In this document: positions 1-64,000 of the stretch, piece after piece
Position numbering within the stretch: position 1 is the stretch's first letter
How the letters are laid out: each line of letters begins with the position of its first letter
IMG/VR virus record: IMGVR_UViG_3300037840_000148
Span: 46,832 to 110,831 of that record
DNA from: a virus
Reading direction: 5' to 3' (one strand)
DNA: 64,000 nucleotides
The notes under the pieces: generated by a model
The model's input: the letters and a program-made list of their open reading frames with translations, nothing else
Told to the model about the DNA's origin: nothing
Databases searched by the model: none
Program-made: the position numbers and the translations under genes

Positions 1-9
1 TTTTTATCA

Positions 10-300
10 TTATTGTCTCGATAGCATGATATCGCCGACAGCATAAGTAACTGACCCGCATTTCAAAAGATTTGTTCTCTTGTCGCCTTCACCGACGCTT
101 GGTATCGCTTCGCACTTCAAGATGACGTCATCCGGTTCATCACCGGCAATCCTCGTGACCTTGATCTTCGCCGGGATTAGCGGCTCTAGGACGGCTTGCT
201 CGCCCTTATGGCGAATTAAATGGAACGCGATTAATCCGCTGTCGGCATTTAGCGTCGTTCCTAATATCAAGATTAAGGTCACGAGGATGGCGAATTTCAT
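10..300 (-). CDS. hypothetical protein with N-terminal signal-like peptide
   Basis: 96-aa ORF, hydrophobic N-terminus, coupled to upstream ORF. Confidence 0.6.
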   Translation of the reverse strand: MKFAILVTLILILGTTLNADSGLIAFHLIRHKGEQAVLEPLIPAKIKVTRIAGDEPDDVILKCEAIPSVGEGDKRTNLLKCGSVTYAVGDIMLSRQ

Positions 301-722
301 TATTTTTTGCCTTTTGTCTTAATAAAATGTTCAATTCTACGGATCGCAACCCGAACCCGTTGTCTTGGTGTTTTTGCTTTATCGTATGCTTCAGCATATC
401 TCTCTGGCCAATAATCATCCGTATCAGACGAGTGCTGCGTTTTTATCAAGAACAACCTATCCGCCTGTTTTTCTGTGATATTTAAAGCTTCGATAGCATT
501 ACAGCGAACATCGCCCCAATATTTGTCATCACCACAAAGTGTTTTTTCGATGTTGTTATGCAAAATATAGGCCGCGCCAGCCAGACAACAGACGGTTCCG
601 CACGGCGGGGTTTGTAAAACAGAACCTATTGTATCGGCCGGTTTAACACCTTCGGTCATATCGAAACGTCGTGGTTCTCGAAGCAAAAACCTTTCAATCC
701 TGCGAAGTAATTTAGTATTCAT
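300..722 (-). CDS. conserved phage hypothetical protein
   Basis: CGTVCCLAG motif typical of small phage proteins; SD upstream. Confidence 0.7.
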   Translation of the reverse strand: MNTKLLRRIERFLLREPRRFDMTEGVKPADTIGSVLQTPPCGTVCCLAGAAYILHNNIEKTLCGDDKYWGDVRCNAIEALNITEKQADRLFLIKTQHSSDTDDYWPERYAEAYDKAKTPRQRVRVAIRRIEHFIKTKGKK

Positions 723-739
723 GTCTTTCCTTTCTAATT

Positions 740-1732
740 TTAGTTTGTTGGAATTTTAAATCCATATCCCGCCTTTAATGCGTATTCTTTTCTTGTTGTT
801 AAATCTTGACCAATTTTTATATATCTATCTGTAATATCGGCATTGCTTGAATGCCCCATCCAATACCGCATCAAACTCCTCGGGATATTCTGGCTTTCAA
901 GGTGAGTCGCCCTGAACCGCCGGAAAGCGTGAAAACCCTCCGTAATCCCGACGTCTTCTAGTTGATCGTAGGCCGTTTCAACCCTGACGTGACCGCCAAG
1001 GCTATTTTGGAACAAAAAGCCCGTCTCGGGGAGTTTCGCATCGATTAAATACTGGTTTACGTCCGAGTGGAGGTCAACTTCCCTGTTCCCGGCTTCCGTC
1101 TTGGGTTGTGGCTCGATACGGCCGCGGACTAGTGTACTCTTTACCACCACGACGGCTTTTAGGGGGTTCCAATACGAGAAGCCATAAGTGCCTCCTAGAG
1201 GGATTTTTTCCGGTATTATGCCGCAGCCCGGAACAGTAGATCCATAAGTCGTTGTATGGTGCCCTTGTAAAGCTAAGGCTTCCCCTACACGAAGACCTGA
1301 CGCCGCAAGTAGTATCAGAAGACTCCTAACCTGCTTTGGTGCCTGTAATAGGCTCGTATCGATTTGTTCCGGGGTTACAATAGGCGCGTCGACTTCCTGC
1401 TGATTCACGATAGGCAGGTCGATAAAGTCATGATTCCACTTCCGTGGGTATAACTCGTTGCCATTCAAATCAGTAGCAGACGAAATTACAGCCTTCACGA
1501 CGTTGAAAATCTGATTGATTGTCGAGGCGGCTAAACCGACGTTATTCAACTCCGCTATAAAAGCCTTCATTTTGCCGTTATCGACATACTCAAGATCCGC
1601 GTCGCCTAATCTCGGCAAAATGTGATTGTTCAAATATGAATCATAGATTCGGACGGTCGCTGGCCGGACAGGCGAACGACGACGCGTTTGAATCCATTCG
1701 ATGTATTTCACGGCTTGTTGTTCGAATTTCAT
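740..1732 (-). CDS. tyrosine recombinase/integrase
   Basis: SAM-like N-terminus; catalytic motifs GLRVGE, HAFRR, MGHS, TDRY. Confidence 0.92.
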   Translation of the reverse strand: MKFEQQAVKYIEWIQTRRRSPVRPATVRIYDSYLNNHILPRLGDADLEYVDNGKMKAFIAELNNVGLAASTINQIFNVVKAVISSATDLNGNELYPRKWNHDFIDLPIVNQQEVDAPIVTPEQIDTSLLQAPKQVRSLLILLAASGLRVGEALALQGHHTTTYGSTVPGCGIIPEKIPLGGTYGFSYWNPLKAVVVVKSTLVRGRIEPQPKTEAGNREVDLHSDVNQYLIDAKLPETGFLFQNSLGGHVRVETAYDQLEDVGITEGFHAFRRFRATHLESQNIPRSLMRYWMGHSSNADITDRYIKIGQDLTTRKEYALKAGYGFKIPTN

Positions 1733-1738
1733 AATTCA

Positions 1739-1767
1739 ACGGTATCACAACTCAAAACGGTTGTCAA
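1739..1767 (-). promoter_or_regulatory. sigma70-type promoter of integrase
   Basis: TTGACA-17-TACCGT with TGn extension on minus strand. Confidence 0.65.
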
Positions 1768-2006
1768 GTCTTTTTATTTTTATTACGTTTTTCAAATCTC
1801 TTATTGATTGCTTTTTCTTCGCCCCAATGTTTCTCACACAACCAAGCGCCGTTTTCTTTCCTATGAAAGCCTTCCTTGCCACAAATTTCATATTGTGCGC
1901 CACCCATTAAGTTACCGGGATCATAAACAGACGGCGCGGTTCCTGGTCGAGCGGAGCCCTCGATATAAATGCTCCTACGGCACGGATGGATATTTTCAGT
2001 CTTCAT
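1764..2006 (-). CDS. hypothetical Zn-binding protein
   Basis: 80-aa ORF with LCEKH motif, in operon order. Confidence 0.55.
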   Translation of the reverse strand: MKTENIHPCRRSIYIEGSARPGTAPSVYDPGNLMGGAQYEICGKEGFHRKENGAWLCEKHWGEEKAINKRFEKRNKNKKT

Positions 2007-2026
2007 TCCTTCACTCCTTCATTCCT

Positions 2027-3097
2027 TCACTCCTTCTTTCCTTCATCATATCCGATTGAAAAACCCAACCGCGTTGAGTTCTTTTTCAGCGTCTTTAATT
2101 TGAAATTCTTCTGGAGTCGTTCTAGTGTTTCATCGACAGGTATATCAAGGCAGAGATACGTCGAGGCAATTTCACGGAGATACGCTAGACTCAAGCCTTC
2201 CGTTTTATCGACAAGATGTTTCAAATCTTCTTCAGAAATTTGATCCTGCGTGACGTATTTCAAATACGCCGCCCGCGTTTCTGCTTCCGGGGCGTGGATT
2301 CCGATGACGAGATCGAAACGTCCCGGCCGCTTGATGAAACGATCCGCTAGAAGTTCCGGCTGGTTGGTGGTCGCCAGATGAGTGATGTTATTAACTTGAT
2401 TTTGACCGTCAAGAAGTGACAGCGCCGCCTTGACTTCCCGGTTACCTTGGTCCCCCGAGAATGTCCCCTCGATATCTTCCATTACGGTCATGATCGGTCT
2501 AGACGGTTCGATCTGCCGGAAGTGTTGGATGCAGATATTCGCGGTATCAAAGTCATCAATCAGAAAGATCACGCCGCCAATTTTAATTAGGTCTCTGCTA
2601 AGAAGACTAATGATGCTGGTCTTGCCGCACCCTGGCTCGCCGTATAAAAGGACGCCTCTCTTTTGCAGTAGATGGTATTTTTCATACCGATCAGCCCGAG
2701 ACCAAAATAGTCGAATTTGATCCATCAAGTACTTCGACGGCAAGCCAGGCAAATCAACGGCTTCGTCCGCCGGTGCCGTGACCGGCGAATAGACTTTATG
2801 ACCGTCTTCGACGTCAAGCGTATAAAGCCCGGGCGGCAGGACTCGTCGGACGTCATCAACGCTTCTATACGATCCGTTACCTAACGCCCAACCGTGCTTT
2901 TTATTTTGACTAGTTTCTTTTTTCAACGGTAACCATCCTTTTTCTTCTCTATTATAAAGTTTTGCAAATTTCTTCATTACATCATCTAAACTACTTAATG
3001 AAGACACAAAAGAACCAGGACTTTTAGATTTAGCCGGTTTTGCGGGTGATATTCCTGATTTTCTCGCCATCAGGATCTCGGATACGCTAGACTCCAC
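2027..3097 (-). CDS. AAA+ ATPase
   Basis: KRGVLLYGEPGCGKT Walker A, MEDIE Walker B, TTN, RPGRFD. Confidence 0.9.
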   Translation of the reverse strand: MESSVSEILMARKSGISPAKPAKSKSPGSFVSSLSSLDDVMKKFAKLYNREEKGWLPLKKETSQNKKHGWALGNGSYRSVDDVRRVLPPGLYTLDVEDGHKVYSPVTAPADEAVDLPGLPSKYLMDQIRLFWSRADRYEKYHLLQKRGVLLYGEPGCGKTSIISLLSRDLIKIGGVIFLIDDFDTANICIQHFRQIEPSRPIMTVMEDIEGTFSGDQGNREVKAALSLLDGQNQVNNITHLATTNQPELLADRFIKRPGRFDLVIGIHAPEAETRAAYLKYVTQDQISEEDLKHLVDKTEGLSLAYLREIASTYLCLDIPVDETLERLQKNFKLKTLKKNSTRLGFSIGYDEGKKE

Positions 3098-3294
3098 GTA
3101 CTACGGTAAACAGGCCGAAGTTCGTACGGTCCATCGAATTGACCCGGCCTGCGGTATATTCTCATCTCGCCGATTTTTTCACAACCACTAAAACGGATGA
3201 CTTGCTTTTCTAATTCATCGCCGTGTCTCCGAAGATCTTCATACATTTGATCGCGTTTATCTTTATCCGGCGTTGTAATGACTTCTATATTCAT
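3070..3294 (-). CDS. hypothetical protein
   Basis: 74-aa ORF with GAGGAG SD. Confidence 0.55.
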   Translation of the reverse strand: MNIEVITTPDKDKRDQMYEDLRRHGDELEKQVIRFSGCEKIGEMRIYRRPGQFDGPYELRPVYRSTWSLAYPRS

Positions 3295-3363
3295 ACGACT
3301 AACTCCTCGATGATTCCAATGACTTCCGACAAGACTAAAATCCCTACTGTGATTCCCATTCCT

Positions 3364-3648
3364 TCAAACATCAAAAGACTGAGATACCCGCCGATTCTTA
3401 ATCCGGACTTCATGAAACTGACTTTTGTATGCCAAATCATCTATTCTCCCGTGTTCTCTTATATATTGACCGCGTTTTACCCGCCAGTAAGACTCTAAGC
3501 AATCCTTTGAACAAAAATAAATATCAAGCTTTTCATCCCAGACAAAACCCCGTTTTTCTATTCGCCAGCCCGCTGAAAGAAACCAACCAGGCGGTTCATT
3601 TCTGGGTTTATCTGAACCACAACGTTTACAAATATGGCTTTCTTTCAT
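3364..3648 (-). CDS. hypothetical Zn-finger protein
   Basis: CKRC...FCSKDC. Confidence 0.55.
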   Translation of the reverse strand: MKESHICKRCGSDKPRNEPPGWFLSAGWRIEKRGFVWDEKLDIYFCSKDCLESYWRVKRGQYIREHGRIDDLAYKSQFHEVRIKNRRVSQSFDV

Positions 3649-3807
3649 AAATCTTTTTTATATTTTCGTTTAAGATAGCGATCTTTACAATCAAAAGAAC
3701 AAAAATATTCACCTCTCTCCGCACTTGCCCACCAATGCTCGCCTTTCGGTTCTTTCGCGCCACATCGTTTGCAATGAGGTTTATGTTTACCATCCCAAAT
3801 GCCCTCA

Positions 3808-4020
3808 TTACCGGGATGCATTTAATCTTTTTCCTTTAGCAATAAAATTAGCTTTATATGCTTCTAGACACTCTTTAGAACAAAAACTAAAAGTCGGATT
3901 GGTAAAATCAGCACACCAAAATGCTGGAACTACCTTGATATCTTCGCCACACCGCTTACAACGTATCGGCTTTTTCTTACGCGGTAACGTAACTGTCAGA
4001 TGGTACGGATAAAATTTCAC
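3808..4020 (-). CDS. hypothetical Zn-finger protein
   Basis: CKRC...FCSKEC, similar to 3364..3648. Confidence 0.55.
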   Translation of the reverse strand: MKFYPYHLTVTLPRKKKPIRCKRCGEDIKVVPAFWCADFTNPTFSFCSKECLEAYKANFIAKGKRLNASR

Positions 4021-4517
4021 TTCATCCCCGCTAAAGCCGCGACCTTCGCGGCATAAATTTCGGCATCTAATCCTGAGCCGTTGTAATGCCGGATGCCTTG
4101 CTTCAATCCGTATTGCTGGACATTCCGAGCTAAAATTTCGACGCCGACATCCATGCTGTCTTCGGCTTTCAAAAGATTCTTATCACGGAAATTGTCATAT
4201 TGACTCGCCCAGACTCGCGGCATGACTTGCAGGAGTCCAACGCCGCCATCCCGGCTGACAGCCAACGGATCACAATTTGATTCGACGGCGATTACGGCTG
4301 CGATGACTTTAGCCGGAAGCCCCGATCTAATTGAGCTTCTAGCCGTCGATTCTGCCAACTGGAAGTCACCGCAGCCTGCCCGACCGTACACACGGGCCGC
4401 ATCGAACAAAGCTTCACGAAATTCCGGCCGGTCATAATCGGTTAAATTGACGGCCGGTTTTGAAAATAAAGATAACGATAAAGCGGATACTAGAATTGAA
4501 ATCGTCTTGATATTCAT
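4017..4517 (-). CDS. lytic transglycosylase (SLT domain) with signal peptide
   Basis: AVIAVES, AVS-DG-GLLQVMP, YNG motifs. Confidence 0.88.
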   Translation of the reverse strand: MNIKTISILVSALSLSLFSKPAVNLTDYDRPEFREALFDAARVYGRAGCGDFQLAESTARSSIRSGLPAKVIAAVIAVESNCDPLAVSRDGGVGLLQVMPRVWASQYDNFRDKNLLKAEDSMDVGVEILARNVQQYGLKQGIRHYNGSGLDAEIYAAKVAALAGMK

Positions 4518-4574
4518 TTATCCTCCTTTAAATTTAACATCCGGCCACCAGCAGCAAAAGTACAATCGTTCGCT

Positions 4575-4886
4575 TCATCGAGTCGGCTCCCCGGCCTCGG
4601 GTACAGCTTCGTATGTGGCCTCGAAAATGTCGGGCTTGCAGGGATAGAACTCGCCTTTAACACCCTTGATGATCCAATCACCCGGAGAAGCCGTCATTGT
4701 TCCCTCAAGTGTCGGAATGTAGACATTGCCATCGGGAGGCGTGAATCCGATGCCAGTTACTATGTGCGGATCGTCTGGTGCGTGCGGCAATTCGCCCATG
4801 AACAGGAACAGTTTCGCAATGCTGGACTCTCGACCATCCCATCGAATTGCTTCGATCACAACTGGCTTCTTTCGATACTTGCTCAT
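4575..4886 (-). CDS. conserved phage protein (PGDWIIKG family)
   Basis: KYRKKPVVIEA...TLEG...PGDWIIKGVKGEFYPCKPDIF signature. Confidence 0.8.
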   Translation of the reverse strand: MSKYRKKPVVIEAIRWDGRESSIAKLFLFMGELPHAPDDPHIVTGIGFTPPDGNVYIPTLEGTMTASPGDWIIKGVKGEFYPCKPDIFEATYEAVPEAGEPTR

Positions 4887-5302
4887 TTTCGACCCTCCTC
4901 TGCTCGCAACGCGGCGATTCTTTCCAATATCTCTTTTGGGCCATCATGGTGAACATATGCCCATTGCAACGCTTCGAGTTTGGCCTTACGCTCAACCTCT
5001 GCCAGCGCGTCGGTTGGGGCGAGGGCAATAATTTCATTTGCTAATTGGTTAGCTAAACTTCGAGAATCTAAACGGTTTGATTTCAACCAGACCTGTACAG
5101 TGTCAGCCGCTATCCTTGCCATCGCCGCACCCGCCTCGGTTCTGGCTTGGGCTAGGTCGACTTTAAGGGCCTCTATCTCAGCGTCTCTAGCGTGCCAAGC
5201 AAGAGAAGCGGCTCCACGTTGCCCCTCGAAGTTCTCTTCCAGTTTCGGATCGGCCCAATCCATGTCTTTGATCCACTCCTCGAATGTCTTAGCCACGTTC
5301 AT
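4883..5302 (-). CDS. hypothetical protein
   Basis: 139-aa ORF in coupled chain. Confidence 0.6.
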   Translation of the reverse strand: MNVAKTFEEWIKDMDWADPKLEENFEGQRGAASLAWHARDAEIEALKVDLAQARTEAGAAMARIAADTVQVWLKSNRLDSRSLANQLANEIIALAPTDALAEVERKAKLEALQWAYVHHDGPKEILERIAALRAEEGRK

Positions 5303-5631
5303 CCTCCTGTCTCGCTCGCTTCCCGGCTTCCCCTTGTCGCAACTTGTTTAGAGCCTCGATCTCCATAGCGATGACTTCAAAGGTGTCGGCGATCAACTGC
5401 TTATCCTGATTGGTTACGCCGCTACGTAACGCCAGTGCATTTTCTCGAATCACTTCAACTCCGTCTTTCATGGTTTCTCCTTTTTGGCTTCCCATTGCCG
5501 TCGCAACTCCGCTCTTGGACTGCGAATTTCTGCACTGTCACATTTCGTGCAAATCCAAACAGACATCGTGTGAAACTGATCGTCATGATTCCAGTACCAG
5601 GAATGTCGGCAGAATAGCTGCTTTAGTCGTT

Positions 5632-6360
5632 TCATTTCCGCACCACCAATCGAGCCAACTCCAATACTGGACATCCCGCAACATGCGGATGTGTGTTTAA
5701 GGACTCTGGTCGCGCTCCGCAAGGGCAATGCATCTCAATCTCGGCCACCAACTCTCTGATCGGCCTGAGCAATTCAGCCTTTTGTCTTAAGGTTGCAATT
5801 TCCTGATTCCTCGACGCTAAAACTTCCGCCAGTTCTTGCGTAATCTCTCGTCGCAACTCCGCATCGTGTTCTTCGAGTGAGACTTGCTTCGAGCCGATGA
5901 GGGCGAGGATGGCAGACTTGAGCGACTCAGCTTCGTCTCCCGCTGCCGATAGCACAGCATCTTGCTCCGGAGTGACATACTTCCCAGAGGCCATCAATCT
6001 GTTCTGTTTGGCATATTCGGCGCACAATTCAGCCGCCTCCCTCAGAGCCAAAGCCTGAGCCGCTTCGATGTCGCGCTCCAATTTCTCAATGTAGGCGAGG
6101 ATATCTTGTCGGCCCATATTGTTTAGGCTCTCGGCCATCTGCTTCCTCTGCAACTGCGTAATCGGAGCTCCTTCGATGTCGCGCTCGATCTGCGGGATGA
6201 GGGATTCGATATCATCAGCCCGATTGAGATAATTCCCTGCAAGCAACGAGCATGACGAAAGATGCGTTCCATCGTCTATCGCGTCCGCCATCTTCTTCCA
6301 CTTCTCGACCAGTTTTCTCAGTGGTTGCGTAATAGGATTCATCGACCTCTCCCGACACAA
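5632..6360 (-). CDS. hypothetical coiled-coil protein
   Basis: 242-aa ORF with C-terminal CPCG..HPH..C motif. Confidence 0.6.
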   Translation of the reverse strand: MCRERSMNPITQPLRKLVEKWKKMADAIDDGTHLSSCSLLAGNYLNRADDIESLIPQIERDIEGAPITQLQRKQMAESLNNMGRQDILAYIEKLERDIEAAQALALREAAELCAEYAKQNRLMASGKYVTPEQDAVLSAAGDEAESLKSAILALIGSKQVSLEEHDAELRREITQELAEVLASRNQEIATLRQKAELLRPIRELVAEIEMHCPCGARPESLNTHPHVAGCPVLELARLVVRK

Positions 6361-6442
6361 GAATGCTGTGTCAACGCTACGATTCCAAGATCCTCTTTCT
6401 AATTCAGACTAACACAAAACCAATTTATTGTCAATAGTTATT

Positions 6443-6964
6443 TTAAAATTCTTTAGGACACTCGCAATCAAGACAAAGCGCGATAGGTTCGTGTTGCTCA
6501 TAGAAATAAATTGGCGTCCGGCAGACTGAACACAATTCAGTAGGCAATGGCGGCGGGATAAATTTAGTCTTTTCACTCCAAATTGTCGACTCGCCGGGGT
6601 CAATGACGGCCCAACCGTCTTTGTCATATTGAAAACTTGTTGAGCCGGATTCTTCAATTTGTTTTTCCTTCTGGGCCTTCTTGGCTTCCTTTAATTGTTT
6701 CTTGACTGCGGCATTTGCTTCTTCTTGTGCTAATAATCGGTTATAATTTTCTAAAGCCTCCGAAGTAATTGTTAAACCGGACAACGGCTTTGATTTCTTT
6801 AAAGCAATCAGTGGCTTGACTCGTTGAGTCAACCAAACCCAATTTGGTGGACCCTCCGTCCGGAATCCGGCCTTTTTCGCGGCTTGCTGGTCGTTGGACC
6901 AGTGCTCACCAGCCGTTAATTGCGCCTCGAACTGCTTGAATTGTTCGTTCCATATGATTTTCAT
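6443..6964 (-). CDS. hypothetical protein with C-terminal Zn ribbon
   Basis: 173-aa ORF; CSVC...CLDC. Confidence 0.65.
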   Translation of the reverse strand: MKIIWNEQFKQFEAQLTAGEHWSNDQQAAKKAGFRTEGPPNWVWLTQRVKPLIALKKSKPLSGLTITSEALENYNRLLAQEEANAAVKKQLKEAKKAQKEKQIEESGSTSFQYDKDGWAVIDPGESTIWSEKTKFIPPPLPTELCSVCRTPIYFYEQHEPIALCLDCECPKEF

Positions 6965-7001
6965 AAATTCGGATAACTAATACTTATCCATCTGTCAAGC
7001 A

Positions 7002-7193
7002 CTATTTTATGGCCATCAATCGCCGCATGGCGGCTTCGTATTGCTCGACCCCGTCTTGCCGCCCTGATTTACAGCACCACAAGTAATTCGTGCGTAATCT
7101 ATTGCGCTCATGGACAGACGCGCCCGTTGTCGAGGTTTCGTATTGCGCTAGAAGAGCTTGATCCGGTTGTATTTTAAAGTCTTCGTAGGTCAT
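7002..7193 (-). CDS. hypothetical protein
   Basis: 63-aa ORF with AGGAG SD. Confidence 0.55.
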   Translation of the reverse strand: MTYEDFKIQPDQALLAQYETSTTGASVHERNRLRTNYLWCCKSGRQDGVEQYEAAMRRLMAIK

Positions 7194-7318
7194 TAAAACT
7201 CCTTGTTTAGCATTCTTTTTATACCTTCTTCATCAATTTCACCAGTTATAAACTCTGCTAAAAGCAGCATTAGAGTGAAGAAAACAATAAAACCACCGAA
7301 TACAACCACGAATCCCAT
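7193..7318 (-). CDS. small membrane protein (not in ORF track)
   Basis: MGFVVVFGGFIVFFTLMLLLAEF... 41 aa, GGAGG SD, TAATG coupling at both ends. Confidence 0.55.
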   Translation of the reverse strand: MGFVVVFGGFIVFFTLMLLLAEFITGEIDEEGIKRMLNKEF

Positions 7319-7579
7319 TAATCTACCTCCTCCGGTTGTATTTTGAAGTCTTCGTAAGCCTTCATGATTGTCTCCTAATTTCAGCCACCGAACGATAGCT
7401 GCCGGTGCACGGCACCCTAAGTCCCTCCGGGCCGGGTTGAAGATGCCAAGACAAAATTGGTTCGTTGTCCAAATTAACAGCGCCTAATTGATCGAACTCA
7501 ATGATTCTTCCGCACTTTGGGCATTTACGTTTGGTCTTCATAAACGTATAATAGTATATTATCCGCCAAATGTCAAGAG

Positions 7580-7918
7580 TTATTCTAGTCTCTTTTTCCT
7601 AGCCTTACTCTCCAAATACAGCCGTTGTGCTTCCACGAGTCCCGGCCGAATTAGCGCGGCTTGATACATCTGGTAGCATAAATTGCAGACGTCGCCATAC
7701 AAAACGACCCGGAAGTTCTCCGTGGTATCGCGGATCGGGTATCCGCAGCCGGGTGCGCTGCAGCGATTCGGCAGTTGTTCGAATATCCTGTCATACCCAC
7801 GGACGTTTGATTGCAAAAGCCACGTATCAAGGTCTCTAGGAAACTTCTTCTCGGCGTCCTTGAACTTAATTTCTAGTTCAAATACCCAACGTATGAAATC
7901 TTTTTCTCGGTCATTCAA
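7580..7918 (-). CDS. hypothetical protein
   Basis: 112-aa ORF with Cys pairs. Confidence 0.55.
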   Translation of the reverse strand: MNDREKDFIRWVFELEIKFKDAEKKFPRDLDTWLLQSNVRGYDRIFEQLPNRCSAPGCGYPIRDTTENFRVVLYGDVCNLCYQMYQAALIRPGLVEAQRLYLESKARKKRLE

Positions 7919-7929
7919 ATGGCCCCCAA

Positions 7930-8439
7930 TTAACTGTTAATTCGTCTTACCCAATCACTGAAAAACGGCCTATCTTCCGGCTTCGCGGCAATGATGTTAA
8001 TAACGTGTTGAACCATATTAGCTTTATAGTATGTCAACAATGATACCGGCTCGGCGGCGTTCAACGTTTCAAGCGTCACCGGCCCGAATATTGTGTCAGA
8101 CGCAATCCCGAGAGAAAATTGCAGGACTTTGACAGCCGTTCCGACACCAAATAAAATACCGAGGTCGAACAATTTGTTTGCGATAAACTGGTCTTTTATC
8201 TGGGAATATAAAGGCTTCCAGTACCCCTCTAAATAAATCTCAGCCGCTCTGTCAGTCGTGAGATTCTTGATGTCTTCGTTAGGAAATTCCGCGGCGCTGA
8301 TACCATACTTCGTGCCCTTTAATTCGCCGACGCCGACCTTTCCGCCGGTCCAGTTGCCGGAATCGTCGTGGAGGCATTGATAGCCGCCCTCGTGCGTGTC
8401 ATCGATGGTTATGAGAAATGCGGTTTTAAAATCTGACAT
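7930..8439 (-). CDS. glycosyl hydrolase family 108 lysozyme (endolysin-like)
   Basis: HEGGY..D.G..T, TKYGIS, YWK motifs; C-terminal W..R. Confidence 0.88.
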   Translation of the reverse strand: MSDFKTAFLITIDDTHEGGYQCLHDDSGNWTGGKVGVGELKGTKYGISAAEFPNEDIKNLTTDRAAEIYLEGYWKPLYSQIKDQFIANKLFDLGILFGVGTAVKVLQFSLGIASDTIFGPVTLETLNAAEPVSLLTYYKANMVQHVINIIAAKPEDRPFFSDWVRRINS

Positions 8440-8547
8440 TTACTTAAAAACCCCCAATTTATAAAGCATAAAACAAACACCAATCCATATTACGTCTGTT
8501 CCAAAAACAACAGGAATTATAAATTTCCAAAAATCTTTATTGCTCAT
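8440..8547 (-). CDS. small membrane protein upstream of GH108 (not in ORF track)
   Basis: 35-aa hydrophobic ORF with GAGG SD, stop abuts GH108 ATG. Confidence 0.45.
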   Translation of the reverse strand: MSNKDFWKFIIPVVFGTDVIWIGVCFMLYKLGVFK

Positions 8548-8871
8548 TTTAATACCCTCAATGAATGGCTTTATTTAAGCCTTTTCACAATTTCTCTTAA
8601 AACATCCGCCCGCTCTTCCCAAAACGAACCACCATGAAATTTATCATCAATCATTTGTAGTAACTCTTCATTTGTCTTTGGAGAATCCGGCCGCTCGTGT
8701 TTGCAGCGTTGCTCCTCTGGTATTTGCATTAAAGCTAGATATCTTCTAGCCGTATAAAAATCCAAATCAATATTATAGTCTTTATCAAGATGCAGTCCAC
8801 ACCTTATACACCAGCGGGCAGGTTTTCCATTGACGTACACATGATCGACCACCGTTTTTGCCATATTGCTC

Positions 8872-9102
8872 CTAACTTTGCGCTCTGATTTCCATCTGTT
8901 CATCAATAAACTCAGCAATTTCCTTGAGGCACGCGGAATCATAGATATTGCTAAATTGATCATAAAATGCATACCGCCGCCATGCTGAATACCACTTTAT
9001 CTGACCTAACAAGATATCCGTGTGGACTGACCGGACTTCCCAAATTTGTGTCAATCCAGTTTGACTCCGGCCAATCAAAATGAAGCTAAGATTTTGCATC
9101 AA
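8872..9102 (-). CDS. hypothetical phage protein
   Basis: LGQIKWYSAWRRY...CLKEIAEF. Confidence 0.6.
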   Translation of the reverse strand: MMQNLSFILIGRSQTGLTQIWEVRSVHTDILLGQIKWYSAWRRYAFYDQFSNIYDSACLKEIAEFIDEQMEIRAQS

Positions 9103-9601
9103 TAGTTGTTACTTCATTAAATTTAACAACAAACGGCTTTCCGGCAAAAACCTGTTTTGAAATTGAATCAAATTGGAAAAAATACCTTCTCTTTAATTTC
9201 ACGGCTGTTGCGGACCACCCAGAAACTACGACATCTTTGAACCCGCTGCTTTTTAGAGCCTTAGCAAGCGGACAGTCAATGTTGCTTGAAAAATCGGCAT
9301 CCTTTAGATGCCTCGCTGTAACCTTGATGCTCTTGATTTTTGCCATCATTCCTCCTCTGGTTTGTTTTCTCCGTGATAGATTCCGTAATGACTCCTGACG
9401 AGACAGAAAGCGCACCACGGTTCACAAAAGCCTAGTTTATGCCTGACTGCTTGTACGAAGAACAGTATACATGAAATTAGCATTTTGTCAAGTCTTTTCT
9501 TAGAAGTTTTTCCAATCGTCGAATCCGACTGATCGGAATCTTATAAATCTCAGCTAACTGCCTCGCAGTCGGGAATGGCGTCGTGATCATGATCGGTTTC
9601 T

Positions 9602-10171
9602 TCATAACGCTTTCTTTGGCCCACGGGCTTGATATTTATCCGGTTTCGCAACGAAACTTTCAAAATCCACCGGAGCGTAATTTGTGTACTCGATAGCGAA
9701 CAACCGCTGCCACGGATTATTTAACCGCTCGTGTTTCATGACATCATTGGCCGAAAAATCTCCATATTTTGGGTCATTAGGATGAAAACCGTGCCAGATA
9801 TTGTGTAGATGCCCGTGCAAATTAAGCTCTGCCCCTTCCGGTAAAGACTTAGCGGGCTCGTGTGTCAACCAACAGTTTCTAAACATCAAGCCGTCACATG
9901 CGAAATCAAATCCGGCTTTCATCCAACGGAGATTCGACCATTGCCGGTCGTGATTACCGCGAACAAGGATCTTTTTGCCTGGTAATGCCGGTATAATCCA
10001 ATCACTTTTCTTCCCGATTTGAACGTCTCCGAGATGGATTATCAAATCGTCCGGTTTCACGATTTGATTCCAATTCTTGATGATTCGCTCCGTGAAGTCC
10101 GTCGGGCGGTCGCAGTATGTCGTGATATTTTGATGATTAAAGTGGGTATCCGAGCAAATAAAAGTCTTCAT
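9602..10171 (-). CDS. calcineurin-like metallophosphoesterase
   Basis: SDTHFNH, HLGD, GNHD, HGHLH; start placed at MKTFI after GAGGA SD. Confidence 0.88.
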   Translation of the reverse strand: MKTFICSDTHFNHQNITTYCDRPTDFTERIIKNWNQIVKPDDLIIHLGDVQIGKKSDWIIPALPGKKILVRGNHDRQWSNLRWMKAGFDFACDGLMFRNCWLTHEPAKSLPEGAELNLHGHLHNIWHGFHPNDPKYGDFSANDVMKHERLNNPWQRLFAIEYTNYAPVDFESFVAKPDKYQARGPKKAL

Positions 10172-10326
10172 GTCTTCGTCCTCTTCTGGAAACCAATTAT
10201 CATGCCAATCAACTATCTTTATCATAAGGTAGCGCTGCTGCTAATACCAAGACTGCCAAGACTAGAAATATCCATAATATCCATAAAATCCACCGGTCAG
10301 GAATCGATTGAAGAAAATACAAAAAG

Positions 10327-10680
10327 CTATAATAGCCCATCTAGTGCTCCGATGCGGTAAAGGCGGTCTAGTTCGACTTGAAACCGCATCCCGTGGCCGC
10401 CATCTACAGGATAGCCTTTATAATCCTGTAAATCAAGATATGCGTGAGCCATTTCATGTAAAAGAACCAAGCTAGTAAGATTTTCATAACCCCTTAAACC
10501 GGAGTCAATCAAAATATACTTTTTATCGCTATTATAAACCCCGTCGGCATGCTTCATTCTGACCGTATTAGAAAAACCTACATAAGTCAGCATTATCTTG
10601 CTTTGAAAAAATTGAAAATTAAGTCGATCAAACTCTTTTTGGAGTTTCTTGTCCGTCATCTTTTTCATCTTTATTATCAA
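10327..10680 (-). CDS. SprT-like zinc metalloprotease
   Basis: LLHEMAH plus downstream HG..F. Confidence 0.8.
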   Translation of the reverse strand: MIIKMKKMTDKKLQKEFDRLNFQFFQSKIMLTYVGFSNTVRMKHADGVYNSDKKYILIDSGLRGYENLTSLVLLHEMAHAYLDLQDYKGYPVDGGHGMRFQVELDRLYRIGALDGLL

Positions 10681-11305
10681 TCCTCAATTCATATGTCCCG
10701 AGTTCAGCGACACATGTAAATAGCGTCCGGTCCCACTCAAGTTGTTTATCTACGTAATAATGCCCAAAACACCACTCTTTCGGTTGATGGATATCAAACA
10801 TCGCCTGTAAAGCTTCGGCTGTTCTGGACATCGAGCACTCCATCTTAGCCGTGAAATACGGCCCGACTAAAGTCATAAGAAGCATTTTAGCTATTTTAGA
10901 CGGCGCTTCGTGCGACAAAACAAACTTCGGCTTGACAGTTTCATAAAAATCAATAGCTTTTTGAAGCTCTTCGTAACTCAATTCTTCATCCGGCCACCAT
11001 GAAACGCCTGTTTGGCGCACCATTCTGTCAATTGAAAATGCCCCGGCGAGCCAGAATAGTTCATACTCAGGTAGGTATCCCCAATCACCGAGATAATTCG
11101 GGTGCTTTCGGCACTTCTCCGGATTATCGTGATTCCCCCGGAACCATTTATGGTCCTGGGACATATTATGGACGACTACACCAGAAAAGCCGACGCCCAT
11201 ATCGCCAACTTGGATGCTTTTTTGACCATCCGGAAGATTACGAACTAAACGCTTATAGTCTCCAGTCTTCCCGTGGACATCTCCAATAACGACAATTTTA
11301 GTCAT
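10628..11305 (-). CDS. calcineurin-like metallophosphoesterase
   Basis: GDVHG, GD, GNHD, SHEAP, FGH. Confidence 0.88.
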   Translation of the reverse strand: MTKIVVIGDVHGKTGDYKRLVRNLPDGQKSIQVGDMGVGFSGVVVHNMSQDHKWFRGNHDNPEKCRKHPNYLGDWGYLPEYELFWLAGAFSIDRMVRQTGVSWWPDEELSYEELQKAIDFYETVKPKFVLSHEAPSKIAKMLLMTLVGPYFTAKMECSMSRTAEALQAMFDIHQPKEWCFGHYYVDKQLEWDRTLFTCVAELGTYELRIDNKDEKDDGQETPKRV

Positions 11306-12227
11306 GTTGATCTCGATACCAATCGATTGTACGCCTTAAACCCGTCATTATATCAGTCTTTGGCTGGAAGTCAAGTAATTTCTTTGATCTAGATGTATCT
11401 AGACACCGCCTTGGTTGACCGTCTGGCTTATCTCGGTGAGTAAAAAATGGCCACTTATAACCAATAATTTCAGCTATTCTTTCTGCTATCCCAAAAATCG
11501 AAATTTCTTCACCGCTGCCGAGGTTAATTGGATCAGGCTCATTATAGATTTCCATCGCTTTGACAATCGCTTCGGCACAATCTTCAACATAAAGAAAGTC
11601 GCGTGTTGTAAGACCGGAACCCCACATATCAACAAACTTCTCATTATTCTTGACTGCGAAATCAATTTTCTTAATCAATGCCGGAATAACGTGACTTGTT
11701 TCAGAATCGAAGTTATCCCCCGGCCCGTAAAGATTTGTCGGGATCAAATAGATTGAATTAAAAAGATATTGCTGACGTAATGCCTGACTATACGTCAATA
11801 ATAGCTTCTTAGCCAGACCGTATGGCGCGTTTGTTTCCTCCGGATAGCCATTATGGATGTCTTCTTCCTTGAACGGCACCGACGTCATTTTAGGGTAGGA
11901 ACAAACAGTCCCGACAGTCACGAGTTTCTCGATGTCGAAGTCTTTCGCGGCTCTCATTATTTCCAAACCCATCACGGCATTATCATATAGAAAGTCAGCC
12001 GGACTAGTTTGATTCGCACCGATTCCACCGACGTTAGCGGCTAAATGGATTACTATTTCCGGACCTTCTATCGAAAACATCCCGTCAACGTCTGTTTGAT
12101 TTGTAAGATCATACCGTTCGTGTGACGGAACAATGACGTCTGAATACCCCCGTTCCCACAGCTTCTGACAGACGTGCTTGCCGAGAAAGCCGTGACCGCC
12201 GGTGACTAAAATACGTTTACTTAGCAT
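11298..12227 (-). CDS. fcl: GDP-L-fucose synthase
   Basis: [51 protein letters not shown]. Confidence 0.95.
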
Positions 12228-13170
12228 ATATTTCCGAGTTCACCATGATTTTTACTAATTCTTTGAACTTCACTTTTGGCGTCCAACCGAGTTTTTCCTT
12301 TGCGTAAGAGGCGTCTCCTAACAAGTTTTCAACTTCCGTCGGACGATAATACTTCGGGTCAACTTCGACATAATCTTCCCAATCTAGTCCAAGATATGTA
12401 AACGCCTCATAACAGAATTCACGGACTGAATGTGATTCACCGGTTGCTAGGACATAATCATCCGGAATATCTCGCTGAAGCATCCGCCACATCCCTTCAA
12501 CAAATTCCGGCGCGTATCCCCAATCTCTCGTGGCCGACAAATTACCGAGTCTCAGAACGCCGCGCAGACCGCGATAAATCTCGACAGCACCTTTGACAAT
12601 CTTCTGAGTTACGAATGTCTCGCCTCGCCGCGGTGATTCGTGGTTGAACAAAATCCCGTTTGAAACGTGCATCTTATATCCTTCTCGATAATTCCTTGCC
12701 ATCCAATATCCATACAATTTAGAAATGCCGTACGGGCTGCGAGGCGCAAATTTTGTATATTCATTCTGAGGAACGCAAGTAGTATTACCAAACATTTCGC
12801 TACTCGATGCCTGATAAAACCTTGATTCAGGCACGATATCTCGAACGGCTTCTAATAAACGTAATGTTCCAATAGCATCAGCGTTAGTTGTGTATTCCGG
12901 GATATCAAAACTACTCCGAACGTGTGATTGTGCCCCCAATGCGTAAATTTCATCTGGTTTTGAATCATATACTAGTTTTCGGATTGATCCGGTATCCGTT
13001 AAATCGGCATAAATCAAATTTAACTTATCAAAAATATGGTCGATTCTTCTAGTATTAAAACTAGACGATCTACGTAAAGAACCGTAGACAGAATAACCCT
13101 TCTGCAATAAAAGTTCGGCGAGATAAGAACCGTCCTGGCCCGTAATTCCAGTGATCAAAGCACGCTTCAT
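12217..13170 (-). CDS. gmd: GDP-mannose 4,6-dehydratase
   Basis: [49 protein letters not shown]. Confidence 0.97.
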
Positions 13171-14885
13171 CGACGGCCTCGTTGCGAATCCCGCTGCTCT
13201 CTGAACTTCCTGGCGCTTTCAATCCTGTCCTGTCGTTCTTTATCGTTTGATTTCGGTGTAATTCGGCCGTTATCCAAAACGCGGTCTGCCCAATCCGCGC
13301 CGGGGTATATGTTGCTGAGATACGGCGGATGTAAACCGCGAATTTCGTCGAGTTTCTTGCCATTCCGTTCGATAAATAGCGAACACCCAGCATAGAAATG
13401 CGGGAATTCCGGTTCGTTAGCTAGAAACATTGCTGGTTCTTTTGTCAAGGACATTTTCAAATTGTAGCAAATCCAGCTTGCCGCGCTTTGGTCATGCCTG
13501 TGTCCGAGAACATCAGGATTGCTTGATGCTTGAAGTTTTTCGTTTGTCCACGGACCTCGGAAGACGCCAAGTTTAGCCAACCGCTTATATTCTTCAAAGA
13601 ATTGAACCGCGGTGGGGTTCAGGAAATTCAAAGCAAAAGCCGTACAGATTACCTGCGGAACCTTCTTCATTTCATTCCGCTGACGGTCGATTAGTTTCAA
13701 AGCCTCGTCAGAGATCCACTCGTAATTAGTATTAGGTCCGTTAATCGAGATCCAATAACCTTGCTTCTCGACTAAATTCCAGATTGTTTCAAGACTCCTG
13801 ACCGCGATAACGGATGAATCCGCCCACAGAATCTTAGTATAGCCTAGCCGCCGGGCTTCCTCGATAGCGTGGATCTTGAATTCATATGGACTGTCTTCGT
13901 GTGTCGGTGAGCCGACCGGCAGGACATCCTTGAACGTCATGATTTTCGCGCCTGGGCTATTGACTTGCATCTGATGAACGAACCGGTCGAGGTTATCCGA
14001 GAAAGGCTTCCCGATCAGTTCTTCTTCATTCTGTTTCCCTGTATACTCACGTTTTCCTACCGCGACTGTCACGATTGTTTTATCCGTGCTGAGACTACCC
14101 ATAAGCTGCCACCTCCGTGGAATCATATCTCTTGAATCTAGATGTTCGACTACAAACCACTTCCGTGGGGCGCAGACGATCCTGTCAGCTTTATTATCCC
14201 CCAAAAATGCCGCCCACCAACCGTAGCTGGAATTCGAAATTACTGCGTGCTGACATTGACTCATTAAGTGCATATCCCAAAAACGGTCGCCAGTTGAAAT
14301 TATTTCGCCTTCGATGTTTTCATGGCACCAATCCGGATCATCGCTAAAAATGAAAGGCTTCGCGTGCGGATACTTTTGCCTGATACTATTAATACAATTT
14401 TGATAATACGCTATCGGCATCAAGCCATGATAATCCTGTAAACTGACATAATCGCCACGACGAACATGGACGCCAACTGAATCACTTGTGTTTAGTATTT
14501 TATTCAACAATTCGCTGACGTCTTTTTTAGGAAAGTTCTTTGGAACAAACTCCTTTCGAAGCTCATCAGCGACACACTCAATATACCGTTCGCTTTGCCA
14601 ATGCCCCGTCAATGTGCAGTTTCGTGGTGGATCGTAGATGTCCGGCCGGAATGTCATATTAGAGTCTGTGATTTCAGGACCATCAGAGTCACCGAAAACA
14701 ATCTTCGTCTTGAAGCCGTCAAGGCCGTATTGTGGCTTATTCAAAGCATGCGGCTCATTAGACGCAGGCAGAAGGTCACGTTTTTTAAATACGACTTCGT
14801 AGCCACGTTTTTGTAAACTTCGGCCCATCGCGTATTGAAAAAGTTGGTTCCCGAGACCGCCCATCAGCGCGATTGCGATTGGCAT
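13167..14885 (-). CDS. GT11 alpha-1,2-fucosyltransferase fused to a second glycosyltransferase-like domain
   Basis: [31 protein letters not shown]; C-terminal half has LWADSS and HRHDQS. Confidence 0.88.
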
Positions 14886-15421
14886 TCAATCTCCTTCTTT
14901 TCCATCCACTCAAGCACTTTTCTAACTTGTTCAGTCGTTGCTTTTGATTTTATCGCGTTAGCTAAATATGATATAACCGAACAATTTTCTTTTGTGTATC
15001 CTAACTCTGGTATAAATCTATCCAAACTTGCAGACGTATCAGTTTGTGTAAAATGCGATAAATTAAATGGTGTACCAAAAACAGGACATTTACCATTTCC
15101 GATTAGCTCCAAAAGATCCTCTTTCGTAATACTTATTGGTAAATTCATCTTTTTAGCTCTTTGTTTCGCAGATGTTAGCATTTGTTGAGCCACAGCAGGA
15201 AATCCTATACACATTTTACACTGGTGTCTAATTCGACCGTGCCCGCAAATCTGATGACCGCCACAATCAGGACATCTTGATTTTCTACGACTATGTATGC
15301 AAAACTGATTTCCTGTTCCACATTTACTACATTGAATGGGAACATTTCCGTGTTTACAAAAAGGCCCTATATTGCACTCTTTACAACAATTCTTTCTTCT
15401 GCCATGTTTACAATTACTCAT
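14864..15421 (-). CDS. HNH-type endonuclease with N-terminal CxHG Zn repeats
   Basis: repeated C-x-H-G..C..C; CPVFG, SLDRF.PELGYTKEN, AN.IK; AT-rich. Confidence 0.75.
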   Translation of the reverse strand: MSNCKHGRRKNCCKECNIGPFCKHGNVPIQCSKCGTGNQFCIHSRRKSRCPDCGGHQICGHGRIRHQCKMCIGFPAVAQQMLTSAKQRAKKMNLPISITKEDLLELIGNGKCPVFGTPFNLSHFTQTDTSASLDRFIPELGYTKENCSVISYLANAIKSKATTEQVRKVLEWMEKKEIECQSQSR

Positions 15422-16104
15422 TTATTTTTTAAAAAATCAGGATGAAACCTTCTTATTTTCTCTGTATACTCTTCTTTTTTATTCCATCCAACAGATGCAA
15501 ACTGATTTTCTCTTCTCCTATACCAAAAAAGAGGCTCATTAATAGAAGCCATTTTCCAATTTCTAGCTAATATCTCGATCCACAAAAACCAATCTTCCCA
15601 ACTATCAATATCTGTTCTATAACCTCCTGCCTGCAGAAACGCTTCCCGGTCAATCAAAGACGTCACGGGGATTTCATTACTCTGCAATTGCTCTTCATAC
15701 GTTCTGTTCTTAATCGGAATAACGCCGTTTTCAATCCCGAAATACATCATCTCCGTCGAGACAATCCCGATTCCGGCAGTCATCAACGGCAAAGTCTTCT
15801 TGATGAAGTCCGGACGAATCATGTCGTCGGCATCTAACGGCAGAATGTAATCACCACATGACAAGCTGACGGCGTGATTCCTAGCTGCCGCAGGTCCGGC
15901 ATTTTTCTGCCGAACGAGCTTAATCAAATTTCCTTCATTGATAAATTTCTCGACGGTCGCGTAACTCGTATCCGTCGAGCCATCATCCACGACAATTATC
16001 TCCCGTTTGACACCCTCGACTGGGTGTTGATTGATAGCCGAAAATACACTGCTTTCAATCGTCGCGGCGGCATTAAACATCGGGATAATTATGCTGACAA
16101 TCAT
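15418..16104 (-). CDS. glycosyltransferase family 2
   Basis: SIIIP.FN, VVDDGSTD, ARN, LDADD, EDW. Confidence 0.92.
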   Translation of the reverse strand: MIVSIIIPMFNAAATIESSVFSAINQHPVEGVKREIIVVDDGSTDTSYATVEKFINEGNLIKLVRQKNAGPAAARNHAVSLSCGDYILPLDADDMIRPDFIKKTLPLMTAGIGIVSTEMMYFGIENGVIPIKNRTYEEQLQSNEIPVTSLIDREAFLQAGGYRTDIDSWEDWFLWIEILARNWKMASINEPLFWYRRRENQFASVGWNKKEEYTEKIRRFHPDFLKNK

Positions 16105-16107
16105 AAT

Positions 16108-16254
16108 TTACTCAAACTTAAACGGCCAAAATTTTAAACGTTCCCATATAGACATCACTATATAGATAATTGCTATCCCAAGAGCCATACCCATAAAAGC
16201 TATAAAATACCCAACTATAGCGGCATAAAGAACCATCATTACGAATGTCTTCAT
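16108..16254 (-). CDS. small membrane protein (not in ORF track)
   Basis: 48-aa hydrophobic ORF, ATGA overlap with GT6 stop. Confidence 0.45.
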   Translation of the reverse strand: MKTFVMMVLYAAIVGYFIAFMGMALGIAIIYIVMSIWERLKFWPFKFE

Positions 16255-16946
16255 TTCTGAAAGCCCTTTTCACGCGCAACTAAAATTGGCTGATACTTCG
16301 CTCGGACTGAATCGTACCCCGGTCCTGCTGTTGGCTCTGGATAACAATACGCCGGTGTCAGGATTTTCGCGGGCGGGTTATAGTGTAAATAGTGGTTCAA
16401 GTGACTTTCATCATTATGGATTGCGATACAACCCCACTCTAGATCTTTATCGATGTTGTCTCGTAACGTTCTAGCCATTTTGAGATACGCTTGGGCATTA
16501 CCACCATTAAAGCCGCCGCAGAAATAATACTTATTGCCTACAAGATAGGCGGTCGATTGCGGTCTTGTGCTTTCAGGAACTCCCGGGCCACCTTCCGGAT
16601 AGCCGGGATGTAACGTCGCCGTGATGCCTTGACTGTAAATATTTCCGACTGGCGCGACGAATTCCATATCAGCATCGACCCAGAAGATTTGATCATACGT
16701 TTCTAATTCTTTTTCAAGTATCAACATCGTATGATACCTGAAAAGCGTTTCTTTCGGGAAGCCTTTCGGTTCGATAATTACCATTTGTTTTATAATATCA
16801 GCAGGATAAGAATCAATAAAACAATCACTAAAAAGGAAAACATCTATCCCCTCCGGATAAAAGAATTTTTTGGCAGACCTGATCATCGTTTTAGCGAAAG
16901 GCCAGTACTGTTCGCCTGTCGCGATACAAATCAAGGCTATTTTCAT
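16251..16946 (-). CDS. glycosyltransferase family 6 (ABO-type alpha-1,3-Gal/GalNAc transferase-like)
   Basis: IATG.Y, VDADM, TLHPGY, YFCGGFNGG, DESHLNHY, PAYCYPE. Confidence 0.88.
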   Translation of the reverse strand: MKIALICIATGEQYWPFAKTMIRSAKKFFYPEGIDVFLFSDCFIDSYPADIIKQMVIIEPKGFPKETLFRYHTMLILEKELETYDQIFWVDADMEFVAPVGNIYSQGITATLHPGYPEGGPGVPESTRPQSTAYLVGNKYYFCGGFNGGNAQAYLKMARTLRDNIDKDLEWGCIAIHNDESHLNHYLHYNPPAKILTPAYCYPEPTAGPGYDSVRAKYQPILVAREKGFQK

Positions 16947-17770
16947 CTTCGGTTCTTCCGTTGCTCTTTAAACTTCCTACCCGATTCCATTCTAGCACGA
17001 GCCTCGTCGTTTGTCAACATCTTTAATTTCGGTTGCTTACTGAGCATCTTCATGACGTCGTATTCTTCGCTAGCGACTTCTTCGTACCACGGCTCAGGAC
17101 GGCCGTGACGGTAAATTTCACGGATCATCTCAGGGAAAAATTTATGTTCGAAAACTGCAAACCGCTTGACGTGCCATGAAGCGTTGCACTCTAAATCCGG
17201 AAGATCTATAGCATGAATCACTTTAGCTCGAATAAACGGCCCGAGTACCTGTCCGACGCCAAGGTCTTCTGCCCATCCTTGAACTCCCTTCGCGGCGATA
17301 ATGTTTGCTGCGTGTCTAGAAATCCAATACCCGACCCCCCCAGACGCCCAGGGCTCGCAACGCTCATGAAGTATCTCGTGACAATCCCGGTAAGTAAAAA
17401 TCGAGCCTATCGGCGGATCGAGTCCAAACATCCCGGCGTAATCATATTCACGGAATGACGTCCCTAACAAAGCGTGCGGAATAATGAAAGTATCGTTATC
17501 ACATAAAAACGTGAAATCATATCCGTTCTGGACTGACCACTCAGCAATCTTGGTCGTTTTGGCAGGCAGGTCGTCATAGCCGTCTTTGCAGTCCAGTTGA
17601 GTTTCGTCCTGCTGGTAGCCGCCGAAACCTGACTGGTGTTCACCACACCCAGTGAAGAAACGAACGTCCGCTTTACCAGCGAAATCTTTCCCCCACGTAG
17701 CGCGTATCGCCTCATGGAAGCCAAGATCTAGATCGCGGCAGCACGTCTTAAGAGCTATGAGTATTTTCAT
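16943..17770 (-). CDS. GT31/Fringe-like galactosyltransferase
   Basis: IRATWG, DGYDDLP.KT, LCDNDT, SGG.GY..SR, EDL.VG. Confidence 0.78.
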   Translation of the reverse strand: MKILIALKTCCRDLDLGFHEAIRATWGKDFAGKADVRFFTGCGEHQSGFGGYQQDETQLDCKDGYDDLPAKTTKIAEWSVQNGYDFTFLCDNDTFIIPHALLGTSFREYDYAGMFGLDPPIGSIFTYRDCHEILHERCEPWASGGVGYWISRHAANIIAAKGVQGWAEDLGVGQVLGPFIRAKVIHAIDLPDLECNASWHVKRFAVFEHKFFPEMIREIYRHGRPEPWYEEVASEEYDVMKMLSKQPKLKMLTNDEARARMESGRKFKEQRKNRR

Positions 17771-18091
17771 CTTCTTTAATCCACAGGACTAATCGATCAT
17801 AGTGTTCTTGACACAAAAACGAATTATGATTAGCAAAATGCCAAATCTTTACAGCCTCTCGACGGCAGGCCGTAGCCCAAGTTTTAGACCATTTAAAGGC
17901 TCCAATAAAATCACCTTTTTCATCTATTTTAACGAATTCACAAAGTCTTCCTATCATCTTGTTCTCTTTGACTCTATAATCATAGCCAAAACCCGACCGA
18001 TTTGACAACATTCTTGCAAATTTTTAGCATTAAGACACCGCTCGCAAGCCCTAACGTGGTTATTCAAACTCTCCTGATCTTTGTCCATTAC

Positions 18092-19051
18092 TTATTTCCA
18101 AATTTGACTTACTATCGCATCCAATTTTGCGTTTATTTCAGTTTGTTCTTTAGCGTAATCTCGGCGTCCAAGAATGGTATCAATCATTTTTCGCGCTTCA
18201 TCAAGCGGCAGCCTTAGTCCAGCGGCATGTTGGTGCCCGCCGCCGAGAAACTTCTTAGCAATTTCACTGACGTCGATATCACCAATCGACCGAAGACTAA
18301 ATTGTACTTGCCCATCATGTCTCTCGAAGTATGTCAACGAGACGTCGGCGTTCTGTGCCAAAGTATTCCCGACTTCGCTGCAGTTGACATACGGGCACCC
18401 GACGACAAGCGTTGTATACGGTCGGTTATTAACCCACCAGACGCCTTTCTGGGCTTCGGCTGCGACTTCACGGACGTATATGTCGATGTATCTCAAGACT
18501 GGAATTCCGAATTGCTCGGCTTGTTCGACTTTGATTTTATCAAGATAGTCCCATTCTTCGATTGTGAATTTCAACGTCGAAATATAAGCGTTGACAGCTT
18601 TTGAGTTCGGTAATGCCCAATTCCATAAATCCCTATCCTCAACATAACTGACATACCACGGTCGTGTTTGATAAACGAACGGTTTCCCGATTTTTTCACC
18701 TTCCCAAATTATTGGTCTGTCTTTTCCAAATAAATAATCCCACGCCAGACCTGCGCCGCTTCGTTTCATGTCAAACGTCACGAATGGCAAGCCCTCCAGC
18801 CGCTCCTGTGCAGTCCTGTGATGATCGTATATATGAAAACTCTTCGCGAGATCATGTAATTTGATGTTGTCTTCCCTGACCGGCCAACTGAAATCCAAAA
18901 CTAATACATCGCGCCCTTTAACCACGTCAAACGGGACGGGCGAGCCGTGGTCTAACGGCATGATTTCAGCGTCTGGATAACGTTTCTTAGCAATAAAGGC
19001 AGCGCACCAACCATCAGGACATTTTGCGTGTGTGATGATAAAATTTATCAT
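18092..19051 (-). CDS. DHH/DHHA1 phosphoesterase
   Basis: CPDG, LDFS, DHH, DRDLW, FSLRS, GGGH..AAG. Confidence 0.9.
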   Translation of the reverse strand: MINFIITHAKCPDGWCAAFIAKKRYPDAEIMPLDHGSPVPFDVVKGRDVLVLDFSWPVREDNIKLHDLAKSFHIYDHHRTAQERLEGLPFVTFDMKRSGAGLAWDYLFGKDRPIIWEGEKIGKPFVYQTRPWYVSYVEDRDLWNWALPNSKAVNAYISTLKFTIEEWDYLDKIKVEQAEQFGIPVLRYIDIYVREVAAEAQKGVWWVNNRPYTTLVVGCPYVNCSEVGNTLAQNADVSLTYFERHDGQVQFSLRSIGDIDVSEIAKKFLGGGHQHAAGLRLPLDEARKMIDTILGRRDYAKEQTEINAKLDAIVSQIWK

Positions 19052-19737
19052 TAGTGTTTCCTTTGATTTAATCTTTGTTCATGTGCTGTTGCCCATTGAA
19101 CATTTCCAGACTCATAATGCCCGTCATTTTTGATTCTATCTAATGAGTGTTTAGGGCTGGGTTTAGGCCCTAATTCAGATAAAAATTGTTCAAAATTCGT
19201 AAATAAAAATTTAATGCCCCTACCACCGTAATCTTTCCATCTAGGATTAGTTTCATAAGTACAGCGGTGTTTTGCATCTTTATAAGCACTCCATTCAGGT
19301 GTGCCGGACATCCCATGTTTTACAATAGCTGGATTATCAGAAATATTTCTTAATGTTATTGTGTCTTTTCTTAAACAACTACAACTTTTTGTTAAACCTT
19401 TTGTTAAAGAAGTGCCTATCACAATGGTTTCTTTTCCACATTTGCACTCGCATAACCAATAAATACGTTGCTTACCGGATCTTCTAATTTGATTTTTTAC
19501 CGTTAATCGCCCAAATACTTTATTATTTAAATTAGCTACTTCGTTTTTTAAACATCCGCAACTTTGAATTTTACCGTTTAAAAGTTTACTAGCTAATACA
19601 ACTTTTTTGTTTCCACAATCACATAAACAAAGCCACCCGCATCTTGATTCAGTTGAGGTAATTATTCTCACGTCGCTTTTTTCAATAACCACCAATCGTC
19701 CAGAACGGAAACCTTTAATTAATTCAAGTTTCTTCAT
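19051..19737 (-). CDS. free-standing HNH homing endonuclease
   Basis: two GRL.V..W.C.C.CG..SCGC repeats; YGGRGI, SLDRIKNDGHY..GNV.WAT..EQ..N. Confidence 0.85.
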   Translation of the reverse strand: MKKLELIKGFRSGRLVVIEKSDVRIITSTESRCGWLCLCDCGNKKVVLASKLLNGKIQSCGCLKNEVANLNNKVFGRLTVKNQIRRSGKQRIYWLCECKCGKETIVIGTSLTKGLTKSCSCLRKDTITLRNISDNPAIVKHGMSGTPEWSAYKDAKHRCTYETNPRWKDYGGRGIKFLFTNFEQFLSELGPKPSPKHSLDRIKNDGHYESGNVQWATAHEQRLNQRKH

Positions 19738-20521
19738 AGTCTATCCTACCATCTCCAAGAACGTATTTTTTAATTTTTCTTTTTATAAAACATGGGCGCT
19801 GCGGATCTTGCGCCCGACGCCGATAAAGATTATATCTAGGACTATTTCTAATTTTTTGTTCATTTATACCAACTCCCGAAACATAAACTGTTTTTAAGCC
19901 TGATTTTTTGCAGTCAAGGAAGAATGCGGCGTGCTCGGCCCCACCTATCTTAGGTTCAGGCACGTCCCAACGTATTCCAGCCGCGTTTAAATGATCCATT
20001 CTAATCAACGAATAATTGACTGTTAAATCGCAATAAACAAATGGCGATTGCCAATACTCTTCCGCCGACAACGGACGTTCATACCATTCGCCGGGCTGTC
20101 TTTCAATAAGATGAAATTCATACGGGCTATTATTGACTCGACCACTAGCGATACTAACTGGCGGATATTCTTCAAGAACCCGTTCGAGCCTTTTGATTCC
20201 TTGTCGAACTTCAGTAGGTGCGAAATCAAAATCGTCTGCACCAATCAATAAAAATTTTCTTTTAGTCCTTTCGACAATTGAGTTGCTCATGACCCCAAAT
20301 CCACTATCGAAAGGCAAATCAATGTGGATGTGTCCGTCGCGCTCTAACCCCGCGTAATACGAGTCTTTTTCCTCCGTCATGTCGCCGCAATCCGCGATAA
20401 TCATCTGCGCTCCGGGCAAATTAGTCCTGATGGCGTGCAGCGTATTAAACAACTGCTCGTCTCTTAAAAACGTCTTGATGCCGATACTGAGATTTTCAAA
20501 CATCAATCTATTTTCCGCCAA
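19724..20521 (-). CDS. glycosyltransferase family 2 (B4GALNT-like)
   Basis: IKTFLR, IIAD, LPFDSG, ADDF, CDLTVNY, EH..FF. Confidence 0.72.
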   Translation of the reverse strand: MAENRLMFENLSIGIKTFLRDEQLFNTLHAIRTNLPGAQMIIADCGDMTEEKDSYYAGLERDGHIHIDLPFDSGFGVMSNSIVERTKRKFLLIGADDFDFAPTEVRQGIKRLERVLEEYPPVSIASGRVNNSPYEFHLIERQPGEWYERPLSAEEYWQSPFVYCDLTVNYSLIRMDHLNAAGIRWDVPEPKIGGAEHAAFFLDCKKSGLKTVYVSGVGINEQKIRNSPRYNLYRRRAQDPQRPCFIKRKIKKYVLGDGRIDYEET

Positions 20522-20707
20522 CCTTGGAGGTTCAAAGAGATAGCTTCTAATTTTTGCTCCAAAGTGAAGATCTCCCGCGTCCTAGCGATATACGCCTGCT
20601 CGATGGCTTTAAGATATACCAAAAGCTCCTCGGTGTTGATTTCGCCTTCCGCGCCTAATTTTTCAAGAAAGCCTTCCAACTTTCCGATGCAGAAACCTAC
20701 TGTAGGA

Positions 20708-21121
20708 TTATTTTCCATTATTTTCTACCTTTTGGATATGATGAATAAATTCGGAACCGCCTCGTTTCCACCCTGCGGCATCTTCAAAAGCCTTAAAAAT
20801 TTCCTTGACATTAAACTGATATCCGGCCTTGTTAGCCTCTCCCACAAATGATTTGTTATTTAGAAGTTTAAAAATCATAGGAATAGATTTCAAGATCTCT
20901 TTATTTGCAGCGGTTTCAAAAGTTTCTGGGGCATATTTCATCGCTCGATATTCTGTCATTATTCCACGTACCAAATCTCTGAACCGGTTGCGCCAACTGT
21001 TATTTTCACGACGGGCGACTTCTTTTGCAAATTTTTCACTTTTAAAAGCTTCCGTAGTAGGTTTCCAACCATCGTTAAGAAGCTTCTGTTCATTATACTC
21101 TATAACCCATAATTCGCTCAT
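20708..21121 (-). CDS. hypothetical protein
   Basis: 137-aa ORF with AGGAG SD. Confidence 0.55.
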   Translation of the reverse strand: MSELWVIEYNEQKLLNDGWKPTTEAFKSEKFAKEVARRENNSWRNRFRDLVRGIMTEYRAMKYAPETFETAANKEILKSIPMIFKLLNNKSFVGEANKAGYQFNVKEIFKAFEDAAGWKRGGSEFIHHIQKVENNGK

Positions 21122-21621
21122 TATCGACTCCTATTAATCCTTCTAGATTTCTTTTGCTGTTTCTGTTTCGCTCGACTCTTTGTGTGACTCTTCCTACGGA
21201 GTATCTGCAGAGCTTCACCTCGGGCTGCCTGCATCGCTTTCTCGGCGTCTGCGATTTGCTTCGGGTAATACTTGTCAAAGATGTCTTGTGTCAACTGGAC
21301 AAGTTGCAGCATCCTTGCTGAGTGGTGACTTTTAATTCTTTTCTTAGCGAACGCCTGAGCGCCGTAGATCCCTTTTCTAGTATTGTGTGGCGCTGGTGTG
21401 ACAATCCGCTGCTCACACTCATGACTCGACCGGTGCCTTAAACCGCAGACTTTACAATTAATCATCTTGCCTAATTCGACATTCCGGCCTGCAAAACTCC
21501 GCTCAGTAAACTCTTCCCGAAATTTTTTGATGGCTTCCGCAACGTCAACTTGCGGATTTTCATCATTCACAATTTCTTTAACTTCGTCCTTAACTTCGTC
21601 CATCTTCCCTCTTTTCATCAT
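21121..21621 (-). CDS. hypothetical basic protein with Zn motif
   Basis: CKVC..RH...HEC; basic C-terminus. Confidence 0.6.
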   Translation of the reverse strand: MMKRGKMDEVKDEVKEIVNDENPQVDVAEAIKKFREEFTERSFAGRNVELGKMINCKVCGLRHRSSHECEQRIVTPAPHNTRKGIYGAQAFAKKRIKSHHSARMLQLVQLTQDIFDKYYPKQIADAEKAMQAARGEALQILRRKSHTKSRAKQKQQKKSRRINRSR

Positions 21622-22246
21622 CGGTCATTTTAAAACCTTCCGCGATTCTCTTCCCGACGCCGCCTTGATTTGTCCGCTCGTCTGCGATTCTAGCGAATGG
21701 CGTCCTGCCCCAATCAAAGTTCCTGCCTGCCCCTGTTGTTGGGTCGTCCGGCGGTTCAGGCTTGATGCCCATTTCAATCCTAGCTTCCAGAATCATCAAG
21801 CCGTAAGCTTCAATCCGTTCTATCTCGTCTTTATTGCCATCGACATAAGCCCGTTCGATATGACTTTTTTCTACCGTCGCTACCCGTGGCGTTTTCAGTG
21901 CCAGAACCGACCGGTATGTCGTCTTGCCATCTTTGCCTTCCGAGCCGACCGAGACTAAAACGATATCGTCGCCGTGTTTCCGGATTGGATACGTCTTCTC
22001 GACTTCCCCGGTTTTACCACAGTGCTGGCAATTCTTCTTTGCCGCGGTATTTAAACACATCGGGCAAGGTTCTTTACCCGTCAGGTACTTCGTACTCAAA
22101 ACAATCCATTGTGCTAAACCACGTTCGACTAATTTCGTGGCTTCTAGTAACGGAACCTTTTTACGGCACCGGCACGTTCTGGGTTTACTTTCGTTAAGGT
22201 GCTGGCTGAAACAATAATGGACCCGGGACAACTTGATGACAGGCAT
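21590..22246 (-). CDS. hypothetical Zn-finger protein
   Basis: CPMC...CQHCGKTG; AGGAG SD. Confidence 0.65.
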   Translation of the reverse strand: MPVIKLSRVHYCFSQHLNESKPRTCRCRKKVPLLEATKLVERGLAQWIVLSTKYLTGKEPCPMCLNTAAKKNCQHCGKTGEVEKTYPIRKHGDDIVLVSVGSEGKDGKTTYRSVLALKTPRVATVEKSHIERAYVDGNKDEIERIEAYGLMILEARIEMGIKPEPPDDPTTGAGRNFDWGRTPFARIADERTNQGGVGKRIAEGFKMTDDEKREDGRS

Positions 22247-22305
22247 AAACTCCTAATAGTACTAAATTACTGAAAATAATAACTTTAAAAGTGGGCATTT
22301 CTTCC

Positions 22306-22337
22306 TCCCAAGGTAGACGGGAGTGCCACACCATTTT
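22306..22337 (-). promoter_or_regulatory. GGTGTGGCA-N8-TACnnT motif, copy 1
   Basis: minus strand AAAATGGTGTGGCActcccgtcTACCTTGGGA; four copies in the window. Confidence 0.65.
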
Positions 22338-22728
22338 ATACCTTGCTAGGCCGTCCACGGCGGCGCAGGCCGCGTTGTTTCCGGCCGTTAGCCTGTCGAC
22401 CCCTAGAAACGAGATTAATGCTCCATATCAAGCCCCTAGACGCCGACAGGGTGATTTCTAGTTCCTCGGCTACCTGCCGATAGGTATATCCTAACCGGAA
22501 GTACAAATGAATGACCCGAGCCCACTTAGCCGCCCTAGCCCGCTGCTTCACGTCCGTCTGGAGTTTCGGGAACAAGTCAAGCAGGATTGCCTTGATTTTC
22601 CGGTTATCTCTAGTCCAATCCGGGATAGGCCGTTTTCGTTGATGACGGAGGTTCCCGATTCGAGAACCGGTCATAAACCCGTCGTTGCCGTCTAGGATTT
22701 TCCTAAGCTGTTGGAAGTCTCTGTTCAT
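22336..22728 (-). CDS. sigma-region-4-like helix-turn-helix protein
   Basis: RVIHLYFRLGYTYRQVAEELEIT pattern. Confidence 0.6.
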   Translation of the reverse strand: MNRDFQQLRKILDGNDGFMTGSRIGNLRHQRKRPIPDWTRDNRKIKAILLDLFPKLQTDVKQRARAAKWARVIHLYFRLGYTYRQVAEELEITLSASRGLIWSINLVSRGRQANGRKQRGLRRRGRPSKV

Positions 22729-23069
22729 GCCGGTTCTTGTTGTTTTTCGGGTTCTGGAATTAATTTTTCTTTCCTCAAAACGTCTTTAACTATTTTTTCA
22801 AGTTTTTCGCGTTCTTGTTTCTCTTTCAAATCGTACTCTAAGCTTTGAATATAAGTTTGAAAAACATAAAATTCACTACCTCGATGATTATAATTTTTAT
22901 AAAAAGGTTGATCAATTAAATGAAAAAATCGTCTGGCTAAATCTTCGTAATTTTCTATAGCTTTTTTACAATTTACTAATTCTTCTTTCATTGCTCCTAT
23001 TGAATCTGCGGTATCCATATCGTCTCCTTTAGATTTTTTTCCGAAGTATTTCCAAAATCTCGTTGGCAT
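22725..23069 (-). CDS. hypothetical protein
   Basis: ORF in chain; probable start at internal Met after AGGAG. Confidence 0.5.
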   Translation of the reverse strand: MPTRFWKYFGKKSKGDDMDTADSIGAMKEELVNCKKAIENYEDLARRFFHLIDQPFYKNYNHRGSEFYVFQTYIQSLEYDLKEKQEREKLEKIVKDVLRKEKLIPEPEKQQEPA

Positions 23070-23353
23070 TCTCGTGTCCTTCCAAAGCTTTGACGTTTTT
23101 TTCCAGTCGCTTTTTTCTAGCCGACGTGGATTTCACGCCATCTCGATTGACAGTTTTATTCCTGCGTAGCCTGCCGCCTCGTTCATAAGCTTGCGGGTCT
23201 GTCCCGTTCAACGTGTGGTCGAATTGCGCTTCCTGGAATCGGACTTTATCTTCGCCTTTCAATGTGTGGTTCTTACAGATAAAATTCGTCGCGGCTACGA
23301 CCTCTTCCGTGCATTCTATAAATGACTGGCACCCTAATGCGATGCAATATAAC

Positions 23354-24571
23354 TTAAGCTTCAATGTCTTCCTCCTCTTGGTCAACGAACATGTCGTCAA
23401 GTGTCTCGTCGTCTTTCTTTGTGAAGTACTCTTTCTTGAATGCTTCATCTCGGAGAACGAAGGCACGAAAGTAAGGATCGTTGGTATATCCAAAGCCGGG
23501 CCTGTTACTGAATTTATTAATCCAATTTTTAGATTTCCAGGCATTAACAATCTGTTGGATTTGATTACCGGCTACCAACGCGGCGTTATTTGCCATCTCT
23601 TGTGTAATAAAACCACTATTGAATTGAAGCCGCTGCCGCGTCAAAAAATTCTCCGGAACTCTCGTGGCATTACTAGCTAACCACGCAAGTTTTCTTTCCG
23701 TAGCAGCTTTCGTCGTGTCGAGTTTACCGTCCGCTTTTCGGCCTTGTGCTTCTTCCATCAATGTCACGACGAAATCATTCACGACTATCCAGACACCTTC
23801 ATCGGTTACATGCGCCACGACGGCTTCTTGACCGGCTTTAAAAGGCTCGGCGTTTTCTAGAAGAGTAACGCTCGTTCCTTTTTCTAATTTATGTCCAGAT
23901 TTAGTAAACCAAAGCAGTGCAGCGTCCCTAATACCAGTCAACCATGAATACAAACATAACTGAGGATCGAATGCCGCGTAACCTGCGTTCTCGTGATAGT
24001 TGATTCCGGCCGTTTTGATATCAATAATAAGCGGCCTGAAGGGTCCATATTCCGGTCGCCACTCCAATTTAGGCAGAAGCGGGTGGTCTGGCTCGGTGTA
24101 AGAAATTATATCAATCTTGCCGTATATGGTTATCTCGCCATAATTGGGATCTTCCGGGTAAATCTCCTTTTCGTAATCACGTTGGAAACTAACGCGACCG
24201 CCTAACGGGATAGGAAGGTCCGGTTGTCGGATTTTATAAAGACGAAGCATCTCTGTCCCGATTCTCTGCAAATTATTCCAATCTTTTTCTTTCTTCGTAT
24301 ATTTCAACTTATCGTTTTCTTTATGCTCGGACCAACGGCGAGAAAAATCTTCCAAAAACCCTTCTGCATTGTGGTCATGAAAAAATTGCAGAGATTCCTC
24401 GAAAGCTCTGCCGAATTTAAAAGCCGCCTTCAGATCAGATTCCCGCCAACCAAGAACCCTTCGTAAATGATACCGGTATGGATTACCATCGAAATCCAAA
24501 CCCGCGGAATACGAGTGACGCCTCTGCGGCTCACCTTTTGAATTGAGATAAAGAAAGGCCATTACTGCCAA
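23354..24571 (-). CDS. PD-(D/E)XK nuclease (RecB/Cas4-like)
   Basis: SYS, FGRAF, GKIDII, IIDIKT, QL.LY. Confidence 0.8.
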   Translation of the reverse strand: MAVMAFLYLNSKGEPQRRHSYSAGLDFDGNPYRYHLRRVLGWRESDLKAAFKFGRAFEESLQFFHDHNAEGFLEDFSRRWSEHKENDKLKYTKKEKDWNNLQRIGTEMLRLYKIRQPDLPIPLGGRVSFQRDYEKEIYPEDPNYGEITIYGKIDIISYTEPDHPLLPKLEWRPEYGPFRPLIIDIKTAGINYHENAGYAAFDPQLCLYSWLTGIRDAALLWFTKSGHKLEKGTSVTLLENAEPFKAGQEAVVAHVTDEGVWIVVNDFVVTLMEEAQGRKADGKLDTTKAATERKLAWLASNATRVPENFLTRQRLQFNSGFITQEMANNAALVAGNQIQQIVNAWKSKNWINKFSNRPGFGYTNDPYFRAFVLRDEAFKKEYFTKKDDETLDDMFVDQEEEDIEA

Positions 24572-24739
24572 CCTTGCGGGTCTGTGAACGTCAAATTACT
24601 ACAGTTGACCCGACAATCATCAAAACCTTTCCCGCCGTAGGCATCCTCGTCGCCTTCCATATATTCTACCCAACTATAGAAGGCGTTCTCTTCCTCGACG
24701 TGAATAACGTAATCGTGGCCGTCGTTGTCACTTACTAAT

Positions 24740-27154
24740 TTAAATCGCATACTCCTCCTCATAGACTTGTATCCGGTCTATGTAGTTATTTAGAAATTCG
24801 CTTCTAGGACCGAAATAACTCAACTCTAGATGCTTGGCTGCTCTGCTCGCCCCGACAAAAAATATTCTTTTCTCTTCCATAATTTCACCGTTTTTATGTG
24901 GAATTTTACCTTGACTACACCCAACTAGAAAAACATAATCGAATTCCAAACCCTTCGCTTTATGCACGGTGGCTAGAGTTAAACATTTTATTGCTTTCGT
25001 GGCGTATGCTAGCCTGCGGAGATAATTTAAAAACTCCGTGACATTACCCTTATTTGCGGACATCCTGACGGCATCATTAAGATTCTTAACGGGATCATTC
25101 TCGGCATCAGCTAGGTTTCGGTAGATCCAAATCAAATTATGCTTCGTAATCAAATCCGCTAAAACCTCATTAGCCGGACGAGTATCATTTGACTCCTTGG
25201 CTAATTTCAGAAGCCTTTTGACTTCCGACTGTTGCCAAAAACCATCTTTTCCTAAATATTTATAACGAATATTTCTGCTTGTACACGCTTTCTGAAACGC
25301 GAACAATTGTCGGTTAGTACGAGCCAAAATCGCTGTATGCTCCGGATCAGTAATTTTTGATAAAACCCGGTCGGCTTCTTGTAAATCATACGAATATTCA
25401 ACTACCGTAGGATCGACACCAACTTCATTATCAGTCGTCATGTGGCTTGCAATGCCGTTATCGACGGGCAAAATTTCCTTGAAAAATTCGACGAGCTTTT
25501 TAGTTGATCTGTAGTTTTGTCCAAGATATAAAGTTTTTGCATTTGGAAATCTCTCGTAAAACTTGGATAAGTTTCCAGCTTGGGCGCTTCTCCACTCATA
25601 AATACAATTTCCGACCGGAACATTATCTGCAATATAGGTGTGATCTTTTTCTACATCAAGAGAATAAACGGGGCCACAATATTTAATCTTTTTAATTTTT
25701 TGAATAAGAGAGCTCTTATATGTTTTCTTTGTTGGTAAATCCATTAATTTTTCCAAAAGATTGGCTGCAACCGTTTTAAAATATCCATGAAACTTTGTTC
25801 GATGTTTCTTTCTATTCCCCCAAGAAATTAAAGGGTATTCAAAAAGAAGCCCTTTTTCTAAAAGAAGATTAAATCCTCCCGCCCAAGACACCGATTTAAA
25901 AACTCTTTTAATTTGTTGACCCGTAACCGCTGTTCTATAATTATGAAAAGTTCGTTCAGGTATCTGATACTGTAAAGAATATATTTCTTCCCTAGTATGT
26001 GCCTCTGTATTGGATTCCACAACATCTAGTATCCACATCTTATCTGCTCGTTCCTGATATCCTCTATGAGATATTTGATTACCACCGCAGGCAGTTCTTA
26101 ACGTACTTGTTCCTATTCTGAATCCCCGATCTCTTCTCCACATCAAATATACAAAATGCGTTTTATTTTGTAACGCTTTTCGGTTAAATTTTGTCCAAAC
26201 GAAATGGTTTGGTGTGACTTTCGTAGTCTCATTATTCATTTCAATCTGTAAAAGATTTCCATCAAACTGACGTACTGCTCTGCGAAAACGACGGCCTTTT
26301 CCTAATCGCATTCTTTTTCCATAATGATCCCATGAAACAATCCGGTCGTTTGTTTCGGATAAAAGCTCAATTGGAACTTGCTTTACTTTTGCAGCTACTC
26401 GACCTTGAACCGGAGAAACCAAAACATCAACTAGAGTGCCGGGAGGCTGACATTGGTTTTCATCTCCAACCGCAAACATATTGCCGTCAAATATAAGCTG
26501 AAGCAGCCTGAACTGTTTTTCGTCCGTGTCTTGAGCCTCGTCAACCGCTATATACTTCCTTTTCCACCTTGCTAAAACTTCCAGATTGGTTTCAAATAGC
26601 TTTACAACTTCAGTAATGCAAGCATCAAAGTCCAACCAGCCTTCCAAACGCATGCCCTTTTCGTATTGTTCATAAGCCAATGAATAAACGTACTCTGCGC
26701 CTTGGTGTCTAGCTTCTTCCATTGCCGTGGCTGGATCAGTATTTTCACACTTCCACCGAGTAATTTTCTCTCTGAGCGTCTTGTACTGCAGTTGTGGAAA
26801 CTGCCGACAAAGCTCGGCCAAAAGCTGATAATCCTGAGCCTTGACGGGGATAATCTCGTCGCACAGTTCAAACGGCAGGTGCTCTCGTTCCTTCTTTAAG
26901 ACTTCCAACGCGAAGCTATGAAAAGTCCTAAACGATGACTTCGCGTCCGTCATCCCAATCCGTGTTTGCATCTGCTCGGCCGCGGCGTTTGTGAAGGTCA
27001 AATTCAGGATGTCCCGAGTGTTGATTCCACGAGTCAGCATCCGGATATACCGCTCTACCAAGACGGTCGTCTTGCCAGATCCTGGCCCTGCGATAGTTAC
27101 CCAGACACCATCAATAGCGTTAGCAGCTAGCTCCTGTTGAGGATTAAGAATCAC
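24740..27154 (-). CDS. uvrD: UvrD/PcrA-like SF1 helicase containing an intein
   Basis: AGPGSGKT, TFTN.AA, TFHS, VDEAQD, GDENQ|CIYEWR, QNYRS, TVHKAKGLEF. Confidence 0.92.
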   Translation of the reverse strand: MILNPQQELAANAIDGVWVTIAGPGSGKTTVLVERYIRMLTRGINTRDILNLTFTNAAAEQMQTRIGMTDAKSSFRTFHSFALEVLKKEREHLPFELCDEIIPVKAQDYQLLAELCRQFPQLQYKTLREKITRWKCENTDPATAMEEARHQGAEYVYSLAYEQYEKGMRLEGWLDFDACITEVVKLFETNLEVLARWKRKYIAVDEAQDTDEKQFRLLQLIFDGNMFAVGDENQCQPPGTLVDVLVSPVQGRVAAKVKQVPIELLSETNDRIVSWDHYGKRMRLGKGRRFRRAVRQFDGNLLQIEMNNETTKVTPNHFVWTKFNRKALQNKTHFVYLMWRRDRGFRIGTSTLRTACGGNQISHRGYQERADKMWILDVVESNTEAHTREEIYSLQYQIPERTFHNYRTAVTGQQIKRVFKSVSWAGGFNLLLEKGLLFEYPLISWGNRKKHRTKFHGYFKTVAANLLEKLMDLPTKKTYKSSLIQKIKKIKYCGPVYSLDVEKDHTYIADNVPVGNCIYEWRSAQAGNLSKFYERFPNAKTLYLGQNYRSTKKLVEFFKEILPVDNGIASHMTTDNEVGVDPTVVEYSYDLQEADRVLSKITDPEHTAILARTNRQLFAFQKACTSRNIRYKYLGKDGFWQQSEVKRLLKLAKESNDTRPANEVLADLITKHNLIWIYRNLADAENDPVKNLNDAVRMSANKGNVTEFLNYLRRLAYATKAIKCLTLATVHKAKGLEFDYVFLVGCSQGKIPHKNGEIMEEKRIFFVGASRAAKHLELSYFGPRSEFLNNYIDRIQVYEEEYAI
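25607..26452 (-). mobile_element. intein (282 aa) in helicase motif III
   Basis: starts CQPPGT; block B VTPNH; ends VYSLDVEKDHTYIADNVPVGN before +1 Cys. Confidence 0.88.
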
Positions 27155-27347
27155 ACTTTCTCCGCAATATCATTTAATGGTAAAGACATTTGCCGTTTTG
27201 ATTCTTTTTCGTTATCAAGTATCTGTCGAATAAATTCTTCCTCGGATACGCCTATCGGCATAACTTTACTGAGACAGTTTGGACAACCTGTTTGCACTCT
27301 CGGCTCTTCCTTTGAAATAAAAATCCGACCACTACAAAATGGGCAAC

Positions 27348-28712
27348 TCATGCTTTCTCCGCGACTTCATTGATAATCAAAACAAGACCGCCCGGTCCTA
27401 ATACCTTGACACGTTCATCGAAAGTTGCAAGCAGTTGGTCCCACTGTTTGACGGTTAATTTCAACTTGCCATTTTCAACGATGGCGTCAGGAAATAGATG
27501 CATCGTATACCTCTTGACACGCCAAATAATGCCGTCCGTCATGCCGCCATTTTTCAGAATTTCGTTTGTATACACCTTAAGACGGGCACGGTACGCGTCT
27601 TCCTGTTCTTTTGTCGGATACTCACTTTCTTGTGCTGCCGCAAATAAAGGCTTCATAGTTTCAGCTAAGTTTTGAATAATCTCATTTCCGGCTTGTAGTA
27701 CTTCCGGAGCAATATTGAAAGGCGGTTCAGGATCATAAAGAGGCTGCATAGCAACCTTTAGTTCTTCTTCTTTGGCTTTTATGTGCTCTGGTCCAAGATA
27801 TGGCGCATCAAAATCTTCGCTCGCGTTAACGTTATTTCTTGCGGCTTCCATCTCAGCCTTAGTGCGCCGTCTACGTCGCGGTTTTCCTTCTACCAACTCT
27901 TTAACTAAGGCGTCGGCTGCAGCCAAGACGACAGGATCAGTGATGGTTTTTGCTGCTTCTGCCATCGTTGGGTATTTATTGAATTGTTCGATTTCAACTA
28001 ACTTTTCTATCGGTTCAACGCCTGGGATTGGTTGTGGAATAATCGAACCGCTTGAAAATGGCTCTGGGGCAACCATTTTATTGAAGCCGCTCTTACGATT
28101 AGGATTAAGTAAAACCGCGTCAGTTATTGAGTCAAGCGCCGTGTTTGGGTCAACCGCCTTCCGGACATCTTCCGTTACATCTTTACCAGCTTGACTATTC
28201 GGTTCGACTTGCGGTTGGGGGGCCGGTAGAGTTGCCATACTTGCTAGACTCGTGCTGGAACGGTTGATGTCGGTTGTGGTTTCGTTTAATTCGGATTCAT
28301 CTAGCAAACCGCCGACAAATTGTAAAGTCATCCGACGAGTCCCGCGTGTCTGTGCGAGCATCACGGCGGTTGCTAACTGTGTGCCTTTCAAGCCTTCCGT
28401 TGACGCACTTCCGACAGCCATTTCGGTCCTGCCGGTTGCATCTTTTCCTTCGACAATCCAAGCGACATAACCCCGACCTTCGTCTTTTGTCAGCTTCGTC
28501 GTAGAGATTTGTTTATTAGCTCGGATGATATCCGTCGCGGCTTTTTTCGCATAAAGCGTCAAGTTGCGTTTACCGTCGCCCGTTTCCATCCAAATAAATG
28601 CCAAGGCGCTCAATTCTGGCGGCAGGCTGTAATGCTGACAGGCGTCAAGGTAGTATTTCTGACGTTGTTCTTCAGTCAGGCTTTCAAGGTCGTAAATCGG
28701 ATTAAAAGGCAT
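27348..28712 (-). CDS. putative ssDNA-annealing/recombination protein
   Basis: N-terminal LTLYAKK...TR..RR.TL pattern; lies next to helicase and nuclease. Confidence 0.5.
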   Translation of the reverse strand: MPFNPIYDLESLTEEQRQKYYLDACQHYSLPPELSALAFIWMETGDGKRNLTLYAKKAATDIIRANKQISTTKLTKDEGRGYVAWIVEGKDATGRTEMAVGSASTEGLKGTQLATAVMLAQTRGTRRMTLQFVGGLLDESELNETTTDINRSSTSLASMATLPAPQPQVEPNSQAGKDVTEDVRKAVDPNTALDSITDAVLLNPNRKSGFNKMVAPEPFSSGSIIPQPIPGVEPIEKLVEIEQFNKYPTMAEAAKTITDPVVLAAADALVKELVEGKPRRRRRTKAEMEAARNNVNASEDFDAPYLGPEHIKAKEEELKVAMQPLYDPEPPFNIAPEVLQAGNEIIQNLAETMKPLFAAAQESEYPTKEQEDAYRARLKVYTNEILKNGGMTDGIIWRVKRYTMHLFPDAIVENGKLKLTVKQWDQLLATFDERVKVLGPGGLVLIINEVAEKA

Positions 28713-28938
28713 AATTCCTCACGTTTAATTTCATATAGAATGACGGTATCATACTTTTCCTTATTTGTCAAGCTTTTTATCTCTAAATGTATTTCCTAAA
28801 TAATCCCGATGCGGACCCGCGTGTCCGGCGTCTTTTATACAATAAAATTTAACATCTTTATCATGTTCATCTTTCTTAACTCTGTATTTCATACATTGAG
28901 CGGCATACATAAAAATTTCTCGCAAAGTATTTTCCTTT

Positions 28939-31125
28939 CTACTTATGGTAATAACTGCCGGAAAAGCCGTCCGCGCCAAGCAAAAGGCCCGGAGCCCAAC
29001 TTACCGGCTCTGACAAAATTTGAATCATGTCTTGGACGCCGGGATGAAACGGGCAATCTGGATTCTCAGCGATGCCCTCGTCGTGCGCGTGACCATCTAC
29101 TTCTATTCCTATTTCTTCGAATCGCAAAAATTTCACGGCAATCACGTCACGGCTAAAACCTTGATCGATGTTTTCAAAAATCTTGCCCCCATGTGACGTA
29201 ATACTATTAGACCACGCGTGGGTAGTCTGGTTAACTCCTGAGTATGTCAGGGTCGGGCCAAAAACATCGTTGCCGTCTTCATCTTTCCACGGCTTCTTTA
29301 AATTTTGGATAGATGCATCGAGGTAGTGTAAATAGCGACCTGAAGGCAGTTGAATCCTCAGAATGACACGTTTGATACCGTCTTGATCTAATGTCAACTT
29401 ATCAAATTTAATACAGCCGTTAGGTCCGATTTCTCGTTTCGTTCGCTCGCCATTCAAAACATCCGTATAGGCTTTCTCGATGTCAAACCAGCATTGTTTG
29501 ATTTCTGAATAAGATTCACGAAAAATTTGAACTATATGATGTGCCTGACTCTGTTCCATCTGGACGCCATAACCCTCGGCAAACCCCCAAAGTCCGGTTT
29601 TTATAACATCGCCTGTCTTGGGATTCGTTCCCCAATCACCGCCGCCCATTCTGTACACACATCCTAAAACCCCCACTTTACCCATCTGCCGATTATCTTT
29701 CGCGGCCTTCTTAATCATTTTATCCAATGATTTCAAGTCGGCTTCCATCTTTTCATAACTTGTCCCGAGAAGCTTGGTCGCACTGAAGTCAATGTATGGG
29801 TCGTTACCATTCGGCTTACCCGGTCGCGGCTCGAAGACTTTCATCAACGGTTCACAACCAGCAAGGTAGGCCGCGGATCTTGTTTCTATGGCATTAAGGT
29901 CGGCAACATCAAGCCTTTTTCCTTCCGGCGCAACAAACGCGGTCCTGATAAGGTTCTTGATCGTCAACAGGACGGAACCAAATTTTTTCTGGATACCGTC
30001 GTAGTCCATCCTGCGAACCATACCACGCGCCTCATCGACGACATTTTCATCCTCAAAATTAAAACCGTTCAAAACACCCGGCCTTGCTAAATTTTGAAGT
30101 TGAACAGCATTCCCAGACCAACGACCGCATCTTGCGCTTCCCATATAAAGAAACTGGTTCCTGAGTCTGTTGTCAGGCGATATCTGCCGCATGATCGCTG
30201 CAAGCTTCTTGTATGTCGTACTGGACGCCGCTCGGCGGGCTTCCAAGACTTGTTGACACAATGGCGTCATTGTGTCGCTGTGATACTTTAACTGTGACTC
30301 GACTGTTGTTTTATTTAATGTGTTCGATTCATAGCCTTGTTCTCTAGCCCATGCAAGCATCTGCTTCGGGGAGTTGGCATTTTCTAATCCAGTCAACTCA
30401 TTTTGCTTTTTGACAGCTTCTTCCTTTGAACGAGACGCTAATTCATACATGTTTTTCGCAAACGGCAAATCCACGAAAATTCCGCGGTCATTGACTTTCT
30501 GGTCGAATATCCAAATCTTCCGTTCTAGTTCAGGCAGCGGGAAGACTTTCAACAACATTTCTTTCCGCATGATTTCACGTTCCGACCGAACGTCTTGACA
30601 GCAATAGTCGACAAACTCCTGCCACTCTTTTGGATGCGTATTCCAATCATTAAAGTACTGCCGTTGAGTCTCGCCCTTCTTCTTTCTAGTCAAATGTGGT
30701 TCACTGAAAAGTTTGATTAAATCTTCGCCGCGTTTGTCTTTCTGGAATTCCGGCTTCAACGCTAGGATATCTCCGACTTTATCTAGCGCCCCGGGAAGAC
30801 TTAAATACCTAGCTGAAGCTTGGGGATCGTACCATCTTTCAATCGGCAAATCGATACCTAACTTGTAAAGAAAGCCATACCGCTCGAAGGTTGAATGCCA
30901 CGCCGCAAGCGGTTGTTCCGGATCTTCCAAGCCTCGACGTAAATCATCCGGCATCCCGGTCAGGTGGATTTGCCACGGCTTCGGCTCGGCTTCCCCATAT
31001 GCATAGGCCAAAATAAGTGGTTGCGTTAATTTATCCAACCAGTAATTATGGAGACCAACGCTTTCGCTGCCGTGAAGTTCTACAACGCCACGGGATTCCC
31101 AATCGAGATGAAGAAACGGTTTCAA
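28939..31125 (-). CDS. DNA polymerase family A (phage type)
   Basis: LDWES exonuclease, GRWSG..VQLQNL, ADLNAIETR, RQMGK, HAHDE. Confidence 0.92.
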   Translation of the reverse strand: MKPFLHLDWESRGVVELHGSESVGLHNYWLDKLTQPLILAYAYGEAEPKPWQIHLTGMPDDLRRGLEDPEQPLAAWHSTFERYGFLYKLGIDLPIERWYDPQASARYLSLPGALDKVGDILALKPEFQKDKRGEDLIKLFSEPHLTRKKKGETQRQYFNDWNTHPKEWQEFVDYCCQDVRSEREIMRKEMLLKVFPLPELERKIWIFDQKVNDRGIFVDLPFAKNMYELASRSKEEAVKKQNELTGLENANSPKQMLAWAREQGYESNTLNKTTVESQLKYHSDTMTPLCQQVLEARRAASSTTYKKLAAIMRQISPDNRLRNQFLYMGSARCGRWSGNAVQLQNLARPGVLNGFNFEDENVVDEARGMVRRMDYDGIQKKFGSVLLTIKNLIRTAFVAPEGKRLDVADLNAIETRSAAYLAGCEPLMKVFEPRPGKPNGNDPYIDFSATKLLGTSYEKMEADLKSLDKMIKKAAKDNRQMGKVGVLGCVYRMGGGDWGTNPKTGDVIKTGLWGFAEGYGVQMEQSQAHHIVQIFRESYSEIKQCWFDIEKAYTDVLNGERTKREIGPNGCIKFDKLTLDQDGIKRVILRIQLPSGRYLHYLDASIQNLKKPWKDEDGNDVFGPTLTYSGVNQTTHAWSNSITSHGGKIFENIDQGFSRDVIAVKFLRFEEIGIEVDGHAHDEGIAENPDCPFHPGVQDMIQILSEPVSWAPGLLLGADGFSGSYYHK

Positions 31126-31472
31126 TACTTCTTACCCCCCGGCAGTACGCGGTTCTCGTGCTTGTGGTCGGCTCGGTGTGCGTTATAATGCCGCTTCTCT
31201 TGATACGCGCCCTCAAGATCATATCCAAATCCTTGGGCAAGATCGAAGATACGAATCAAGCAGTCTGTTAACTCGACTTCAACCATTTTACGATTAGGTA
31301 ATTTATCGTCTTGTAAATCCTTCCTGTGGCCTTCCAACGCCTCAGAAAGTTCACTGTGGCATAGAGCGATCAACTCACCGAAATTACGGGTGAGTGGTTC
31401 ACCTGTCTTGATATCTCGCCACCACTTAAGGTTATCATCGTGGCATTGCTTTGCGTAATCATTTAGATTCAT
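31122..31472 (-). CDS. MazG-like NTP pyrophosphohydrolase
   Basis: LCHSELSEALEG...EVELTDCLIRIFD. Confidence 0.85.
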   Translation of the reverse strand: MNLNDYAKQCHDDNLKWWRDIKTGEPLTRNFGELIALCHSELSEALEGHRKDLQDDKLPNRKMVEVELTDCLIRIFDLAQGFGYDLEGAYQEKRHYNAHRADHKHENRVLPGGKKY

Positions 31473-31484
31473 TTTCTTCTCCTT

Positions 31485-34304
31485 TTATTTTACGGGACAA
31501 ATCCCGCCCTCACATTCCAAACCGTCTAGTCCGTCGCCTTCATCAATCCTGTCAATGTCGATAGGCTTGATTTTTTCTGACAACTGCTCGAATTGTTCTT
31601 TGGTAATTTTTTCCTTTGGAGCCTGTGCAAAACCGTGATCATTATGACATAGAAAGCTGATAGATTTAACTTCCTTTAAGTTATCTTGAACCCAATCCTT
31701 GATTTTATTAATTTCATTTTTATTATAGTAAACAGAAACAGATACACTTTGGTCGCTCCAATGCTTCTGTGCCATCTTATAGATATCCAACTGCTTCCAC
31801 GTATCCCAGTCCTCGTCTGCGACTGGTGAGCCGTCAGGAGCTTTGACATAAAAATCAACTACAAGCGTCCCGTGATCTAACGTACCGTCGAGTTTCTTGA
31901 CTGGCTCAATGCGGTGCCCGGCATTTCTCAGAAGCGGAATCAGGCTGTCATTCGCAGCAAACCTGATACGTTGAATAATATATCGACTGTATGCCGCGTG
32001 GATACCCTCATAGCCATTCATATCAAGAACCTTCGACACCGTGCCTGACGGCTTAATGACTGTCGTTCGAATACTCTTCGGTATTCCGAGTTCTTTCGAG
32101 TATTTTACATTCTCTTTCTGGATAGCTTCATAAGCCCGGTCCAAAATATCCGGGGTGAACAGCGATGAAGCAAGGCAGCCAGTAATACCAGTCCCGACAC
32201 GCCTGTTACGATCAATGACTTCTTGGATTTCTTCATGATGATATTTCTCCATCGTGACGCGCTTACCGTACCTATGCATCAAAACGGCAGCGCGAATAAA
32301 CTCTTCTTCTGATTCCAAATTAGGCAAAGCTATTTCCTGCAAATTACAAGGCTCGTTAGGCTCAAGCGTGGCTTCGCCACATTGGCCAGTTACCACGCCG
32401 TTAAAACAACCTAAATGACGTAAGGGCTCATTAAAGCAATAAACAAAATCGGCTATTCCGGCGTCAGATATCTGAACAACTTGATTAAATCTAGAAGCAT
32501 TACGATTAGGTTTAAAGTTAAGTATTTTAAGTCTTTCACAAACTAACCCGATTTTAATAAGGTTCTGAACATCCTCAGAACAAATCATCAATCGATATAA
32601 ATCCTGACAGTAATAATCTTTGTATCCTCCACAACCATCCGGCAAACTACGCATACCTTCACGCTCATCTTTATTTATCTTCGTCATTATCCCACAAGTC
32701 GTCAACATCATTTGTAACTCTAATAAAAACTTCTTATTAATAGATGATACTTGAACGCCGCCTTCTAGAGTAACAGTACCATCGCCGTCCATCAATCCGG
32801 CCAACCAATCCAATCGACTTTTAAGGCCCCACTCAAAGGGCACGAAAGATTTAGGTAGTTTATCAAAATTGGGATAAAGGGCAACTCTGCCGGAAGCATC
32901 GGCTTTACGAATGTTTCTATAGCCTAATCGATCTAAACACCCCGATTTTTCAGGATAGACATAAAAATAATTATAATCATCCATTCCTTCGGCCGATATG
33001 AATCCTTGTGTATACGCCCAACTAACAATTTTTTCATTATCCAAAATCGGGAAATTTGTCTTAATTAATTTCATACCAATTTTCAAATTTTCAGCTTTGA
33101 CTTTTTTGGTGCCCCCTTTATAATCTGTAGAAACTACAAAAACATGATGGGGAGTGCAAGTCAACGACTGTCCAGAACTAAAATTTATTGCCAACAACGG
33201 CTGTTGTTCACCTGTAATTTTAGGTCGAACCTTAGACCACTCAAACCCATTCCACACCATTATTTCTTTATCAATCAAACTTTCTATTGATAAATATCCT
33301 TTTGATGTTAAAACTAACGTATCGCCCGACACGCAAGGATTTACTCCTTCCGCCGAGTCTGATTTAGATTCTCCCATCCGACCAAATTTCTGGATTGCCT
33401 TCCGGTTGATTATTCCGAATGCCTCGCCTTGCTCAAACGTCTTCCAAAATAACGGATGCAAATCATCATAATCATCACAAACGACAGAATAATTAGCGCA
33501 TGAACGATAGCTAGGCAGAAGCCCGAGATCCCAACGCTTCGCCTTTAGATACTCTTTATCCCAACAATCACCAAGGATTATGATAGCCGACCTACGGACG
33601 TTGCCGGATACAACCATTTCGCCTGTACACGTAACGATATCCGCGGCGTCTATCGGACGGATATGATTACCCGCCCGGTCATTCAAAATACTAGATAAAT
33701 TACTGACAAATTGGATTAATGGAATCGGGCCTGATGCCAAACCACCAAAACCTTTGATTAATTCCCCCGAGCCTCTGAGACAATATGTTGAATAACAAAA
33801 AGATTTCCCTGTGACAAAATATGATTCCATGACGCGTCGAGTCAGTTCACACCAACCCTCACGGGAGTCAGGAACAATAAAGTCAGCGTCTTTCGTGTGC
33901 TTATGAGTAATTTTGACGTCCTTCTTGACCTTTGGAAGTTTACTCGTAAACCGATGCTCGACACTCATACCGACGCCGCCGCCTAACATCAATAAATCTT
34001 GAGCACGAACGAAATTTTCCCAGCGAATTGAATTGAGATACCAACAATTATTTAAAGCCACGCCACCGATAGCCGCATGCGCCGGACTACCAGAAAACCA
34101 CAAACCTCGGCCTGCCGGAATAGCCTTCCGCTCAATTCCAAAACGCAGGAGATCTTTGACTTCCTGTTCTGGGACATTATGACCTTTGACGTTTCCCATA
34201 ATCGTCCGCTCGATTATTTCCTGCCAATTTTCTAATTTGCCTGTATCTTTTCTGGCGTATGTCCGACGCGTAACAATCGCTGCTAGATTACTCCAATCCG
34301 TCAT
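31485..34304 (-). CDS. nrdJ: class II (B12-dependent) ribonucleotide reductase with intein
   Basis: PAGRGLW, NNC, GGGVG, NVRRSA, NP|CGE, KPSGT, C-terminal CEGGICPVK. Confidence 0.92.
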   Translation of the reverse strand: MTDWSNLAAIVTRRTYARKDTGKLENWQEIIERTIMGNVKGHNVPEQEVKDLLRFGIERKAIPAGRGLWFSGSPAHAAIGGVALNNCWYLNSIRWENFVRAQDLLMLGGGVGMSVEHRFTSKLPKVKKDVKITHKHTKDADFIVPDSREGWCELTRRVMESYFVTGKSFCYSTYCLRGSGELIKGFGGLASGPIPLIQFVSNLSSILNDRAGNHIRPIDAADIVTCTGEMVVSGNVRRSAIIILGDCWDKEYLKAKRWDLGLLPSYRSCANYSVVCDDYDDLHPLFWKTFEQGEAFGIINRKAIQKFGRMGESKSDSAEGVNPCVSGDTLVLTSKGYLSIESLIDKEIMVWNGFEWSKVRPKITGEQQPLLAINFSSGQSLTCTPHHVFVVSTDYKGGTKKVKAENLKIGMKLIKTNFPILDNEKIVSWAYTQGFISAEGMDDYNYFYVYPEKSGCLDRLGYRNIRKADASGRVALYPNFDKLPKSFVPFEWGLKSRLDWLAGLMDGDGTVTLEGGVQVSSINKKFLLELQMMLTTCGIMTKINKDEREGMRSLPDGCGGYKDYYCQDLYRLMICSEDVQNLIKIGLVCERLKILNFKPNRNASRFNQVVQISDAGIADFVYCFNEPLRHLGCFNGVVTGQCGEATLEPNEPCNLQEIALPNLESEEEFIRAAVLMHRYGKRVTMEKYHHEEIQEVIDRNRRVGTGITGCLASSLFTPDILDRAYEAIQKENVKYSKELGIPKSIRTTVIKPSGTVSKVLDMNGYEGIHAAYSRYIIQRIRFAANDSLIPLLRNAGHRIEPVKKLDGTLDHGTLVVDFYVKAPDGSPVADEDWDTWKQLDIYKMAQKHWSDQSVSVSVYYNKNEINKIKDWVQDNLKEVKSISFLCHNDHGFAQAPKEKITKEQFEQLSEKIKPIDIDRIDEGDGLDGLECEGGICPVK
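32382..33335 (-). mobile_element. LAGLIDADG intein (318 aa) in RNR
   Basis: starts CVSGDT; CTPHH; WLAGLMDGDG; ends FNGVVTGQ before catalytic Cys. Confidence 0.9.
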
Positions 34305-34972
34305 CGTGGCTTCCTCAGATTATCAATTTGTCGTGCGTTCGGTTCTATATCGTCATACAAAATCGGTATTCTTTCTTTAAATTCGGCTAACAACGGAATC
34401 GTGACTCGACGAAAATCGGGGTGTGTTTCTTTGCTGGTTCTCATTAGAAGAAAATGATGCCAGTTTCTTAAATTCCCCGTCACGGCAATCGTGCTTGCAA
34501 GACTGTTAGGTAAAACAGATCTGGCTTCTTGCGGTCTGACACCCGCGTCTAATAAACGAAAATATTCGTGCTCACAACTTTGACATGCGTTATGCCAGAC
34601 AATTTTTATTCCGCCGTTTTCACTATTTTTTATTTCCTCTGGCTCAATAAACTCCAAACCGTCCGGATAGCTTTTCCTGCCGTTTACAAATCGCGTCGAC
34701 TCTTGTGTAAAACTAAACAATCTATGCCTAACTAGCTCGTGTGTTATTCCGCGGTCGACACGAAACAGAACGGTTGCAGACTCATGCTCAACAACTGACC
34801 AATCTCCGTGCTCCATCACGACTGCCGGAATAAAACGTTTCCAAGAATCTAGTGTTTGTTTGTCTTCCGACCTGTGACTAATCCTAGCCATCAATTCTAT
34901 AAACTGTAATTGTCCGATCCCTTCGTCTGGACCGGGATGGACTATTTCTGCGCTCGGTTCTATTATTTTCAT
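34301..34972 (-). CDS. thyX: flavin-dependent thymidylate synthase
   Basis: HELVRHRLFSFTQESTR, EARSVLPN, NLRNW. Confidence 0.93.
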   Translation of the reverse strand: MKIIEPSAEIVHPGPDEGIGQLQFIELMARISHRSEDKQTLDSWKRFIPAVVMEHGDWSVVEHESATVLFRVDRGITHELVRHRLFSFTQESTRFVNGRKSYPDGLEFIEPEEIKNSENGGIKIVWHNACQSCEHEYFRLLDAGVRPQEARSVLPNSLASTIAVTGNLRNWHHFLLMRTSKETHPDFRRVTIPLLAEFKERIPILYDDIEPNARQIDNLRKPR

Positions 34973-37002
34973 TAATCATCCCCCTCTTCCGGAGCCTGCA
35001 ATAAAGTCACAACCTTTGGGTCTGTCTTCGTGCCTTTCCCCGTAACTACAATCTGACCTGCTGTAATGAGACCTTTAAACGACGTACCCCACAAACTAGT
35101 TCCGTAACGCTCCGGATGGAGATGCCTTTTTATATCTCGGTGCGTCGACATCCCGCCCGGTTGACTCAATAAGTAATCGACTATTTCGTTTTGAATTCCG
35201 GCTTCTCTTGTTATCGACTCATTTGGACGGAGTTTTTTCTTGACGGCTTGCTCATATTCAACTAAAGCTAATCCGCGTTCGATACACTCCTCGTCAATCT
35301 CATCCCGGCCGAGGTCTACCGCGAAATACAAAGCAAATTTCTCTGCCCTGATTTCCTGTCTGTTTTCTAGTGCGTTCGGACCTGTCATCCTGTCTGCCAA
35401 CGGTGACGAATCTGTGATTTTATAAACACCTTTCTGGATGGCGCGATCTATCAATTTTCTTGTTTCCATTGCACCCTCCTGTGTATTAACCGCGACTGGC
35501 GGCGTGACGTCCTTCAACTTTTCTGGTTGATAAAGAAAAAACATCCTGTCGTTCAGACCACTCGTGACGCCGGACATTTTGCCCCACAATGTTTTGAAGT
35601 TCCTGTCAGTACAGCAGGCAATCAGGCTCGTGCAATACGTCCCGGGGTCAAGTGAATACGTTTCCTTCCGTGATTTAATCATATTAGAAAACTTATCGCC
35701 TTCATACAACGTCAAAAGATTTGAAACGAGCGTACTGCCTTCAATCCCGGCTTTATTCGTCAGGACTGAAAGTTCGTCGTAAAATAGCACGAAGTTTTTA
35801 CAGTTGACACGTTGAGCCTCAATACCTAATCCCTCGGGACTACCCGCTGTGAATATCAACGTCTTGCCTTCCGCATTACGGATTGTCGGGCCGCCGTGTT
35901 CAAGCAATCCCATGAACGTAAAGTACCGCATTGCGTCCTTGACACTCGACGACTTAATTACTCGGCCCTTCTGCCCAATCAAGACAATGAACAGGCTTGG
36001 GTTAATTTCTTTTCCCTCAATTCGGACTCTCGTGCCGAGATAATTTAACATTAAAGTTATAGCTGGCATCGCCATAAATTCTTCATATCGACTATTCTTT
36101 TCACAAAATGGACGAACCAAACCATTATATATCGACGTGCCTTGTAACGTCCAAATAGGAAAGCGAGGGTAAGGCGGAATAATAAATTCCTGCTTCTCTT
36201 CCGCTTCCTCGACAGCGATTTCTTCCTGCTGACCGCCGACCAAAACGATATTATTCTTGACTTCATATTTCCCGACAGACTTCGCCATTGCGCGGACTTT
36301 ATCGTCGTCAATCGGACCTTGGCAATTTTCATGTACCTTGCGAAGCAGGACAGTTTCTATTTCATCGACTTCCAGACCTAATGCACGGAGTTTTCCGGCT
36401 TCGGTCAACATGTATGAGTGAATCATTCCATGTTGAATTAGTCCGGTTGGTTTCGGCTCTTCTTTTGTTTCTATCTTGTCTGATTTTTGGGCACGCAACC
36501 AATCAAGAAGCCAAATTGGCGCTTCCGCGATATCCGCAGTAGAAACAACTTCGTATGGAAGTCCGGTTGCTGGATGCAAAGAATTCGCGGCGACTACATA
36601 TTGGTTCTCAACGCGAAGACTGAAATCGGCATTCTTGACATTTCCTTGAGCTAAGTTGCCGAGTTGTAAACTTTCTATTCGTTGTTTGAAGTAGGCGTGT
36701 CCACGCCCGACGCGACTTCGAATTCGATATGTCTTAGGAAATTTCTGGCCTGTTTCGGCTTCGATTCGAGGAATAACGGATGGATCATCTACTTCAAGAA
36801 AGAATACACCACCTAATTGCGGAAGCGCGACTGCGGCGCAATTAGCGTCTGGTGTTTCTTCATTCCATTTCTTGATAATTTCTAAATCCGTCGTGGCGAG
36901 CGCAGGCCAATTATTATCCATTGCGACCTTTGAGTTAGGATGCAGACGTATAACTGGGACTCCACGGGCAATAGTAACGGCGGCTTTTTCCAAAAAATTC
37001 AA
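34972..37002 (-). CDS. bifunctional primase-polymerase domain fused to DUF3987-like helicase domain
   Basis: LEVDD, GRGHAYF, YVVAANSLHP.TG; PriCT-like segment; C-terminal DE, GL..R. Confidence 0.75.
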   Translation of the reverse strand: MNFLEKAAVTIARGVPVIRLHPNSKVAMDNNWPALATTDLEIIKKWNEETPDANCAAVALPQLGGVFFLEVDDPSVIPRIEAETGQKFPKTYRIRSRVGRGHAYFKQRIESLQLGNLAQGNVKNADFSLRVENQYVVAANSLHPATGLPYEVVSTADIAEAPIWLLDWLRAQKSDKIETKEEPKPTGLIQHGMIHSYMLTEAGKLRALGLEVDEIETVLLRKVHENCQGPIDDDKVRAMAKSVGKYEVKNNIVLVGGQQEEIAVEEAEEKQEFIIPPYPRFPIWTLQGTSIYNGLVRPFCEKNSRYEEFMAMPAITLMLNYLGTRVRIEGKEINPSLFIVLIGQKGRVIKSSSVKDAMRYFTFMGLLEHGGPTIRNAEGKTLIFTAGSPEGLGIEAQRVNCKNFVLFYDELSVLTNKAGIEGSTLVSNLLTLYEGDKFSNMIKSRKETYSLDPGTYCTSLIACCTDRNFKTLWGKMSGVTSGLNDRMFFLYQPEKLKDVTPPVAVNTQEGAMETRKLIDRAIQKGVYKITDSSPLADRMTGPNALENRQEIRAEKFALYFAVDLGRDEIDEECIERGLALVEYEQAVKKKLRPNESITREAGIQNEIVDYLLSQPGGMSTHRDIKRHLHPERYGTSLWGTSFKGLITAGQIVVTGKGTKTDPKVVTLLQAPEEGDD

Positions 37003-37550
37003 AGATTATTCTCTTTTCTCAAAACCCAAATAAGCCATCGAGAAACATTAAACTTCTTAGACGTTTCCGAAATTGTATGCTTAATAGAAAACCTAAAAAT
37101 TTTCTTACGAAATAATAAAGAATATTTTAATGGTGCTTTAAAAGGAGGAATGTTAAATTCTCTCTGCCAACGAGTTAATGATTCTACGTTTACCATAAAT
37201 TTTAGGCGGGCTTTACGTCGGCCAACTTTAGAAGCGTATTTGGCAGCTTTTAATCGGAACTTTTCAGGATATCTAAAAAGTTCTTGACACAAAGAAATCA
37301 TTCTCTGATTACATAATGTACAAAGAGGTATATACTTATTTTTAGGATTTTTCATCCGAAGCACTTTAAAATAAAGACTACGACCCCTAAATTTATCTTT
37401 CTTTAAATGTCCTATTTGAATATCTCCGATTGATAAAAATTTTTTACTTATTGGACAAGGTTTTCCTCCTAATTTTTTCAAACCCTCGCAATATAAAAAT
37501 CTACCACAAAGACGCCAAACAGCCTCTTCTCTAAAATAAGACGTATCCAT
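36999..37550 (-). CDS. degenerate HNH-like protein
   Basis: IGH...YIPLCTLCNQ; AT-rich; own TTGACT-17-TATAAT promoter. Confidence 0.5.
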   Translation of the reverse strand: MDTSYFREEAVWRLCGRFLYCEGLKKLGGKPCPISKKFLSIGDIQIGHLKKDKFRGRSLYFKVLRMKNPKNKYIPLCTLCNQRMISLCQELFRYPEKFRLKAAKYASKVGRRKARLKFMVNVESLTRWQREFNIPPFKAPLKYSLLFRKKIFRFSIKHTISETSKKFNVSRWLIWVLRKENNL

Positions 37551-37622
37551 TATTCACCTTAAGGATTATACTTCAGTCTCTCCTGAAAGTCAAGTCTTAT
37601 TTAGGTGACTTTCCCTTTATAC

Positions 37623-38174
37623 TTAAAAAGGTATTTCAGAATCGTCTACTGCAACCGCGGCAGATGCAGCATGCGTCTGAGTCTGTACCGCTGTACCACC
37701 TACCTTTGCTGCAGCCCGTGCGGCAATCTTCTTCGGGTCATCTTTGTCACGAATGAACCCTGCGGGTGCTGTCGGTGGCGTCTTACCGGCTGGCACCGGC
37801 ATGAAGCCCTTGATATTTGTGAACTCGCCTTCTTTAGCAAGGAATAGCGCGTTGCTACGTCCGACGAGATCTTCCGTGTTGAAAGGCACAGGAGGTGCGC
37901 CTTGGAAAACGCCTTCACAGATTTCGTAAAGACGGCTTTTCTTTGTATTGCCGCCGCCGTCACTCAACTTCGCGGTCGGTTGTTCGATGATGCGGTACGG
38001 ATGTCCTTCTGAATCGTTCCGATCCAAAACCCACACAATCCTGACGCGAACTTGCGGGTCAGGAAACTTCGGGTTCTTGGATGCGACGAGTCCTAATTCA
38101 ACTACGTCGATGATTGTCCCGAGAAATACTCCTGCGTCCGGCTTTTCAAATTTACGTCCCTTGTCGATAATCAT
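37623..38174 (-). CDS. single-stranded DNA-binding protein
   Basis: acidic C-terminal tail DDSEIPF; lies in replication module. Confidence 0.65.
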   Translation of the reverse strand: MIIDKGRKFEKPDAGVFLGTIIDVVELGLVASKNPKFPDPQVRVRIVWVLDRNDSEGHPYRIIEQPTAKLSDGGGNTKKSRLYEICEGVFQGAPPVPFNTEDLVGRSNALFLAKEGEFTNIKGFMPVPAGKTPPTAPAGFIRDKDDPKKIAARAAAKVGGTAVQTQTHAASAAVAVDDSEIPF

Positions 38175-38216
38175 AACTCTCCTTGTTTGCGCTGTGCGCT
38201 CTGAGTTTTTACTACT

Positions 38217-38912
38217 TTACTTACTTTCAACAGTTGTTGAAACTGTCGAATCTGGTGAAACTTCCTGCTTAGCCTTAATTCGATCCTCGGCTGTAAAATT
38301 AACCGCACAAGGATCAAAACTTGATGGAGCATACTTCCATACATCCGTTAATGCCGCGACACTTCCCGTTGCTGATCGCATACCTTTCGCGCCGACATAC
38401 GACAATGAATGACCGGCATTGATGTTATACGAACTTCCAGTCAAAACGGCGTCTTGATTAGCTGCTAGGAATACAAATAACCACTTGTATGTTTCTGTCT
38501 GTTGTTTAATCAGCGCGGCGACAGATTCATGATTAAATTCCCGGCTTGAGTTTTCCTCGCCGTCCGTAAGAATCACAACGATAACTTTACCCGGCCGTTC
38601 TGCTTCCGGAAGTTTAGCTAGCCGTGTACCAAGTTCTGTCACGGTCCAGCCGATTGCGTCATGCAGCGGTGTTCCGCCACGAGGGACGTAATTGTATGGA
38701 CTGATATAAACCGCGTCCTTAATTTTTCCATCTGACACAACATCGTGCGGGCCTTCTGTGTCAAATTGAACGAACAGAAGATTGATATCATCGCCCGAAT
38801 CTTGTTGCTGCTTGATGTAACCGTTGAAAGCCTCAATTGTGGCTTCGCGGACGGTTGCCATCGAGCCTGACCTGTCTAAAACGATTGCGATTTGTGTTAA
38901 GTTTTCTTTCAT
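38217..38912 (-). CDS. von Willebrand factor A domain protein
   Basis: LDRSGSM MIDAS, GGTPLHDAIG, LTDGEENSS. Confidence 0.9.
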   Translation of the reverse strand: MKENLTQIAIVLDRSGSMATVREATIEAFNGYIKQQQDSGDDINLLFVQFDTEGPHDVVSDGKIKDAVYISPYNYVPRGGTPLHDAIGWTVTELGTRLAKLPEAERPGKVIVVILTDGEENSSREFNHESVAALIKQQTETYKWLFVFLAANQDAVLTGSSYNINAGHSLSYVGAKGMRSATGSVAALTDVWKYAPSSFDPCAVNFTAEDRIKAKQEVSPDSTVSTTVESK

Positions 38913-38921
38913 TTCTTCTCC

Positions 38922-39662
38922 TTATAAGTCTTGAAATTCCTCGATATTTTCCCTGTGAACCGAGACATCAAACGGTAAATCCTTAACAAAATTTTCTAAA
39001 TCAATTTCTTTGCACCACTTCCACCACACGGTTCGAGACGGATACCACCTGAATCGCGCCTTCTTCGCTAATTCATTTTCATGCCGTGCTTGATGGGCTT
39101 GAACGACTACCATCGGGGATTTGGCACGCTCGATGATTTTATTCAAATCATATTTCTCAATTAATTTCAACGCCGTTTGGCAATCCGCCAACGCCGAATG
39201 TGCCCAATAATTTAAAAATCCGGCATTCGCAGCCATCAGCGTCAACTTACCGGGCTCATTTTCATTTCCAAATTCATCCATCTTAGGGAGGTCAGTGTAC
39301 GTATCACACCACAGCTTCTCTGGTAATTCCACACCTTCACGAGCCGCCCACGCTTTAGTCATCCGTTTATCAAATCGGACAACGTTGTGTCCTAAAACTA
39401 AATCCGCCGCAGACATCATGTCTGTCACGATTGCTAACGAATCACTACTATCAAAACCAAAACCGTCGATGGCTGATTGATGTATGCCTGTCAACTTCGT
39501 GATCTCTGCCGATACTGGGACGTCTGCCTTGACTAGAAAACCTTGTGACTCAAGGCATTTCTTTTGACCTGTACTGTACAACACGGCCCCGACTTCTATT
39601 GGCCTGTCATTGACAAAGTCGAGGCCGGTTGTCTCAAGGTCGTAAGAAAAAATTATGCTCAA
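38922..39662 (-). CDS. DnaQ-like 3'-5' exonuclease
   Basis: DLETTG, GHN..FD, AHSALAD. Confidence 0.88.
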   Translation of the reverse strand: MSIIFSYDLETTGLDFVNDRPIEVGAVLYSTGQKKCLESQGFLVKADVPVSAEITKLTGIHQSAIDGFGFDSSDSLAIVTDMMSAADLVLGHNVVRFDKRMTKAWAAREGVELPEKLWCDTYTDLPKMDEFGNENEPGKLTLMAANAGFLNYWAHSALADCQTALKLIEKYDLNKIIERAKSPMVVVQAHQARHENELAKKARFRWYPSRTVWWKWCKEIDLENFVKDLPFDVSVHRENIEEFQDL

Positions 39663-40012
39663 TTTGGTTTCACCAAAGTCCCGTTAATTAGTTGTGCCGT
39701 GCCATCAACGCCGACTGTCGGAATCTCTCCGATAATTTCCTTCGTCTTCGTGGATATGTGGCTCAGCATGTGCAACGGGACCAAAATTCGGCTGTCTAGG
39801 GTCGGCTTTCCCGGGACTTCAACGCCGCCGGGGTCGCGGGGACAAATCATGCAGTGCTGGCCAACGAAGACCTTACTCATTTCGTTGATGTTGTAGCGAA
39901 GCTCGTCTTCGTCTTTGACGTTCCAGATGAAATCGGCGAAGATTTCCTTCGGGAAATTCTCTGGACGAATCTCTTCATTGACATGCCCGGTAAAACGAAC
40001 GTAGTAAAACAC
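39659..40012 (-). CDS. hypothetical protein
   Basis: 117-aa ORF in chain. Confidence 0.55.
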   Translation of the reverse strand: MFYYVRFTGHVNEEIRPENFPKEIFADFIWNVKDEDELRYNINEMSKVFVGQHCMICPRDPGGVEVPGKPTLDSRILVPLHMLSHISTKTKEIIGEIPTVGVDGTAQLINGTLVKPN

Positions 40013-40021
40013 TCAGCCCCC

Positions 40022-40306
40022 TTACTTCAATCGTCCTAGGATATCTTCTTCGCGAAGAATCAACAGCTTCTCTCCATCCAGTTCAATCTCCGTACCGCTG
40101 TACTTCCCGAATAACACTTTGTCACCAAATTTGACATCCAACGGCACGAACAGGTTATTAAGAACCTTCCCGGGGCCGACTGCGATAACGAGCCCTTGTT
40201 GAGGTTTCTCTTTGCCTGTCTCAGGAATAAACAGGCCGCCCGGCGTGACTTCGTCCGGATCAATTCGGCTTACAACTACGCGGTCTCCTAACGGATCTAT
40301 CTGCAT
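40022..40306 (-). CDS. groES: co-chaperonin GroES
   Basis: PLGDRVVV, GGLFIP, KEKPQQG.VIAVGPG, FGKYSGTE, REEDILG. Confidence 0.95.
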   Translation of the reverse strand: MQIDPLGDRVVVSRIDPDEVTPGGLFIPETGKEKPQQGLVIAVGPGKVLNNLFVPLDVKFGDKVLFGKYSGTEIELDGEKLLILREEDILGRLK

Positions 40307-40719
40307 TTTTCCTCCACAAATTTATTTATAAACTTCCTAGACATAAATTCATGACCTTTTAATTTTAAAATTTTATATGCTATTTCTAGTGTCTGAAAAG
40401 TCCAATCTAATCCATTCACATCAATTACATCATACATAGCAAGAGCATCAATTTCATTAGGGACATACTCAGGGTGCTTTTTCATCCATTTCTGCGCCAC
40501 CATTCGCTGACGTGTTTCTTCTATCGTTGTTCGCATTATTCTCTGGTTTGGCTTCCGAGATATTCAATTCCGTTTCTAACCTCGTCATCCGTCATGATTA
40601 CAATAACGTCGTTGCCAAAAGCATTTTTTACCTCCATAATTTGAATATTAGCTTTTCTAGAAACAACCAATACTGCTACTTCCGTTGGTTTCTTTTCTTT
40701 ATTTTTAAAAAACATATCA

Positions 40720-41079
40720 TTATCCTAGATGCACCTTAGCAGGTGCTCCTTCCTTCATAGCCTTAGTTGCTTCTTCTCGCGCTTTGGCTGCTGCCGCGGC
40801 TGCCTCAATCTGGGCTTTAGCACTACCTTGCGCTAGATCGACCTTTGGTGCTTCCGGGATATTGTGCTGCTTTGTTTCAATCCCGGCTATCTCACAAAGA
40901 TCACTGCAGTACCCAAACGTCACACCATCGCCTCGCAGGACAGGACGATACGACTTAATCCACGGATTTTCGTCGATGATTGTCTGTGGTAAATTACGAT
41001 TCGGGATGACTTCAAACGTCACAGTCTTTTTACAGATGTCGCACGTCAAAGTGGTAAATTGTGTATCTATTCTCGCCAT
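40720..41079 (-). CDS. hypothetical Zn-binding protein
   Basis: CDIC...YCSDLC. Confidence 0.55.
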   Translation of the reverse strand: MARIDTQFTTLTCDICKKTVTFEVIPNRNLPQTIIDENPWIKSYRPVLRGDGVTFGYCSDLCEIAGIETKQHNIPEAPKVDLAQGSAKAQIEAAAAAAKAREEATKAMKEGAPAKVHLG

Positions 41080-41094
41080 TACTGTATTCTCCTA

Positions 41095-41493
41095 TTAGAT
41101 ATTATTTAAAAAATCCAAAGCTTCGTCCCAATTACTAACGTGATTCACTTCCGGCAAATGATGAAAGATGTTTTCTTCTGGTCCTACTACTAGGATATTC
41201 TTACCCTTTGCTAAGGCATATCCAAACTCAACGTGCCTACCGCCTCGGACTGTCGGGATGGTCGGCTCGACGGAATGAAAAACAAACCAATCCGCCAAAT
41301 CGATATCACGAAGATCGTTATTGGCATAATCTGTCAGAGTATCAACGTGTATCTCGCTCATCTCTGTCCCGGGGTGATGCGTTTCTTCTAGCCACGTTGA
41401 TGTCACGCCGATTCCGTTATTTCGGAAAATCTCGGCCTGCTCGGAGATTTCAAGCTTCTCGCTGTATCTGGCCGCTAGATATACTTTACACAT
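41095..41493 (-). CDS. nucleoside 2-deoxyribosyltransferase-like protein
   Basis: KVYLAA, DLRDIDLAD, GGRHVEFGYA. Confidence 0.75.
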   Translation of the reverse strand: MCKVYLAARYSEKLEISEQAEIFRNNGIGVTSTWLEETHHPGTEMSEIHVDTLTDYANNDLRDIDLADWFVFHSVEPTIPTVRGGRHVEFGYALAKGKNILVVGPEENIFHHLPEVNHVSNWDEALDFLNNI

Positions 41494-42037
41494 GCAAACC
41501 CCTTATGTACTCAACAATCGTGATAGCGATCTCGCCTGTCAAAACAGGATTCTTTGATACGATCTCGAAGTCGAAGTTATAATCGTCTAAATCTATTTCA
41601 CTCGGATGATCTGCCGGTCTATCAGGCGCAACGTATCGTGTGCCATCTTGATTCAGACGAGTCATCCTGATAAGATACCCGCCCTTCGCTTTAATGATGT
41701 CGCCTTCATTCTTATATCGGACATCCGGAATCACGACAATATCAGTTCCCTGCGGAATTGCCGCAAAAACCTTTTTGATCCAATACTCAGGATCTTCTTG
41801 TCTTCGCGCATGACCGACTTTCTGAAGTAACGGTGCATCCTTGTCAGTCATGCCGTGCAATTCTCGGCACTCACGATACAAAGCGTCCGCAAACCCAATC
41901 TTGACTACCTTCGGGCCGACGTATCGCAGGCCGTGTTTATACATCGCCTGCGAATGCGTCAAGTAGTAATTAAGAATAGCTTCGGCTGCTGTATCTTTAC
42001 CTTGCCTCGCTTTTGAACCGATGCCTACGATTATCAT
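41486..42037 (-). CDS. deoxynucleoside monophosphate kinase
   Basis: GSKARQGKDT, FADAL, LQ.VG, DVRYKNE, HPSE. Confidence 0.85.
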   Translation of the reverse strand: MIIVGIGSKARQGKDTAAEAILNYYLTHSQAMYKHGLRYVGPKVVKIGFADALYRECRELHGMTDKDAPLLQKVGHARRQEDPEYWIKKVFAAIPQGTDIVVIPDVRYKNEGDIIKAKGGYLIRMTRLNQDGTRYVAPDRPADHPSEIDLDDYNFDFEIVSKNPVLTGEIAITIVEYIRGLHV

Positions 42038-42810
42038 CGAAAGCTCTCCGCAGTCCTTGCGCTGCCTTCAAACCACCCGTTGCACGTCTTACAGACATAT
42101 CGTTGCTTCTGCCTTAGTGCTGTATAACTAAACCCGCGCTTCTGGATATCTTTCGAACTACACCGTGGGCATGCTTCCATCTGACCTTGATTGACGTTCG
42201 GATGGCCGGGTGCCCATGCTTGCATTAGATAATAAATCTGCTCTAGTAATTCAACGTCATGAGCGTTGTACTGTTTCATCTGCGCCCATGCTTTCTTATC
42301 ACCGAGCATGCAACCGCGCCACAAATGAAAACCTGTCGTTGGTAATTTACGGCCGATACCCAAGTAATGACCGAGGTCATCTAATTTATTACTATCAAAA
42401 CGAAATATTTTTCTTGCAATTTTCACTGTGTCTATGGTTTTATAAGGAGAAGGAGGGGCAAGTTTGTGTAAAATGAAACGAGTATTTGATTTTTTAATAT
42501 CAAAATCGTCCCCATTATGTCCAACAATAATATCCGCATTATCAAATACCGTCCATAAATCTGCAATCAGTTTTCCGTCATTTTCCGGATCTTTTAGATA
42601 TCCTGAATAATCAATCAACCCCTTCACATGAACCTTGTTTTGTCCTGCTATTTTATATGCGAAACTCAGCATATACCAATCTCGATCAAAATCGATTATT
42701 GTTTGATCATATTTACCCCAACAAAAACCTAAGCTGGGGGCTGTCTCCACATCTAAAAATACTATGCGGGCTGCTGAGGACTGTTGTGATTTATTAATCT
42801 TTTTATCCAA
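42034..42810 (-). CDS. RNase H-fold 3'-5' exonuclease with C-terminal Zn ribbon
   Basis: FLDVET, GHNGDDFD, SNKLD, YN..DV; CPRC...CKTC. Confidence 0.8.
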   Translation of the reverse strand: MDKKINKSQQSSAARIVFLDVETAPSLGFCWGKYDQTIIDFDRDWYMLSFAYKIAGQNKVHVKGLIDYSGYLKDPENDGKLIADLWTVFDNADIIVGHNGDDFDIKKSNTRFILHKLAPPSPYKTIDTVKIARKIFRFDSNKLDDLGHYLGIGRKLPTTGFHLWRGCMLGDKKAWAQMKQYNAHDVELLEQIYYLMQAWAPGHPNVNQGQMEACPRCSSKDIQKRGFSYTALRQKQRYVCKTCNGWFEGSARTAESFR

Positions 42811-43493
42811 TTTTTAAACCCCTCTAATGACTGACTACTTTTAGCCCTATTACAAGGAGAACAACAGGGTACGCAGTTATCTAAGATATAGCCGATTTTA
42901 TTATCAACCCGATCTATGCCGTTATAAACGTATGTACCGCTTGCGACTGATTTGGAAACTCCTTGAGGCTCTACACCACAATAGCGACAATTGCTTGATG
43001 TTAGAAATCTAAGCTCTTCCCTTGATAATTTAAAAACCAGACCTCTTTTATTATTCTTATAACTATAAAACACCGCATTAAAAGCAGCATCTTTATTAAG
43101 GCGGGAGCATCCACAAGTTTTAATTTTCTTACTTCTAAGAGAATGGCTTCTAACTTCTACTTCTCGTCCACAATCACACCTAACTTTCCAAAATACAACT
43201 CTATGTTTAGCATCTCCTCTTACCTCGCTCTCAGAAAGAACTACTAATTTTCCAAATCTTTTTCCTATTGGAATATTAATTCTTCTTTTCGCTCCATACT
43301 TTAAACAGCCACAACTAGAGGTTTTACCCGTACTTAATAACCAACTCCCAACTATTTTAGTTCCACCGCACGAACACTTACATAACCACCAAACTTTATA
43401 TTTAACTTTTCGCACTTTCTCGACAACTGTTAATCTTCCAAAAACTTTTCCAGTTAAATCTTTTAATTTAGCCACCTCTTTCTTCTCTCCCAA
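42762..43493 (-). CDS. free-standing HNH homing endonuclease
   Basis: two FG.L.V..W.C.C.CG repeats; CRYCG, GIDRVDNKIGY..NCVPCC..CN.AK. Confidence 0.85.
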   Translation of the reverse strand: MGEKKEVAKLKDLTGKVFGRLTVVEKVRKVKYKVWWLCKCSCGGTKIVGSWLLSTGKTSSCGCLKYGAKRRINIPIGKRFGKLVVLSESEVRGDAKHRVVFWKVRCDCGREVEVRSHSLRSKKIKTCGCSRLNKDAAFNAVFYSYKNNKRGLVFKLSREELRFLTSSNCRYCGVEPQGVSKSVASGTYVYNGIDRVDNKIGYILDNCVPCCSPCNRAKSSQSLEGFKNWIKRLINHNSPQQPA

Positions 43494-43518
43494 AGTACTC
43501 TGCTATGCCACACCATTT
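43488..43518 (-). promoter_or_regulatory. GGTGTGGCA-N8-TACnnT motif, copy 2
   Basis: minus strand AAATGGTGTGGCAtagcagagTACTTTGGGA. Confidence 0.65.
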
Positions 43519-43701
43519 AAATTTCTTTCCAAAAAGCAATCGGGATAATGATGGCCGCCGCTACCGCTACATAAATCATGGCTGCGGTTATTAATTTATC
43601 CTCTAAACCACGAGATTGATGAAACATCGACGTGAAAGCAGCAGATAAAATAAGAAATGGTGCGTCTACCGCCGATATAACAAAGATCTTATAGATTGTC
43701 T

Positions 43702-44100
43702 TCATAAAACTTTTTGATCCTTAAGATATTTCCTGTGTCGTTTAGTCCCAAACCGACCCGGAAACGTGAATATCTCTCTACCTAATGCCTTGACCGCGGG
43801 CGGGTCAGTCAGGAACTCGGCCATCCTAGTTAACATCAACGCAACGTCTGTGCCTTTCGGCCACGTTCGTTCCATCCTGCCTATCGCTCTATTGCACGTC
43901 GAACACAGAAGCCCGCGAAAAATTCCTGTCCGGTGGCTGTGATCTGTAGCAAGACGCTTACCAGATTTCTGAGGTTTATGGCAAACGAAGCAAACGCCAA
44001 GCTGATACGATAATACGACATCCCACAGTTCCATCGTGAGGTTGAAAAATTTCTTTAACCGCTGCTCGCGTGCCCTTTCTTTCGACTTTTGATTTGCCAT
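43702..44100 (-). CDS. endonuclease VII-family nuclease
   Basis: QLGVCFVC, LATDHSH.TG..RGLLCSTCN. Confidence 0.85.
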   Translation of the reverse strand: MANQKSKERAREQRLKKFFNLTMELWDVVLSYQLGVCFVCHKPQKSGKRLATDHSHRTGIFRGLLCSTCNRAIGRMERTWPKGTDVALMLTRMAEFLTDPPAVKALGREIFTFPGRFGTKRHRKYLKDQKVL

Positions 44101-44131
44101 CCCACGGTAGGAGGGAATGCCACACCATTTT
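44100..44131 (-). promoter_or_regulatory. GGTGTGGCA-N8-TACnnT motif, copy 3
   Basis: minus strand AAAATGGTGTGGCAttccctccTACCGTGGG immediately before ATG. Confidence 0.65.
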
Positions 44132-44509
44132 AGCCGTCTGGGAGGGGGACAAATTCACATCAGGTGTCTACAACTTTTCCGACGATTTTGGCTAGCCGGA
44201 AATTCAGTTTAGAGGTAAAAATACCCCAAAATGGGTAAAAATGTTACAACACGGCTTCTCCGCGTGTATCACCATAGAACTGCGTCACGGACCTGCTTGT
44301 ATCTACACCGATAGCGTGCTTCCGGGCGCATCCAGAGCAATAATATGCCTTCGGGGTGTTTTGATCCATATCGGCGTAAACTTCGTCACAGCGGCCTTCT
44401 AATAGCCCTGTACTGGCACTCCTGTAAGGCAAGGAGCCTGCCAGCTTGTATTCCTGACAGCCTGAGCAAATGACTGAGAATGATTCGCCTTCGACTAGTT
44501 GGAATGACA

Positions 44510-45028
44510 TCACGCCACCATCCAATCAGGGACTTTGACAAACCGTCGAAAGAACCAACGATCAGGAGACATTATTTTTGGGGTTCGATGATGGACAGAC
44601 TTATTTCGAATCAAAAGAACGTCGCCGGGAACGGCATTCAAGATTGTATCATCAGGGAGTTTTATTTCGGTTTGTTCACGATTAGACCACAAGACCATTC
44701 CGAGACTCGGGTCATTATCGATTGGCATATCTTGGTGCCATTGCGGAAAACCTGCATAGCCTTTTGTGTAATTTTCTGGTGATCTGACTTCCGCATCTAT
44801 GCCGTCATGCCAATCAGCGGACGGCCATGAACCTTTTTTAAAACCTATGAGATTTTGGTCGATAGTAATTTTAACAAGATGTCCGGCTATCTTTTTACTA
44901 TCAAGTTTTCGCGGATTATACTTCCCAATAACCGCGACTCCTGGTGCAAGCATTTTAGGATAGGACTTCATTATTTGCCCGCCTTTCTTCGCGCTGACGC
45001 TTGCCGCACGGCCTTGATGTGGTCGCAA
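44510..45028 (-). CDS. hypothetical protein, 2OG-Fe(II)-like His motifs
   Basis: WHQD...VHHRTP...RWFFR. Confidence 0.45.
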   Translation of the reverse strand: MRPHQGRAASVSAKKGGQIMKSYPKMLAPGVAVIGKYNPRKLDSKKIAGHLVKITIDQNLIGFKKGSWPSADWHDGIDAEVRSPENYTKGYAGFPQWHQDMPIDNDPSLGMVLWSNREQTEIKLPDDTILNAVPGDVLLIRNKSVHHRTPKIMSPDRWFFRRFVKVPDWMVA

Positions 45029-45216
45029 TTCCTTCGCCGTCCGGTCTCGATGAATAGCTGCGCTTCACAATCACACAGCCACCTTTCCATCCCGGCCTTG
45101 CGGATATAAATAACGTTGTGTTCTTTCTCTGGTGTACTACGTGACTCGACTTTTGCGTACAGCCTGACGCCGTGACGCTGATGGTTCTTTTCAGGGTGAA
45201 ACATTTTGATTTTCAT
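44971..45216 (-). CDS. SWIM-type Zn-finger protein
   Basis: WLCDC...CDHI; AGGAGG SD. Confidence 0.65.
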   Translation of the reverse strand: MKIKMFHPEKNHQRHGVRLYAKVESRSTPEKEHNVIYIRKAGMERWLCDCEAQLFIETGRRRNCDHIKAVRQASARRKAGK

Positions 45217-45235
45217 TTTATCCTCCTGATTTTAT

Positions 45236-45733
45236 TTATTCAGATTTTGGAAAAATAGTCTTACCATCCCACGGACACCCCTCATGACATACCTTCGCAT
45301 GAACTAATGTTGCTAAGTCCGCGTACGCCTTCTGCCAGTCCGCGTACGCCTTCTGCCAGTCCGCGTACGCCTTCTGCCAGTCCGCGTCCGCCTTCTGCCA
45401 GTCCGCGTACGCCTTCTGCCAGTCCGCGTACGCCTTCTGCCAGTCCGCGTCCGCCTTCTGCCTGTCCGCGTACGCCTTCTTATGTTTTCTTAATTGTGCG
45501 TCTGAAACTGGACGAAATAAACGAAGACGTAAGGCTTGTTCGTGTTGTGACTTTGAAGACAAAATATAACTAATACGATTCTCGGCGTCTTCTTGGAGTG
45601 GTTCTCCTAAAACTTCATGGTGACAATGCAAAACAAGTGCGCCAATTTTGGTTTTTGCAAAAGCCTTTCGGCAAGCTTTTGCTTCTTCTTCGATTGATTT
45701 CAATTTTAACTTCTTTGTCTTTTTGAGTTTCAT
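45236..45733 (-). CDS. heptad-repeat (ADWQKAY) protein
   Basis: start at MKLKK after AAGGA; eight heptads; C-terminal CPWDGKTIF. Confidence 0.7.
   Translation of the reverse strand: MKLKKTKKLKLKSIEEEAKACRKAFAKTKIGALVLHCHHEVLGEPLQEDAENRISYILSSKSQHEQALRLRLFRPVSDAQLRKHKKAYADRQKADADWQKAYADWQKAYADWQKADADWQKAYADWQKAYADWQKAYADLATLVHAKVCHEGCPWDGKTIFPKSE
45316..45480. repeat. 21-bp tandem repeat, about 8 copies
   Basis: agtccgcgt(a/c)cgccttctgcc units. Confidence 0.95.
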
Positions 45734-46378
45734 TTTAATTTCCTTTTCACTAGATTTTAACAATCTTGACCTGAGTGTGTCGTTTGACGCTGACGGGCTC
45801 CTTCCGGCGGTCCCGTAGCTGTTCACTCCCGCCGCTTGTGTCACGCTGGACTGTGACGAAACGGAATGGGTGCTTCGGGCAGATGAATGTCTTCAAGCCG
45901 TCGCCGCGGCCTTTCAATGCTTCTCCGCAAGTAGCGCAAGTATATTGTTTTGCCATATTATTTCTCCTTTCTTGAAATTAAATCGACTGCCGCACCGGCG
46001 GAAAATTCTATGACGGTTTGTTGCCAATATTCAATCGTGTCTTCGTCTAACGGCTGACCAAAGTGGAAACTGATTGTGACTTCCTCGCATCCCGGCAACA
46101 AGCCTGCGGATTGGTCGCCGTGCCAACGGGCTTCGAATTTTAGTTCAGTCATCGTTCTCTAACTCCTCTGTTTCGATGATTTCCGTTTCTTCCAGATTGT
46201 GATCGTAATAGTTGAATTCTATTTCTTCATTGTGTGCCATCACGAGAGCCTTTTCTTCTGCTTCATTCAGACTCGTGGCTTCGACGTTGATGTATGCATA
46301 CAAACGTGTCGGGATGTTCAGTTCGACTTTGTATATTCGTTGTTGTGTCATGTTTCTCCTTTTTAATAATTTAGTAAT

Positions 46379-46969
46379 CTAGTAATCAATTGCTTCCTGC
46401 CGCGTGATAAAGAAATGAATCCCAGGCGAGCACTCGACACGCGGATCGTTGTCCCATTCATCAGGAACAACTAACGCGCCCGGTTTGTATTCAAACTCAG
46501 GATTGTGTTGACTGAAACCTTGGCCTTCCACTACGATTGCCTTGGACGCCCTGCACTTTCGTCCTGTGTATCCGCCGACACGCTCGGCATCCTCTGGGAT
46601 ATAGAGTTTCACGATTGTTTTATCGTATAATTTCTTGAAACCTATGAATGAACCTTCTTCGGGCACAATGGAATAAATGCCTGTCGCGCCGCTGAGGTTC
46701 GCGCTGCGGAGGTTCGCGCTGCGGAGGTCCGCGCTGCGGAGGTCCGCGCCGCGGAGGTTCGCGCCGCTGAGGTCCGCAGCGCGGAGGTCCGCGCCGCGGA
46801 GGTCCGCGCCGCTGAGGTTCGCGCTGCGGAGGTTCGCGCTGCGGAGGTCCGCGCTGCGGAGGTCCGCGCCGCTTTTGATAGCGGCGAGAATCAAAGCACG
46901 GAAACTCTCTGCTTCATCTTGATAAATTACGGCTCCGGTCCATCGATTCTTGATTTCAGATTTTGGCAT
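46379..46969 (-). CDS. pentapeptide-repeat protein with DUF5758-like C-terminus
   Basis: A(D/N)L(R/S)x repeats; [19 protein letters not shown]. Confidence 0.88.
46685..46872. repeat. 15-bp tandem repeats encoding pentapeptides
   Basis: gcgg/gctg-aggt(t/c)cgcgc units. Confidence 0.9.
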
Positions 46970-47312
46970 TGTCGTTTCCTTTCGATTTGATTACTTTAAT
47001 TGGGTACGCTTCCGTGTCTAATACCATACCATCAAAATACATATCCCGCTCGGCGGGGAGGCCAAAATTGCCTCTTGCTTCCTGCAATTCAGACAGCCTG
47101 AAATAGCCTAATTCTGATTCCAAACCCTCGACGAGCCCGAAGAATTCCCAATCACCGTTTTCTAATTTGTCGCCTTCTGTTACATACCACGTCCAACTTG
47201 AATCAGGCGTGAAAAATTTGACAATCACTTTCGGGTATTTTGCGCCGTCGTATGAACCTAACGGAGATTTTTCGAGTTGTTTGATAATCGCGCTTGTTAA
47301 AAGTTTCATCAT
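46956..47312 (-). CDS. DUF2958-like protein
   Basis: [16 protein letters not shown]...FFGLV.G.E.ELGYF.LSEL...ERD.YF. Confidence 0.82.
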
Positions 47313-47766
47313 TTCACCGCCTTCTGGTATTCACGATACCGGACAAGAATGTTACCGTGTCCGAATTTAAAATGGTTTCTATTAACCCAATCAAGAAATG
47401 AGTAGGCTGTTTTGTATTCCACTCCGGTCATTTGTTCCTCGACCAGATACAAAGTTTCATTTGGATTGTAGCTGCCTGTCGTGCTGACAGCCACTAAAAG
47501 CAATGAGGCGAGTCTGGGTGTCATCACTTCACCTTCGCAATCTTGCCGTCAACCATCGTGACTTCCGCGAACCACTTCCGCTCGTAAGGTGACGGCCCGA
47601 CGACACAGAACTTCCCCGTTTCTTTGTACTCTGGGCCGAATGCGCTTGTCTCGATGAAACGCAACGGCTGACCGACTGCGGCTTTCAAGTCTTTCTTTGT
47701 CTTGTAGCTGGCTCCCATCATTGGCGTTTCCTCCTATTGAGAGATTAACAAAGATTGAAAATCATG

Positions 47767-48096
47767 TCAAGACATTTCTGAGAATATTTCAATAATCTTT
47801 TCGATACCTTTGTCGAATGATCCTGCTTCCTTTTGCCAGCCGTATGTTCCGTTATCTCGCAATGCGCCAGTAATGTAGACTTGCGGGAAACCTGCGGTCT
47901 CGCCATTACTGGCTCGTGAAATATCATACCGGATATTGAAACTACCAATTTTCTGACTACCCTCGACTTCATTACGGCACAGGCTATGATTGCCGTAGAA
48001 AACACTGACGCCACGTTGTTCTAATTGGCGTTTGATCGTTTGCAGCCTGTTATAGATTCGGCTGTTGATTTGTTTCTGTGATAGTCCGGCTCCCAT
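47767..48096 (-). CDS. hypothetical early protein
   Basis: AGGAGG SD, own promoter. Confidence 0.6.
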   Translation of the reverse strand: MGAGLSQKQINSRIYNRLQTIKRQLEQRGVSVFYGNHSLCRNEVEGSQKIGSFNIRYDISRASNGETAGFPQVYITGALRDNGTYGWQKEAGSFDKGIEKIIEIFSEMS

Positions 48097-48164
48097 CGGT
48101 GTTTCCTCCTATCAAGAGTATCGCAAATTCCGGTTTCGGTGTCAAGGACTTTCTTAAATTATTT

Positions 48165-48482
48165 TTACCAAGGGTCCGTGTCTTGTTTACAAGCTTGTTT
48201 GATAGCCAGATCAAATTCTCGTGACTTATCTGAGCCCGGTTCTAGAACATGGTTTAATATTGAATAGATTTGTCCGACATTGACGTTTCGTTCCAGCAAT
48301 GGTTCATTCAATGGAATGTACCGTTTGTAGACTGTCCAGCCCGACACTGTATCCGCAGAAATACGGTGTGCCTCGACGTTCCAATTTTCGTTAGCGTATT
48401 TATTCAACTGCAGGACTAGCTCTTGATGGTCGCGCCACTCGACACCGATAAATTCGTACCGCGTTTTACGTTCATAGCTCAT
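48165..48482 (-). CDS. hypothetical early protein
   Basis: 105-aa ORF with GAGGAG SD. Confidence 0.55.
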   Translation of the reverse strand: MSYERKTRYEFIGVEWRDHQELVLQLNKYANENWNVEAHRISADTVSGWTVYKRYIPLNEPLLERNVNVGQIYSILNHVLEPGSDKSREFDLAIKQACKQDTDPW

Positions 48483-48806
48483 TTGTTTTTCTCCTCTCGT
48501 TCCTGTTCAAGAATCCACTTGACTGCTTCGCGCTTTAAATTGAAACGCCGGATAAATTCGTTAAGCAGATAAACGTCCCACCACTTACCGTGAGTCTGCC
48601 GGATGATTTTGTATTTCATCGCGTTGTCATTTTTCCTGATTCATCCTCGACTTCAATTATAAAATCAAATTGCGGCTGCAGAATTTTTAATCTTTCGAGT
48701 GCCGCCAATGCGTTTGCTTCAAAACCAAATGGGCCTTCCCACGTTATGCGGCAATGACTCTGTTTGCCATAATCAATGTCTTGGATGACGTAATAAATTT
48801 TTGACA

Positions 48807-49313
48807 TTAGCGTGCCTCCAATCGATTCAGACGTTCCCAAAGTTCATTTATTTGTCCCTGTGTAATCGCGGGCTTCTCCGGTTGTTGTTCCGGTATTTCC
48901 AGCTTGTATACTAAACGGACGAGGCTTCGCGGTCCTGAAATTGAGCCTGCGTCATGGATTACGCCGTCGATTAAAGCTTGTGCGTGGCTTCTGGTAATCA
49001 GGATGTAACGGCCTTGTTTAAACTTAAACAGAATATCCTGCAGTGTCGGATAAAGCTTCCGGTAAGTCCGGCTGGTGATGTCAAACGTCCTGATAAATTC
49101 AAACTTCGCGCCGACTGCAGGAATGGCCTTGTCCAGCATAAATGTCTTCGAGCCTTTACGGTCCCGACGGCCTTGCGCCTTCAAAGCGGCGTGAGCCTTT
49201 GCGTACGGGACGTTTGCCGCGATTGCTAATGCCCTGACTGCACAATCGTTGTACTCGTGCTGGAATCCTTCTTGGACCTTTCCGCCGTCTGTTGTTTGGA
49301 GTCTGATGGACAT
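48807..49313 (-). CDS. conserved phage protein with Cys/His (papain-like) motifs
   Basis: NDCAVRALAIA...SHAQALIDGVIHD. Confidence 0.65.
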   Translation of the reverse strand: MSIRLQTTDGGKVQEGFQHEYNDCAVRALAIAANVPYAKAHAALKAQGRRDRKGSKTFMLDKAIPAVGAKFEFIRTFDITSRTYRKLYPTLQDILFKFKQGRYILITRSHAQALIDGVIHDAGSISGPRSLVRLVYKLEIPEQQPEKPAITQGQINELWERLNRLEAR

Positions 49314-49546
49314 CGCGCCCTCCGGTTAATTTGCTTACAACTCAATTCTAGCAGAACGGTGTTTGATGTCAAGAACTATTTTAAGAATTATTCTTCAAGC
49401 GAGTCAATATACATATCAATCTCGTCACGAAGGCCGCGCAGGTTCTCACGCGCCTTCGATTGGCTGACTGATTGATCGCTGAACAAATCAGTAATTGCTT
49501 TCAGCGCGGCGTCATACAACTCTTCGTTGTCCATTTTATTCTCCTG

Positions 49547-49879
49547 TTAATCAGCGTAATGGTCGCTGATCTTATTCGCTTCTGACATCAGTGGCTCCAT
49601 ATTTACCGAATAATCACTGATGACATCCCAACCATCATTCCCGTAGACAAAGAATACCCACCCGACTCGCTTGCCGTTTGTCGGATTCCAGACGTATAGA
49701 TGTTCTTCGTCAGTTTGAAACATCCCTGCGAGAATCTCGTCTTGATTATTCGAGGGTTTCGTTTCTTCGTCTTCGTCGCCGCCATTATCAATTGAGATTG
49801 TAAAACCTGCCGCTAACGCTTGATTGATAAAGGCCGCGGCTATCTTCCGTTCGACTTCCTGACGCATCTTGACTGACAT
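49547..49879 (-). CDS. hypothetical early protein
   Basis: GWVFFVYGNDGWDVISDYS. Confidence 0.65.
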   Translation of the reverse strand: MSVKMRQEVERKIAAAFINQALAAGFTISIDNGGDEDEETKPSNNQDEILAGMFQTDEEHLYVWNPTNGKRVGWVFFVYGNDGWDVISDYSVNMEPLMSEANKISDHYAD

Positions 49880-50145
49880 TATTCACCATCCTTTTTGAGT
49901 AGGCCGCGTTTAATCGCGTCAATCACTAACTGGCGATCTGACAACTTATGCAAACTATTCGTGTGAACCAAACCTGCGAACCTGCCGTTGTATTCAACGT
50001 GTGCGTGTTGCATTGTGTTAGCCTTGGGGCATCCGGGCATGTTGACGACTTTGACGATGCTGCCGGGAACAAGTTCTGTCCTGCCGTCGATACGGTCTAG
50101 CATGTTTGGGTAGTAAATATATTCGCAATTCGCTCGGACTCTCAT
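49879..50145 (-). CDS. hypothetical early protein
   Basis: AGGAGG SD. Confidence 0.6.
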   Translation of the reverse strand: MRVRANCEYIYYPNMLDRIDGRTELVPGSIVKVVNMPGCPKANTMQHAHVEYNGRFAGLVHTNSLHKLSDRQLVIDAIKRGLLKKDGE

Positions 50146-50202
50146 TCTCGTTGCCTCCTGTAATGAGTATCAGGTATTCACGGATTGTTGTCAAGTGGTA
50201 TT

Positions 50203-50499
50203 TTAAGAACTTGCCCACCCAAAGAATAAATAGCTGTTGTCATCATATTGGATACAACCCGCATCTCCCCATTTGTCATCAATTCGTGGATCGCTATCTT
50301 CGATGAGTTTGTCGGCGCGTTCCTGAGCCTCTTCTAACGTCTTTGCGCGAGGCTTGATTACAACGAAGCTGCATTTCTCCGCGATGGTCCCAGTGTAGCC
50401 CGCATGACCGTAATCATACAAAGCTTCATCGACGGCCTTCTGGAATGCTTCTTTCGGTGTCTTGCCGCTTGCTGTTTGTTGGAAAACTTCTGCGCCCAT
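50203..50499 (-). CDS. conserved phage hypothetical protein
   Basis: YGH.GYTGTIAEK...DKWGDAGC...FFGWASS. Confidence 0.7.
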   Translation of the reverse strand: MGAEVFQQTASGKTPKEAFQKAVDEALYDYGHAGYTGTIAEKCSFVVIKPRAKTLEEAQERADKLIEDSDPRIDDKWGDAGCIQYDDNSYLFFGWASS

Positions 50500-51123
50500 T
50501 GGTGTATCCTCCTAATTTTTATTTTGATTCTATTACTATTACCAATCAAAAGCCGTGCATACTGGTCCGCATTTCCCTTGACTGTGTGGACCGCCGGGAG
50601 CGAAGTGTTCGTGGATGTCTTGGATACGTTGCGCGTCTTGGCGCTTTTTCAGGTCATTCCAACCTGCCCGTGGCTTTGCGCCTTGTTTGAGTTCTTGGCA
50701 GCGTGGGCAGGACTCGTCGTAACGATTGAATACTCGTTTGCAATCGGTGTTGTGGACGGTTTTCATTACCGCACCTTGTAATTTGTGACGAGGATAGCCA
50801 GACCAAACACAGTGACAAACAACGTCCGCTCTGCGGTCATCCAACGAGCCTTGCGATCAGTGTGCTTTGCAAATTGGATTTTCATTTGGTTGCCTCTCTT
50901 TCTGGAATGAGAATAGCAAAAGCCGGAAATCGTGTCAAGTACTATTTTGAATTATTTTTAGGTTTCGAGTTAAATCCGCAAATTCTAAGAGTATATAACC
51001 CAATCGGAACAACAATCACTTTATCAAATTTCTTGCACAAACGTTGTTGATATCGTTCTGCCTGTTTGAGACCTTCTGGTGTGCTCGTGTCGAAAGTCAT
51101 GGATTCCAACGCCATATATCCTC

Positions 51124-51387
51124 CTATCGATTACCACGTGTGTCTTGGATGTGCTCGATTATTGTAAGCATTTCCAGACCGATCTGTTTGACTTGCATAT
51201 ACCGCTCGGTGAATTCTTTTCTTGCTTCCTCAAATGCCTCGGGTGATTGGACGTAATAGTCCCGGGCGTTGAATTCGATCCGGCTGAATGCATCTAGTAG
51301 CTCTTGCGCCTTGACGTAAGCTTCCGTGTATCCTTCAATCAGGATATCCGCGGGCGTACCATTCAGGTGGATTGTTGGTTTAATCAT
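51124..51387 (-). CDS. conserved phage hypothetical protein
   Basis: PTIHLNGT...NARDYY. Confidence 0.65.
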   Translation of the reverse strand: MIKPTIHLNGTPADILIEGYTEAYVKAQELLDAFSRIEFNARDYYVQSPEAFEEARKEFTERYMQVKQIGLEMLTIIEHIQDTRGNR

Positions 51388-51696
51388 TTGGTCTCCTCAG
51401 TGTCCGATTGACGGACAGACGGGCCGGAGCCCGTTTCGACCTACTTGCAGACTTCTGATAATTCGATGTTGTAAACGATTGAACCATCAGTCAAGGTTTC
51501 TTCCACGAGGGATAACCGGACGGAATCCGAATTGAGCGTTACATAGACAGTTTCGGAGTCAGTGACATAAGTCATGGACTTCAAGGCTTCAATCATTTGT
51601 GGAACATTGTCTACTGCGATTCGTTCGATTACTCGTTTCATTGTCGTTCCTCCTAAATGAGATTAATACGTCAGCCGGGACGTGTCAAGGATTATT

Positions 51697-51948
51697 TTAA
51701 CTATTTTCAACTTGCGGCATTACTCCACGTTGGCGGTCTTCCGCGATTCGTTCTTGAATCTTGGCGTATTCGCGTGGGCATTGATTCTTGATATATTCTC
51801 GGGTATCGGAGAACAAACCGTTGAATGTCCGCTCAGTGTCTCCTGCGGTCCAGATATCACCAAGCAAATTGTCCCAATCGAGGACTTCATAATCATTAGT
51901 TCCTCGGACGTTTGTTACATTGCCGCCTTCGACTTCGATGATAATCAT
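51697..51948 (-). CDS. hypothetical early protein
   Basis: AGGAGG SD, own promoter. Confidence 0.6.
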   Translation of the reverse strand: MIIIEVEGGNVTNVRGTNDYEVLDWDNLLGDIWTAGDTERTFNGLFSDTREYIKNQCPREYAKIQERIAEDRQRGVMPQVENS

Positions 51949-52258
51949 GTGTTGCCTCCTATAGAGAGATTAGCAAAACCTGATTTTGTTGTCAAGCTTT
52001 ATTTTGATTATTTTCAAATTATTTTGGTGTGTAAAAATTACCCATTCAACCCGGTCGTCGGATCGATTAAGTGGACTATCTTCGGATCGTATTTGGTGCC
52101 TGAGCCTCGTTCTTCTATGACGTGGGCTCGGAGCATCATATCATAGACTGGCTGGAAGTCTTTCCGATATTTGATTCGCTTTGCTAAATCACGATAGTTT
52201 AACTCGTGGTCTTTCGTGTTGATTAAGAATAAGGCTATTTTCTGTTGTGTCGAACGCA

Positions 52259-53008
52259 TCATTTTGCCTCCTGTGGCAACTGGTATCTATCTCTAAACTC
52301 TTTCATTGTTAGCAATGTGACATTCCTCGCCGCGGCTCGGACCTTGGCCCGTTTTGAAAAACTCATAGCTACTAGCATTTTAAGTGGCGCATTAGATGAA
52401 TCAGCGAAGTGGCTGACATCTTTAGGACCGACACACTTAAACGCCTTTGATTGTACGTCGATGTCCGGCTTGCATTGAATATCAACACCCATCGCGTTTA
52501 TGTTTGTCATAACCGTCTGAGGATAAATCCTGATAAGTCGTTGATATATCTCGGCTTCTTGCTCATCACCACGTTGCTGTTTTAGTGTTCTGGAAGACTT
52601 TTTCGTCACTGGAATTGAATCAGTAAGTTGTGGTATAGTCGGAGTAATAGGTATTATTTTCAATATCTTGGCTTGTTTCTTAGCCTCTTTTAATGCTTTC
52701 TTTTGCAAGTCTAATTCATGTCTCTTTACTCCTTCGTCCGTCCATTGACAAGAAAGCGATACATGTTTTATTCGCTTCGGGCTAAGCTGACCTTGTTTGT
52801 GTCCGTCGGCAAGCGTACAGCGGTGGGTTATTTTTGTGTCAGGGTCAGTCCAAACTGAGCTACATCTAAACGCCGATGAACCTAGCGCCGCGTTCTCTGC
52901 CTGTGCTAACCGTTTTTGATATTTCTCTATGCTGTTCGTCCAATGATATCGTTGGGCTATTTGTATCTCATATTTCAGGTACTCAATTTGATGCCAAATT
53001 GTGACCAT
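52259..53008 (-). CDS. protein with C-terminal Mrr-like PD-(D/E)XK domain
   Basis: G..QE, GVDI...VQSK, V..F, FS..A...A....V.L. Confidence 0.5.
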   Translation of the reverse strand: MVTIWHQIEYLKYEIQIAQRYHWTNSIEKYQKRLAQAENAALGSSAFRCSSVWTDPDTKITHRCTLADGHKQGQLSPKRIKHVSLSCQWTDEGVKRHELDLQKKALKEAKKQAKILKIIPITPTIPQLTDSIPVTKKSSRTLKQQRGDEQEAEIYQRLIRIYPQTVMTNINAMGVDIQCKPDIDVQSKAFKCVGPKDVSHFADSSNAPLKMLVAMSFSKRAKVRAAARNVTLLTMKEFRDRYQLPQEAK

Positions 53009-53024
53009 AAAACCTCCAAATTAT

Positions 53025-53053
53025 ATCTTACCACAACTAGGGGAATTTGTCAA
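53025..53053 (-). promoter_or_regulatory. first early sigma70-type promoter
   Basis: TTGACA-17-TAAGAT with TG extension; similar promoters near 51990, 51685, 50935, 49370, 47765. Confidence 0.7.
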
Positions 53054-53058
53054 GAAAA

Positions 53059-53092
53059 ATCTTCGGCACTATCTTCGGCAGTATCTTCGGCA
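53059..53092. repeat. three ATCTTCGGCA direct repeats, 12-bp period
   Basis: seen directly just upstream of the -35 box. Confidence 0.8.
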
Positions 53093-53646
53093 TCAGACTT
53101 TTTGAATGGGTGGGTCAGGCAAGGTGCCTAAGATTTAGCGTTAAAAATCTTATTTTATATCGATGGAGTACAACCGTAGTGATTATAAAGGACTTATTTT
53201 ATGACCATTTTATATTTTAACGTCAAGTTAGCTAAAACGTCCTGTGGCTCTGGCCGTATTTTTTAATGAAGTTTGTGACAGAATCCTGAAAACGTCCTAA
53301 AAATTGGCTGAGAACGTGAGCCAGAAAAATAGTGTCTACAAAGTTTTGCGACACTATTTTATTCGAGTCAGTTTTTGTGTCGAATAGACCATCTAATCTC
53401 CGCATGAATCGTCAAGCCGCGAGAATCATATTTGCTGGCATCACGAGCCATTCTGCCGGGCTCAGGACCGAAACAAGTATAAAGTGTCAAGCGAAGGCAA
53501 GAAGGCCGCTAAATACGCTTTGCTCAATAAACTCATGAGGTTTATTGAGCAGCTAATAGAGTAGATAGCTGGTCAAAAATTATTTTTAGTGAACAAAACA
53601 AAGGGCTTAGTTATAGAAATGGGTAAAAAAGTGACCAAAACTGATA

Positions 53647-53677
53647 ATTGGTGTGGCATAGCAGGCTACTTTGGGGA
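53647..53677 (+). promoter_or_regulatory. GGTGTGGCA-N8-TACnnT motif, copy 4
   Basis: ATTGGTGTGGCAtagcaggcTACTTTGGGG. Confidence 0.6.
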
Positions 53678-53837
53678 TAGTCTAAGAGATTATAATTAAG
53701 ACCTCAGAGCGAAGCCAGTTAAGAGCAGAGAGACAAAAAGTCAAACAAGCTCAACATAATCAATCGCTTACGAGATAATGAACTAAAACTAGAACAAACA
53801 ATCAAAATAGACAAAAACAATTGAGCCGCCTTGTGTA

Positions 53838-53893
53838 GTGACAAAAAACGTCAACTGTGACATAAAATGTCATTCGATGTGACAAAATTTGTC
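53838..53893. repeat. three GTGACA-N-GTC imperfect palindromes (operator/iteron-like)
   Basis: gtgacaaaaaacgtc, gtgacataaaatgtc, gtgacaaaatttgtc. Confidence 0.7.
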
Positions 53894-54308
53894 GTTTTAG
53901 GCTAAGTTATTGAAAACATTACGCCGCTTGACCGCGGTTTTGACCGTAAGTCAAATACCTAATGAATGGCGCTTTGAAGAAAACAAAGAACTTGCAACGA
54001 TCTCACGCAACAAAATGCAACGAATCGAGCAGGACCGAAGCAACCAGAAAAGCGAAGTCCAAGCGGGCCGGGGAGTACGCTGAGAATTGTGGGATTAGAA
54101 ATTAATTAGTTAAGTTGCAGAATTGAAACGACTTAGGGAAGTTAAACTTGGTTTTTGACTGGAGGTGACCCCGCCCCAGCCGCCCGCCGTCGGTCGCCAC
54201 CGGTGACGTTGGCAAAGCCTATGCCCACCGGTACACCAACGATTCTTCCGTAAGTCCATGATAATACAATATATGCGGCAATCAGACCTTTATTTTAGGT
54301 CTTAATTT

Positions 54309-54366
54309 TGTACGTACATTGGCTCGGGGTGCCCTTAACACCCCGGGCTTTCCTTTAAGGGAGGAA
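54309..54366 (+). promoter_or_regulatory. TGTACGTACA plus kissing-loop leader, copy 1
   Basis: hairpin loops CCCTTAA and TTAAGGG are complementary; second stem contains AGGA. Confidence 0.8.
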
Positions 54367-54369
54367 AAT

Positions 54370-54798
54370 ATGAAAGTGATTTTGAGTAAAGAAGAGTGGT
54401 GCCAGTTTCGTAAGCCTTGCGTTTATAAGTTTATTGATGGCTTAGGTAATCCAATTTATATTGGGTTCGGAAGACATGGCTACGACCGCGTTTTTAATGG
54501 CCCTAGTCAAAAACATCTAAATAGAGAAACAGCTAAAGATGTTTGTTCGTCTGTTCAAGTTGAATTTTTTGATACACATCAAGAAGCCAATGATGCAGAG
54601 AATTTAGAAATTCATAAATACCACCCTATTTATAATAAGTGTTGTACTCTTTGCGCTGTTTACGATAAAATTAAAAAGAGTGGAGAACCAATCACTAGGA
54701 CGGTGATATCAAAGGCTAAGAAGGCCCCAAAGCCCGCTAAGTGGTTTCTTCTTAAATATCCAAATGGTATGACGAATTTAAAACCGTCGTCACAATAA
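54370..54798 (+). CDS. GIY-YIG endonuclease
   Basis: CVYKF...IYIG, R, E...I....P.YN; start placed at Met after GGAGG. Confidence 0.78.
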   Translation: MKVILSKEEWCQFRKPCVYKFIDGLGNPIYIGFGRHGYDRVFNGPSQKHLNRETAKDVCSSVQVEFFDTHQEANDAENLEIHKYHPIYNKCCTLCAVYDKIKKSGEPITRTVISKAKKAPKPAKWFLLKYPNGMTNLKPSSQ

Positions 54799-54825
54799 GA
54801 TAATTTGTCCGGTAGGAGCGTGGTC

Positions 54826-55890
54826 ATGGGTTTCAACCGACCATCAAGAACTACTCTGGACCCCACGCTGAGAAGTGTGGAATCACAGGATTTCCAAATA
54901 GCATTAGAAAGTAAAATAGTCGGTCAACCGGAAGGCATCAAGGCTCTCGTTGATCTGTATCAAGTCTTCCGCGCAGGAATGTCGTCTACTGGACGGCCGG
55001 TAGGTAATCTGTTATTTTTAGGTCCGACGGGATCAGGCAAGACTCGATTAGTCGAGGCCGCGGCTGAAGTTTTATTCGGCAACGCGAAGTCAATCATTAA
55101 AGCCGATTGTGCTGAATATCAACACTCACATGAAATCGCGAAAGTCATAGGTTCGCCTCCTGGTTACTTAGGGCACCGAGAAACGCACCCTTTATTCACT
55201 CAAGAAGCGCTCGACCAGTCGCACACGGAAAATTTAAAGTTGAGTTTCGTCCTGTTTGATGAAATCGAGAAAGCGAGTGACGCATTATGGCAACTTCTTC
55301 TCGGCGTCCTCGATAAAGCAACGCTGACACTCGGTGATAACCGAAAGGTAGACTTTTCCAGAACGATGATTTTCCTGACGTCAAATCTTGGCGGCCGGGA
55401 AATAACCGAACTTCTAACAGGCAAGATGGGCTTCACGCCACCCGAAGAACAGAACGCAAAATTAGACGGGAAGATTAAAATCACGGCAGAACACGCCGCG
55501 AGAAAAAAGTTCTCTCCGGAGTTCATGAATCGATTAGATAAAGTAGTCGTCTTTCATCCGTTACAGAAAGAACACCTCGAACAGATTCTGGATATCGAGT
55601 TAGCGATGGTTCAGGATAGAATTCTTAATACGACCCGTGAACTAGGTCAATTTTTGTTCAAGACGACAGCAAACGCCCGGGCATTCCTTCTTCAAGAAGG
55701 CATTGACATTAAATACGGCGCACGTCATTTGAAGCGAACAATCGAGCGTCAGATAGTCTATCCGTTAGCAAATTTAGTCGCAACAGACCAGATTCAATTC
55801 GGAGATTTGGTAACGATAGATTGGAATGGTACAGCCACACTGCTTTCATTCCAGAAGGAACGTGGCGCGGCACTAAGCCATCGAGCTTAA
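54826..55890 (+). CDS. stand-alone ClpA/ClpB D2-type AAA+ ATPase
   Basis: IVGQ, FLGPTGSGKT, IGSPPGYLG, FDEIEKA, TSNLG, PEFMNRLD, GAR.LKR. Confidence 0.9.
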   Translation: MGFNRPSRTTLDPTLRSVESQDFQIALESKIVGQPEGIKALVDLYQVFRAGMSSTGRPVGNLLFLGPTGSGKTRLVEAAAEVLFGNAKSIIKADCAEYQHSHEIAKVIGSPPGYLGHRETHPLFTQEALDQSHTENLKLSFVLFDEIEKASDALWQLLLGVLDKATLTLGDNRKVDFSRTMIFLTSNLGGREITELLTGKMGFTPPEEQNAKLDGKIKITAEHAARKKFSPEFMNRLDKVVVFHPLQKEHLEQILDIELAMVQDRILNTTRELGQFLFKTTANARAFLLQEGIDIKYGARHLKRTIERQIVYPLANLVATDQIQFGDLVTIDWNGTATLLSFQKERGAALSHRA

Positions 55891-55902
55891 GGAAAAACTA
55901 TA

Positions 55903-56109
55903 ATGGATACAACTAAAGTTTATTTTATCGATGAGTTTAAGTGGACGGCTTTTAGTGAAGACGAAGCCGTAGCTGCTTTAAAAAGTAAGATTAATTCAGG
56001 AAAATATTCTTATATTAAAACAGTCAATCCCAAAGACGTTGTACAGCTTTTTTATACTAAGGACGAAAAAACTTTTAGTTTTCCTATCTTAGTTTCTTCT
56101 TTGTTGTAA
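55903..56109 (+). CDS. hypothetical protein
   Basis: AAGGA SD, in chain. Confidence 0.5.
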   Translation: MDTTKVYFIDEFKWTAFSEDEAVAALKSKINSGKYSYIKTVNPKDVVQLFYTKDEKTFSFPILVSSLL

Positions 56110-56119
56110 AAGGAACACA

Positions 56120-56311
56120 ATGTGGACCGATAAAGAAATCGATTTGATAGTCCAGGCTTTGATTGATCCGCCGCCTTACGGGTTTACAGAATACGAGAAG
56201 AAAGAGTTTTTGGATTATCTAAAGCGCCCGTCAATATTCGACCAACGCCCCGTTATGTATAAGGGAGCAGCAATCCGTTCGTTTTTTAATTATGTTAAGG
56301 ACGAAGCTTAA
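56120..56311 (+). CDS. hypothetical protein
   Basis: AAGGA SD, in chain. Confidence 0.5.
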   Translation: MWTDKEIDLIVQALIDPPPYGFTEYEKKEFLDYLKRPSIFDQRPVMYKGAAIRSFFNYVKDEA

Positions 56312-56563
56312 ATGGACTCTAGAACACTCTTCTTAATAAATCTCACGAAGACAGATTTTGATAATCTCCATCACGCTAAGGTTATGTACAGCGGTTCGGC
56401 TGGTGATCCACATTTTGATAGCGACCCAACTCCTTGGGGATCTAACGCCCCGTACATCGCTTCTTTCGTAGGGCAGTTTTTTAAAGCGATAAGAGCGTTG
56501 AAGTGGAAGCGTTTTTCTGTTAAAGTAATTGAGGATCAGTGGTTCGTTAAAAGAATTCGATAA
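56312..56563 (+). CDS. hypothetical protein
   Basis: abuts upstream stop. Confidence 0.5.
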   Translation: MDSRTLFLINLTKTDFDNLHHAKVMYSGSAGDPHFDSDPTPWGSNAPYIASFVGQFFKAIRALKWKRFSVKVIEDQWFVKRIR

Positions 56564-56565
56564 AT

Positions 56566-57210
56566 ATGAAAGTCTTGATAGCCATACTCAGTTATAATCA
56601 AGGCCGACAGCATCATGAACTGATAAGAAACACTTGGCTACAAGGCTGCAAAACAGACTATAAGTTTATTTTAGGAAACGAAACTAAAGATCCGCAGCAG
56701 GATGAACTGGTTGTAGACTCCCAAGATACATACTACGACCTAATTTTTAAAGTCGAGAAGTCGGTCGAGTATGCATTGATTAATAATTATGATTATTTGT
56801 TTAGATGCGATCTTGATACCTATGTTTGTATAGATCGTCTCTTACGATCCGGATTCGAGCAACATGATTGGTCAGGATACGGAGAGCCTTACGGCGGAAG
56901 CGGTTATTGGCTTAGTCGGAAAGCAACGCAAGCCTTAATTGATAATACGAATTATCTTGATGTCTATGAAAGCGAAGATACTCACGTAGCTCGGATATTA
57001 CGCCAGCAAGGCTTTACACCTTTTCAAGACAGAAGGTACTATTCTTCAACCAATGAAGGTCCAAGCCTAGATAACGATTTAATCACCAGCCATTGGTATG
57101 TTGAGGTAAATGCCGTACGTAATGGTAAGATTTATGATCGCCGGATAGATTTATACGAACGTTTAAGACTGATTCCTGTTTATCATGAAAAAGCAAAATT
57201 TTTAAAATAG
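56566..57210 (+). CDS. GT31/Fringe-like glycosyltransferase
   Basis: IRNTW, DTYYDL.FK, RCDLDTY, GGSGYWLSRKA, SED..V. Confidence 0.78.
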   Translation: MKVLIAILSYNQGRQHHELIRNTWLQGCKTDYKFILGNETKDPQQDELVVDSQDTYYDLIFKVEKSVEYALINNYDYLFRCDLDTYVCIDRLLRSGFEQHDWSGYGEPYGGSGYWLSRKATQALIDNTNYLDVYESEDTHVARILRQQGFTPFQDRRYYSSTNEGPSLDNDLITSHWYVEVNAVRNGKIYDRRIDLYERLRLIPVYHEKAKFLK

Positions 57211-57213
57211 TGC

Positions 57214-57242
57214 TTGACAAAGATTCTAACCTGTGTTACCAT
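57214..57242 (+). promoter_or_regulatory. sigma70-type promoter
   Basis: TTGACA-17-TACCAT. Confidence 0.7.
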
Positions 57243-57430
57243 GCACTAGTTAGATGAGTCGCGCAAGCGACGGGAGGTGTAACGGCTTAAAGCAAGCTGA
57301 CAACTCTAAGATGAATAAATACAACTAAAAGCAAGACTCGTCGCCAGACGAGGTTGCCGCCGGGGAAATGACACCGCGAGCGCAACGCTACGACCGGTAT
57401 AAAAGTACCCGGCTTTAAATTTGAGGATTT

Positions 57431-57697
57431 ATGAAAACATCGATTCCAGTAGGACCAGGTAAGTCAACGCCAGAAGGCGGAACAACGCAACCTGCAGGAA
57501 AGTCGAGTGAGTGCGATGCAGTCTTAAGAAAGGGAAAGCTGCCTAAAGCTGAGAAGGTTACAGAAGCGCAGGAAGTAAAGGGTGCAGCACGGAAAGCAAT
57601 CGATATTCAAGTGATGGGTGACGGCGGAAGTTTGAGCCCCAACGCTAATGGGAAAAAACGCGGCCGTGCGGTGTGGGGAGTTAAGGAACCGGAATAA
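57431..57697 (+). CDS. hypothetical basic protein
   Basis: GAGGA SD, 88 aa. Confidence 0.55.
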   Translation: MKTSIPVGPGKSTPEGGTTQPAGKSSECDAVLRKGKLPKAEKVTEAQEVKGAARKAIDIQVMGDGGSLSPNANGKKRGRAVWGVKEPE

Positions 57698-57712
57698 TTA
57701 TTGAAATAGTAC

Positions 57713-57741
57713 TTGACAAAGATTCAAGATTGTGGTAATGT
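57713..57741 (+). promoter_or_regulatory. sigma70-type promoter of tRNA array
   Basis: TTGACA-17-TAATGT with TG extension. Confidence 0.7.
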
Positions 57742-57759
57742 ATAAAAAGAAAAGTTTAA

Positions 57760-57834
57760 GCAAGATTGGTCTAGCGCTCATGACGCCGCACCTGTAATGC
57801 GGAAGCCGAAGTTGGACTCTTCGATTTTGCTCCA
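57760..57834 (+). tRNA. tRNA-Thr(TGT), atypical
   Basis: cloverleaf; ccgca-CCTGTAA-tgcgg; CCA end. Confidence 0.65.
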
Positions 57835-57839
57835 AAGTT

Positions 57840-57891
57840 TGTACGTACAATTAGGGGGTGCTGCAACACCCCCACTAAACCTTTGCAGAGG
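57840..57891 (+). promoter_or_regulatory. TGTACGTACA plus kissing-loop leader, copy 2
   Basis: loops CTGCAA and TTGCAG; second stem CCT/AGG. Confidence 0.8.
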
Positions 57892-57898
57892 AGAATAG

Positions 57899-58252
57899 AT
57901 GTCTCATAAAGATTCTAAAGTTCGTTCTGATTATTATAAACAATGGTATCAAGAAAATAGAAGCGACGAAATCAAAAGAGCTAGAAGTAATCAAAATTAT
58001 TTAAGACAATTTATACAAACAAAGAAAGACGTTCCTTGTAAAGATTGTGGTATAAAGTATCCATATTACATTATGGCTTTTGATCACGTTCGAGGAAAGA
58101 AATTAGGTAATTTAAGTCGGATGCACGTCATGTTTGGAAAAGTTCAGATATTAAAAGAAATAGCGAAATGTGATGTTGTTTGTGCTAATTGTCATGCTGC
58201 CAGAACCTGGAAAAGATTAAAAGGCAGACTGAAAGATTGGACGGAGATTTAA
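57899..58252 (+). CDS. HNH-type endonuclease
   Basis: CKDCG, FDHVRG.K, EIAKCDVVCANCH..RT. Confidence 0.85.
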   Translation: MSHKDSKVRSDYYKQWYQENRSDEIKRARSNQNYLRQFIQTKKDVPCKDCGIKYPYYIMAFDHVRGKKLGNLSRMHVMFGKVQILKEIAKCDVVCANCHAARTWKRLKGRLKDWTEI

Positions 58253-58293
58253 CAGTTTAAGTCCTCGCACGTATTGTACGGTGAGGCAGGATA

Positions 58294-58364
58294 GGCTCTA
58301 AACGTGGGTTCGAGTCCCACACGATGCCTTCGGGGATTGTTCGTCTAGCGGTAGGACGAGAGCC
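58294..58364 (+). ncRNA. circularly permuted tRNA-like RNA (YrlA/Y-RNA-like module)
   Basis: T arm, then acceptor stem capped by cUUCGg, then D arm; closed by ggctct/agagcc. Confidence 0.7.
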
Positions 58365-58370
58365 ATGATT

Positions 58371-58444
58371 GTGGTCGTAGCCTAAAAGTAAGGCACGGGC
58401 CTGTGAAGCCTGTTAAGTGGGCGCGTTACCCACCGATCACCCCA
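58371..58444 (+). tRNA. tRNA-His(GTG)
   Basis: CTGTGAA loop, C73, CCA. Confidence 0.8.
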
Positions 58445-58445
58445 T

Positions 58446-58519
58446 ACGGGAATCTTATAGTGGCAGTATCTATGCGTCGGAAGCATAGGGCGCTGATTCG
58501 ATTTCAGCTTCCCGTACCA
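58446..58519 (+). tRNA. tRNA-Pro(CGG)
   Basis: tatgc-GTCGGAA-gcata, CCA. Confidence 0.75.
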
Positions 58520-58561
58520 ATTTTAGAAGTATAGTAATTGGAGTGTAGTATAGGAGTAAAA

Positions 58562-58858
58562 ATGGACGTCGTTTCTATTGTGGCGAATTTGCAAAAAGAA
58601 CGTGATTGGTATAAAGAACAGTTTAAAGAATGTCAAGCCATCATAAAGCAACTTGTCGATGGCCCTGGTGAGTTTGAATACATCCACCCGTTTGACGTCG
58701 CGGAGATGTTTAATATTGCTGGTGGCACCGATTTTATAGATGTCTTTACGAAGTCATCATACGCGGCAGATACGAACGGTTGTTTTATATGGGGTAGTTC
58801 CGGAAAGAAATACAAACAGTCTCCGAATATTCCGGCGAAGTCAAAGAATTTTAAATAA
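58562..58858 (+). CDS. hypothetical protein
   Basis: AGGAG SD before ATG at 58562. Confidence 0.6.
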   Translation: MDVVSIVANLQKERDWYKEQFKECQAIIKQLVDGPGEFEYIHPFDVAEMFNIAGGTDFIDVFTKSSYAADTNGCFIWGSSGKKYKQSPNIPAKSKNFK

Positions 58859-58933
58859 CGAGAAGTAGCTTAATAGCAGAGCACACGGTTTGGAGCCGTG
58901 GGGGTGTTCGTGCAATTCGAACTTTCTCGACCA
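58859..58933 (+). tRNA. tRNA-Pro(TGG)
   Basis: cacgg-TTTGGAG-ccgtg, CCA. Confidence 0.85.
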
Positions 58934-58938
58934 ATTTT

Positions 58939-59076
58939 ATGATAGCAACGTTAGCATTTTTAGCAGGAATGTTTTTCACCTTGATTGTCGCTCATACAAG
59001 AATGACATTCAAGAAAAAGGCCGCCCTCGTTGCATTAGCAGGAGCCGTGGTCGGAGTAATAATATTTTTAAGTTAG
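58939..59076 (+). CDS. small two-helix membrane protein (not in ORF track)
   Basis: MIATLAFLAGMFF...VVGVIIFLS fills the tRNA spacer; no SD. Confidence 0.45.
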   Translation: MIATLAFLAGMFFTLIVAHTRMTFKKKAALVALAGAVVGVIIFLS

Positions 59077-59152
59077 GCTGTCTGACGTAACTGGTAAACG
59101 TGTTGGTTTCAAAAACCAAATTCTCTGAGTTCGAGTCTCAGGATAGCCACCA
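59076..59152 (+). tRNA. tRNA-Leu(CAA), short variable arm
   Basis: ttggt-TTCAAAA-accaa, TTCGAGT loop, CCA. Confidence 0.75.
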
Positions 59153-59153
59153 T

Positions 59154-59241
59154 ATCGGTATGGCGAAATTGGCGAGACGCAATTGGCTTAAACCCAATCG
59201 GGGTCATACCCATACAGGTTCGAATCCTGTTACCGATACCA
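59154..59241 (+). tRNA. tRNA-Leu(TAA)
   Basis: class II cloverleaf, CCA. Confidence 0.9.
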
Positions 59242-59248
59242 AATTTAT

Positions 59249-59334
59249 CCGTCGCTGGTGGAAATGGCGAGACACGATAGTCTTAGAAACTATTGGAGAA
59301 ATCCGTGAAAGTTCGAATCTTTCGCGACGGACCA
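59249..59334 (+). tRNA. tRNA-Leu(TAG)
   Basis: class II cloverleaf, CCA. Confidence 0.9.
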
Positions 59335-59430
59335 TTTTAGTACCGCTGCCTGTGGTAAAAGGCAACGCCCTCGTCAAGGAAGTCGTGACGTAAACCGAGG
59401 CGTAAAGAGTATCGGTCTTAAATTTTCAGT

Positions 59431-59504
59431 GGGCTTTTGGTCTACCGCGATGACGGATGTTTTGCAAACATCAAGAAGCAGTTGGATTCTGCTAAGGTCC
59501 ACCA
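59431..59504 (+). tRNA. tRNA-Ala(TGC)
   Basis: G3:U70 pair, TTTGCAA loop, CCA. Confidence 0.82.
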
Positions 59505-59512
59505 TTTTCTAA

Positions 59513-59585
59513 TGCGGGAAGCTTTGGTAAGCAGGTAGCTCTCATAAGGCTCGCCACCGCGATTCGATTTCGCGTCCCGCGACCA
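59513..59585 (+). tRNA. tRNA-Met/Ile2(CAT)
   Basis: CTCATAA loop, CCA. Confidence 0.7.
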
Positions 59586-59593
59586 TTTTCAAA

Positions 59594-59667
59594 GCGTTCA
59601 TGGCCGATTGGTTAGGCACTTGGCTTCCACCCAGGACAAGCGAATTCGATTTTCGCTGAACGCTCCA
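59594..59667 (+). tRNA. tRNA-Gly(TCC)
   Basis: CTTCCAC loop, U73, CCA. Confidence 0.88.
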
Positions 59668-59740
59668 AGATTGTCGAAGCGCAGGACTGGTAGAGCCCGT
59701 AAACTCGGAGCACCGGTTTTAAGCGGTCGACAAGCATTTC

Positions 59741-59814
59741 GCGGCTCTCGTATATTGGCAGTACGAGACCTTGCCAAGGTTTAAGAAGGGGTCCGATTCC
59801 CCTGAGCCGCTCCA
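59741..59814 (+). tRNA. tRNA-Gly(GCC)
   Basis: TTGCCAA loop, U73, CCA. Confidence 0.88.
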
Positions 59815-59989
59815 AGTTTCTCAGTCGTGTGGATAGTATCGCGCTGAAACGAGTTGAGGGTGAGCCGTCAGGCTACGAGAAACACCCAACACTTCCGCTC
59901 CCGCGCCGACTACTTTACGCTCGTTCTTTGTGGATCTCGGGGCTTTCGGGCACCGAATAAGGTCGGTCACACGACATTTTTTTTTCTAA

Positions 59990-60064
59990 GCAGGGCTGGT
60001 CCAGTGTCCAAGACGCGCCCCTCGTAAGGTCGAAACCGAAGTTAAATTCTTCGGCCCTGCTCCA
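59990..60064 (+). tRNA. tRNA-Thr(CGT)
   Basis: CTCGTAA loop, CCA. Confidence 0.75.
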
Positions 60065-60065
60065 A

Positions 60066-60139
60066 GCCGAAGTAGTTCAATGTTAGAACGGTGCATTGGT
60101 AATGCACAGGCTCAGGTTAGATTCCTGGCTTTGGCTCCA
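60066..60139 (+). tRNA. tRNA-Thr(GGT)
   Basis: TTGGTAA loop, CCA. Confidence 0.88.
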
Positions 60140-60146
60140 GTTTTTA

Positions 60147-60221
60147 GCAGAGGTAGTTTAGCAGGAAAAATAAATCCTCGGTAAGGATTAGTCTCGGGTT
60201 CGAAGCCCGACATCTGCTCCA
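60147..60221 (+). tRNA. tRNA-Thr(GGT), atypical second copy
   Basis: aatcc-TCGGTAA-ggatt, CCA. Confidence 0.65.
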
Positions 60222-60295
60222 TGTTTCAACGGGACGGGATAAGCCATTCGCGAATGGATAAGCCTGAGGTCATAACTCTAACGTCCCCCAGTTTT

Positions 60296-60372
60296 GGGTT
60301 GCTAGTGTCAATACGTAACACAGCGGACTTTTAATCCGACGAATCTTGGTGCAAATCCAAGGCGACCCACCA
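60296..60372 (+). tRNA. tRNA-Lys(TTT)
   Basis: CTTTTAA loop, CCA. Confidence 0.85.
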
Positions 60373-60478
60373 ATTTCTACGGGATCTGAATTCGAAAAGA
60401 AACGAATAGTCATCGTGAAAACTAGTGAGTAGCGATGAAAGGTGTTGGTTAAAATTCCGGCCGATCCCAGACATTTGT

Positions 60479-60554
60479 GAACTGCAGGTGTTAGCGACAG
60501 CATTCTTCCCTCTTAAGGAATGAGGTCCGGGTTTGAGCCCCGGGCGGTTCACCA
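60479..60554 (+). tRNA. tRNA-Lys(CTT)
   Basis: CTCTTAA loop, CCA. Confidence 0.78.
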
Positions 60555-60715
60555 AGTTTGTTTAAGTCGAGGGAATTGCCGACTGAAGAAATTCAGCGGT
60601 TCGACTAGGTTATGTCACGGCGATGCATAGGATAAAGGAAGCCCTCCTGACTGTGTTATCTTCGAACTCTACCGAATGACTGCTGTGATGAGTCGGTAGT
60701 AAACAAAAAAGTTAA

Positions 60716-60790
60716 GGGCTTATCGTCCAATGGATAAGACGCGGCGCTACGAAAGCCGAAACCAAGGTCCAAATCCTTGTAGGCCCTCCA
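60716..60790 (+). tRNA. tRNA-Arg(ACG)
   Basis: CTACGAA loop, CCA. Confidence 0.88.
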
Positions 60791-60891
60791 GTATTTATCG
60801 GTATACTGGCATGAATGACCCGGGACATCACCGGAGCCCGGTATTCACGTTAAGTAAACCGAAAGCGAGTGAGAGTCTCGCAACATTTTAT

Positions 60892-60967
60892 GATCCTGTC
60901 GTCCAAATGAATAGGGCTTCAGTCTTCGAAACTGATTATCTCGGTTTGAGTCCGAGCAGGATCTCCA
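60892..60967 (+). tRNA. tRNA-Arg(TCG)
   Basis: CTTCGAA loop, CCA. Confidence 0.85.
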
Positions 60968-61030
60968 ATTTTATGTAATGCGATGCGTTGGTCCTAAGTG
61001 TGGTTGACAGGGACATCTGGCCCGGCATTA

Positions 61031-61071
61031 ACGCCTGACGAGACGAAAGTCGAAACGGGAAACCGTAGCGT
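61031..61071 (+). ncRNA. type I hammerhead ribozyme
   Basis: acgc-CTGACGA-gac(GAAA)gtc-GAAA-cgg(GAAA)ccg-TA-gcgt; full core, GUA cleavage triplet. Confidence 0.88.
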
Positions 61072-61131
61072 GGAGTCGCCCCTGCCGGGGAATAAATGGC
61101 GACCTATAGACCACACACTTTTTATTTTAAT

Positions 61132-61206
61132 ACGCGACTGGCAGATCGTTACATGCAACGGCCCTACACGCCGTCCAGCGAGGTTAGACTCCTCGGTTGC
61201 GTACCA
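61132..61206 (+). tRNA. tRNA-Val(TAC)
   Basis: acggc-CCTACAC-gccgt, CCA. Confidence 0.75.
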
Positions 61207-61296
61207 TCTTGATTAGAGTGGACACCGCGGTGCCGCGCTCTGTAATGTCCGAGGTTTGGTGAACTTAACCTCGTAAAAATAATCACCAGACTTTGA

Positions 61297-61386
61297 TGTC
61301 GGCAGCATTAGATGCAGCGCGGTCTTATAAGCCGCGAAACACCCGATAAGTGTGCCGAGATGGGGCAGAACCATCGCCGACAACCA
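61297..61386 (+). tRNA. tRNA-Ile(TAT)-like, long variable arm
   Basis: gcggt-CTTATAA-gccgc, 7-bp acceptor stem, CCA; atypical D and T loops. Confidence 0.6.
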
Positions 61387-61466
61387 ATTTGCAGGCGCTT
61401 GCGCCGCAACGATGCGTAACATGACAAAGGGCGATTACCAGTCATGGGTAGATCGCTCGACATTTT

Positions 61467-61540
61467 AGCCTGTTAGTGCAATGGCAGCACACTAGACTTT
61501 CAATCTAGTAGCGCGGGTCCGATTCCCGCACGGGCGACCA
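61467..61540 (+). tRNA. tRNA-Glu(TTC)
   Basis: CTTTCAA loop, CCA. Confidence 0.82.
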
Positions 61541-61544
61541 TATT

Positions 61545-61621
61545 CGGCGGGTAGCTCAATTGAAAAGAGCAATCCTCTTCTAAAGGAAAGATTGTGGGTT
61601 TGAGTCCCACCCTGTCGACCA
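61545..61621 (+). tRNA. tRNA-Arg(TCT)
   Basis: CTTCTAA loop, CCA. Confidence 0.85.
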
Positions 61622-61630
61622 TTTTAGTTT

Positions 61631-61973
61631 TGGTAGTCTAGGCAATCGCGGCGGATGGTATGCTGAATCCTGATTGATAATCAGGTAGGGAAACCGAAGC
61701 AAAGAGTCCCGTCGAGGAAAGTCAGGACTCACGAGTCACGACACGGTGGAAGCTGCCGGGTGAGTAATCACACGAGTAAGGCTTTGTATATGTTATTTTA
61801 TATCAAACTAAAGATCTGATATAAATTAACATATCATTCAAGCGAAGTAACTCTCTGTCGGAGCAACTTCAAGTAGGCCGAGAGCCAGACTCAGGCGATG
61901 ACCGGCGGGTGAAGGCATAGACGAATGATTGCCGCGGCGCAAGCCGAACCGAATCCTGCTTATCAGACCGCCA
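61631..61973 (+). ncRNA. rnpB: RNase P RNA
   Basis: CR-I GAGGAAAGTCAGG pairs with CR-V ACCGAATCCTGCTTA; P1 and P2 (gcaatc/gattgc) present; GAGCAA and TAGACGAATGA motifs. Confidence 0.88.
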
Positions 61974-61984
61974 TTAAATTTTAT

Positions 61985-62060
61985 TGTCGAGTAGCTCAAA
62001 TGGACAGAGCGCTAATTTCCTAAATTAGTAATTCGGGTTCGACCCCCGACTTGACAACCA
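61985..62060 (+). tRNA. tRNA-Arg(CCT)
   Basis: TTCCTAA loop, CCA. Confidence 0.88.
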
Positions 62061-62065
62061 TTTTC

Positions 62066-62153
62066 GGATAGTTCGTATAGCGCCAATTACTGCTGGCTGT
62101 AAACCAGCCGCTCCATGTGAGCTTCCAAGGTTGGAGTCCTTGACTATCCACCA
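62066..62153 (+). tRNA. tRNA-Tyr(GTA)
   Basis: CTGTAAA loop, long variable arm, CCA. Confidence 0.85.
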
Positions 62154-62167
62154 TTTTAATTTTCAAT

Positions 62168-62243
62168 TGTCATCTGGTCTAATCGGCAAGATGGGGCACT
62201 GTTAATGCCTAAGATCTCGGTTCGAATCCGAGGGTGACAGCCA
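62168..62243 (+). tRNA. tRNA-Asn(GTT)
   Basis: CTGTTAA loop, G73, CCA. Confidence 0.88.
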
Positions 62244-62251
62244 ATTTCAAC

Positions 62252-62329
62252 GAGGGTGTCGCGTAGAGGCCAATCGCACTGTCCTGTCACGACAGACTAT
62301 CGTGGGTTCGACTCCCATCACTCTCGCCA
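62252..62329 (+). tRNA. tRNA-Asp(GTC)
   Basis: CTGTCAC loop, G73, CCA. Confidence 0.9.
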
Positions 62330-62336
62330 TTTCAAA

Positions 62337-62413
62337 CTACTCGATGCCGAAGTGGCCGAGGCGGAAGTTTGCAAAACTTCTCTTAGGGAGTTCAAGCCTC
62401 CCCGGGTAGTCCA
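62337..62413 (+). tRNA. tRNA-Cys(GCA)
   Basis: TTGCAAA loop, U73, CCA. Confidence 0.85.
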
Positions 62414-62414
62414 A

Positions 62415-62488
62415 GGCTTTGTCATCTAATGACAGGATACGCGGTTCTCATCCGCGGCATACGGGTTTGATCCCCGTCAGAGCCCCCA
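62415..62488 (+). tRNA. tRNA-Glu(CTC)
   Basis: cgcgg-TTCTCAT-ccgcg, CCA. Confidence 0.78.
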
Positions 62489-62493
62489 ATTTT

Positions 62494-62553
62494 TGTACGT
62501 ACAATTAGATGGGACGTGCCAGATACACGTCCCGTCAACTCTTATCTGGAGAG
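62494..62553 (+). promoter_or_regulatory. TGTACGTACA plus kissing-loop leader, copy 3
   Basis: loops CCAGATA and TATCTGG; second stem CTCT/AGAG. Confidence 0.8.
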
Positions 62554-62557
62554 CAAA

Positions 62558-62980
62558 ATGAAGATATGTATTAAGTGTGGAAAAGAGGGTGAGTTTTTTA
62601 TACGTTCCGATAACGGAAAAGAATATTCTCGTTGTAAGAAATGTACCACTTTGTATAATAAAAATTATCACGCTAAAAATCTTTTACAAGAAAGAGAACG
62701 TAGTCGACTTAAACATTATAAACAAAAATACGGAATAACTTGGGAAGATAAGATCCGTATGTACGAAGAATAGAAAGGAGTTTGTGCTTGTTGTTTTAAG
62801 ATATTACCTCCTGTGACGGATGTAGAAGTTTGTGTAGATCATGATCATGAAGCTAAAAAAGTTCGGGCTTTAGTACACCGCGATTGCAATTGGTTGATAG
62901 GTTGGATAGAAAATCATCCTGAGTTGGTGCAACCAGCCCTTAATTATGTTGATAGATTTAAAAATATGAGAGTCGTTTAA
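62558..62980 (+). pseudogene. endonuclease VII-family gene interrupted by an in-frame TAG (62771-62773)
   Basis: YGIT...MYEE*KGVCACC...VDHDH..KKVRALVHRDCN continues in frame. Confidence 0.8.
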
Positions 62981-63040
62981 CGGCTAGGACTGCGGTCTCC
63001 AAAACCGCGTATGGTGGTTCGATTCCATCCTCTCATGCCA
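62966..63040 (+). tRNA. tRNA-Trp(CCA)
   Basis: CTCCAAA loop, G73, CCA. Confidence 0.9.
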
Positions 63041-63104
63041 TCTTGATCCTTGATTCAATTGGGGAAAAATCGTAGGTAGGTTGAAACCCCTACCCCAAGT
63101 TTAC

Positions 63105-63194
63105 GGTTGATTGGCAGAGAGGCTGATCGCAGAACTTTGCTAAAGTTCCATACTCGAAAGGGTATCGTAGGTTCAAATCCTACATCAACCGCCA
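63105..63194 (+). tRNA. tRNA-Ser(GCT)
   Basis: TTGCTAA loop, long variable arm, G73, CCA. Confidence 0.9.
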
Positions 63195-63209
63195 TTTTAA
63201 GAGGTCACA

Positions 63210-64000
63210 TTGACCGCAAGTCTTACGTCCCAAAACGCCTGGTTGTCCAAGGTGGGCGAAGACTTTTTACAACTCAGTACGGTAGGCATCCCTAGTCCAG
63301 TTTTCTGGATCGATAGTACAGGCGCGATTCACTCAGCCAGTACCGCTGGACCAGCAACGTTCCCGTTGATTTATGCCGGGAATGTCACACCGAATAATGG
63401 CGACTCGATAACAGGGATTGTTGTTGATGGCGCAACAACACAGTTTGCGTTAGATCAAGTTGGGATTTCGCTGACAAGTGTCTGGGCACCGAATAACGCC
63501 TCGCCCCCGACGCCGTATCATTTCGGATACGACAGTTTAATTTATTCCGGACTGGGCGCAGGTAATACAGTTTCGTCTTTGACGTTAGCAGCAACTGGCG
63601 TCTTCTCCGCTAATTGGGGATTGACGGCCGCGGCAGGTCAGACAGTCAGTCAAGCTGACGGCGTAGGTTTCATCGCAAACGTCCCGTTATTCGCAGGCGC
63701 AGGCACGATGAGCATGACCCGCAATAGCGGGTTCTGGGCAGCAAATCAAGGCAACGCGAATATCGCGACGAGTTATGGTCTAAGGGTAGACGCGCAATCC
63801 GGCAGTACGACGAATTATGCCATCGCGACTCTAGGAACCGGTTTAGTTAAGTTTAGTGATACTCTTCAAACATCCGGTGTCCAGAATAAAATAGCTGCTA
63901 AGACTGGTAGTTATGTATTGACTTTGAATGACGAAGTCGTTTTTGCGGATTGCACAACAGGAAGTTATACTTTTACTTTACCTTCCGCCGCTTCGGCGTT
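63210..64000 (+). CDS. Gly/Thr/Ser-rich putative virion structural protein, truncated by window end
   Basis: GAGGT SD plus TTG start; open to window end; ends ...KTGSYVLTLNDEVVFADCTTGSYTFTLPSAA, a tail-fibre-like repeat. Confidence 0.7.
   Translation, partial: MTASLTSQNAWLSKVGEDFLQLSTVGIPSPVFWIDSTGAIHSASTAGPATFPLIYAGNVTPNNGDSITGIVVDGATTQFALDQVGISLTSVWAPNNASPPTPYHFGYDSLIYSGLGAGNTVSSLTLAATGVFSANWGLTAAAGQTVSQADGVGFIANVPLFAGAGTMSMTRNSGFWAANQGNANIATSYGLRVDAQSGSTTNYAIATLGTGLVKFSDTLQTSGVQNKIAAKTGSYVLTLNDEVVFADCTTGSYTFTLPSAASA

What the first reader, a model, noticed from the sequence alone, without database searches (positions are those of the whole stretch)
11298..20521. Phage cluster with the enzyme set for an ABO-blood-group-like glycan
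Seen: co-oriented gmd, fcl, GT11, GT6, GT31-like and two GT2 genes. Established: Gmd and Fcl make GDP-L-fucose; GT31 enzymes add beta-1,3-Gal; GT11 adds alpha-1,2-Fuc (H-type); GT6 adds alpha-1,3-Gal or GalNAc to H (B/A type). The GT6 has a DxD motif (VDAD) rather than the NxN of many bacterial GT6. Inference: the phage builds a fucosylated A/B-like oligosaccharide on virion proteins, DNA or the host surface. No flippase or polymerase is present and the enzymes look soluble, which favours a cytoplasmic acceptor such as the capsid.
Basis: partly seen in the sequence, partly recalled or inferred. Interest (0 to 1): 0.82.

Follow-up and report, generated by a model that had tools for sequence, protein, structure and literature searches.

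The report
Phage blood-group-type sugar-building gene cassette
An uncultured 111-kb phage carries a tightly packed set of soluble enzymes that make GDP-fucose and should build a fucosylated, blood-group-like sugar chain. The same enzyme pairing is already annotated in published cyanophages, and what the sugar is attached to remains unknown.

Summary
Window 11298-20521 (minus strand) encodes Fcl, Gmd, a GT11 fucosyltransferase, a GT2, a DxD-type GT6, a GT31-like enzyme and a second GT-A enzyme. Corrections:
- The "second GT2" is B4GALNT1 (GT12)-like.
- The GT11 gene is fused to a glycosyltransferase domain of an uncharacterised GT-A family.
- Two HNH-type endonucleases and a DHH phosphoesterase are interspersed.

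The window lies in a complete 110,831-bp phage genome far from any cultured phage.

The cassette is not unique. DxD-type GT6 genes occur in 486 IMG/VR loci. Of the best 80, 71 have GT11 within 10 kb and 38 have Gmd. P-SSM2 (2005) already carries annotated GT11 and GT6. This scan has met the module before on other DNA.

New here: in this ~100-kb phage lineage, the GT12-like, DHH and GT31-like genes are conserved. GT6, GT11, GT2, Gmd and Fcl are a variable add-on. This GT6 also has His at the acceptor-contact Trp, so H-antigen specificity is less certain than for its relatives.

DNA glycosylation is disfavoured, because no hydroxymethyl-base pathway was found. The choice between virion protein and host envelope as acceptor stays open. 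Lack of a flippase and enzyme solubility do not discriminate between them.

Verdict: real, a new member of a known kind, of moderate interest.

The parts
11298..12227 (-). Fcl, GDP-L-fucose synthase (GDP-4-keto-6-deoxymannose 3,5-epimerase/4-reductase), 309 aa
   Evidence: NF047922 is the top hit (285 bits, below the equivalog cut-off of 500). All best PDB hits are GDP-L-fucose synthases over the full length, 7.5e-70. The Ser/Thr-x-Cys, Tyr-x3-Lys and His residues of the active site are conserved in that alignment.
12217..13170 (-). Gmd, GDP-mannose 4,6-dehydratase, 317 aa
   Evidence: TIGR01472 scores 453.7 bits, above the cut-off of 415. PF16363 scores 430 bits.
14090..14885 (-). GT11 alpha-1,2-fucosyltransferase domain (aa 1 to about 265 of the 572-aa ORF 13167-14885)
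   Evidence: PF01531 scores 102 bits against a cut-off of 23.9. [17 protein letters not shown] and [12 protein letters not shown] motifs are present. Homologues in related phages are stand-alone proteins of 237-279 aa.
13401..14075 (-). Second glycosyltransferase-like domain fused to GT11 (aa 271 to about 495), of an uncharacterised GT-A family
   Evidence: No Pfam or NCBIfam hit. The family has 959 cluster representatives, mostly stand-alone proteins of about 225 aa. The AF2 model has pLDDT 83, above 94 over aa 1-210 apart from one dip to 87. Best folds: BoGT6a Z 12.0, PBCV-1 A64R Z 10.8, GTB Z 10.5, glycogenin and LgtC about Z 10. Elsewhere the domain is fused to GT2, FkbM or other methyltransferases and LicD. 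In L015 it is a separate gene directly after GT11.
13167..13244 (-). Basic C-terminal tail of the GT11 fusion (..[17 protein letters not shown])
   Evidence: It resembles the tail of the GT31-like protein at protein and DNA level. It is predicted helical with pLDDT about 78.
14864..15421 (-). Cys-rich HNH/EndoVII-type endonuclease, probably a selfish insertion and not part of the pathway
   Evidence: phrog_3322 endonuclease 9e-33 and phrog_3118 HNH. No homologue in any of the 80 related loci.
15418..16104 (-). GT2 family glycosyltransferase, 228 aa, soluble
   Evidence: PF00535 scores 102 bits. Present next to GT6 and GT11 in 37 of 80 viral loci.
16251..16946 (-). GT6 retaining alpha-1,3-Gal/GalNAc-transferase homologue of the minimal DxD type, 231 aa
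   Evidence: PF03414 scores 67 bits and NF041524 138 bits. BoGT6a 2.7e-27, human GTA/GTB about 1e-18. D91-A-D93 and the catalytic E180 are present. The donor pocket C143-G-G-F resembles LGGF of GTA. His177 stands at the Trp300/Trp189 position.
16943..17770 (-). GT31-like glycosyltransferase, 275 aa, with a basic C-terminal tail (..SGRKFKEQRKNRR)
   Evidence: PF01762 scores 19.9 bits, below the cut-off of 23. Most homologues carry PF01762. The family profile hits B3GALT5 at 2.4e-10, C1GALT1 and B3GALT6. RxTW, DxD (DND) and EDxxxG motifs are present. The tail is conserved in the three closest homologues.
17748..18011 (-). 87-aa ORF of unknown function
   Evidence: No family hit.
18092..19051 (-). 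DHH/DHHA1 phosphoesterase, 319 aa. Its position between the two core transferases is conserved in the lineage. A role in the glycan pathway is not shown.
   Evidence: phrog_4771 2.5e-72 and PF02272. Syntenic in L005, L009, L014, L020, L032, L035, G006 and G007.
19051..19737 (-). HNH homing-type endonuclease, not part of the pathway
   Evidence: phrog_374 1.9e-60. Present at this position in only 1 related locus (L007).
19724..20521 (-). GT12-like (B4GALNT1-like) GT-A glycosyltransferase, 265 aa. It is a core gene of the lineage.
   Evidence: No Pfam hit for this protein. The family profile hits human B4GALNT1 at 2.9e-14 over 188 positions. A few homologues carry PF00535. The DDF motif is invariant. 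Present in every lineage genome examined.
56566..57210 (+). Second GT31-like gene, outside the cluster. It may belong to the same pathway.
   Evidence: PF01762 scores 33 bits, above the cut-off of 23. It is 40% identical to a GT31 paralogue in the glycan locus of related phage G006.

Best explanation
This is a phage-borne cytoplasmic assembly line for a fucosylated oligosaccharide.

Shown by homology:
- Gmd and Fcl convert host GDP-mannose to GDP-L-fucose.

Inferred:
- The lineage-conserved inverting GT-A enzymes (GT12-like and GT31-like), together with the GT2, lay down a beta-linked inner chain from host UDP-sugars.
- The GT11 domain adds alpha-1,2-fucose to a terminal beta-Gal.
- The metal-dependent DxD GT6 adds an alpha-1,3-hexose to that Gal. 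Its GTA-like donor pocket points to GalNAc.
- The GT-A domain fused to GT11 adds one further, unknown residue.

In this phage lineage the inner enzymes are fixed and the fucose/GT6 cap is a swappable add-on.

My committed guess for the acceptor, and the least secure step, is a phage-encoded protein, most likely a virion component. The glycan would be a variable surface coat of the particle, as in chloroviruses and mycobacteriophages.
For: Enzymology:
- Family assignments.
- Translationally coupled gene order.
- GT6 and GT11 co-occur in 71 of 80 viral loci, and 22 of those have a gap of 300 bp or less.
- PaGT6, the characterised member of the DxD clade, has the substrate specificity of BoGT6a (UDP-GalNAc donor, 2'-fucosyllactose acceptor) and needs a divalent metal (PMC3516806).
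- Gene fusions link the steps: GT11 with the GT-A domain here, and GT31 with GT6 in L015.

Core versus variable parts:
- The GT12-like and GT31-like genes are present in all lineage genomes examined, where TerL identity is 28-56%.
- GT6 is absent from complete G006. GT6, GT11 and GT2 are absent from G007. Gmd and Fcl are absent from G001 and G005.

A phage-encoded acceptor:
- The inner enzymes stay conserved across phages that must infect different hosts. That is easiest to explain if the acceptor travels with the phage.
- The genome has no priming phosphoglycosyl transferase, flippase, polymerase or ligase.
- The genome looks lytic and autonomous: 28 tRNAs, its own polymerase, RNR and ThyX.
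- The cassette lies between the replication block and the lysis genes on one strand.
- The second-best fold match of the fused domain is the PBCV-1 capsid glycosyltransferase A64R.
- There is precedent for virion glycosylation by phage-encoded transferases (Freeman et al. 2023, as summarised in PMC12619734).
Against: - No glycosylated protein is identified, and no feature of the structural proteins points to one.
- Every biochemically characterised prokaryotic GT6 and GT11 works on lipid-linked LPS or O-antigen or on free oligosaccharide, not on protein.
- The GT6 has a non-canonical acceptor site, so the A/H-like product is uncertain.
- A tyrosine-recombinase-like gene at 740-1732 leaves lysogeny, and so surface conversion, possible.
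- The host and the expression timing are unknown.
Confidence: 0.4

Rival explanations
1. Host-envelope remodelling. The same enzymes act at the cytoplasmic face of the inner membrane on the host's lipid-linked (Und-PP) O-unit, LPS core or capsule precursor. The host's own flippase, polymerase and ligase then export the altered, fucosylated glycan. This would change the cell surface during infection or lysogeny, giving superinfection exclusion, avoidance of progeny loss on debris, or serotype conversion.
For: - All characterised bacterial homologues work this way: E. coli O86 WbnI/WbnK with gmd and fcl, BoGT6a, and FutC-type GT11 (reference list and text of PMC3516806).
- Those enzymes are also soluble or peripheral, so fit this reading equally well.
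- It is the standard reading of cyanophage 'LPS' or cell-wall clusters (PMC9602691).
- The variable cassette content resembles O-antigen locus variation.
- The basic C-terminal tails on two enzymes could hold them at anionic membranes, like the basic-hydrophobic-basic tail of bacterial GT6 (PMC3516806).
- An integrase-like gene is present.
Against: - The inner transferases would have to recognise each host's own lipid-linked acceptor, yet they are conserved across phages whose TerL is only 28-56% identical.
- The cassette is embedded in a lytic-type replication and lysis transcription block, with no promoter or terminator signal of its own above background.
- The tails are highly charged with few hydrophobic residues, so they are not classical amphipathic membrane anchors.
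Confidence: 0.35
2. DNA hypermodification. The transferases build a glycan on hydroxymethylated bases of the phage genome to block restriction, as shown for phage GT-A and GT-B enzymes acting on 5hmC.
For: - Phage GT-A enzymes, sequential transferases and epimerases do hypermodify 5hmC DNA with diverse glycans, and some resemble PBCV-1 A64R (bioRxiv 10.1101/2023.12.21.572611).
- The cassette lies among replication and nucleotide-metabolism genes.
- Two enzymes carry Arg/Lys-rich tails that could bind nucleic acid.
Against: - The complete genome has no ThyA-like hydroxymethylase, no TET/JBP dioxygenase and no C5-cytosine methyltransferase. Only ThyX is present.
- GT11 and GT6 need sugar acceptors, and no fucosylated DNA is known.
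- The cited study itself rates transferases without a neighbouring base-modification enzyme as unlikely DNA modifiers.
Confidence: 0.05
3. The glycan is made on another acceptor: a free oligosaccharide, a small molecule or a host protein. Alternatively the cassette is a passenger 'auxiliary' island of little consequence, shuffled by the homing endonucleases.
For: - No acceptor is identifiable.
- Two HNH endonuclease genes sit inside the cassette.
- Content varies strongly between relatives.
Against: - All reading frames are intact and translationally coupled.
- Catalytic motifs are conserved.
- The module recurs in 486 viral loci, with the core genes retained across the lineage.

These points argue for selection on function.
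Confidence: 0.15

Closest known systems
Glycosyltransferase ('LPS' / cell-wall) clusters of T4-like cyanophages: P-SSM2 (PSSM2_260-271: GT2, GT2, GT1, GT11, GT6, GT25, sugar epimerases), S-8S55 (GT11 directly before the GT6 homologue), S-SCSM1 (gmd, fcl, alpha-1,2-fucosyltransferase and several transferases)
   Same: A phage-encoded GT11 and a DxD-type GT6 lie close together with GT2 enzymes and nucleotide-sugar genes. All are soluble, and the acceptor is unknown (PMC9602691; PMC3516806).
   Different: The phage lineage is unrelated: a ~100-kb genome with an SU10-like portal, and TerL at most 24% identical to any cultured phage. GT6 is only 34% identical to that of P-SSM2. This cassette adds GT31-like and GT12-like enzymes that are the conserved core of the lineage, and a GT11 fusion to an uncharacterised GT-A domain.
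E. coli O86 O-antigen pathway (WbnJ GT2, WbnK GT11, WbnI GT6, with gmd and fcl), which makes a blood-group-B-like unit
   Same: The same families and the same biosynthetic logic: a beta-Gal backbone, then alpha-1,2-Fuc, then an alpha-1,3 cap, with its own GDP-fucose supply. The source is my own knowledge of the O86 literature, which is cited as ref. 13 of PMC3516806.
   Different: O86 has an initiating transferase, Wzx, Wzy and a known Und-PP acceptor, and none of these is encoded here. According to PMC3516806, bacterial GT6 enzymes other than PaGT6 have NxN in place of DxD and carry a C-terminal membrane-binding domain. This enzyme is of the minimal DxD type.
PaGT6 of Parachlamydia acanthamoebae and BoGT6a of Bacteroides ovatus (characterised prokaryotic blood-group-A synthases)
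   Same: The GT6 fold is the closest solved relative (BoGT6a, 2.7e-27). Like PaGT6, this enzyme has a minimal catalytic domain with DxD. The catalytic Glu, the His of HPG, a Tyr and a small-residue donor pocket are conserved (PMC3516806).
   Different: His replaces the acceptor-contact Trp189, and Pro/Val replaces Thr134. The Trp-to-His change is found in none of 80 viral homologues. No activity has been measured.
Virion glycosylation systems: chlorovirus PBCV-1 (its own GMD/GMER and capsid transferase A64R) and mycobacteriophage capsid and tail-tube glycosylation
   Same: A lytic virus encodes both nucleotide-sugar synthesis and several soluble GT-A transferases. The fused GT-A domain matches A64R at Z 10.8. 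The target classes are summarised in PMC12619734.
   Different: No glycosylated structural protein is known here. The transferase families differ. The resemblance is one of working principle, not of membership.
Phage DNA glycan hypermodification clusters (C5-MT / 5mYOX or ThyS with GT-A or GT-B enzymes)
   Same: Sequential phage GT-A enzymes lie next to replication genes (bioRxiv 10.1101/2023.12.21.572611).
   Different: The defining precursor enzymes are absent from the complete genome.

Membership tests
CAZy GT6, minimal DxD clade (P-SSM2 / PaGT6 type) | Match to the GT6 family model above the curated threshold | tested here: met
   PF03414 scores 67.4 bits against a cut-off of 25. BoGT6a 2.7e-27 and GTA 1.6e-18.
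CAZy GT6, minimal DxD clade (P-SSM2 / PaGT6 type) | DxD metal-binding motif, the catalytic Glu of the DES motif, and a catalytic domain of about 230 aa without stem, TM segment or basic-hydrophobic-basic tail | tested here: met
   D91-A-D93 aligns with DVD of GTA and NAN of BoGT6a. E180 aligns with E303/E192. The protein is 231 aa with no hydrophobic segment. D91 and D93 are invariant in 27 homologues.
Histo-blood-group A/B synthase (functional class: alpha-1,3-GalNAc/Gal onto Fuc-alpha-1,2-Gal) | Acceptor-contact residues shared by BoGT6a and GTA/GTB (His122, Thr134, Tyr153, Trp189, Glu192 in BoGT6a numbering) | tested here: not met
   His, Tyr and Glu are conserved. Trp189 is His177 here and Thr134 is Pro124/Val123. 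Of 80 viral homologues, 69 have Trp-His and 4 have Trp-Asn at this site, none has His-Asn, and the other 7 gave no clean motif match.
Histo-blood-group A/B synthase (functional class: alpha-1,3-GalNAc/Gal onto Fuc-alpha-1,2-Gal) | Donor-pocket residues (GTA Gly235, Leu266, Gly268 against GTB Ser, Met, Ala) | tested here: inconclusive
   Gly115, Cys143 and Gly145 are GTA/BoGT6a-like, with room for an N-acetyl group. This predicts the donor but does not prove it.
Histo-blood-group A/B synthase (functional class: alpha-1,3-GalNAc/Gal onto Fuc-alpha-1,2-Gal) | Measured transferase activity | not testable with these tools
   Needs recombinant enzyme assays.
CAZy GT11 alpha-1,2-fucosyltransferase | Family model above threshold and the HxRRGDY GDP-fucose motif | tested here: met
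   PF01531 scores 102 bits against a cut-off of 23.9. HVRRGDY is seen in the translation.
CAZy GT31 | Family model above the curated threshold | tested here: inconclusive
   PF01762 scores 19.9 bits, below the cut-off of 23, for this protein. Most homologues carry PF01762. The family profile hits four solved GT31 enzymes, best 2.4e-10. RxTW, DxD and EDxxxG motifs are present.
CAZy GT12 (B4GALNT1/2-type beta-1,4-GalNAc-transferases) | Sequence homology of the catalytic domain | tested here: inconclusive
   The profile of 29 homologues hits human B4GALNT1 at 2.9e-14 over 188 positions, and it is the only significant PDB hit. The protein itself has no Pfam hit, and a few homologues score as GT2. 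The sialylated acceptor of the animal enzymes has no counterpart here.
GDP-L-fucose de novo pathway (Gmd + Fcl) | Equivalog-level matches for both enzymes | tested here: met
   Gmd: TIGR01472 scores 454 bits against a cut-off of 415. Fcl: NF047922 scores 285 bits, below its cut-off of 500. However, the 18 best PDB hits are all GDP-L-fucose synthases (7.5e-70 to 4e-32) and the catalytic residues are conserved.
Wzx/Wzy-type O-antigen or capsule gene cluster | Initiating phosphoglycosyl transferase, flippase, polymerase or ligase (polytopic membrane proteins) | tested here: not met
   No ORF in the 110.8-kb genome has more than 4 hydrophobic 19-mers, and the single 4-segment ORF is only 125 aa (a crude hydropathy scan).
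Phage DNA glycan-hypermodification cluster | An enzyme that makes the hydroxymethyl base (ThyA-like hydroxymethylase, or C5-MT plus TET/JBP dioxygenase) | tested here: not met
   PF00303, PF12851 and PF00145 have no match at E <= 0.1 in the complete genome. The controls matched for PF00303 and PF00145 in 10 of 14 genomes, but the PF12851 control was uninformative.
Virion glycosylation system (PBCV-1 / mycobacteriophage type) | A glycan found on a structural protein and dependent on virus-encoded transferases | not testable with these tools
   Needs virions. Only a fold resemblance of one domain to A64R was obtained.

The most novel reading that the evidence does not exclude
A family of ~100-kb soil or freshwater tailed phages coats its own particles with a glycan. 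The inner part is fixed by lineage-conserved GT12-like and GT31-like enzymes. The outer part, a fucose and alpha-GalNAc/Gal histo-blood-group-like cap, is swapped between relatives like a serotype. These would be the first tailed-phage virions known to carry ABH-like glycans. It would also make phages the main reservoir and vehicle of the 'animal-type' GT6, GT11, GT12 and GT31 enzyme families.
Probability: 0.25. Interest if true: 0.8.

Novelty: new member of a known kind. Interest (0 to 1): 0.4.

Why it matters
Phage gene sets that pair GT11 and GT6 with a GDP-fucose supply are abundant: 486 IMG/VR loci, against 20 loci in a collection of one genome for each of 185,579 species. They have been annotated since P-SSM2 in 2005, yet their product and target have never been determined.

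This genome gives a compact version, complete and with intact reading frames. It shows that within one phage lineage the blood-group-like cap is an exchangeable add-on to a conserved inner glycan. That pattern is expected of a surface structure under diversifying selection.

Finding the acceptor (virion, host envelope or other) would settle a 20-year-old open point about cyanophage 'LPS' genes. It would also bear on the proposed role of phages in moving GT6 between bacteria and vertebrates (PMC3516806). The uncharacterised GT-A family fused to GT11 is a candidate new glycosyltransferase family.

Tried and rejected
- Megablast of the 9.2-kb cluster against 50,697 phage records found no match.
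- A single-protein GT6 scan of IMG/VR found nothing. An alignment-based scan was needed.
- The promoter/terminator scan of 8500-24800 gave 42 promoter-like sites against 30 +/- 5.5 expected, and terminators at expectation. There is no clear boundary around the cassette.
- A search for the basic tail motif in 80 related loci found it only in this genome's two proteins. The three closest GT31-like homologues do keep a similar tail.
- A search for Ser/Thr-rich tails or known domains in the structural proteins, as a hint of a glycosylation target, was not informative.
- Host prediction was not achieved. TerL is only 24% identical to a Tunturiibacter (Acidobacteriota) phage, and the GH108 endolysin was not interpreted further.
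- One pattern search of the own genome was ill-conceived and gave nothing.
- Freeman et al. 2023 (PMC10527164) is not held. It is cited only through PMC12619734 and PMC12801897.
- I considered and rejected that the DxD motif makes this GT6 unusual. It is the norm for the phage clade.

Full report
**What is there**

The window is bases 46832-110831 of a complete 110,831-bp IMG/VR virus record with 127-bp terminal repeats. The record is clearly a phage:
- It has a large terminase, an SU10-like portal, a DNA polymerase, a primase/helicase, ribonucleotide reductase, ThyX and a GH108 endolysin.
- It has 28 tRNA genes.
- It is far from every cultured phage. The best TerL identity is 24%, to a Tunturiibacter phage.

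From 20521 down to 11298, eleven minus-strand ORFs overlap or abut. In order of transcription they are:
1. A 265-aa GT-A enzyme.
2. An HNH endonuclease.
3. A DHH phosphoesterase.
4. An 87-aa ORF.
5. A GT31-like enzyme.
6. GT6.
7. GT2.
8. A Cys-rich HNH/EndoVII-type endonuclease.
9. A 572-aa GT11 fusion protein.
10. Gmd.
11. Fcl.

**Checking the family assignments**

| Gene | Result |
|---|---|
| Gmd | Passes the TIGR01472 equivalog cut-off (454 against 415 bits) |
| Fcl | Below the NF047922 cut-off (285 against 500 bits). Its 18 best PDB hits are all GDP-L-fucose synthases (best 7.5e-70, full length), with catalytic Ser/Thr-x-Cys, Tyr-x3-Lys and His conserved |
| GT11 | 102 bits, with HVRRGDY |
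| GT2 | 102 bits |
| GT6 | 67 bits. Closest solved relative BoGT6a (2.7e-27), then human GTA/GTB (about 1e-18) |
| GT31-like | Below the Pfam cut-off on its own (19.9 against 23 bits). Most homologues carry PF01762, and a 23-sequence profile hits B3GALT5 (2.4e-10), C1GALT1, B3GALT6 and B3GNT2. The three GT31 motifs are visible |
A 29-sequence profile hits only human B4GALNT1 (GT12) at 2.9e-14 | 34, 58 |

None of the proteins has a TM-like segment. The genome has no polytopic membrane protein that could be a priming transferase, flippase, polymerase or ligase.

**The GT11 gene is a fusion**

Residues 271 to about 495 of the 572-aa protein have no Pfam or NCBIfam match. They belong to a large family of 959 cluster representatives, mostly stand-alone proteins of about 225 aa.
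- A model built on 38 sequences is confident (pLDDT 83 overall, above 94 over the first 210 residues apart from one dip to 87).
- It has a GT-A fold. The nearest structures are BoGT6a (Z 12.0, 180 residues aligned), the PBCV-1 capsid glycosyltransferase A64R (Z 10.8), GTB (Z 10.5), and glycogenin and LgtC at about Z 10.
- In other proteins this domain is fused to GT2, to FkbM-type and other methyltransferases, and to LicD.
- In locus L015 it is a separate gene right after GT11, and there GT31 and GT6 are fused into one 488-aa ORF.

These fusions tie the steps together. They also make the domain a probable sixth transferase.

**The GT6 in detail**

D91-A-D93 aligns with DVD of human GTA and with NAN of BoGT6a. 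E180 aligns with the catalytic Glu.

A DxD motif on a ~230-aa enzyme without a membrane tail is not odd. It defines the clade already described for cyanophage P-SSM2, marine metagenome sequences and PaGT6. PaGT6 is metal-dependent and has the substrate specificity of BoGT6a, that is UDP-GalNAc as donor and 2'-fucosyllactose as acceptor (PMC3516806).

The donor pocket (Gly115; Cys143-Gly-Gly145-Phe) is like that of GTA (Gly235; Leu266-Gly-Gly268-Phe) and BoGT6a (AGGL), not like GTB or alpha-3GT. GalNAc is therefore the better guess.

The acceptor side deviates. Of the five contacts shared by BoGT6a and GTA/GTB, His, Tyr and Glu are kept. Trp189/Trp300 is His177 here, and Thr134 is Pro/Val. Of 80 viral homologues, 69 have Trp-His and 4 have Trp-Asn at this site, none has His-Asn, and the other 7 gave no clean motif match. 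Only the closest metagenomic homologue, P0002, shares the change. The step 'GT6 acts on an H-type acceptor' is therefore less secure for this enzyme than for its relatives.

**How common the module is**

- An alignment-based scan found 486 GT6 loci in IMG/VR, on contigs from 10 to 483 kb.
- Only 20 loci were found in a collection of one genome for each of 185,579 prokaryotic species. They include Chlamydiia, Babeliaceae, Planctomycetes and some probably mis-binned phage contigs.
- In the 80 best viral loci, GT11 lies within 10 kb of GT6 in 71 and within 300 bp in 22. Gmd at 35% identity or more is present in 38, Fcl in 17 and both in 16.
- Published isolates already show the pairing. P-SSM2 has annotated GT11 (PSSM2_265) and GT6 (PSSM2_268) among GT2, GT1 and GT25 enzymes and epimerases. 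S-8S55 has GT11 directly before the GT6 homologue. S-SCSM1 has gmd, fcl, an alpha-1,2-fucosyltransferase and five transferases, read by its authors as cell-wall modification genes (PMC9602691).
- No held paper combines the terms phage, blood group, GT11 and GT6.
- This scan has reported the module several times on other DNA, with the same verdict: real, of a known kind, acceptor unknown.

**What this lineage adds**

Five complete or nearly complete ~100-kb genomes found through GT6 share TerL (28-56% identity) and a 432-aa structural-module protein (37-39% identity) with this phage.

The backbone of the locus is syntenic in these relatives: PD-(D/E)XK nuclease, then small conserved ORFs, then the GT12-like gene, DHH, the GT31-like gene, a variable stretch, and a metallophosphoesterase.

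The GT12-like and GT31-like genes are present in every lineage genome examined. The rest varies:
- Complete G006 has GT11, Gmd, another SDR and three extra GT31 paralogues, but no GT6 or GT2.
- G007 (81% complete) has only the GT12-like, DHH and GT31-like trio.
- G001 and G005 lack Gmd and Fcl.
- G003 has Gmd but no Fcl.
- Gene order within the variable stretch also differs between relatives.
- In this genome, two HNH endonuclease genes sit inside the cassette. One has no counterpart in the 80 related loci and the other only two.

So the blood-group-like part is an exchangeable outer module on a conserved inner pair of transferases.

**Where the glycan goes**

DNA is the least likely acceptor. 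Phage GT-A enzymes can hypermodify 5hmC with glycans (bioRxiv 10.1101/2023.12.21.572611). But the complete genome has no ThyA-like hydroxymethylase, no TET/JBP dioxygenase and no C5-methyltransferase, only ThyX.

Between host envelope and virion protein, the sequence does not decide.

For the host envelope:
- All characterised prokaryotic GT6 and GT11 enzymes work in LPS or O-antigen synthesis.
- The variable content resembles an O-antigen locus.
- An integrase-like gene is present.

For a phage-encoded acceptor:
- The inner transferases stay conserved across deeply diverged phages that presumably meet different host glycans.
- The genome is autonomous and lytic in style.
- The cassette lies between the replication genes and the lysis genes on one strand.
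- The fused domain has an A64R-like fold.
- There are precedents in chloroviruses and mycobacteriophages (PMC12619734).

I commit, weakly, to a virion or other phage protein (0.40) over the host envelope (0.35).

**A side observation**

The GT31-like protein and the GT11 fusion end in similar Arg/Lys-rich tails (..GRKFKEQRKNRR and ..[15 protein letters not shown]).
- The two DNA segments match at about half of ~110 aligned columns and at 21 of 24 bases in the core.
- The three closest GT31-like homologues keep such a tail. More distant ones, and all other GT11 homologues, lack it.
- The tail may bring both enzymes to one partner: membrane, nucleic acid or an assembly intermediate. This is unexplained.

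**Verdict**

The A/B-like product is plausible but unproven for this GT6, and the capsid inference is not established. The finding is a new member of a known kind of phage glycan cassette. Its useful new points are the core-plus-variable architecture in one lineage, the fusion of GT11 to a new GT-A family, and the altered GT6 acceptor site.

Noticed in passing
window 13167-13244 and 16943-17020 (minus strand): Two unrelated transferases (the GT11 fusion and the GT31-like protein) end in similar Arg/Lys-rich tails. The coding DNA is also similar (21 of 24 bases in the core). The tail is kept in the three closest GT31-like homologues but absent from more distant ones. Its function is unknown; it may act in recruitment to a common partner.
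   Followed up: partly
window 13401-14075 (minus strand); proteins P0122-P0270: An uncharacterised GT-A family of about 225 aa has no Pfam model and 959 cluster representatives. Its conserved motifs are LWxDxS and GHRHDQ. It is fused elsewhere to GT2, FkbM or other methyltransferases and LicD. It is a candidate new glycosyltransferase family.
   Followed up: partly
window 56566-57210 (+): A second GT31-like gene (PF01762, 33 bits) lies far from the cluster on the other strand, just before the tRNA array. It is related to GT31 paralogues that sit inside the glycan locus of related phage G006.
   Followed up: partly
window 57760-63194 (+): An array of 28 tRNA genes covering 18 amino acids.
   Followed up: no
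window 9602-10225 and 10628-11305 (minus strand): Two calcineurin-like metallophosphoesterase genes lie directly downstream of Fcl. The second is also found next to the glycan locus in L032 and L035 (about 50% identity). A link to nucleotide or sugar-nucleotide turnover is possible but untested.
   Followed up: no
window 24740-27154 and 31485-34304 (minus strand): The helicase (804 aa) and the ribonucleotide reductase (939 aa) match their PHROG profiles with large unmatched internal stretches or in two pieces. This suggests inserts such as inteins.
   Followed up: no
window 740-1732 (minus strand): A tyrosine-recombinase-like gene (phrog_1 4e-27; the Pfam catalytic domain is just below its cut-off) sits in a genome that otherwise looks lytic. 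A homologue is present in related phage G007 (36% identity).
   Followed up: partly
G000:C1:22000-22374 (+), outside the window: A 124-aa protein within the structural module has a classical N-terminal signal peptide (..AVAASAQSA).
   Followed up: no
L015 9227-10693: In a 265-kb phage contig the GT31-like and GT6 enzymes are fused into one 488-aa ORF. It is followed by GT11 and a stand-alone copy of the new GT-A domain.
   Followed up: partly

Follow-up and report, generated by a model that had tools for sequence, protein, structure and literature searches.

We found that an RNA leader of ∼60 nt, located in front of nuclease genes in an uncultured soil phage with a genome of 110,831 bp (∼111 kb), carries two hairpins whose loops are complementary to each other far beyond chance. 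As judged from its sequence, this leader is probably the 5′ untranslated region of free-standing homing-endonuclease genes and would act in cis as a translational lock on their ribosome binding site. It most likely keeps nuclease output low on heavily transcribed tRNA operons. An earlier note had described three such leaders ahead of three nuclease genes in a window of 64,000 nt of this genome, and all three are indeed present there on the plus strand (Table 1).

In each of these copies, the palindrome TTTGTACGTACAWT is followed by a GC-rich first hairpin (H1) closed by GUG/CAC, a small second hairpin (H2), and then the nuclease open reading frame (ORF). Every time, the H1 and H2 loops are exactly complementary, and the pairs originally listed (CCCTTAA/TTAAGGG, CTGCAA/TTGCAG, and CCAGATA/TATCTGG) proved correct without exception. 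H2 also carries the Shine-Dalgarno sequence, which in copy 1 (AAGGGAGGA) covers the 3′ end of the H2 loop together with the 3′ arm. Covariation of both helices and folding place the Shine-Dalgarno sequence in paired positions of the leader structure, namely, in the 3′ end of loop 2 and the 3′ arm of H2. When each hairpin was folded alone, the energies were −13 to −20 kcal/mol for H1 versus −2.4 to −5.8 kcal/mol for H2; with a strong H1 and an H2 that is weak by itself, the energy for masking would come from the loop pairing. The sequence TTGTACGTACA has three exact occurrences in the 110,831-bp genome, at leaders 1 to 3 only. A fourth leader copy lies in the genome outside the window (13786-13866), with a sigma70 promoter ahead of it and no palindrome.

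Table 1. Leader copies, cargo genes, and neighboring features in the window
Feature	Position	Strand	Description
Terminator-like hairpin	54284-54302		Directly 5′ of copy 1 palindrome
Copy 1 palindrome element	54307-54320	+	TTTGTACGTACATT; perfect core TGTACGTACA at 54309-54318
Copy 1 H1	54321-54349	+	11 bp, GUG/CAC closing; loop CCCUUAA (54332-54338); −20.3 kcal/mol
Copy 1 H2	54350-54366	+	Loop UUAAGGG (54355-54361), complement of H1 loop; about −5.8 kcal/mol alone
Cargo 1	54370-54798	+	ATG 54370; 142-aa ORF, GIY-YIG-like, motif VYKF...PIYIGFG
Sigma70-type promoter	∼57713-57741	+	TTGACA-N17-TAATGT (extended −10); upstream of tRNA-Thr
tRNA-Thr(tgt)	57760-57834	+	Ends 3 nt before copy 2 palindrome element
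Copy 2 palindrome element	57838-57851	+	TTTGTACGTACAAT; perfect 12-mer TTGTACGTACAA at 57839-57850
Copy 2 H1	57854-57873	+	7 bp, GUG/CAC closing; loop CUGCAA (57861-57866); −13.2 kcal/mol
Copy 2 H2	57880-57891	+	CCU/AGG stem; loop UUGCAG (57883-57888), complement of H1 loop; Shine-Dalgarno AGAGGAG; −2.4 kcal/mol alone
Cargo 2	57899-58252	+	ATG 57899; 117-aa HNH endonuclease; phrog_2255 (E = 5e-21), phrog_3106 (E = 1e-19)
tRNA-Glu(ctc)	62415-62488	+	Ends 3 nt before copy 3 palindrome element
Copy 3 palindrome element	62492-62505	+	TTTGTACGTACAAT; perfect 12-mer at 62493-62504
Copy 3 H1	62508-62536	+	11 bp, GUG/CAC closing; loop CCAGAUA (62519-62525); −18.2 kcal/mol
Copy 3 H2	62539-62553	+	CUCU/AGAG stem; loop UAUCUGG (62543-62549), complement of H1 loop; Shine-Dalgarno UGGAGAG; −3.9 kcal/mol alone
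Cargo 3	62558-62980	+	ATG 62558; Endonuclease VII-family ORF, in-frame TAG at 62771-62773
tRNA-Trp	62966-63040		Overlapped by 3′ part of cargo 3

The loop pairing was found to hold across a large number of copies. A pattern scan of viral contigs, in which the palindrome was optional and the five inner positions of the loop could be any base, yielded 89 matches, in 82 of which the loops were complementary at 7/7 positions; 42 distinct loop sequences were observed. Among 44 palindrome-type copies, the loop helix was 98.3% paired, with both sides changed at five of the seven pairs. Among 107 distinct copies detected by a family model that carries no loop-loop term, the loop helix was 97.7% paired, H1 98.4% (each of its eight pairs showing double changes), and H2 99.3%. 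All four pair types occurred at three positions of the loop helix, and 33 to 63 sequences were doubly changed at four positions. The observed loop-helix score was reached by none of 500 shuffles, and registers that had been slid gave 46 to 58%. Compensatory change thus bears out the selected loop-loop pairing that had been claimed from three copies. The CC-GG pairs are invariant, and covariation therefore provides no proof that they pair.

A covariance model recovered 112 leader copies in uncultured phage and metagenome contigs, and model R1 detected four in the phage's own genome; in five other complete phages of 100 to 117 kb, it detected one to five each. The genes downstream were recorded, as the earlier note had proposed. 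The cargo behind the leader is almost always a nuclease, and the 98 ORFs recorded include Endonuclease_7 (22 ORFs), GIY-YIG (20, plus SegE/T5orf172), several HNH families, LAGLIDADG (2), and PD-(D/E)XK (1), representing at least five superfamilies. The start codon lies 7 to 9 nt past the end of loop 2 in 92/108 copies. Cargo was unrelated in 14 of the 25 leader pairs that share at least 88% identity, and such near-identical leaders ahead of unrelated ORFs mark the leader as a portable 5′ module, in agreement with the suggested cassette with exchangeable nuclease cargo. The related idea of a mobile element was not supported: a search for a conserved 3′ end of the cassette found none, so that only the 5′ module is shared and the unit is not a mobile element delimited on both sides. 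Recombination close to the start codon has put the leader ahead of these different nucleases.

The family assignments made for the three cargo genes of the window stood to different degrees. In cargo 1 the GIY-YIG motif is visible, but the match to the family (PF01541) is weak, at 13.6 bits against a cut-off of 22.6 (Pfam E = 0.085; PHROG endonuclease, E = 4e-4). The PHROG profiles identify cargo 2 as an HNH endonuclease, as had been stated; it has no Pfam match at E ≤ 0.01, and the nearest homologues from cultured phages are HNH genes located next to tRNAs in phages of Streptomyces and Mycobacterium. Cargo 3 does match the Endonuclease VII family (PF02945, 53 bits, E = 3e-14), but its ORF is not intact, since the domain crosses the in-frame TAG and the match requires read-through. 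The intact ORF has 71 aa and lacks the catalytic part. We looked for a suppressor tRNA and for a sign of TAG recoding and found neither. HNH and Endonuclease VII enzymes have the ββα-metal fold in common, and the three nucleases, although from different families, are therefore not wholly unrelated, contrary to the original description.

Placement of the leaders in tRNA operons was corroborated. Most palindrome-type copies begin 1 to 4 nt past the CCA end of a tRNA, and among the TACGTA-type copies a tRNA ends 15 to 22 nt before H1 in 14 of 25. The sigma70-type promoter in front of tRNA-Thr would cotranscribe this tRNA and cassette 2. Copy 1 is situated behind the terminator-like hairpin and has no recognizable sigma70 promoter nearby, an arrangement that counts against the lock as the best explanation. 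The palindrome, which had been taken as part of the shared leader, turned out not to belong to its core: the short form is absent in 61 of 108 nonredundant copies, 46 of which are without any palindrome and 15 of which have a different one in the spacer of a sigma70 promoter. Relatives have a genuine sigma70 promoter directly 5′ of the palindrome, which places the transcription start within the palindrome. The palindrome would seem to have been added in certain lineages at the very 5′ terminus of the mRNA, where transcription starts or just past the 3′ end of a tRNA. It is not a −10 box and may serve as an RNA self-pairing element (the role that appears most likely to us).

In the proposed lock, a very stable H1 presents a 6- to 7-nt loop beginning with CC, and its partner is the loop of the weak H2. 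The Shine-Dalgarno sequence is split: the GG of its GGAG belongs to the H2 loop, whereas AG(A/G)G, which comes next, belongs to the 3′ arm of H2. Because of this split both helices would have to open before a 30S subunit could bind. We infer repression of translation from the position of the Shine-Dalgarno sequence alone. The lock would hold down nuclease synthesis on transcripts that should be abundantly made, since sigma70 promoters of the host type drive the tRNA operon in which the nuclease genes lie. We see no evident mechanism of release, and in the sigma70-type copies the gene's own transcript carries the whole module.

A simple static lock appears to be incomplete, given the crude A-form geometry of the fold. 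According to an ideal-helix estimate, which allows no bending and is not real three-dimensional modeling, copies 1 and 3 leave no room for the 7-bp loop helix and H2 to form in cis beside a full H1 (needed span of 54 to 62 Å versus a linker reach of 6 to 20 Å), whereas the coexistence of all three is borderline in copy 2. In the same crude model, an H-type pseudoknot is borderline at an 11-bp H1 and fails at 15 to 17 bp. For copies 1 and 3, the literal kissing complex with both hairpins whole, as first envisaged, thus appears to be ruled out in cis on steric grounds, and this incompatibility within one molecule leaves two options, a conformational switch and pairing in trans. A switch, which we regard as a possible but not a probable reading, would mean that a long H1 can either keep its lower part paired or engage in the loop-loop lock but not both: H1 would be fully zipped in the open state, with weak H2 alone on the Shine-Dalgarno sequence, and frayed to ∼7 bp in the locked state, with the loop helix formed. 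Lower-stem length would then set the expression of each copy, or an event at the 5′ end would shift the balance. Consistent with this, ∼14 nt (SD 3) separate the H1 apex from loop 2 at any H1 length, and H1 has at least 10 bp in 49/108 copies versus a chance expectation of ∼5%, with compensated lower pairs. The lengths of H1 and linker are anticorrelated (rho = −0.60, P = 9e-12), although this is partly built in because extra H1 pairs leave the linker count. The geometry fails with full H1 and is borderline feasible with a 7-bp H1, but only as far as the crude estimate can be trusted, and no trigger was identified. Such a switch refines the lock and does not contradict it. Pairing in trans, with the palindrome as an RNA self-dimerization site and loop 1 of one mRNA bound to loop 2 of another, would shut the lock only at high transcript abundance, as a concentration-dependent brake. 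Besides the steric problem in cis, which follows from both loops lying 10 to 17 nt apart on one mRNA, the palindromes themselves fit this scheme: the symmetric variants GTACGTAC, GTAGCTAC, GATGCATC, and GTGCAC are all perfect through the center, palindrome length varies from 10 to 15 nt, and imperfect ones deviate by G·U three times and by A·C never, albeit in tiny counts. A contig may also contain differing variants, and these would be hard to attribute to one protein with a fixed specificity. Nevertheless, we consider pairing in trans rather improbable, since the short palindrome is missing in 61/108 copies, same-genome copies avoid shared loops no more than by chance (0/30 versus 1.1 expected, P = 0.31), and dimerizing bacterial mRNAs are unusual; covariation does not distinguish cis from trans.

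The palindrome could alternatively act at the DNA level, as an operator bound by a dimeric repressor or a roadblock protein, which would add a second, transcriptional layer of control similar to I-TevI self-repression; we think this unlikely. Its dyad symmetry is preserved through symmetric double substitutions, it lies 0 to 3 nt past the sigma70 −10 box in five relatives, the classic operator position at +1, and 28 of its 33 sites belong to nuclease leaders, making it nearly exclusive to them. Another promoter class has a different palindrome filling the −35/−10 spacer, and multilayered control including the I-TevI operator has been reviewed for T4 (PMC2988022). However, different palindrome types share a contig, their length varies (10 to 15 bp, including an odd-centered form), the tRNA-adjacent copies, including all three described here, have no promoter to control, and no candidate binding protein was identified. 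Least probable, and in our view very doubtful, is a T4-style arrangement in which TACAAT/TACATT serves as the −10 box, so that transcripts starting inside H1 escape the lock while read-through transcripts are locked. It has a precedent in T4 (PMC2988022), the TACAWT end lies 6 to 10 nt before the GUG of H1, such that a start ∼7 nt further on would fall in the H1 5′ arm, and copy 1, with the terminator-like hairpin just 5′, has no other promoter in sight. Yet the last T of the hexamer varies in the family (TACATC, TACAAC, TACAAG, TACGCG, and TACATA), TACAWT has neither a −35 element nor an extended −10, and relatives carry a real sigma70 promoter immediately 5′ of the palindrome. The phage uses consensus sigma70 promoters elsewhere, and the TACAWT palindrome has only three copies genome-wide. 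The −10 box that the earlier note had raised as a possibility is thus not supported.

The cis-acting lock that we favor belongs to a large leader family that is absent from Rfam and for which we found no description in the literature searched. As anticipated, no named RNA family matched: searches of the leaders with Rfam 15 gave only chance-level scores (at best 13.2 bits, E = 1.5, tpke11). The int-alpA RNA (RF02996) resembles the leader as a small orphan structured RNA tied to mobile-element genes. Membership in this family was rejected, since a search of the whole genome, leaders included, with its model (gathering threshold, 35.8 bits) gave nothing at E ≤ 10, nor did 14 other leader loci give a match at E ≤ 1.

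ColE1 RNA I/RNA II and R1 CopA/CopT form antisense kissing complexes with fully paired 6- to 7-nt loops. Like the leader, they have loops complementary over their whole length and flanked by closing stems, but two separate RNAs are involved, whereas both leader loops reside on one mRNA. The T4 gene 32 leader is an H-type pseudoknot, a gene-specific translational operator bound by the autoregulatory protein. There, too, a hairpin loop pairs with downstream sequence beside a phage ribosome binding site; in contrast, the nuclease leader has no spare loop nucleotides to cross the grooves, the downstream sequence that it pairs with forms the loop of another hairpin, and its cargo proteins are mutually unrelated. 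HIV-1 DIS and the loop-loop dimers of the bicoid 3′ untranslated region use palindromic dimerization sites in which, as in the leader palindrome, letters vary while self-complementarity is kept, and bicoid has two complementary loops on one RNA. The leader palindrome, however, which most family members lack, is linear or at most forms a minimal hairpin of 4 bp. A functional parallel may be drawn to the homing-endonuclease genes of T-even phages (I-TevI, I-TevII, I-TevIII, segB, and Aeh1 mobE), which are repressed by RNA structures sequestering the ribosome binding site (PMC2988022). In both cases, a cis RNA structure hides the Shine-Dalgarno sequence on long polycistronic transcripts, presumably limiting or timing nuclease synthesis. 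The T-even structures are single gene-specific hairpins bypassed by an internal late promoter, whereas no bypass promoter yielding transcripts without the inhibitory arm was found for the leader, sigma70 starts in its relatives lying at or before H1. Unlike these hairpins, the leader is a portable two-hairpin module with a covarying loop helix that recurs in many phages before nucleases of at least five superfamilies.

The three leaders within the window lie where the earlier note had placed them, in front of the GIY-YIG-like gene 1, the HNH gene 2 and the EndoVII gene 3 (copies 1, 2 and 3, respectively), and share a four-part layout. The palindrome element TTTGTACGTACAWT is followed, after 0 to 2 nt, by a GC-rich hairpin of 7 to 11 bp with a GUG/CAC closure and a 6- to 7-nt loop (H1); after another 0 to 6 free nucleotides comes a second hairpin of 3 to 5 bp (H2), the loops of H1 and H2 being exact reverse complements, and the start codon is found 8 to 10 nt beyond the end of loop 2. 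The 11-mer TTGTACGTACA has three sites genome-wide, all at copies 1 to 3. The GGAG Shine-Dalgarno sequence reaches from the end of loop 2 into the 3' arm of H2, with the loop-loop helix contributing 6 to 7 base pairs over its GG and H2 covering the remainder. Folding energies are -13 to -20 kcal/mol for H1 and -2.4 to -5.8 kcal/mol for H2 alone, so that H2 would mask the Shine-Dalgarno sequence poorly without loop pairing. A role of H1 as an intrinsic terminator was rejected, since a T-rich tail is present in copy 1 only.

The promoter of a fourth copy, located outside the window, is of the sigma70 type (TTGACA-N17-TAGAAT), and its spacer contains an inverted repeat; this copy lacks the short palindrome, and thus both upstream architectures occur within one phage. 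The H1 of copy 4 is closed by AUG/CGU, its loops are CCUCGAA/UUCGAGG, and its cargo, a 262-aa open reading frame (ORF) beginning MNKIVKGIIYHV, has no Pfam hit and by eye looks like a GIY-YIG protein.

Positions of the leader-associated and neighboring features
Feature	Reference	Position	Strand
Tyrosine-integrase-like ORF	window	740-1732	-
UvrD-like helicase ORF	window	24740-27154	-
Gene 1 (GIY-YIG-like), start	window	54370	+
sigma70 promoter with extended -10	window	57713-57741	
tRNA genes (28)	window	57760-63194	
Candidate empty site (rejected)	window	57834->58254	
Gene 2 (HNH), start	window	57899	+
Spacer, HNH stop to tRNA-His	window	58254-58370	
tRNA T-arm and acceptor 3' half	window	~58290-58335	
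RNase P RNA-like gene	window	61630-61978	+
Gene 3 (EndoVII), start	window	62558	+
In-frame TAG of gene 3	window	62771-62773	
End of open frame of gene 3	window	62980	
Copy 4 leader	genome	13786-13866	
Region of copy 4 (L234:263-1146)	genome	13762-14645	
Group I intron-like match	L143	542-811	+
Decayed cassette	L205	1803	

In viral and metagenome contigs, searching with the palindrome and the GTG...CAC pattern yielded ∼20 true copies, with nine loop pairs that were all perfectly complementary. The palindrome was left out of the pattern in a second search round, so that the search itself could not produce its conservation. With the commonest loop pair alone, the module was retrieved in two further settings, one with textbook sigma70 promoters and one with a different palindrome, TTTGATGCATCA, ahead of it, and the loop-agnostic pattern GTGCC-N5-CAC ... 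CTCT-N5-GGAGAG gave 89 matches, 82 of which were complementary at all seven loop positions. Pooling left 108 copies after removal of redundancy, among which 42 different loop sequences were counted. A covariance model (R1) with 44 copies as input contained only H1 and H2 and was thus blind to the loop-loop pairing; it recovered 112 copies among the fetched loci, corresponding to 107 distinct sequences. In these, the loop-loop helix was 97.7% paired, with all four Watson-Crick pair types at three positions and changes on both sides in 33 to 63 sequences at four positions, and H1 (98.4% paired, double changes at 8/8 pairs) and H2 (99.3%) were similarly preserved. None of 500 shuffles came up to these figures, and pairing fell to 46 to 58% when the partner was slid by 1 to 3 columns. 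The proposal that the loops stay complementary within each copy under compensatory change thus holds across the family.

Exactly four model copies are present in this genome, and 1 to 5 in each of five other complete phages of 100 to 117 kb. When each prokaryote species was represented by one genome, the palindrome pattern matched 23 times, and the leader structure was present at none of these sites. Among copies sharing a genome, 0/30 pairs had identical loops versus 1.1 expected (P 0.31), a difference compatible with chance as well as with selection for different loops. In one 39-kb viral contig, a match resembling a group I intron (RF00028, 35.7 bits with gathering at 50, E 1.5e-5) lies ∼1.8 kb upstream of a leader copy.

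Pfam assignment of 98 distinct downstream ORFs identified Endonuclease_7 in 22, GIY-YIG in 20 (plus SegE, T5orf172, and MUG113), NUMOD3 in 18, HNH families in several, LAGLIDADG in 2 and PD-(D/E)XK in 1; by PHROG names, too, nearly all of the cargo consists of nucleases. The similarity of the cargo was at chance level in 14 of 25 copy pairs whose leaders are at least 88% identical, and in the sequences inspected the leader identity stops a few bases at most from the start codon. Together, these observations provide direct evidence for the leader being a portable module that was joined to different nucleases. Of the two possibilities raised in the earlier note, the portable cassette is hence borne out, its nuclease cargo being exchangeable; a mobile element with a conserved 3' end was not found, as there is no shared downstream motif and the cassettes end -15 to +17 nt from the next tRNA or beside tRNA fragments. 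In one decayed cassette of a relative, the palindrome survives and is joined to what is left of the 3' part of an HNH gene.

The genome contains 32 tRNA genes, most of them clustered around cassettes 2 and 3 (see table). In 14 of 25 copies with the short TACGTA-type palindrome, a tRNA called by ARAGORN ends 15 to 22 nt ahead of H1, which places the palindrome 1 to 4 nt past the CCA, and several further copies of this type follow tRNA-like 3' ends that have no ARAGORN call. A sigma70 promoter with an extended -10 just upstream of tRNA-Thr would put cassette 2 within the tRNA primary transcript.

Gene 2 is clearly an HNH endonuclease (phrog_2255, E 5e-21); gene 1 resembles GIY-YIG enzymes in its motif, and its profile support is weak. 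Gene 3 matches the Endonuclease VII family (PF02945, E 3e-14) only with read-through of an in-frame TAG, the domain crossing this stop, and its frame remains open until it overlaps tRNA-Trp. Rescue by TAG recoding or suppression was rejected, since a suppressor tRNA is absent among the 32 tRNAs and no ORF-length signal was seen, and gene 3 is thus probably a decaying homing-endonuclease gene broken by a nonsense codon. Homologues of the gene 2 HNH protein are encoded directly after a tRNA in the Streptomyces phages Bartholomune and Spilled (L235 and L236) and in Mycobacterium phage Phabba (L237), where the gene abuts the next tRNA as well; the two-loop module is absent before these three homologues, which have a plain long hairpin instead. 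Between the HNH stop codon and tRNA-His, the spacer contains tRNA debris, namely a T-arm with an acceptor 3' half and an apparent tRNA 5' half fused ahead of tRNA-His, and similar tRNA halves follow the cassette stop codons in four other loci (L141, L006, L097, and L175). This suggests that neighboring tRNA genes were damaged by cassette insertion or exchange. Among contigs from three DNA runs, a freshwater relative gave a candidate empty site that would extend from the end of the tRNA to a point just beyond the HNH stop codon; it was not counted as evidence, because it came from one contig of depth 2.3 with 85% likeness on a 24-nt side. The ClpB-like neighbor, used as bait for an allele without cassette 1, retrieved one distant relative (L233, 48% identity).

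The virus record, from soil, is complete at 110,831 bp with terminal repeats, the window being its right-hand 64 kb. It has no close cultured relative: megablast gave no match, and neither did blastn when the region and two of the leaders were compared with 50,697 phage records. This 111-kb phage looks virulent but for one ORF that resembles a tyrosine integrase (phrog_1, E 4e-27; weak Pfam Phage_integrase). It also encodes a UvrD-like helicase of 804 aa. Among cultured phages, the best matches to this protein are helicases of SPO1-like Bacillus phages that contain inteins (∼27% identity); the PHROG alignment extends across 791 residues versus ∼530 profile positions, so that this ORF, too, may contain an intein or insert. 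A gene resembling bacterial class-A RNase P RNA (RF00010, 84.9 bits with gathering at 100, E 2e-26, entire model covered) is flanked by tRNA-Arg(tct) and tRNA-Arg(cct) inside the tRNA cluster. It retains the universal core blocks GAGGAAAGUC, AUAGACGAAUGA, and GAAUCCUGCUUA, with several peripheral helices shortened; if it is a true RNase P RNA, its presence in a phage would be unusual.

The suggestion that TACAAT/TACATT serves as a -10 box did not survive comparison across the family, where the last T is lost (TACATC, TACAAC, TACAAG, and TACGCG), a -35 is absent, and five relatives carry a true promoter farther upstream. A promoter at TACAWT is thus a weak reading, even with copy 1 following a terminator-like hairpin and no sigma70 promoter seen nearby. 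A Bacteroidota-type promoter (TAnnTTTG) as an explanation of TTTG was likewise discarded, given that the family depends on a strong Shine-Dalgarno sequence and the phage uses TTGACA-N17-TAnnnT promoters. In 26 copies with recognizable sigma70 promoters, the -10 box ends 3 to 31 nt (mostly 7 to 11 nt) ahead of H1, and the cassette's own transcript therefore carries the whole module. The palindrome itself is tightly linked to the leader, preceding one at 28 of 33 sites in the 875 kb of DNA that palindrome-free patterns had retrieved. It could possibly be an operator: a true promoter lies 0 to 3 nt upstream of it in five relatives, so that transcription would start inside the palindrome, at the +1 position. 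However, symmetric variants are diverse (GTACGTAC, GTAGCTAC, GATGCATC, GTGCAC, a 14-mer, and an odd-centered 15-mer), and different types are found within one contig, which speaks against a single protein of fixed specificity. Among the few imperfect palindromes, G.U deviations occur three times and A.C never. Both observations make us lean, from small numbers, towards the palindrome being a nucleic-acid self-pairing element. In another phage lineage (L188, L194, L198, L202, L208, L213, and others), the leader stands behind a highly conserved TTGACA-spacer-TAAGAT promoter with a palindromic spacer centered on TTGCAA, GGCC, or GATC, the arms of which covary; two candidate identities of this spacer are an operator and an upstream terminator that overlaps with the promoter.

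The simplest reading, and most likely the correct one, is that the leader acts as a translational lock in cis. The loop of the stable H1 would pair with loop 2, the resulting helix hiding the GG of GGAG and H2 the rest, which would keep nuclease output low on abundant tRNA-operon transcripts. The geometry of the module complicates this picture. Throughout the family, loop 2 keeps a distance of ∼14 nt (standard deviation, 3) from the top of H1, a longer H1 accompanies a shorter linker (rho -0.60), and H1 reaches at least 10 bp in 49 of 108 copies versus ∼5% expected by chance. By a crude estimate from ideal A-form parameters, a straight or 120-degree-bent stack of full H1, loop helix, and H2 would separate the stem bases by 54 to 62 Å in copies 1 and 3, where the linker of 0 to 2 nt reaches at most 6 to 20 Å. 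A classical pseudoknot with the H2 5' arm crossing is borderline at 11 bp (41.8 Å versus 39 to 45 Å) and fails at 15 to 17 bp, and the three helices become just feasible with H1 frayed to 7 bp.

If this estimate holds, the three covarying helices would not form simultaneously in one molecule, which would point to either a two-state switch, with the lower H1 stem competing with the lock, or pairing between molecules; the covariation is equally compatible with both. The steric puzzle and the self-complementary palindrome leave space for a mechanism beyond masking of the ribosome binding site (RBS). One such scheme, which we regard as a long shot, is a concentration-sensing lock in which the palindrome would pair two mRNAs of the same nuclease and loop 1 of each would pair with the RBS loop of the other, giving shut-off only when the transcript is abundant; copy-specific loops and palindromes would then form an address code against cross-talk between cassettes.

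Whichever mechanism applies, one portable RNA module with very clean covariation serves nucleases of at least five superfamilies and recurs in many uncultured phages of ∼100 kb, mostly within tRNA operons. Being short, well defined, and experimentally tractable, it is a candidate for a new Rfam family and a marker by which free-standing homing-endonuclease genes can be located in metagenomes, together with the points where they inserted, and its 42 orthogonal loop pairs could supply a natural parts list for tunable translational locks. No described family in Rfam 15 matches the leaders at E ≤ 10; int-alpA (RF02996) has no match in the genome at E ≤ 10, nor in 14 other loci at E ≤ 1, and a full-text literature search found no description of the element.

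Homing endonucleases are toxic passengers, and most of what is understood of their silencing comes, to our knowledge, from a small number of T4 genes, all of which have private hairpins. The nearest precedent, as described in PMC2988022, is found in T-even homing-endonuclease genes, whose leaders contain hairpins that sequester the RBS. The T4 structures in that account are gene-private single hairpins bypassed by an internal late promoter, whereas the leader here is a portable two-hairpin module common to many genes, and no bypass promoter was seen in the 26 copies with recognizable sigma70 promoters. We therefore regard it as known that phage homing-endonuclease genes are controlled at translation by sequestering the RBS, and the widespread, portable loop-loop RNA module that would do so here as new and previously undescribed.

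Follow-up and report, generated by a model that had tools for sequence, protein, structure and literature searches.

According to our in silico analysis, a type I hammerhead ribozyme located in a phage tRNA array lies inside another structured RNA, a double pseudoknot (hereafter the knot RNA) that measures about 95–105 nt without the hammerhead. The hammerhead belongs to a known class; its host RNA is uncatalogued. We consider it probable, at roughly 0.6, that the hammerhead nicks or matures the knot RNA and that severing of the tRNA precursor would be a by-product. The position of this hammerhead, from a class whose purpose is mostly open, is fixed and interpretable, and the finding exposes a widespread RNA family across unrelated phages. 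The existence of uncut forms, and of permuted forms with ends at the cut site, makes maturation or nicking of a non-coding RNA a testable role, and experiments are feasible because cultured carriers exist (Arthrobacter phages Constance and Karkharias and Enterobacter phage SDFMU_EhYP).

Structure of the knot RNA

The stretch of DNA analyzed (the window, 64,000 nt) comes from an IMG/VR virus record of 110,831 bp that has direct terminal repeats, and makes up its last 64 kb. The source phage has no close cultured relative, its ribonucleotide reductase being at most about 41% identical to those of known phages. The window contains 28 plus-strand tRNA genes at 57760–63194, and the knot element stands between two of them, behind an AU-rich spacer of 18 nt that follows tRNA-Arg(UCG). 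No promoter or terminator signal was seen between the element and its tRNA neighbors. A whole-genome search with a covariance model showed that the element is single-copy. Its features are as follows.

60892–60967 (+): tRNA-Arg(UCG) with encoded CCA, upstream neighbor of the knot RNA
60986–60991 (+): conserved 5′ tail CGUUGG (N-CGUKGG in the family), from family alignment and mutual information
60991–60995 (+): helix H1, 5′ strand GUCCU, stem 1 of the first pseudoknot; pairs with 61010–61014, covariation at 5 of 6 positions
60998–61004 (+): outer helix P0, 5′ strand GUGUGGU; pairs with 61110–61116, 7 of 7 pairs change on both sides
61010–61014 (+): helix H1, 3′ strand GGGAC, from family alignment and covariation
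61015–61020 (+): conserved AUCUGG, directly 3′ of the H1 3′ strand
61021–61027 (+): helix C, 5′ strand CCCGGCA, stem 1 of the second pseudoknot; pairs with 61083–61089
61031–61071 (+): type I hammerhead, in loop 1 of the second pseudoknot, from direct reading, pattern uniqueness and family statistics
61031–61034 and 61068–61071 (+): hammerhead stem I, ACGC/GCGU, 4 bp, read from the sequence
61035–61041 (+): hammerhead core CUGACGA (C3–A9), read from the sequence
61042–61051 (+): hammerhead stem II, GAC-GAAA-GUC, 3 bp with a GAAA loop, read from the sequence
61052–61055 (+): hammerhead GAAA (G12–A14 at 61052–61054), read from the sequence
61055–61066 (+): hammerhead stem III, (A)CGG-GAAA-CCG(U), 4 bp with a GAAA loop, closed by A61055–U61066
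61067 (+): hammerhead A17, predicted scission between 61067 and 61068
61069–61075 (+): conserved CGUGGAG, kept with or without the hammerhead
61075–61080 (+): helix B, 5′ strand GUCGCC, stem 2 of the second pseudoknot; pairs with 61098–61103, covariation
61083–61089 (+): helix C, 3′ strand UGCCGGG, in the loop of hairpin B, covariation
61090–61097 (+): A-rich loop 3, GAAUAAAU (GAAUAAMU in the family), A61096 pairing with U60989
61098–61103 (+): helix B, 3′ strand GGCGAC, followed by CUAUAG at 61104–61109, covariation
61110–61116 (+): P0, 3′ strand ACCACAC, covariation; the element ends at about 61118
61132–61206 (+): tRNA-Val(UAC), downstream neighbor, 15 nt past P0

The strands follow each other in the order H1a, P0a, H1b, Ca, Ba, Cb, Bb, P0b, which amounts to two interleaved H-type pseudoknots (H1/P0 and C/B); the 5′ strand of P0 sits in the loop of hairpin H1. 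The hammerhead is inserted between helix C and the conserved CGUGGAG, the CGU of which doubles as 3′ strand of stem I. All four helices and the conserved motifs CGUKGG, AUCUGG, CGUGGAG and GAAUAAMUG are present at 60986–61116. The folding energy of the region is unexceptional (z = −0.73, with a program that cannot model pseudoknots).

The initial annotation had proposed the outer helix, the pairing of CCCGGCA with UGCCGGG and the hairpin GUCGCC/GGCGAC; all three exist where it placed them and covary in more than 100 relatives. Its extent of 60998–61116 was too short, as a second pseudoknot and the 5′ tail CGUUGG had been missed. A long-range pair, U60989–A61096, connects this tail to loop 3 and is G–C in 79 and U–A in 27 of 111 aligned sequences; in the hammerhead-less set, the same pair is G–C in 13 and U–A in 9, and is never unpaired. 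Since the tail is both paired and conserved, the element really starts at about 60985, and we define it as 60985–61118. In the family consensus, the two halves of the knot resemble an internal duplication: N-CGUGG-G, hairpin H1 with a P0 strand in its loop and then CUGG in the first half, N-CGUGG-A, hairpin B with a C strand in its loop and then CUAG in the second.

The hammerhead

A complete hammerhead core at 61031–61071, with the cut placed after A61067, had been described in the initial annotation and is borne out by reading of the sequence, by the uniqueness of the pattern and by family conservation. The element has C3–A9, G12–A14, the A15.1–U16.1 pair and a position 17 other than G, and its topology is that of type I, stems II and III being closed by loops and stem I open. 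The full pattern occurs once in the 64-kb window even when one mismatch is allowed, and never in 100 shuffles.

A search with a hammerhead model, suggested at the outset as a check, gave a mixed answer. The Rfam Hammerhead_1 model (RF00163) aligns with the element over its whole length (model positions 1–45) but scores 20.6 bits, under the gathering score of 34, with an E value of 0.0086 on 181 nt and of 0.33 on 7 kb. A whole-genome Rfam search at E ≤ 0.001 returned no hammerhead match. The low score arises because the stems are very short, and a motif below the Rfam threshold would not pass curation alone.

The window hammerhead is minimal, with a 3-bp stem II and a 4-bp stem I. No tertiary contact between stem I and loop II is recognizable in it, nor is there a conserved partner for the stem II loop. 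Minimal hammerheads without such a contact are slow at physiological Mg2+; the host knot could stand in for it. Docking of a GAAA tetraloop into a CCUAAG-like receptor at 61103–61109 was also considered and dropped, as the loops of stems II and III vary freely across the family.

Relatives and covariation

When IMG/VR and metagenome contigs were first scanned for this hammerhead layout, 16 distinct sequences came up, all of which share the outer helix, the hairpin and the pseudoknot. The arms of the pseudoknot vary yet stay complementary (CCCGGCA/UGCCGGG, CCCAGAU/AUCUGGG, CCCUUGC/GCAAGGG, CUGGC/GCCAG and CAAUCC/GGAUUG). A second search, with motifs of the non-hammerhead 3′ half, yielded 126 unique relatives. 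About 81 of them (about two thirds) have a hammerhead at the same place and about 28 (about a quarter) have only 11–31 nt there; because the relatives were gathered with sequence patterns, the proportions of these two forms and of the permuted form described below are biased estimates. Altogether, more than 150 distinct copies were found in IMG/VR and metagenome contigs.

Mutual information over 111 aligned sequences recovered the four helices H1, P0, C and B and two isolated long-range pairs. Helix C is 100% paired, with changes on both sides in 4 of 6 pairs. Among 22 hammerhead-less sequences, 91% of cells are paired compared to 73% in shuffles, and 21 of 27 pairs change on both sides; none of 500 shuffles reaches the observed values and slid controls are 36–51% paired. 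A covariance model built from these 22 members finds the window element at 60985–61118 with 49.4 bits (E = 1.5e-9) and aligns with it end to end (positions 1–96), the hammerhead appearing as a 54-nt insert. The initial annotation had treated the pseudoknot as an addition to the ribozyme. Conservation of the knot RNA without a hammerhead in about 28 of the 126 relatives goes against this idea; the pseudoknot may or may not gate cleavage. The topology is retained, with different sequences, in divergent subfamilies (L001, L008/L089 and L011 types), and their H1 covaries (UCAC/GUGA compared to GUUGC/GCAAC).

The family occurs in a phage that has a large tRNA array, in a T7-like phage of Enterobacter and in phages of Arthrobacter. 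In Arthrobacter phages Constance and Karkharias, the hammerhead sits in loop 1 and the element appears to be flanked by tRNAs. BLASTN against cultured phages gave no match at the default threshold and five weak matches at E up to 10; the two that were read are both true members. A scan of bacterial genomes, restricted to the variant with GAAA in both hammerhead loops, gave 47 loci and no true member, a result that does not imply absence from bacteria.

Three further observations were made on these contigs. The minus strand of L187 carries two hammerhead-bearing knot copies in tandem, at oriented positions 1285 and 1464, about 170 nt apart; such a pair could plausibly be a step between the standard gene order and the circularly permuted one. 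In Arthrobacter phage Constance (MH834605), genes 67 and 68, tiny "hypothetical protein" genes at L308 1778–1977, overlap both an apparent tRNA 3′ end and the knot RNA (L308 1908–2052), the latter over its first 70 nt, and are probably mis-annotated non-coding DNA. L283, a phage contig that combines a large tRNA array with a hammerhead-less knot RNA, has a match to the type-P1 twister model at 9770–9828 (+), at 52.2 bits for a gathering score of 67.2 (E = 8e-9).

Conservation of the hammerhead and of its predicted cut site

Loop 1 is long in 84 relatives, and in 83 of these it parses as a hammerhead. Positions 3 and 8 are C and G in 81 family hammerheads and show the compensatory change to U and A in 2 (L212 and L251, with UUGAUAA in place of CUGAUGA); natural covariation from C3–G8 to U3–A8 in hammerheads has been described by Perreault et al., 2011 (PMC3088659). 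Position 17 is C in 54, A in 27, U in 2 and never G. Pairing is kept in stem II through 58 distinct sequences and in stem III through 70. Compared to the usual G–C, positions 10.1/11.1 are A·A in 28 and U·U in 9 (37/83, about 45%) and are followed by normal pairs (AGC…GCA); L164:165–174, L122 and L167 are examples, and the window has the canonical G–C. The core and the cut site are degenerate in L209. At the level of sequence, these patterns show that purifying selection acts on the hammerhead.

The predicted cut lies exactly 1 nt 5′ of YGYGGAGU (CGUGGAG in the window) in 81 of 83 family hammerheads. Since this heptamer is also kept in hammerhead-less members, the ribozyme is positioned relative to the knot and not to the tRNAs.

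A circularly permuted form

We found a circularly permuted form of the knot RNA in 32 unique sequences, namely Enterobacter phage SDFMU_EhYP and 31 IMG/VR sequences. Its 5′ part consists of the hammerhead, N|CGYGGAGU-B-C3′-loop 3-B and then the 3′ strand of P0; its 3′ part consists of a connecting hairpin, CGUGGG-H1-P0 5′-H1, AUCUGG, the 5′ strand of C and the end. The helices still covary (GAGCCAU/GUGGUUC and CCCUGCA/UGCAGGG in L290, GAGCGCC/GGCGCUC in L289). The ends of the permuted form fall in loop 1, where the hammerhead of the window is predicted to cut. A 5′ hammerhead is present in all permuted copies for which upstream sequence is available, and terminators lie 3′ of several copies. 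In SDFMU_EhYP, which is T7-like, the element comes after the capsid gene and a terminator, 50 nt before the start of tail tubular A.

The family as read from its genes is organized in three layouts, in which loop 1 is closed, predicted to be self-cut (as in the window) or open. In L246, L311, L315, L320, L327 and L330, the permuted copy lies between direct repeats, CATCATTGAT(T)CC, and in L302 a GACACCCCGGAAAGACGGGG hairpin is found on both sides of it; the direct repeats hint at insertion or exchange of the copies as a cassette.

Genomic contexts

We detected tRNAs in 46 of the 126 loci, always on the knot element's own strand. In several arrays, the element fills an exact tRNA slot, the next tRNA starting 2–5 nt past P0, and in five arrays its 5′ end (N-CGUKGG) lies 1 nt past the upstream tRNA. 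Some hammerhead-less copies likewise occupy tRNA slots. Among 88 non-tRNA loci, about 9 have a −10-like box 5–7 nt upstream, which is a modest enrichment. The proteins encoded nearby are highly diverse (394 clusters among 429 ORFs) and no partner protein emerged. Only one theme recurs, the head and packaging module, with the terminase large subunit in 15 cases, plus portal and major head proteins; in L252, the order is terminase, element, portal.

Proposed role of the hammerhead

We propose that the knot RNA of the window would be co-transcribed with the tRNAs and that the hammerhead would cut this RNA between A61067 and G61068. Cleavage would free CGUGGAG from the 4-bp stem I and leave a 5′-OH end. 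The resulting RNA would be in two pieces, joined through the 7 bp of helix C and the 7 bp of P0, and the ribozyme would hang from the 5′ piece. The tRNA ends would be made by the usual enzymes, the phage encoding an RNase P RNA. Against this proposal, hammerhead-less members show that the knot RNA tolerates an uncut loop 1. As for the knot RNA itself, we lean toward a stable RNA gene acting in trans. It is located in tRNA slots, has promoters and terminators of its own in some phages and occurs in phages of both Proteobacteria and Actinobacteria, all of which suggests a stable RNA with a universal target. It could be, for example, a mimic, decoy or sponge directed against a universal host factor or defence, or a catalytic or ligand-binding RNA. 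The broader proposal, that this is a new functional class of phage RNA, stable and trans-acting, with three interchangeable layouts and the hammerhead as its dedicated maturation enzyme, is tentative and in our judgment falls short of even odds; if true, it would be the first example in DNA phages of a self-cleaving ribozyme whose natural task is the assembly of another non-coding RNA.

The initial annotation had assigned to the hammerhead the cutting of the tRNA-Arg/tRNA-Val precursor, with the pseudoknot as a stabilizing or gating accessory. A cut at 61067/61068 would indeed physically sever the transcript running from tRNA-Arg to tRNA-Val, the element lies between same-strand tRNAs with no promoter or terminator signal nearby, and theta ribozymes at phage tRNA ends offer a precedent (PMC10879173). 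As a purpose, however, tRNA processing fits poorly. The cut falls 100 nt past the 3′ end of tRNA-Arg and 64 nt before the 5′ end of tRNA-Val and so makes no tRNA end, and the array has its own RNase P RNA. The presence of a hammerhead is also independent of tRNA adjacency: a tRNA is found within 150 nt in 25 of 81 hammerhead-bearing relatives, which speaks for processing, but also in 7 of 28 hammerhead-less ones (Fisher p = 0.64), and the remaining 56 of 81 are away from tRNAs, for instance between terminase and portal genes. Together with the conservation of the pseudoknot RNA by itself, this makes tRNA processing an unlikely purpose. We give a similarly low standing to a self-cleaving processing site acting in cis, comparable, in self-contained form, to the RNase III sites of T7, in which new ends (a 2′,3′-cyclic phosphate and a 5′-OH) buried in the knot would shield flanking RNAs from end-dependent RNases. 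Such a site would account for the same-sense intergenic positions in late operons, as in L252 and SDFMU_EhYP, and for the 12 copies located within 80 nt upstream of a same-strand ORF start, and the two halves would remain paired through helices C and P0 after the cut. The contexts are mixed, however, with a tRNA directly downstream in 22 cases, a terminator-like hairpin in 13 and none of these features in 63; where the element fills a tRNA slot exactly, it would be excised by RNase P and 3′ processing and nothing would be protected, and hammerhead-less copies cannot split a transcript.

Two other explanations appear highly improbable. The hammerhead might be an inactive relic or a selfish insertion without a role, kept by recent common descent, in keeping with its optional presence in the family, its sub-threshold Rfam score and the degenerate core and cut site of L209. 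Against this, the core is intact in 83 of 84 sequences, double changes at positions 3 and 8 occur while position 17 is never G, dozens of differing stems II and III are still paired across divergent knots in unrelated phages, and the permuted form always has a hammerhead. It is just as hard to defend the knot as a sensor of a ligand or protein, or as a ribozyme itself, with the hammerhead as regulated output of a natural allosteric ribozyme. The two folds could compete, as the CGU of CGUGGAG is common to stem I and to the knot, in a layout like that of engineered aptazymes. However, we see no ligand, partner or regulated gene, the family also functions in the absence of a hammerhead, mapping onto HDV-like, pistol and tRNA folds failed, and Rfam searches at E up to 10 matched no riboswitch or ribozyme family.

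Comparison with known RNAs

In common with bacterial and phage type I hammerheads (RF00163; PMC3088659), the window hammerhead has the CUGANGA…GAAA…UH core in a three-way junction, closed stems II and III with an open stem I, a short stem II and an intergenic site in a phage. It differs from them in having neither a recognizable contact between stem I and loop II nor the pseudoknot between stems I and II described in PMC3088659; the pseudoknots found here are those of the host RNA, a separate entity, from whose loop stem I projects. Theta ribozymes (Kienbeck et al., 2024, PMC10879173) are likewise small self-cleaving RNAs of phage tRNA clusters, cleavage being predicted from sequence in our case, and they too are doubly pseudoknotted, as is the host RNA here. 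They cut at their own 5′ end, directly at a tRNA 3′ end, whereas the predicted cut of the window hammerhead lies inside another RNA, far from tRNA ends. An HDV-like or theta fold was rejected for the knot RNA: there is no P3/L3, only UGACA (61005–61009) between the second and third strands, and, in contrast to HDV-like ribozymes, the element has conserved and paired nucleotides 5′ of its first helix.

The T4 species 1 and 2 RNAs (rnaC and rnaD) occupy the same niche, as stable non-tRNA RNAs in slots of a phage tRNA array, and lie directly after tRNA-Arg, as does the knot element of the window. Homology was rejected on reading the sequences, which have no recognizable sequence or motif similarity and no hammerhead. 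Naturally permuted RNAs (hammerhead types I–III, twister and two-piece tmRNA; PMC10085705) resemble the present family in that one fold occurs in two gene orders and that one form likely ends as two base-paired pieces. In this family, the permuted object is a double-pseudoknot RNA and the break point lies at its built-in hammerhead.

Several other assignments were considered. A tRNA cloverleaf, with the outer helix as acceptor and a "D-arm" at 61005–61020, was rejected, as the D-stem pairs do not covary and the helices interleave; ARAGORN and the Rfam tRNA model gave nothing at 60968–61131, and the 3′ tail past P0 is not CCA. The sequence of the pistol ribozyme also begins with CGUGG. A pistol fold was rejected, as the element has no CCACG partner. 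A T-box-like capture of tRNA CCA ends by UGGN was dropped, G24 of the tail being already engaged in a covarying pair.

With Rfam 15, the window element gave only the sub-threshold Hammerhead_1 match and no knot family at E up to 10, hammerhead-less copies matched no family at E up to 1, and scans of permuted copies returned no knot family. We found no description of the knot architecture in the literature searched. The passages searched in a 2023 phage catalogue, which lists 10,006 unnamed structured-RNA candidates (PMC10690425), and in a 2026 preprint with a sub-threshold hammerhead cluster (10.64898/2026.10.21.760802) do not describe it; both may contain members.

Other RNAs in the tRNA arrays

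The tRNA array of the window also encodes a bacterial class A RNase P RNA at 61630–61978 (+), which aligns with the full model (1–367) at 84.9 bits for a gathering score of 100 (E = 3e-25). It retains GAGGAAAGUC and the 3′ …GAAUCCUGCUUA region, and the specificity domain is missing in large parts. A second phage array (L209, 4115–4423) has an RNase P RNA too, at 92 bits; no description of phage RNase P RNAs was found in the literature searched.

Weak Rfam matches to the two ends of the tmRNA model, at 57854–57877 and 58303–58320 (+), bracket a 467-nt gap between tRNA-Thr and tRNA-His. The segment 57854–58320 may be a divergent or interrupted tmRNA; ARAGORN made no tmRNA call there. A related array has a clear tmRNA (L184, 7067–7457, 83.7 bits) about 330 nt past its knot RNA. 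Finally, the inter-tRNA gaps at 60791–60891, 61207–61466 and 62489–62965 (100–480 nt) have no tRNA or Rfam assignment and show obvious hairpins in some cases; they may contain further small RNAs outside the catalogues or, for the longest gap, a small gene of a homing endonuclease.
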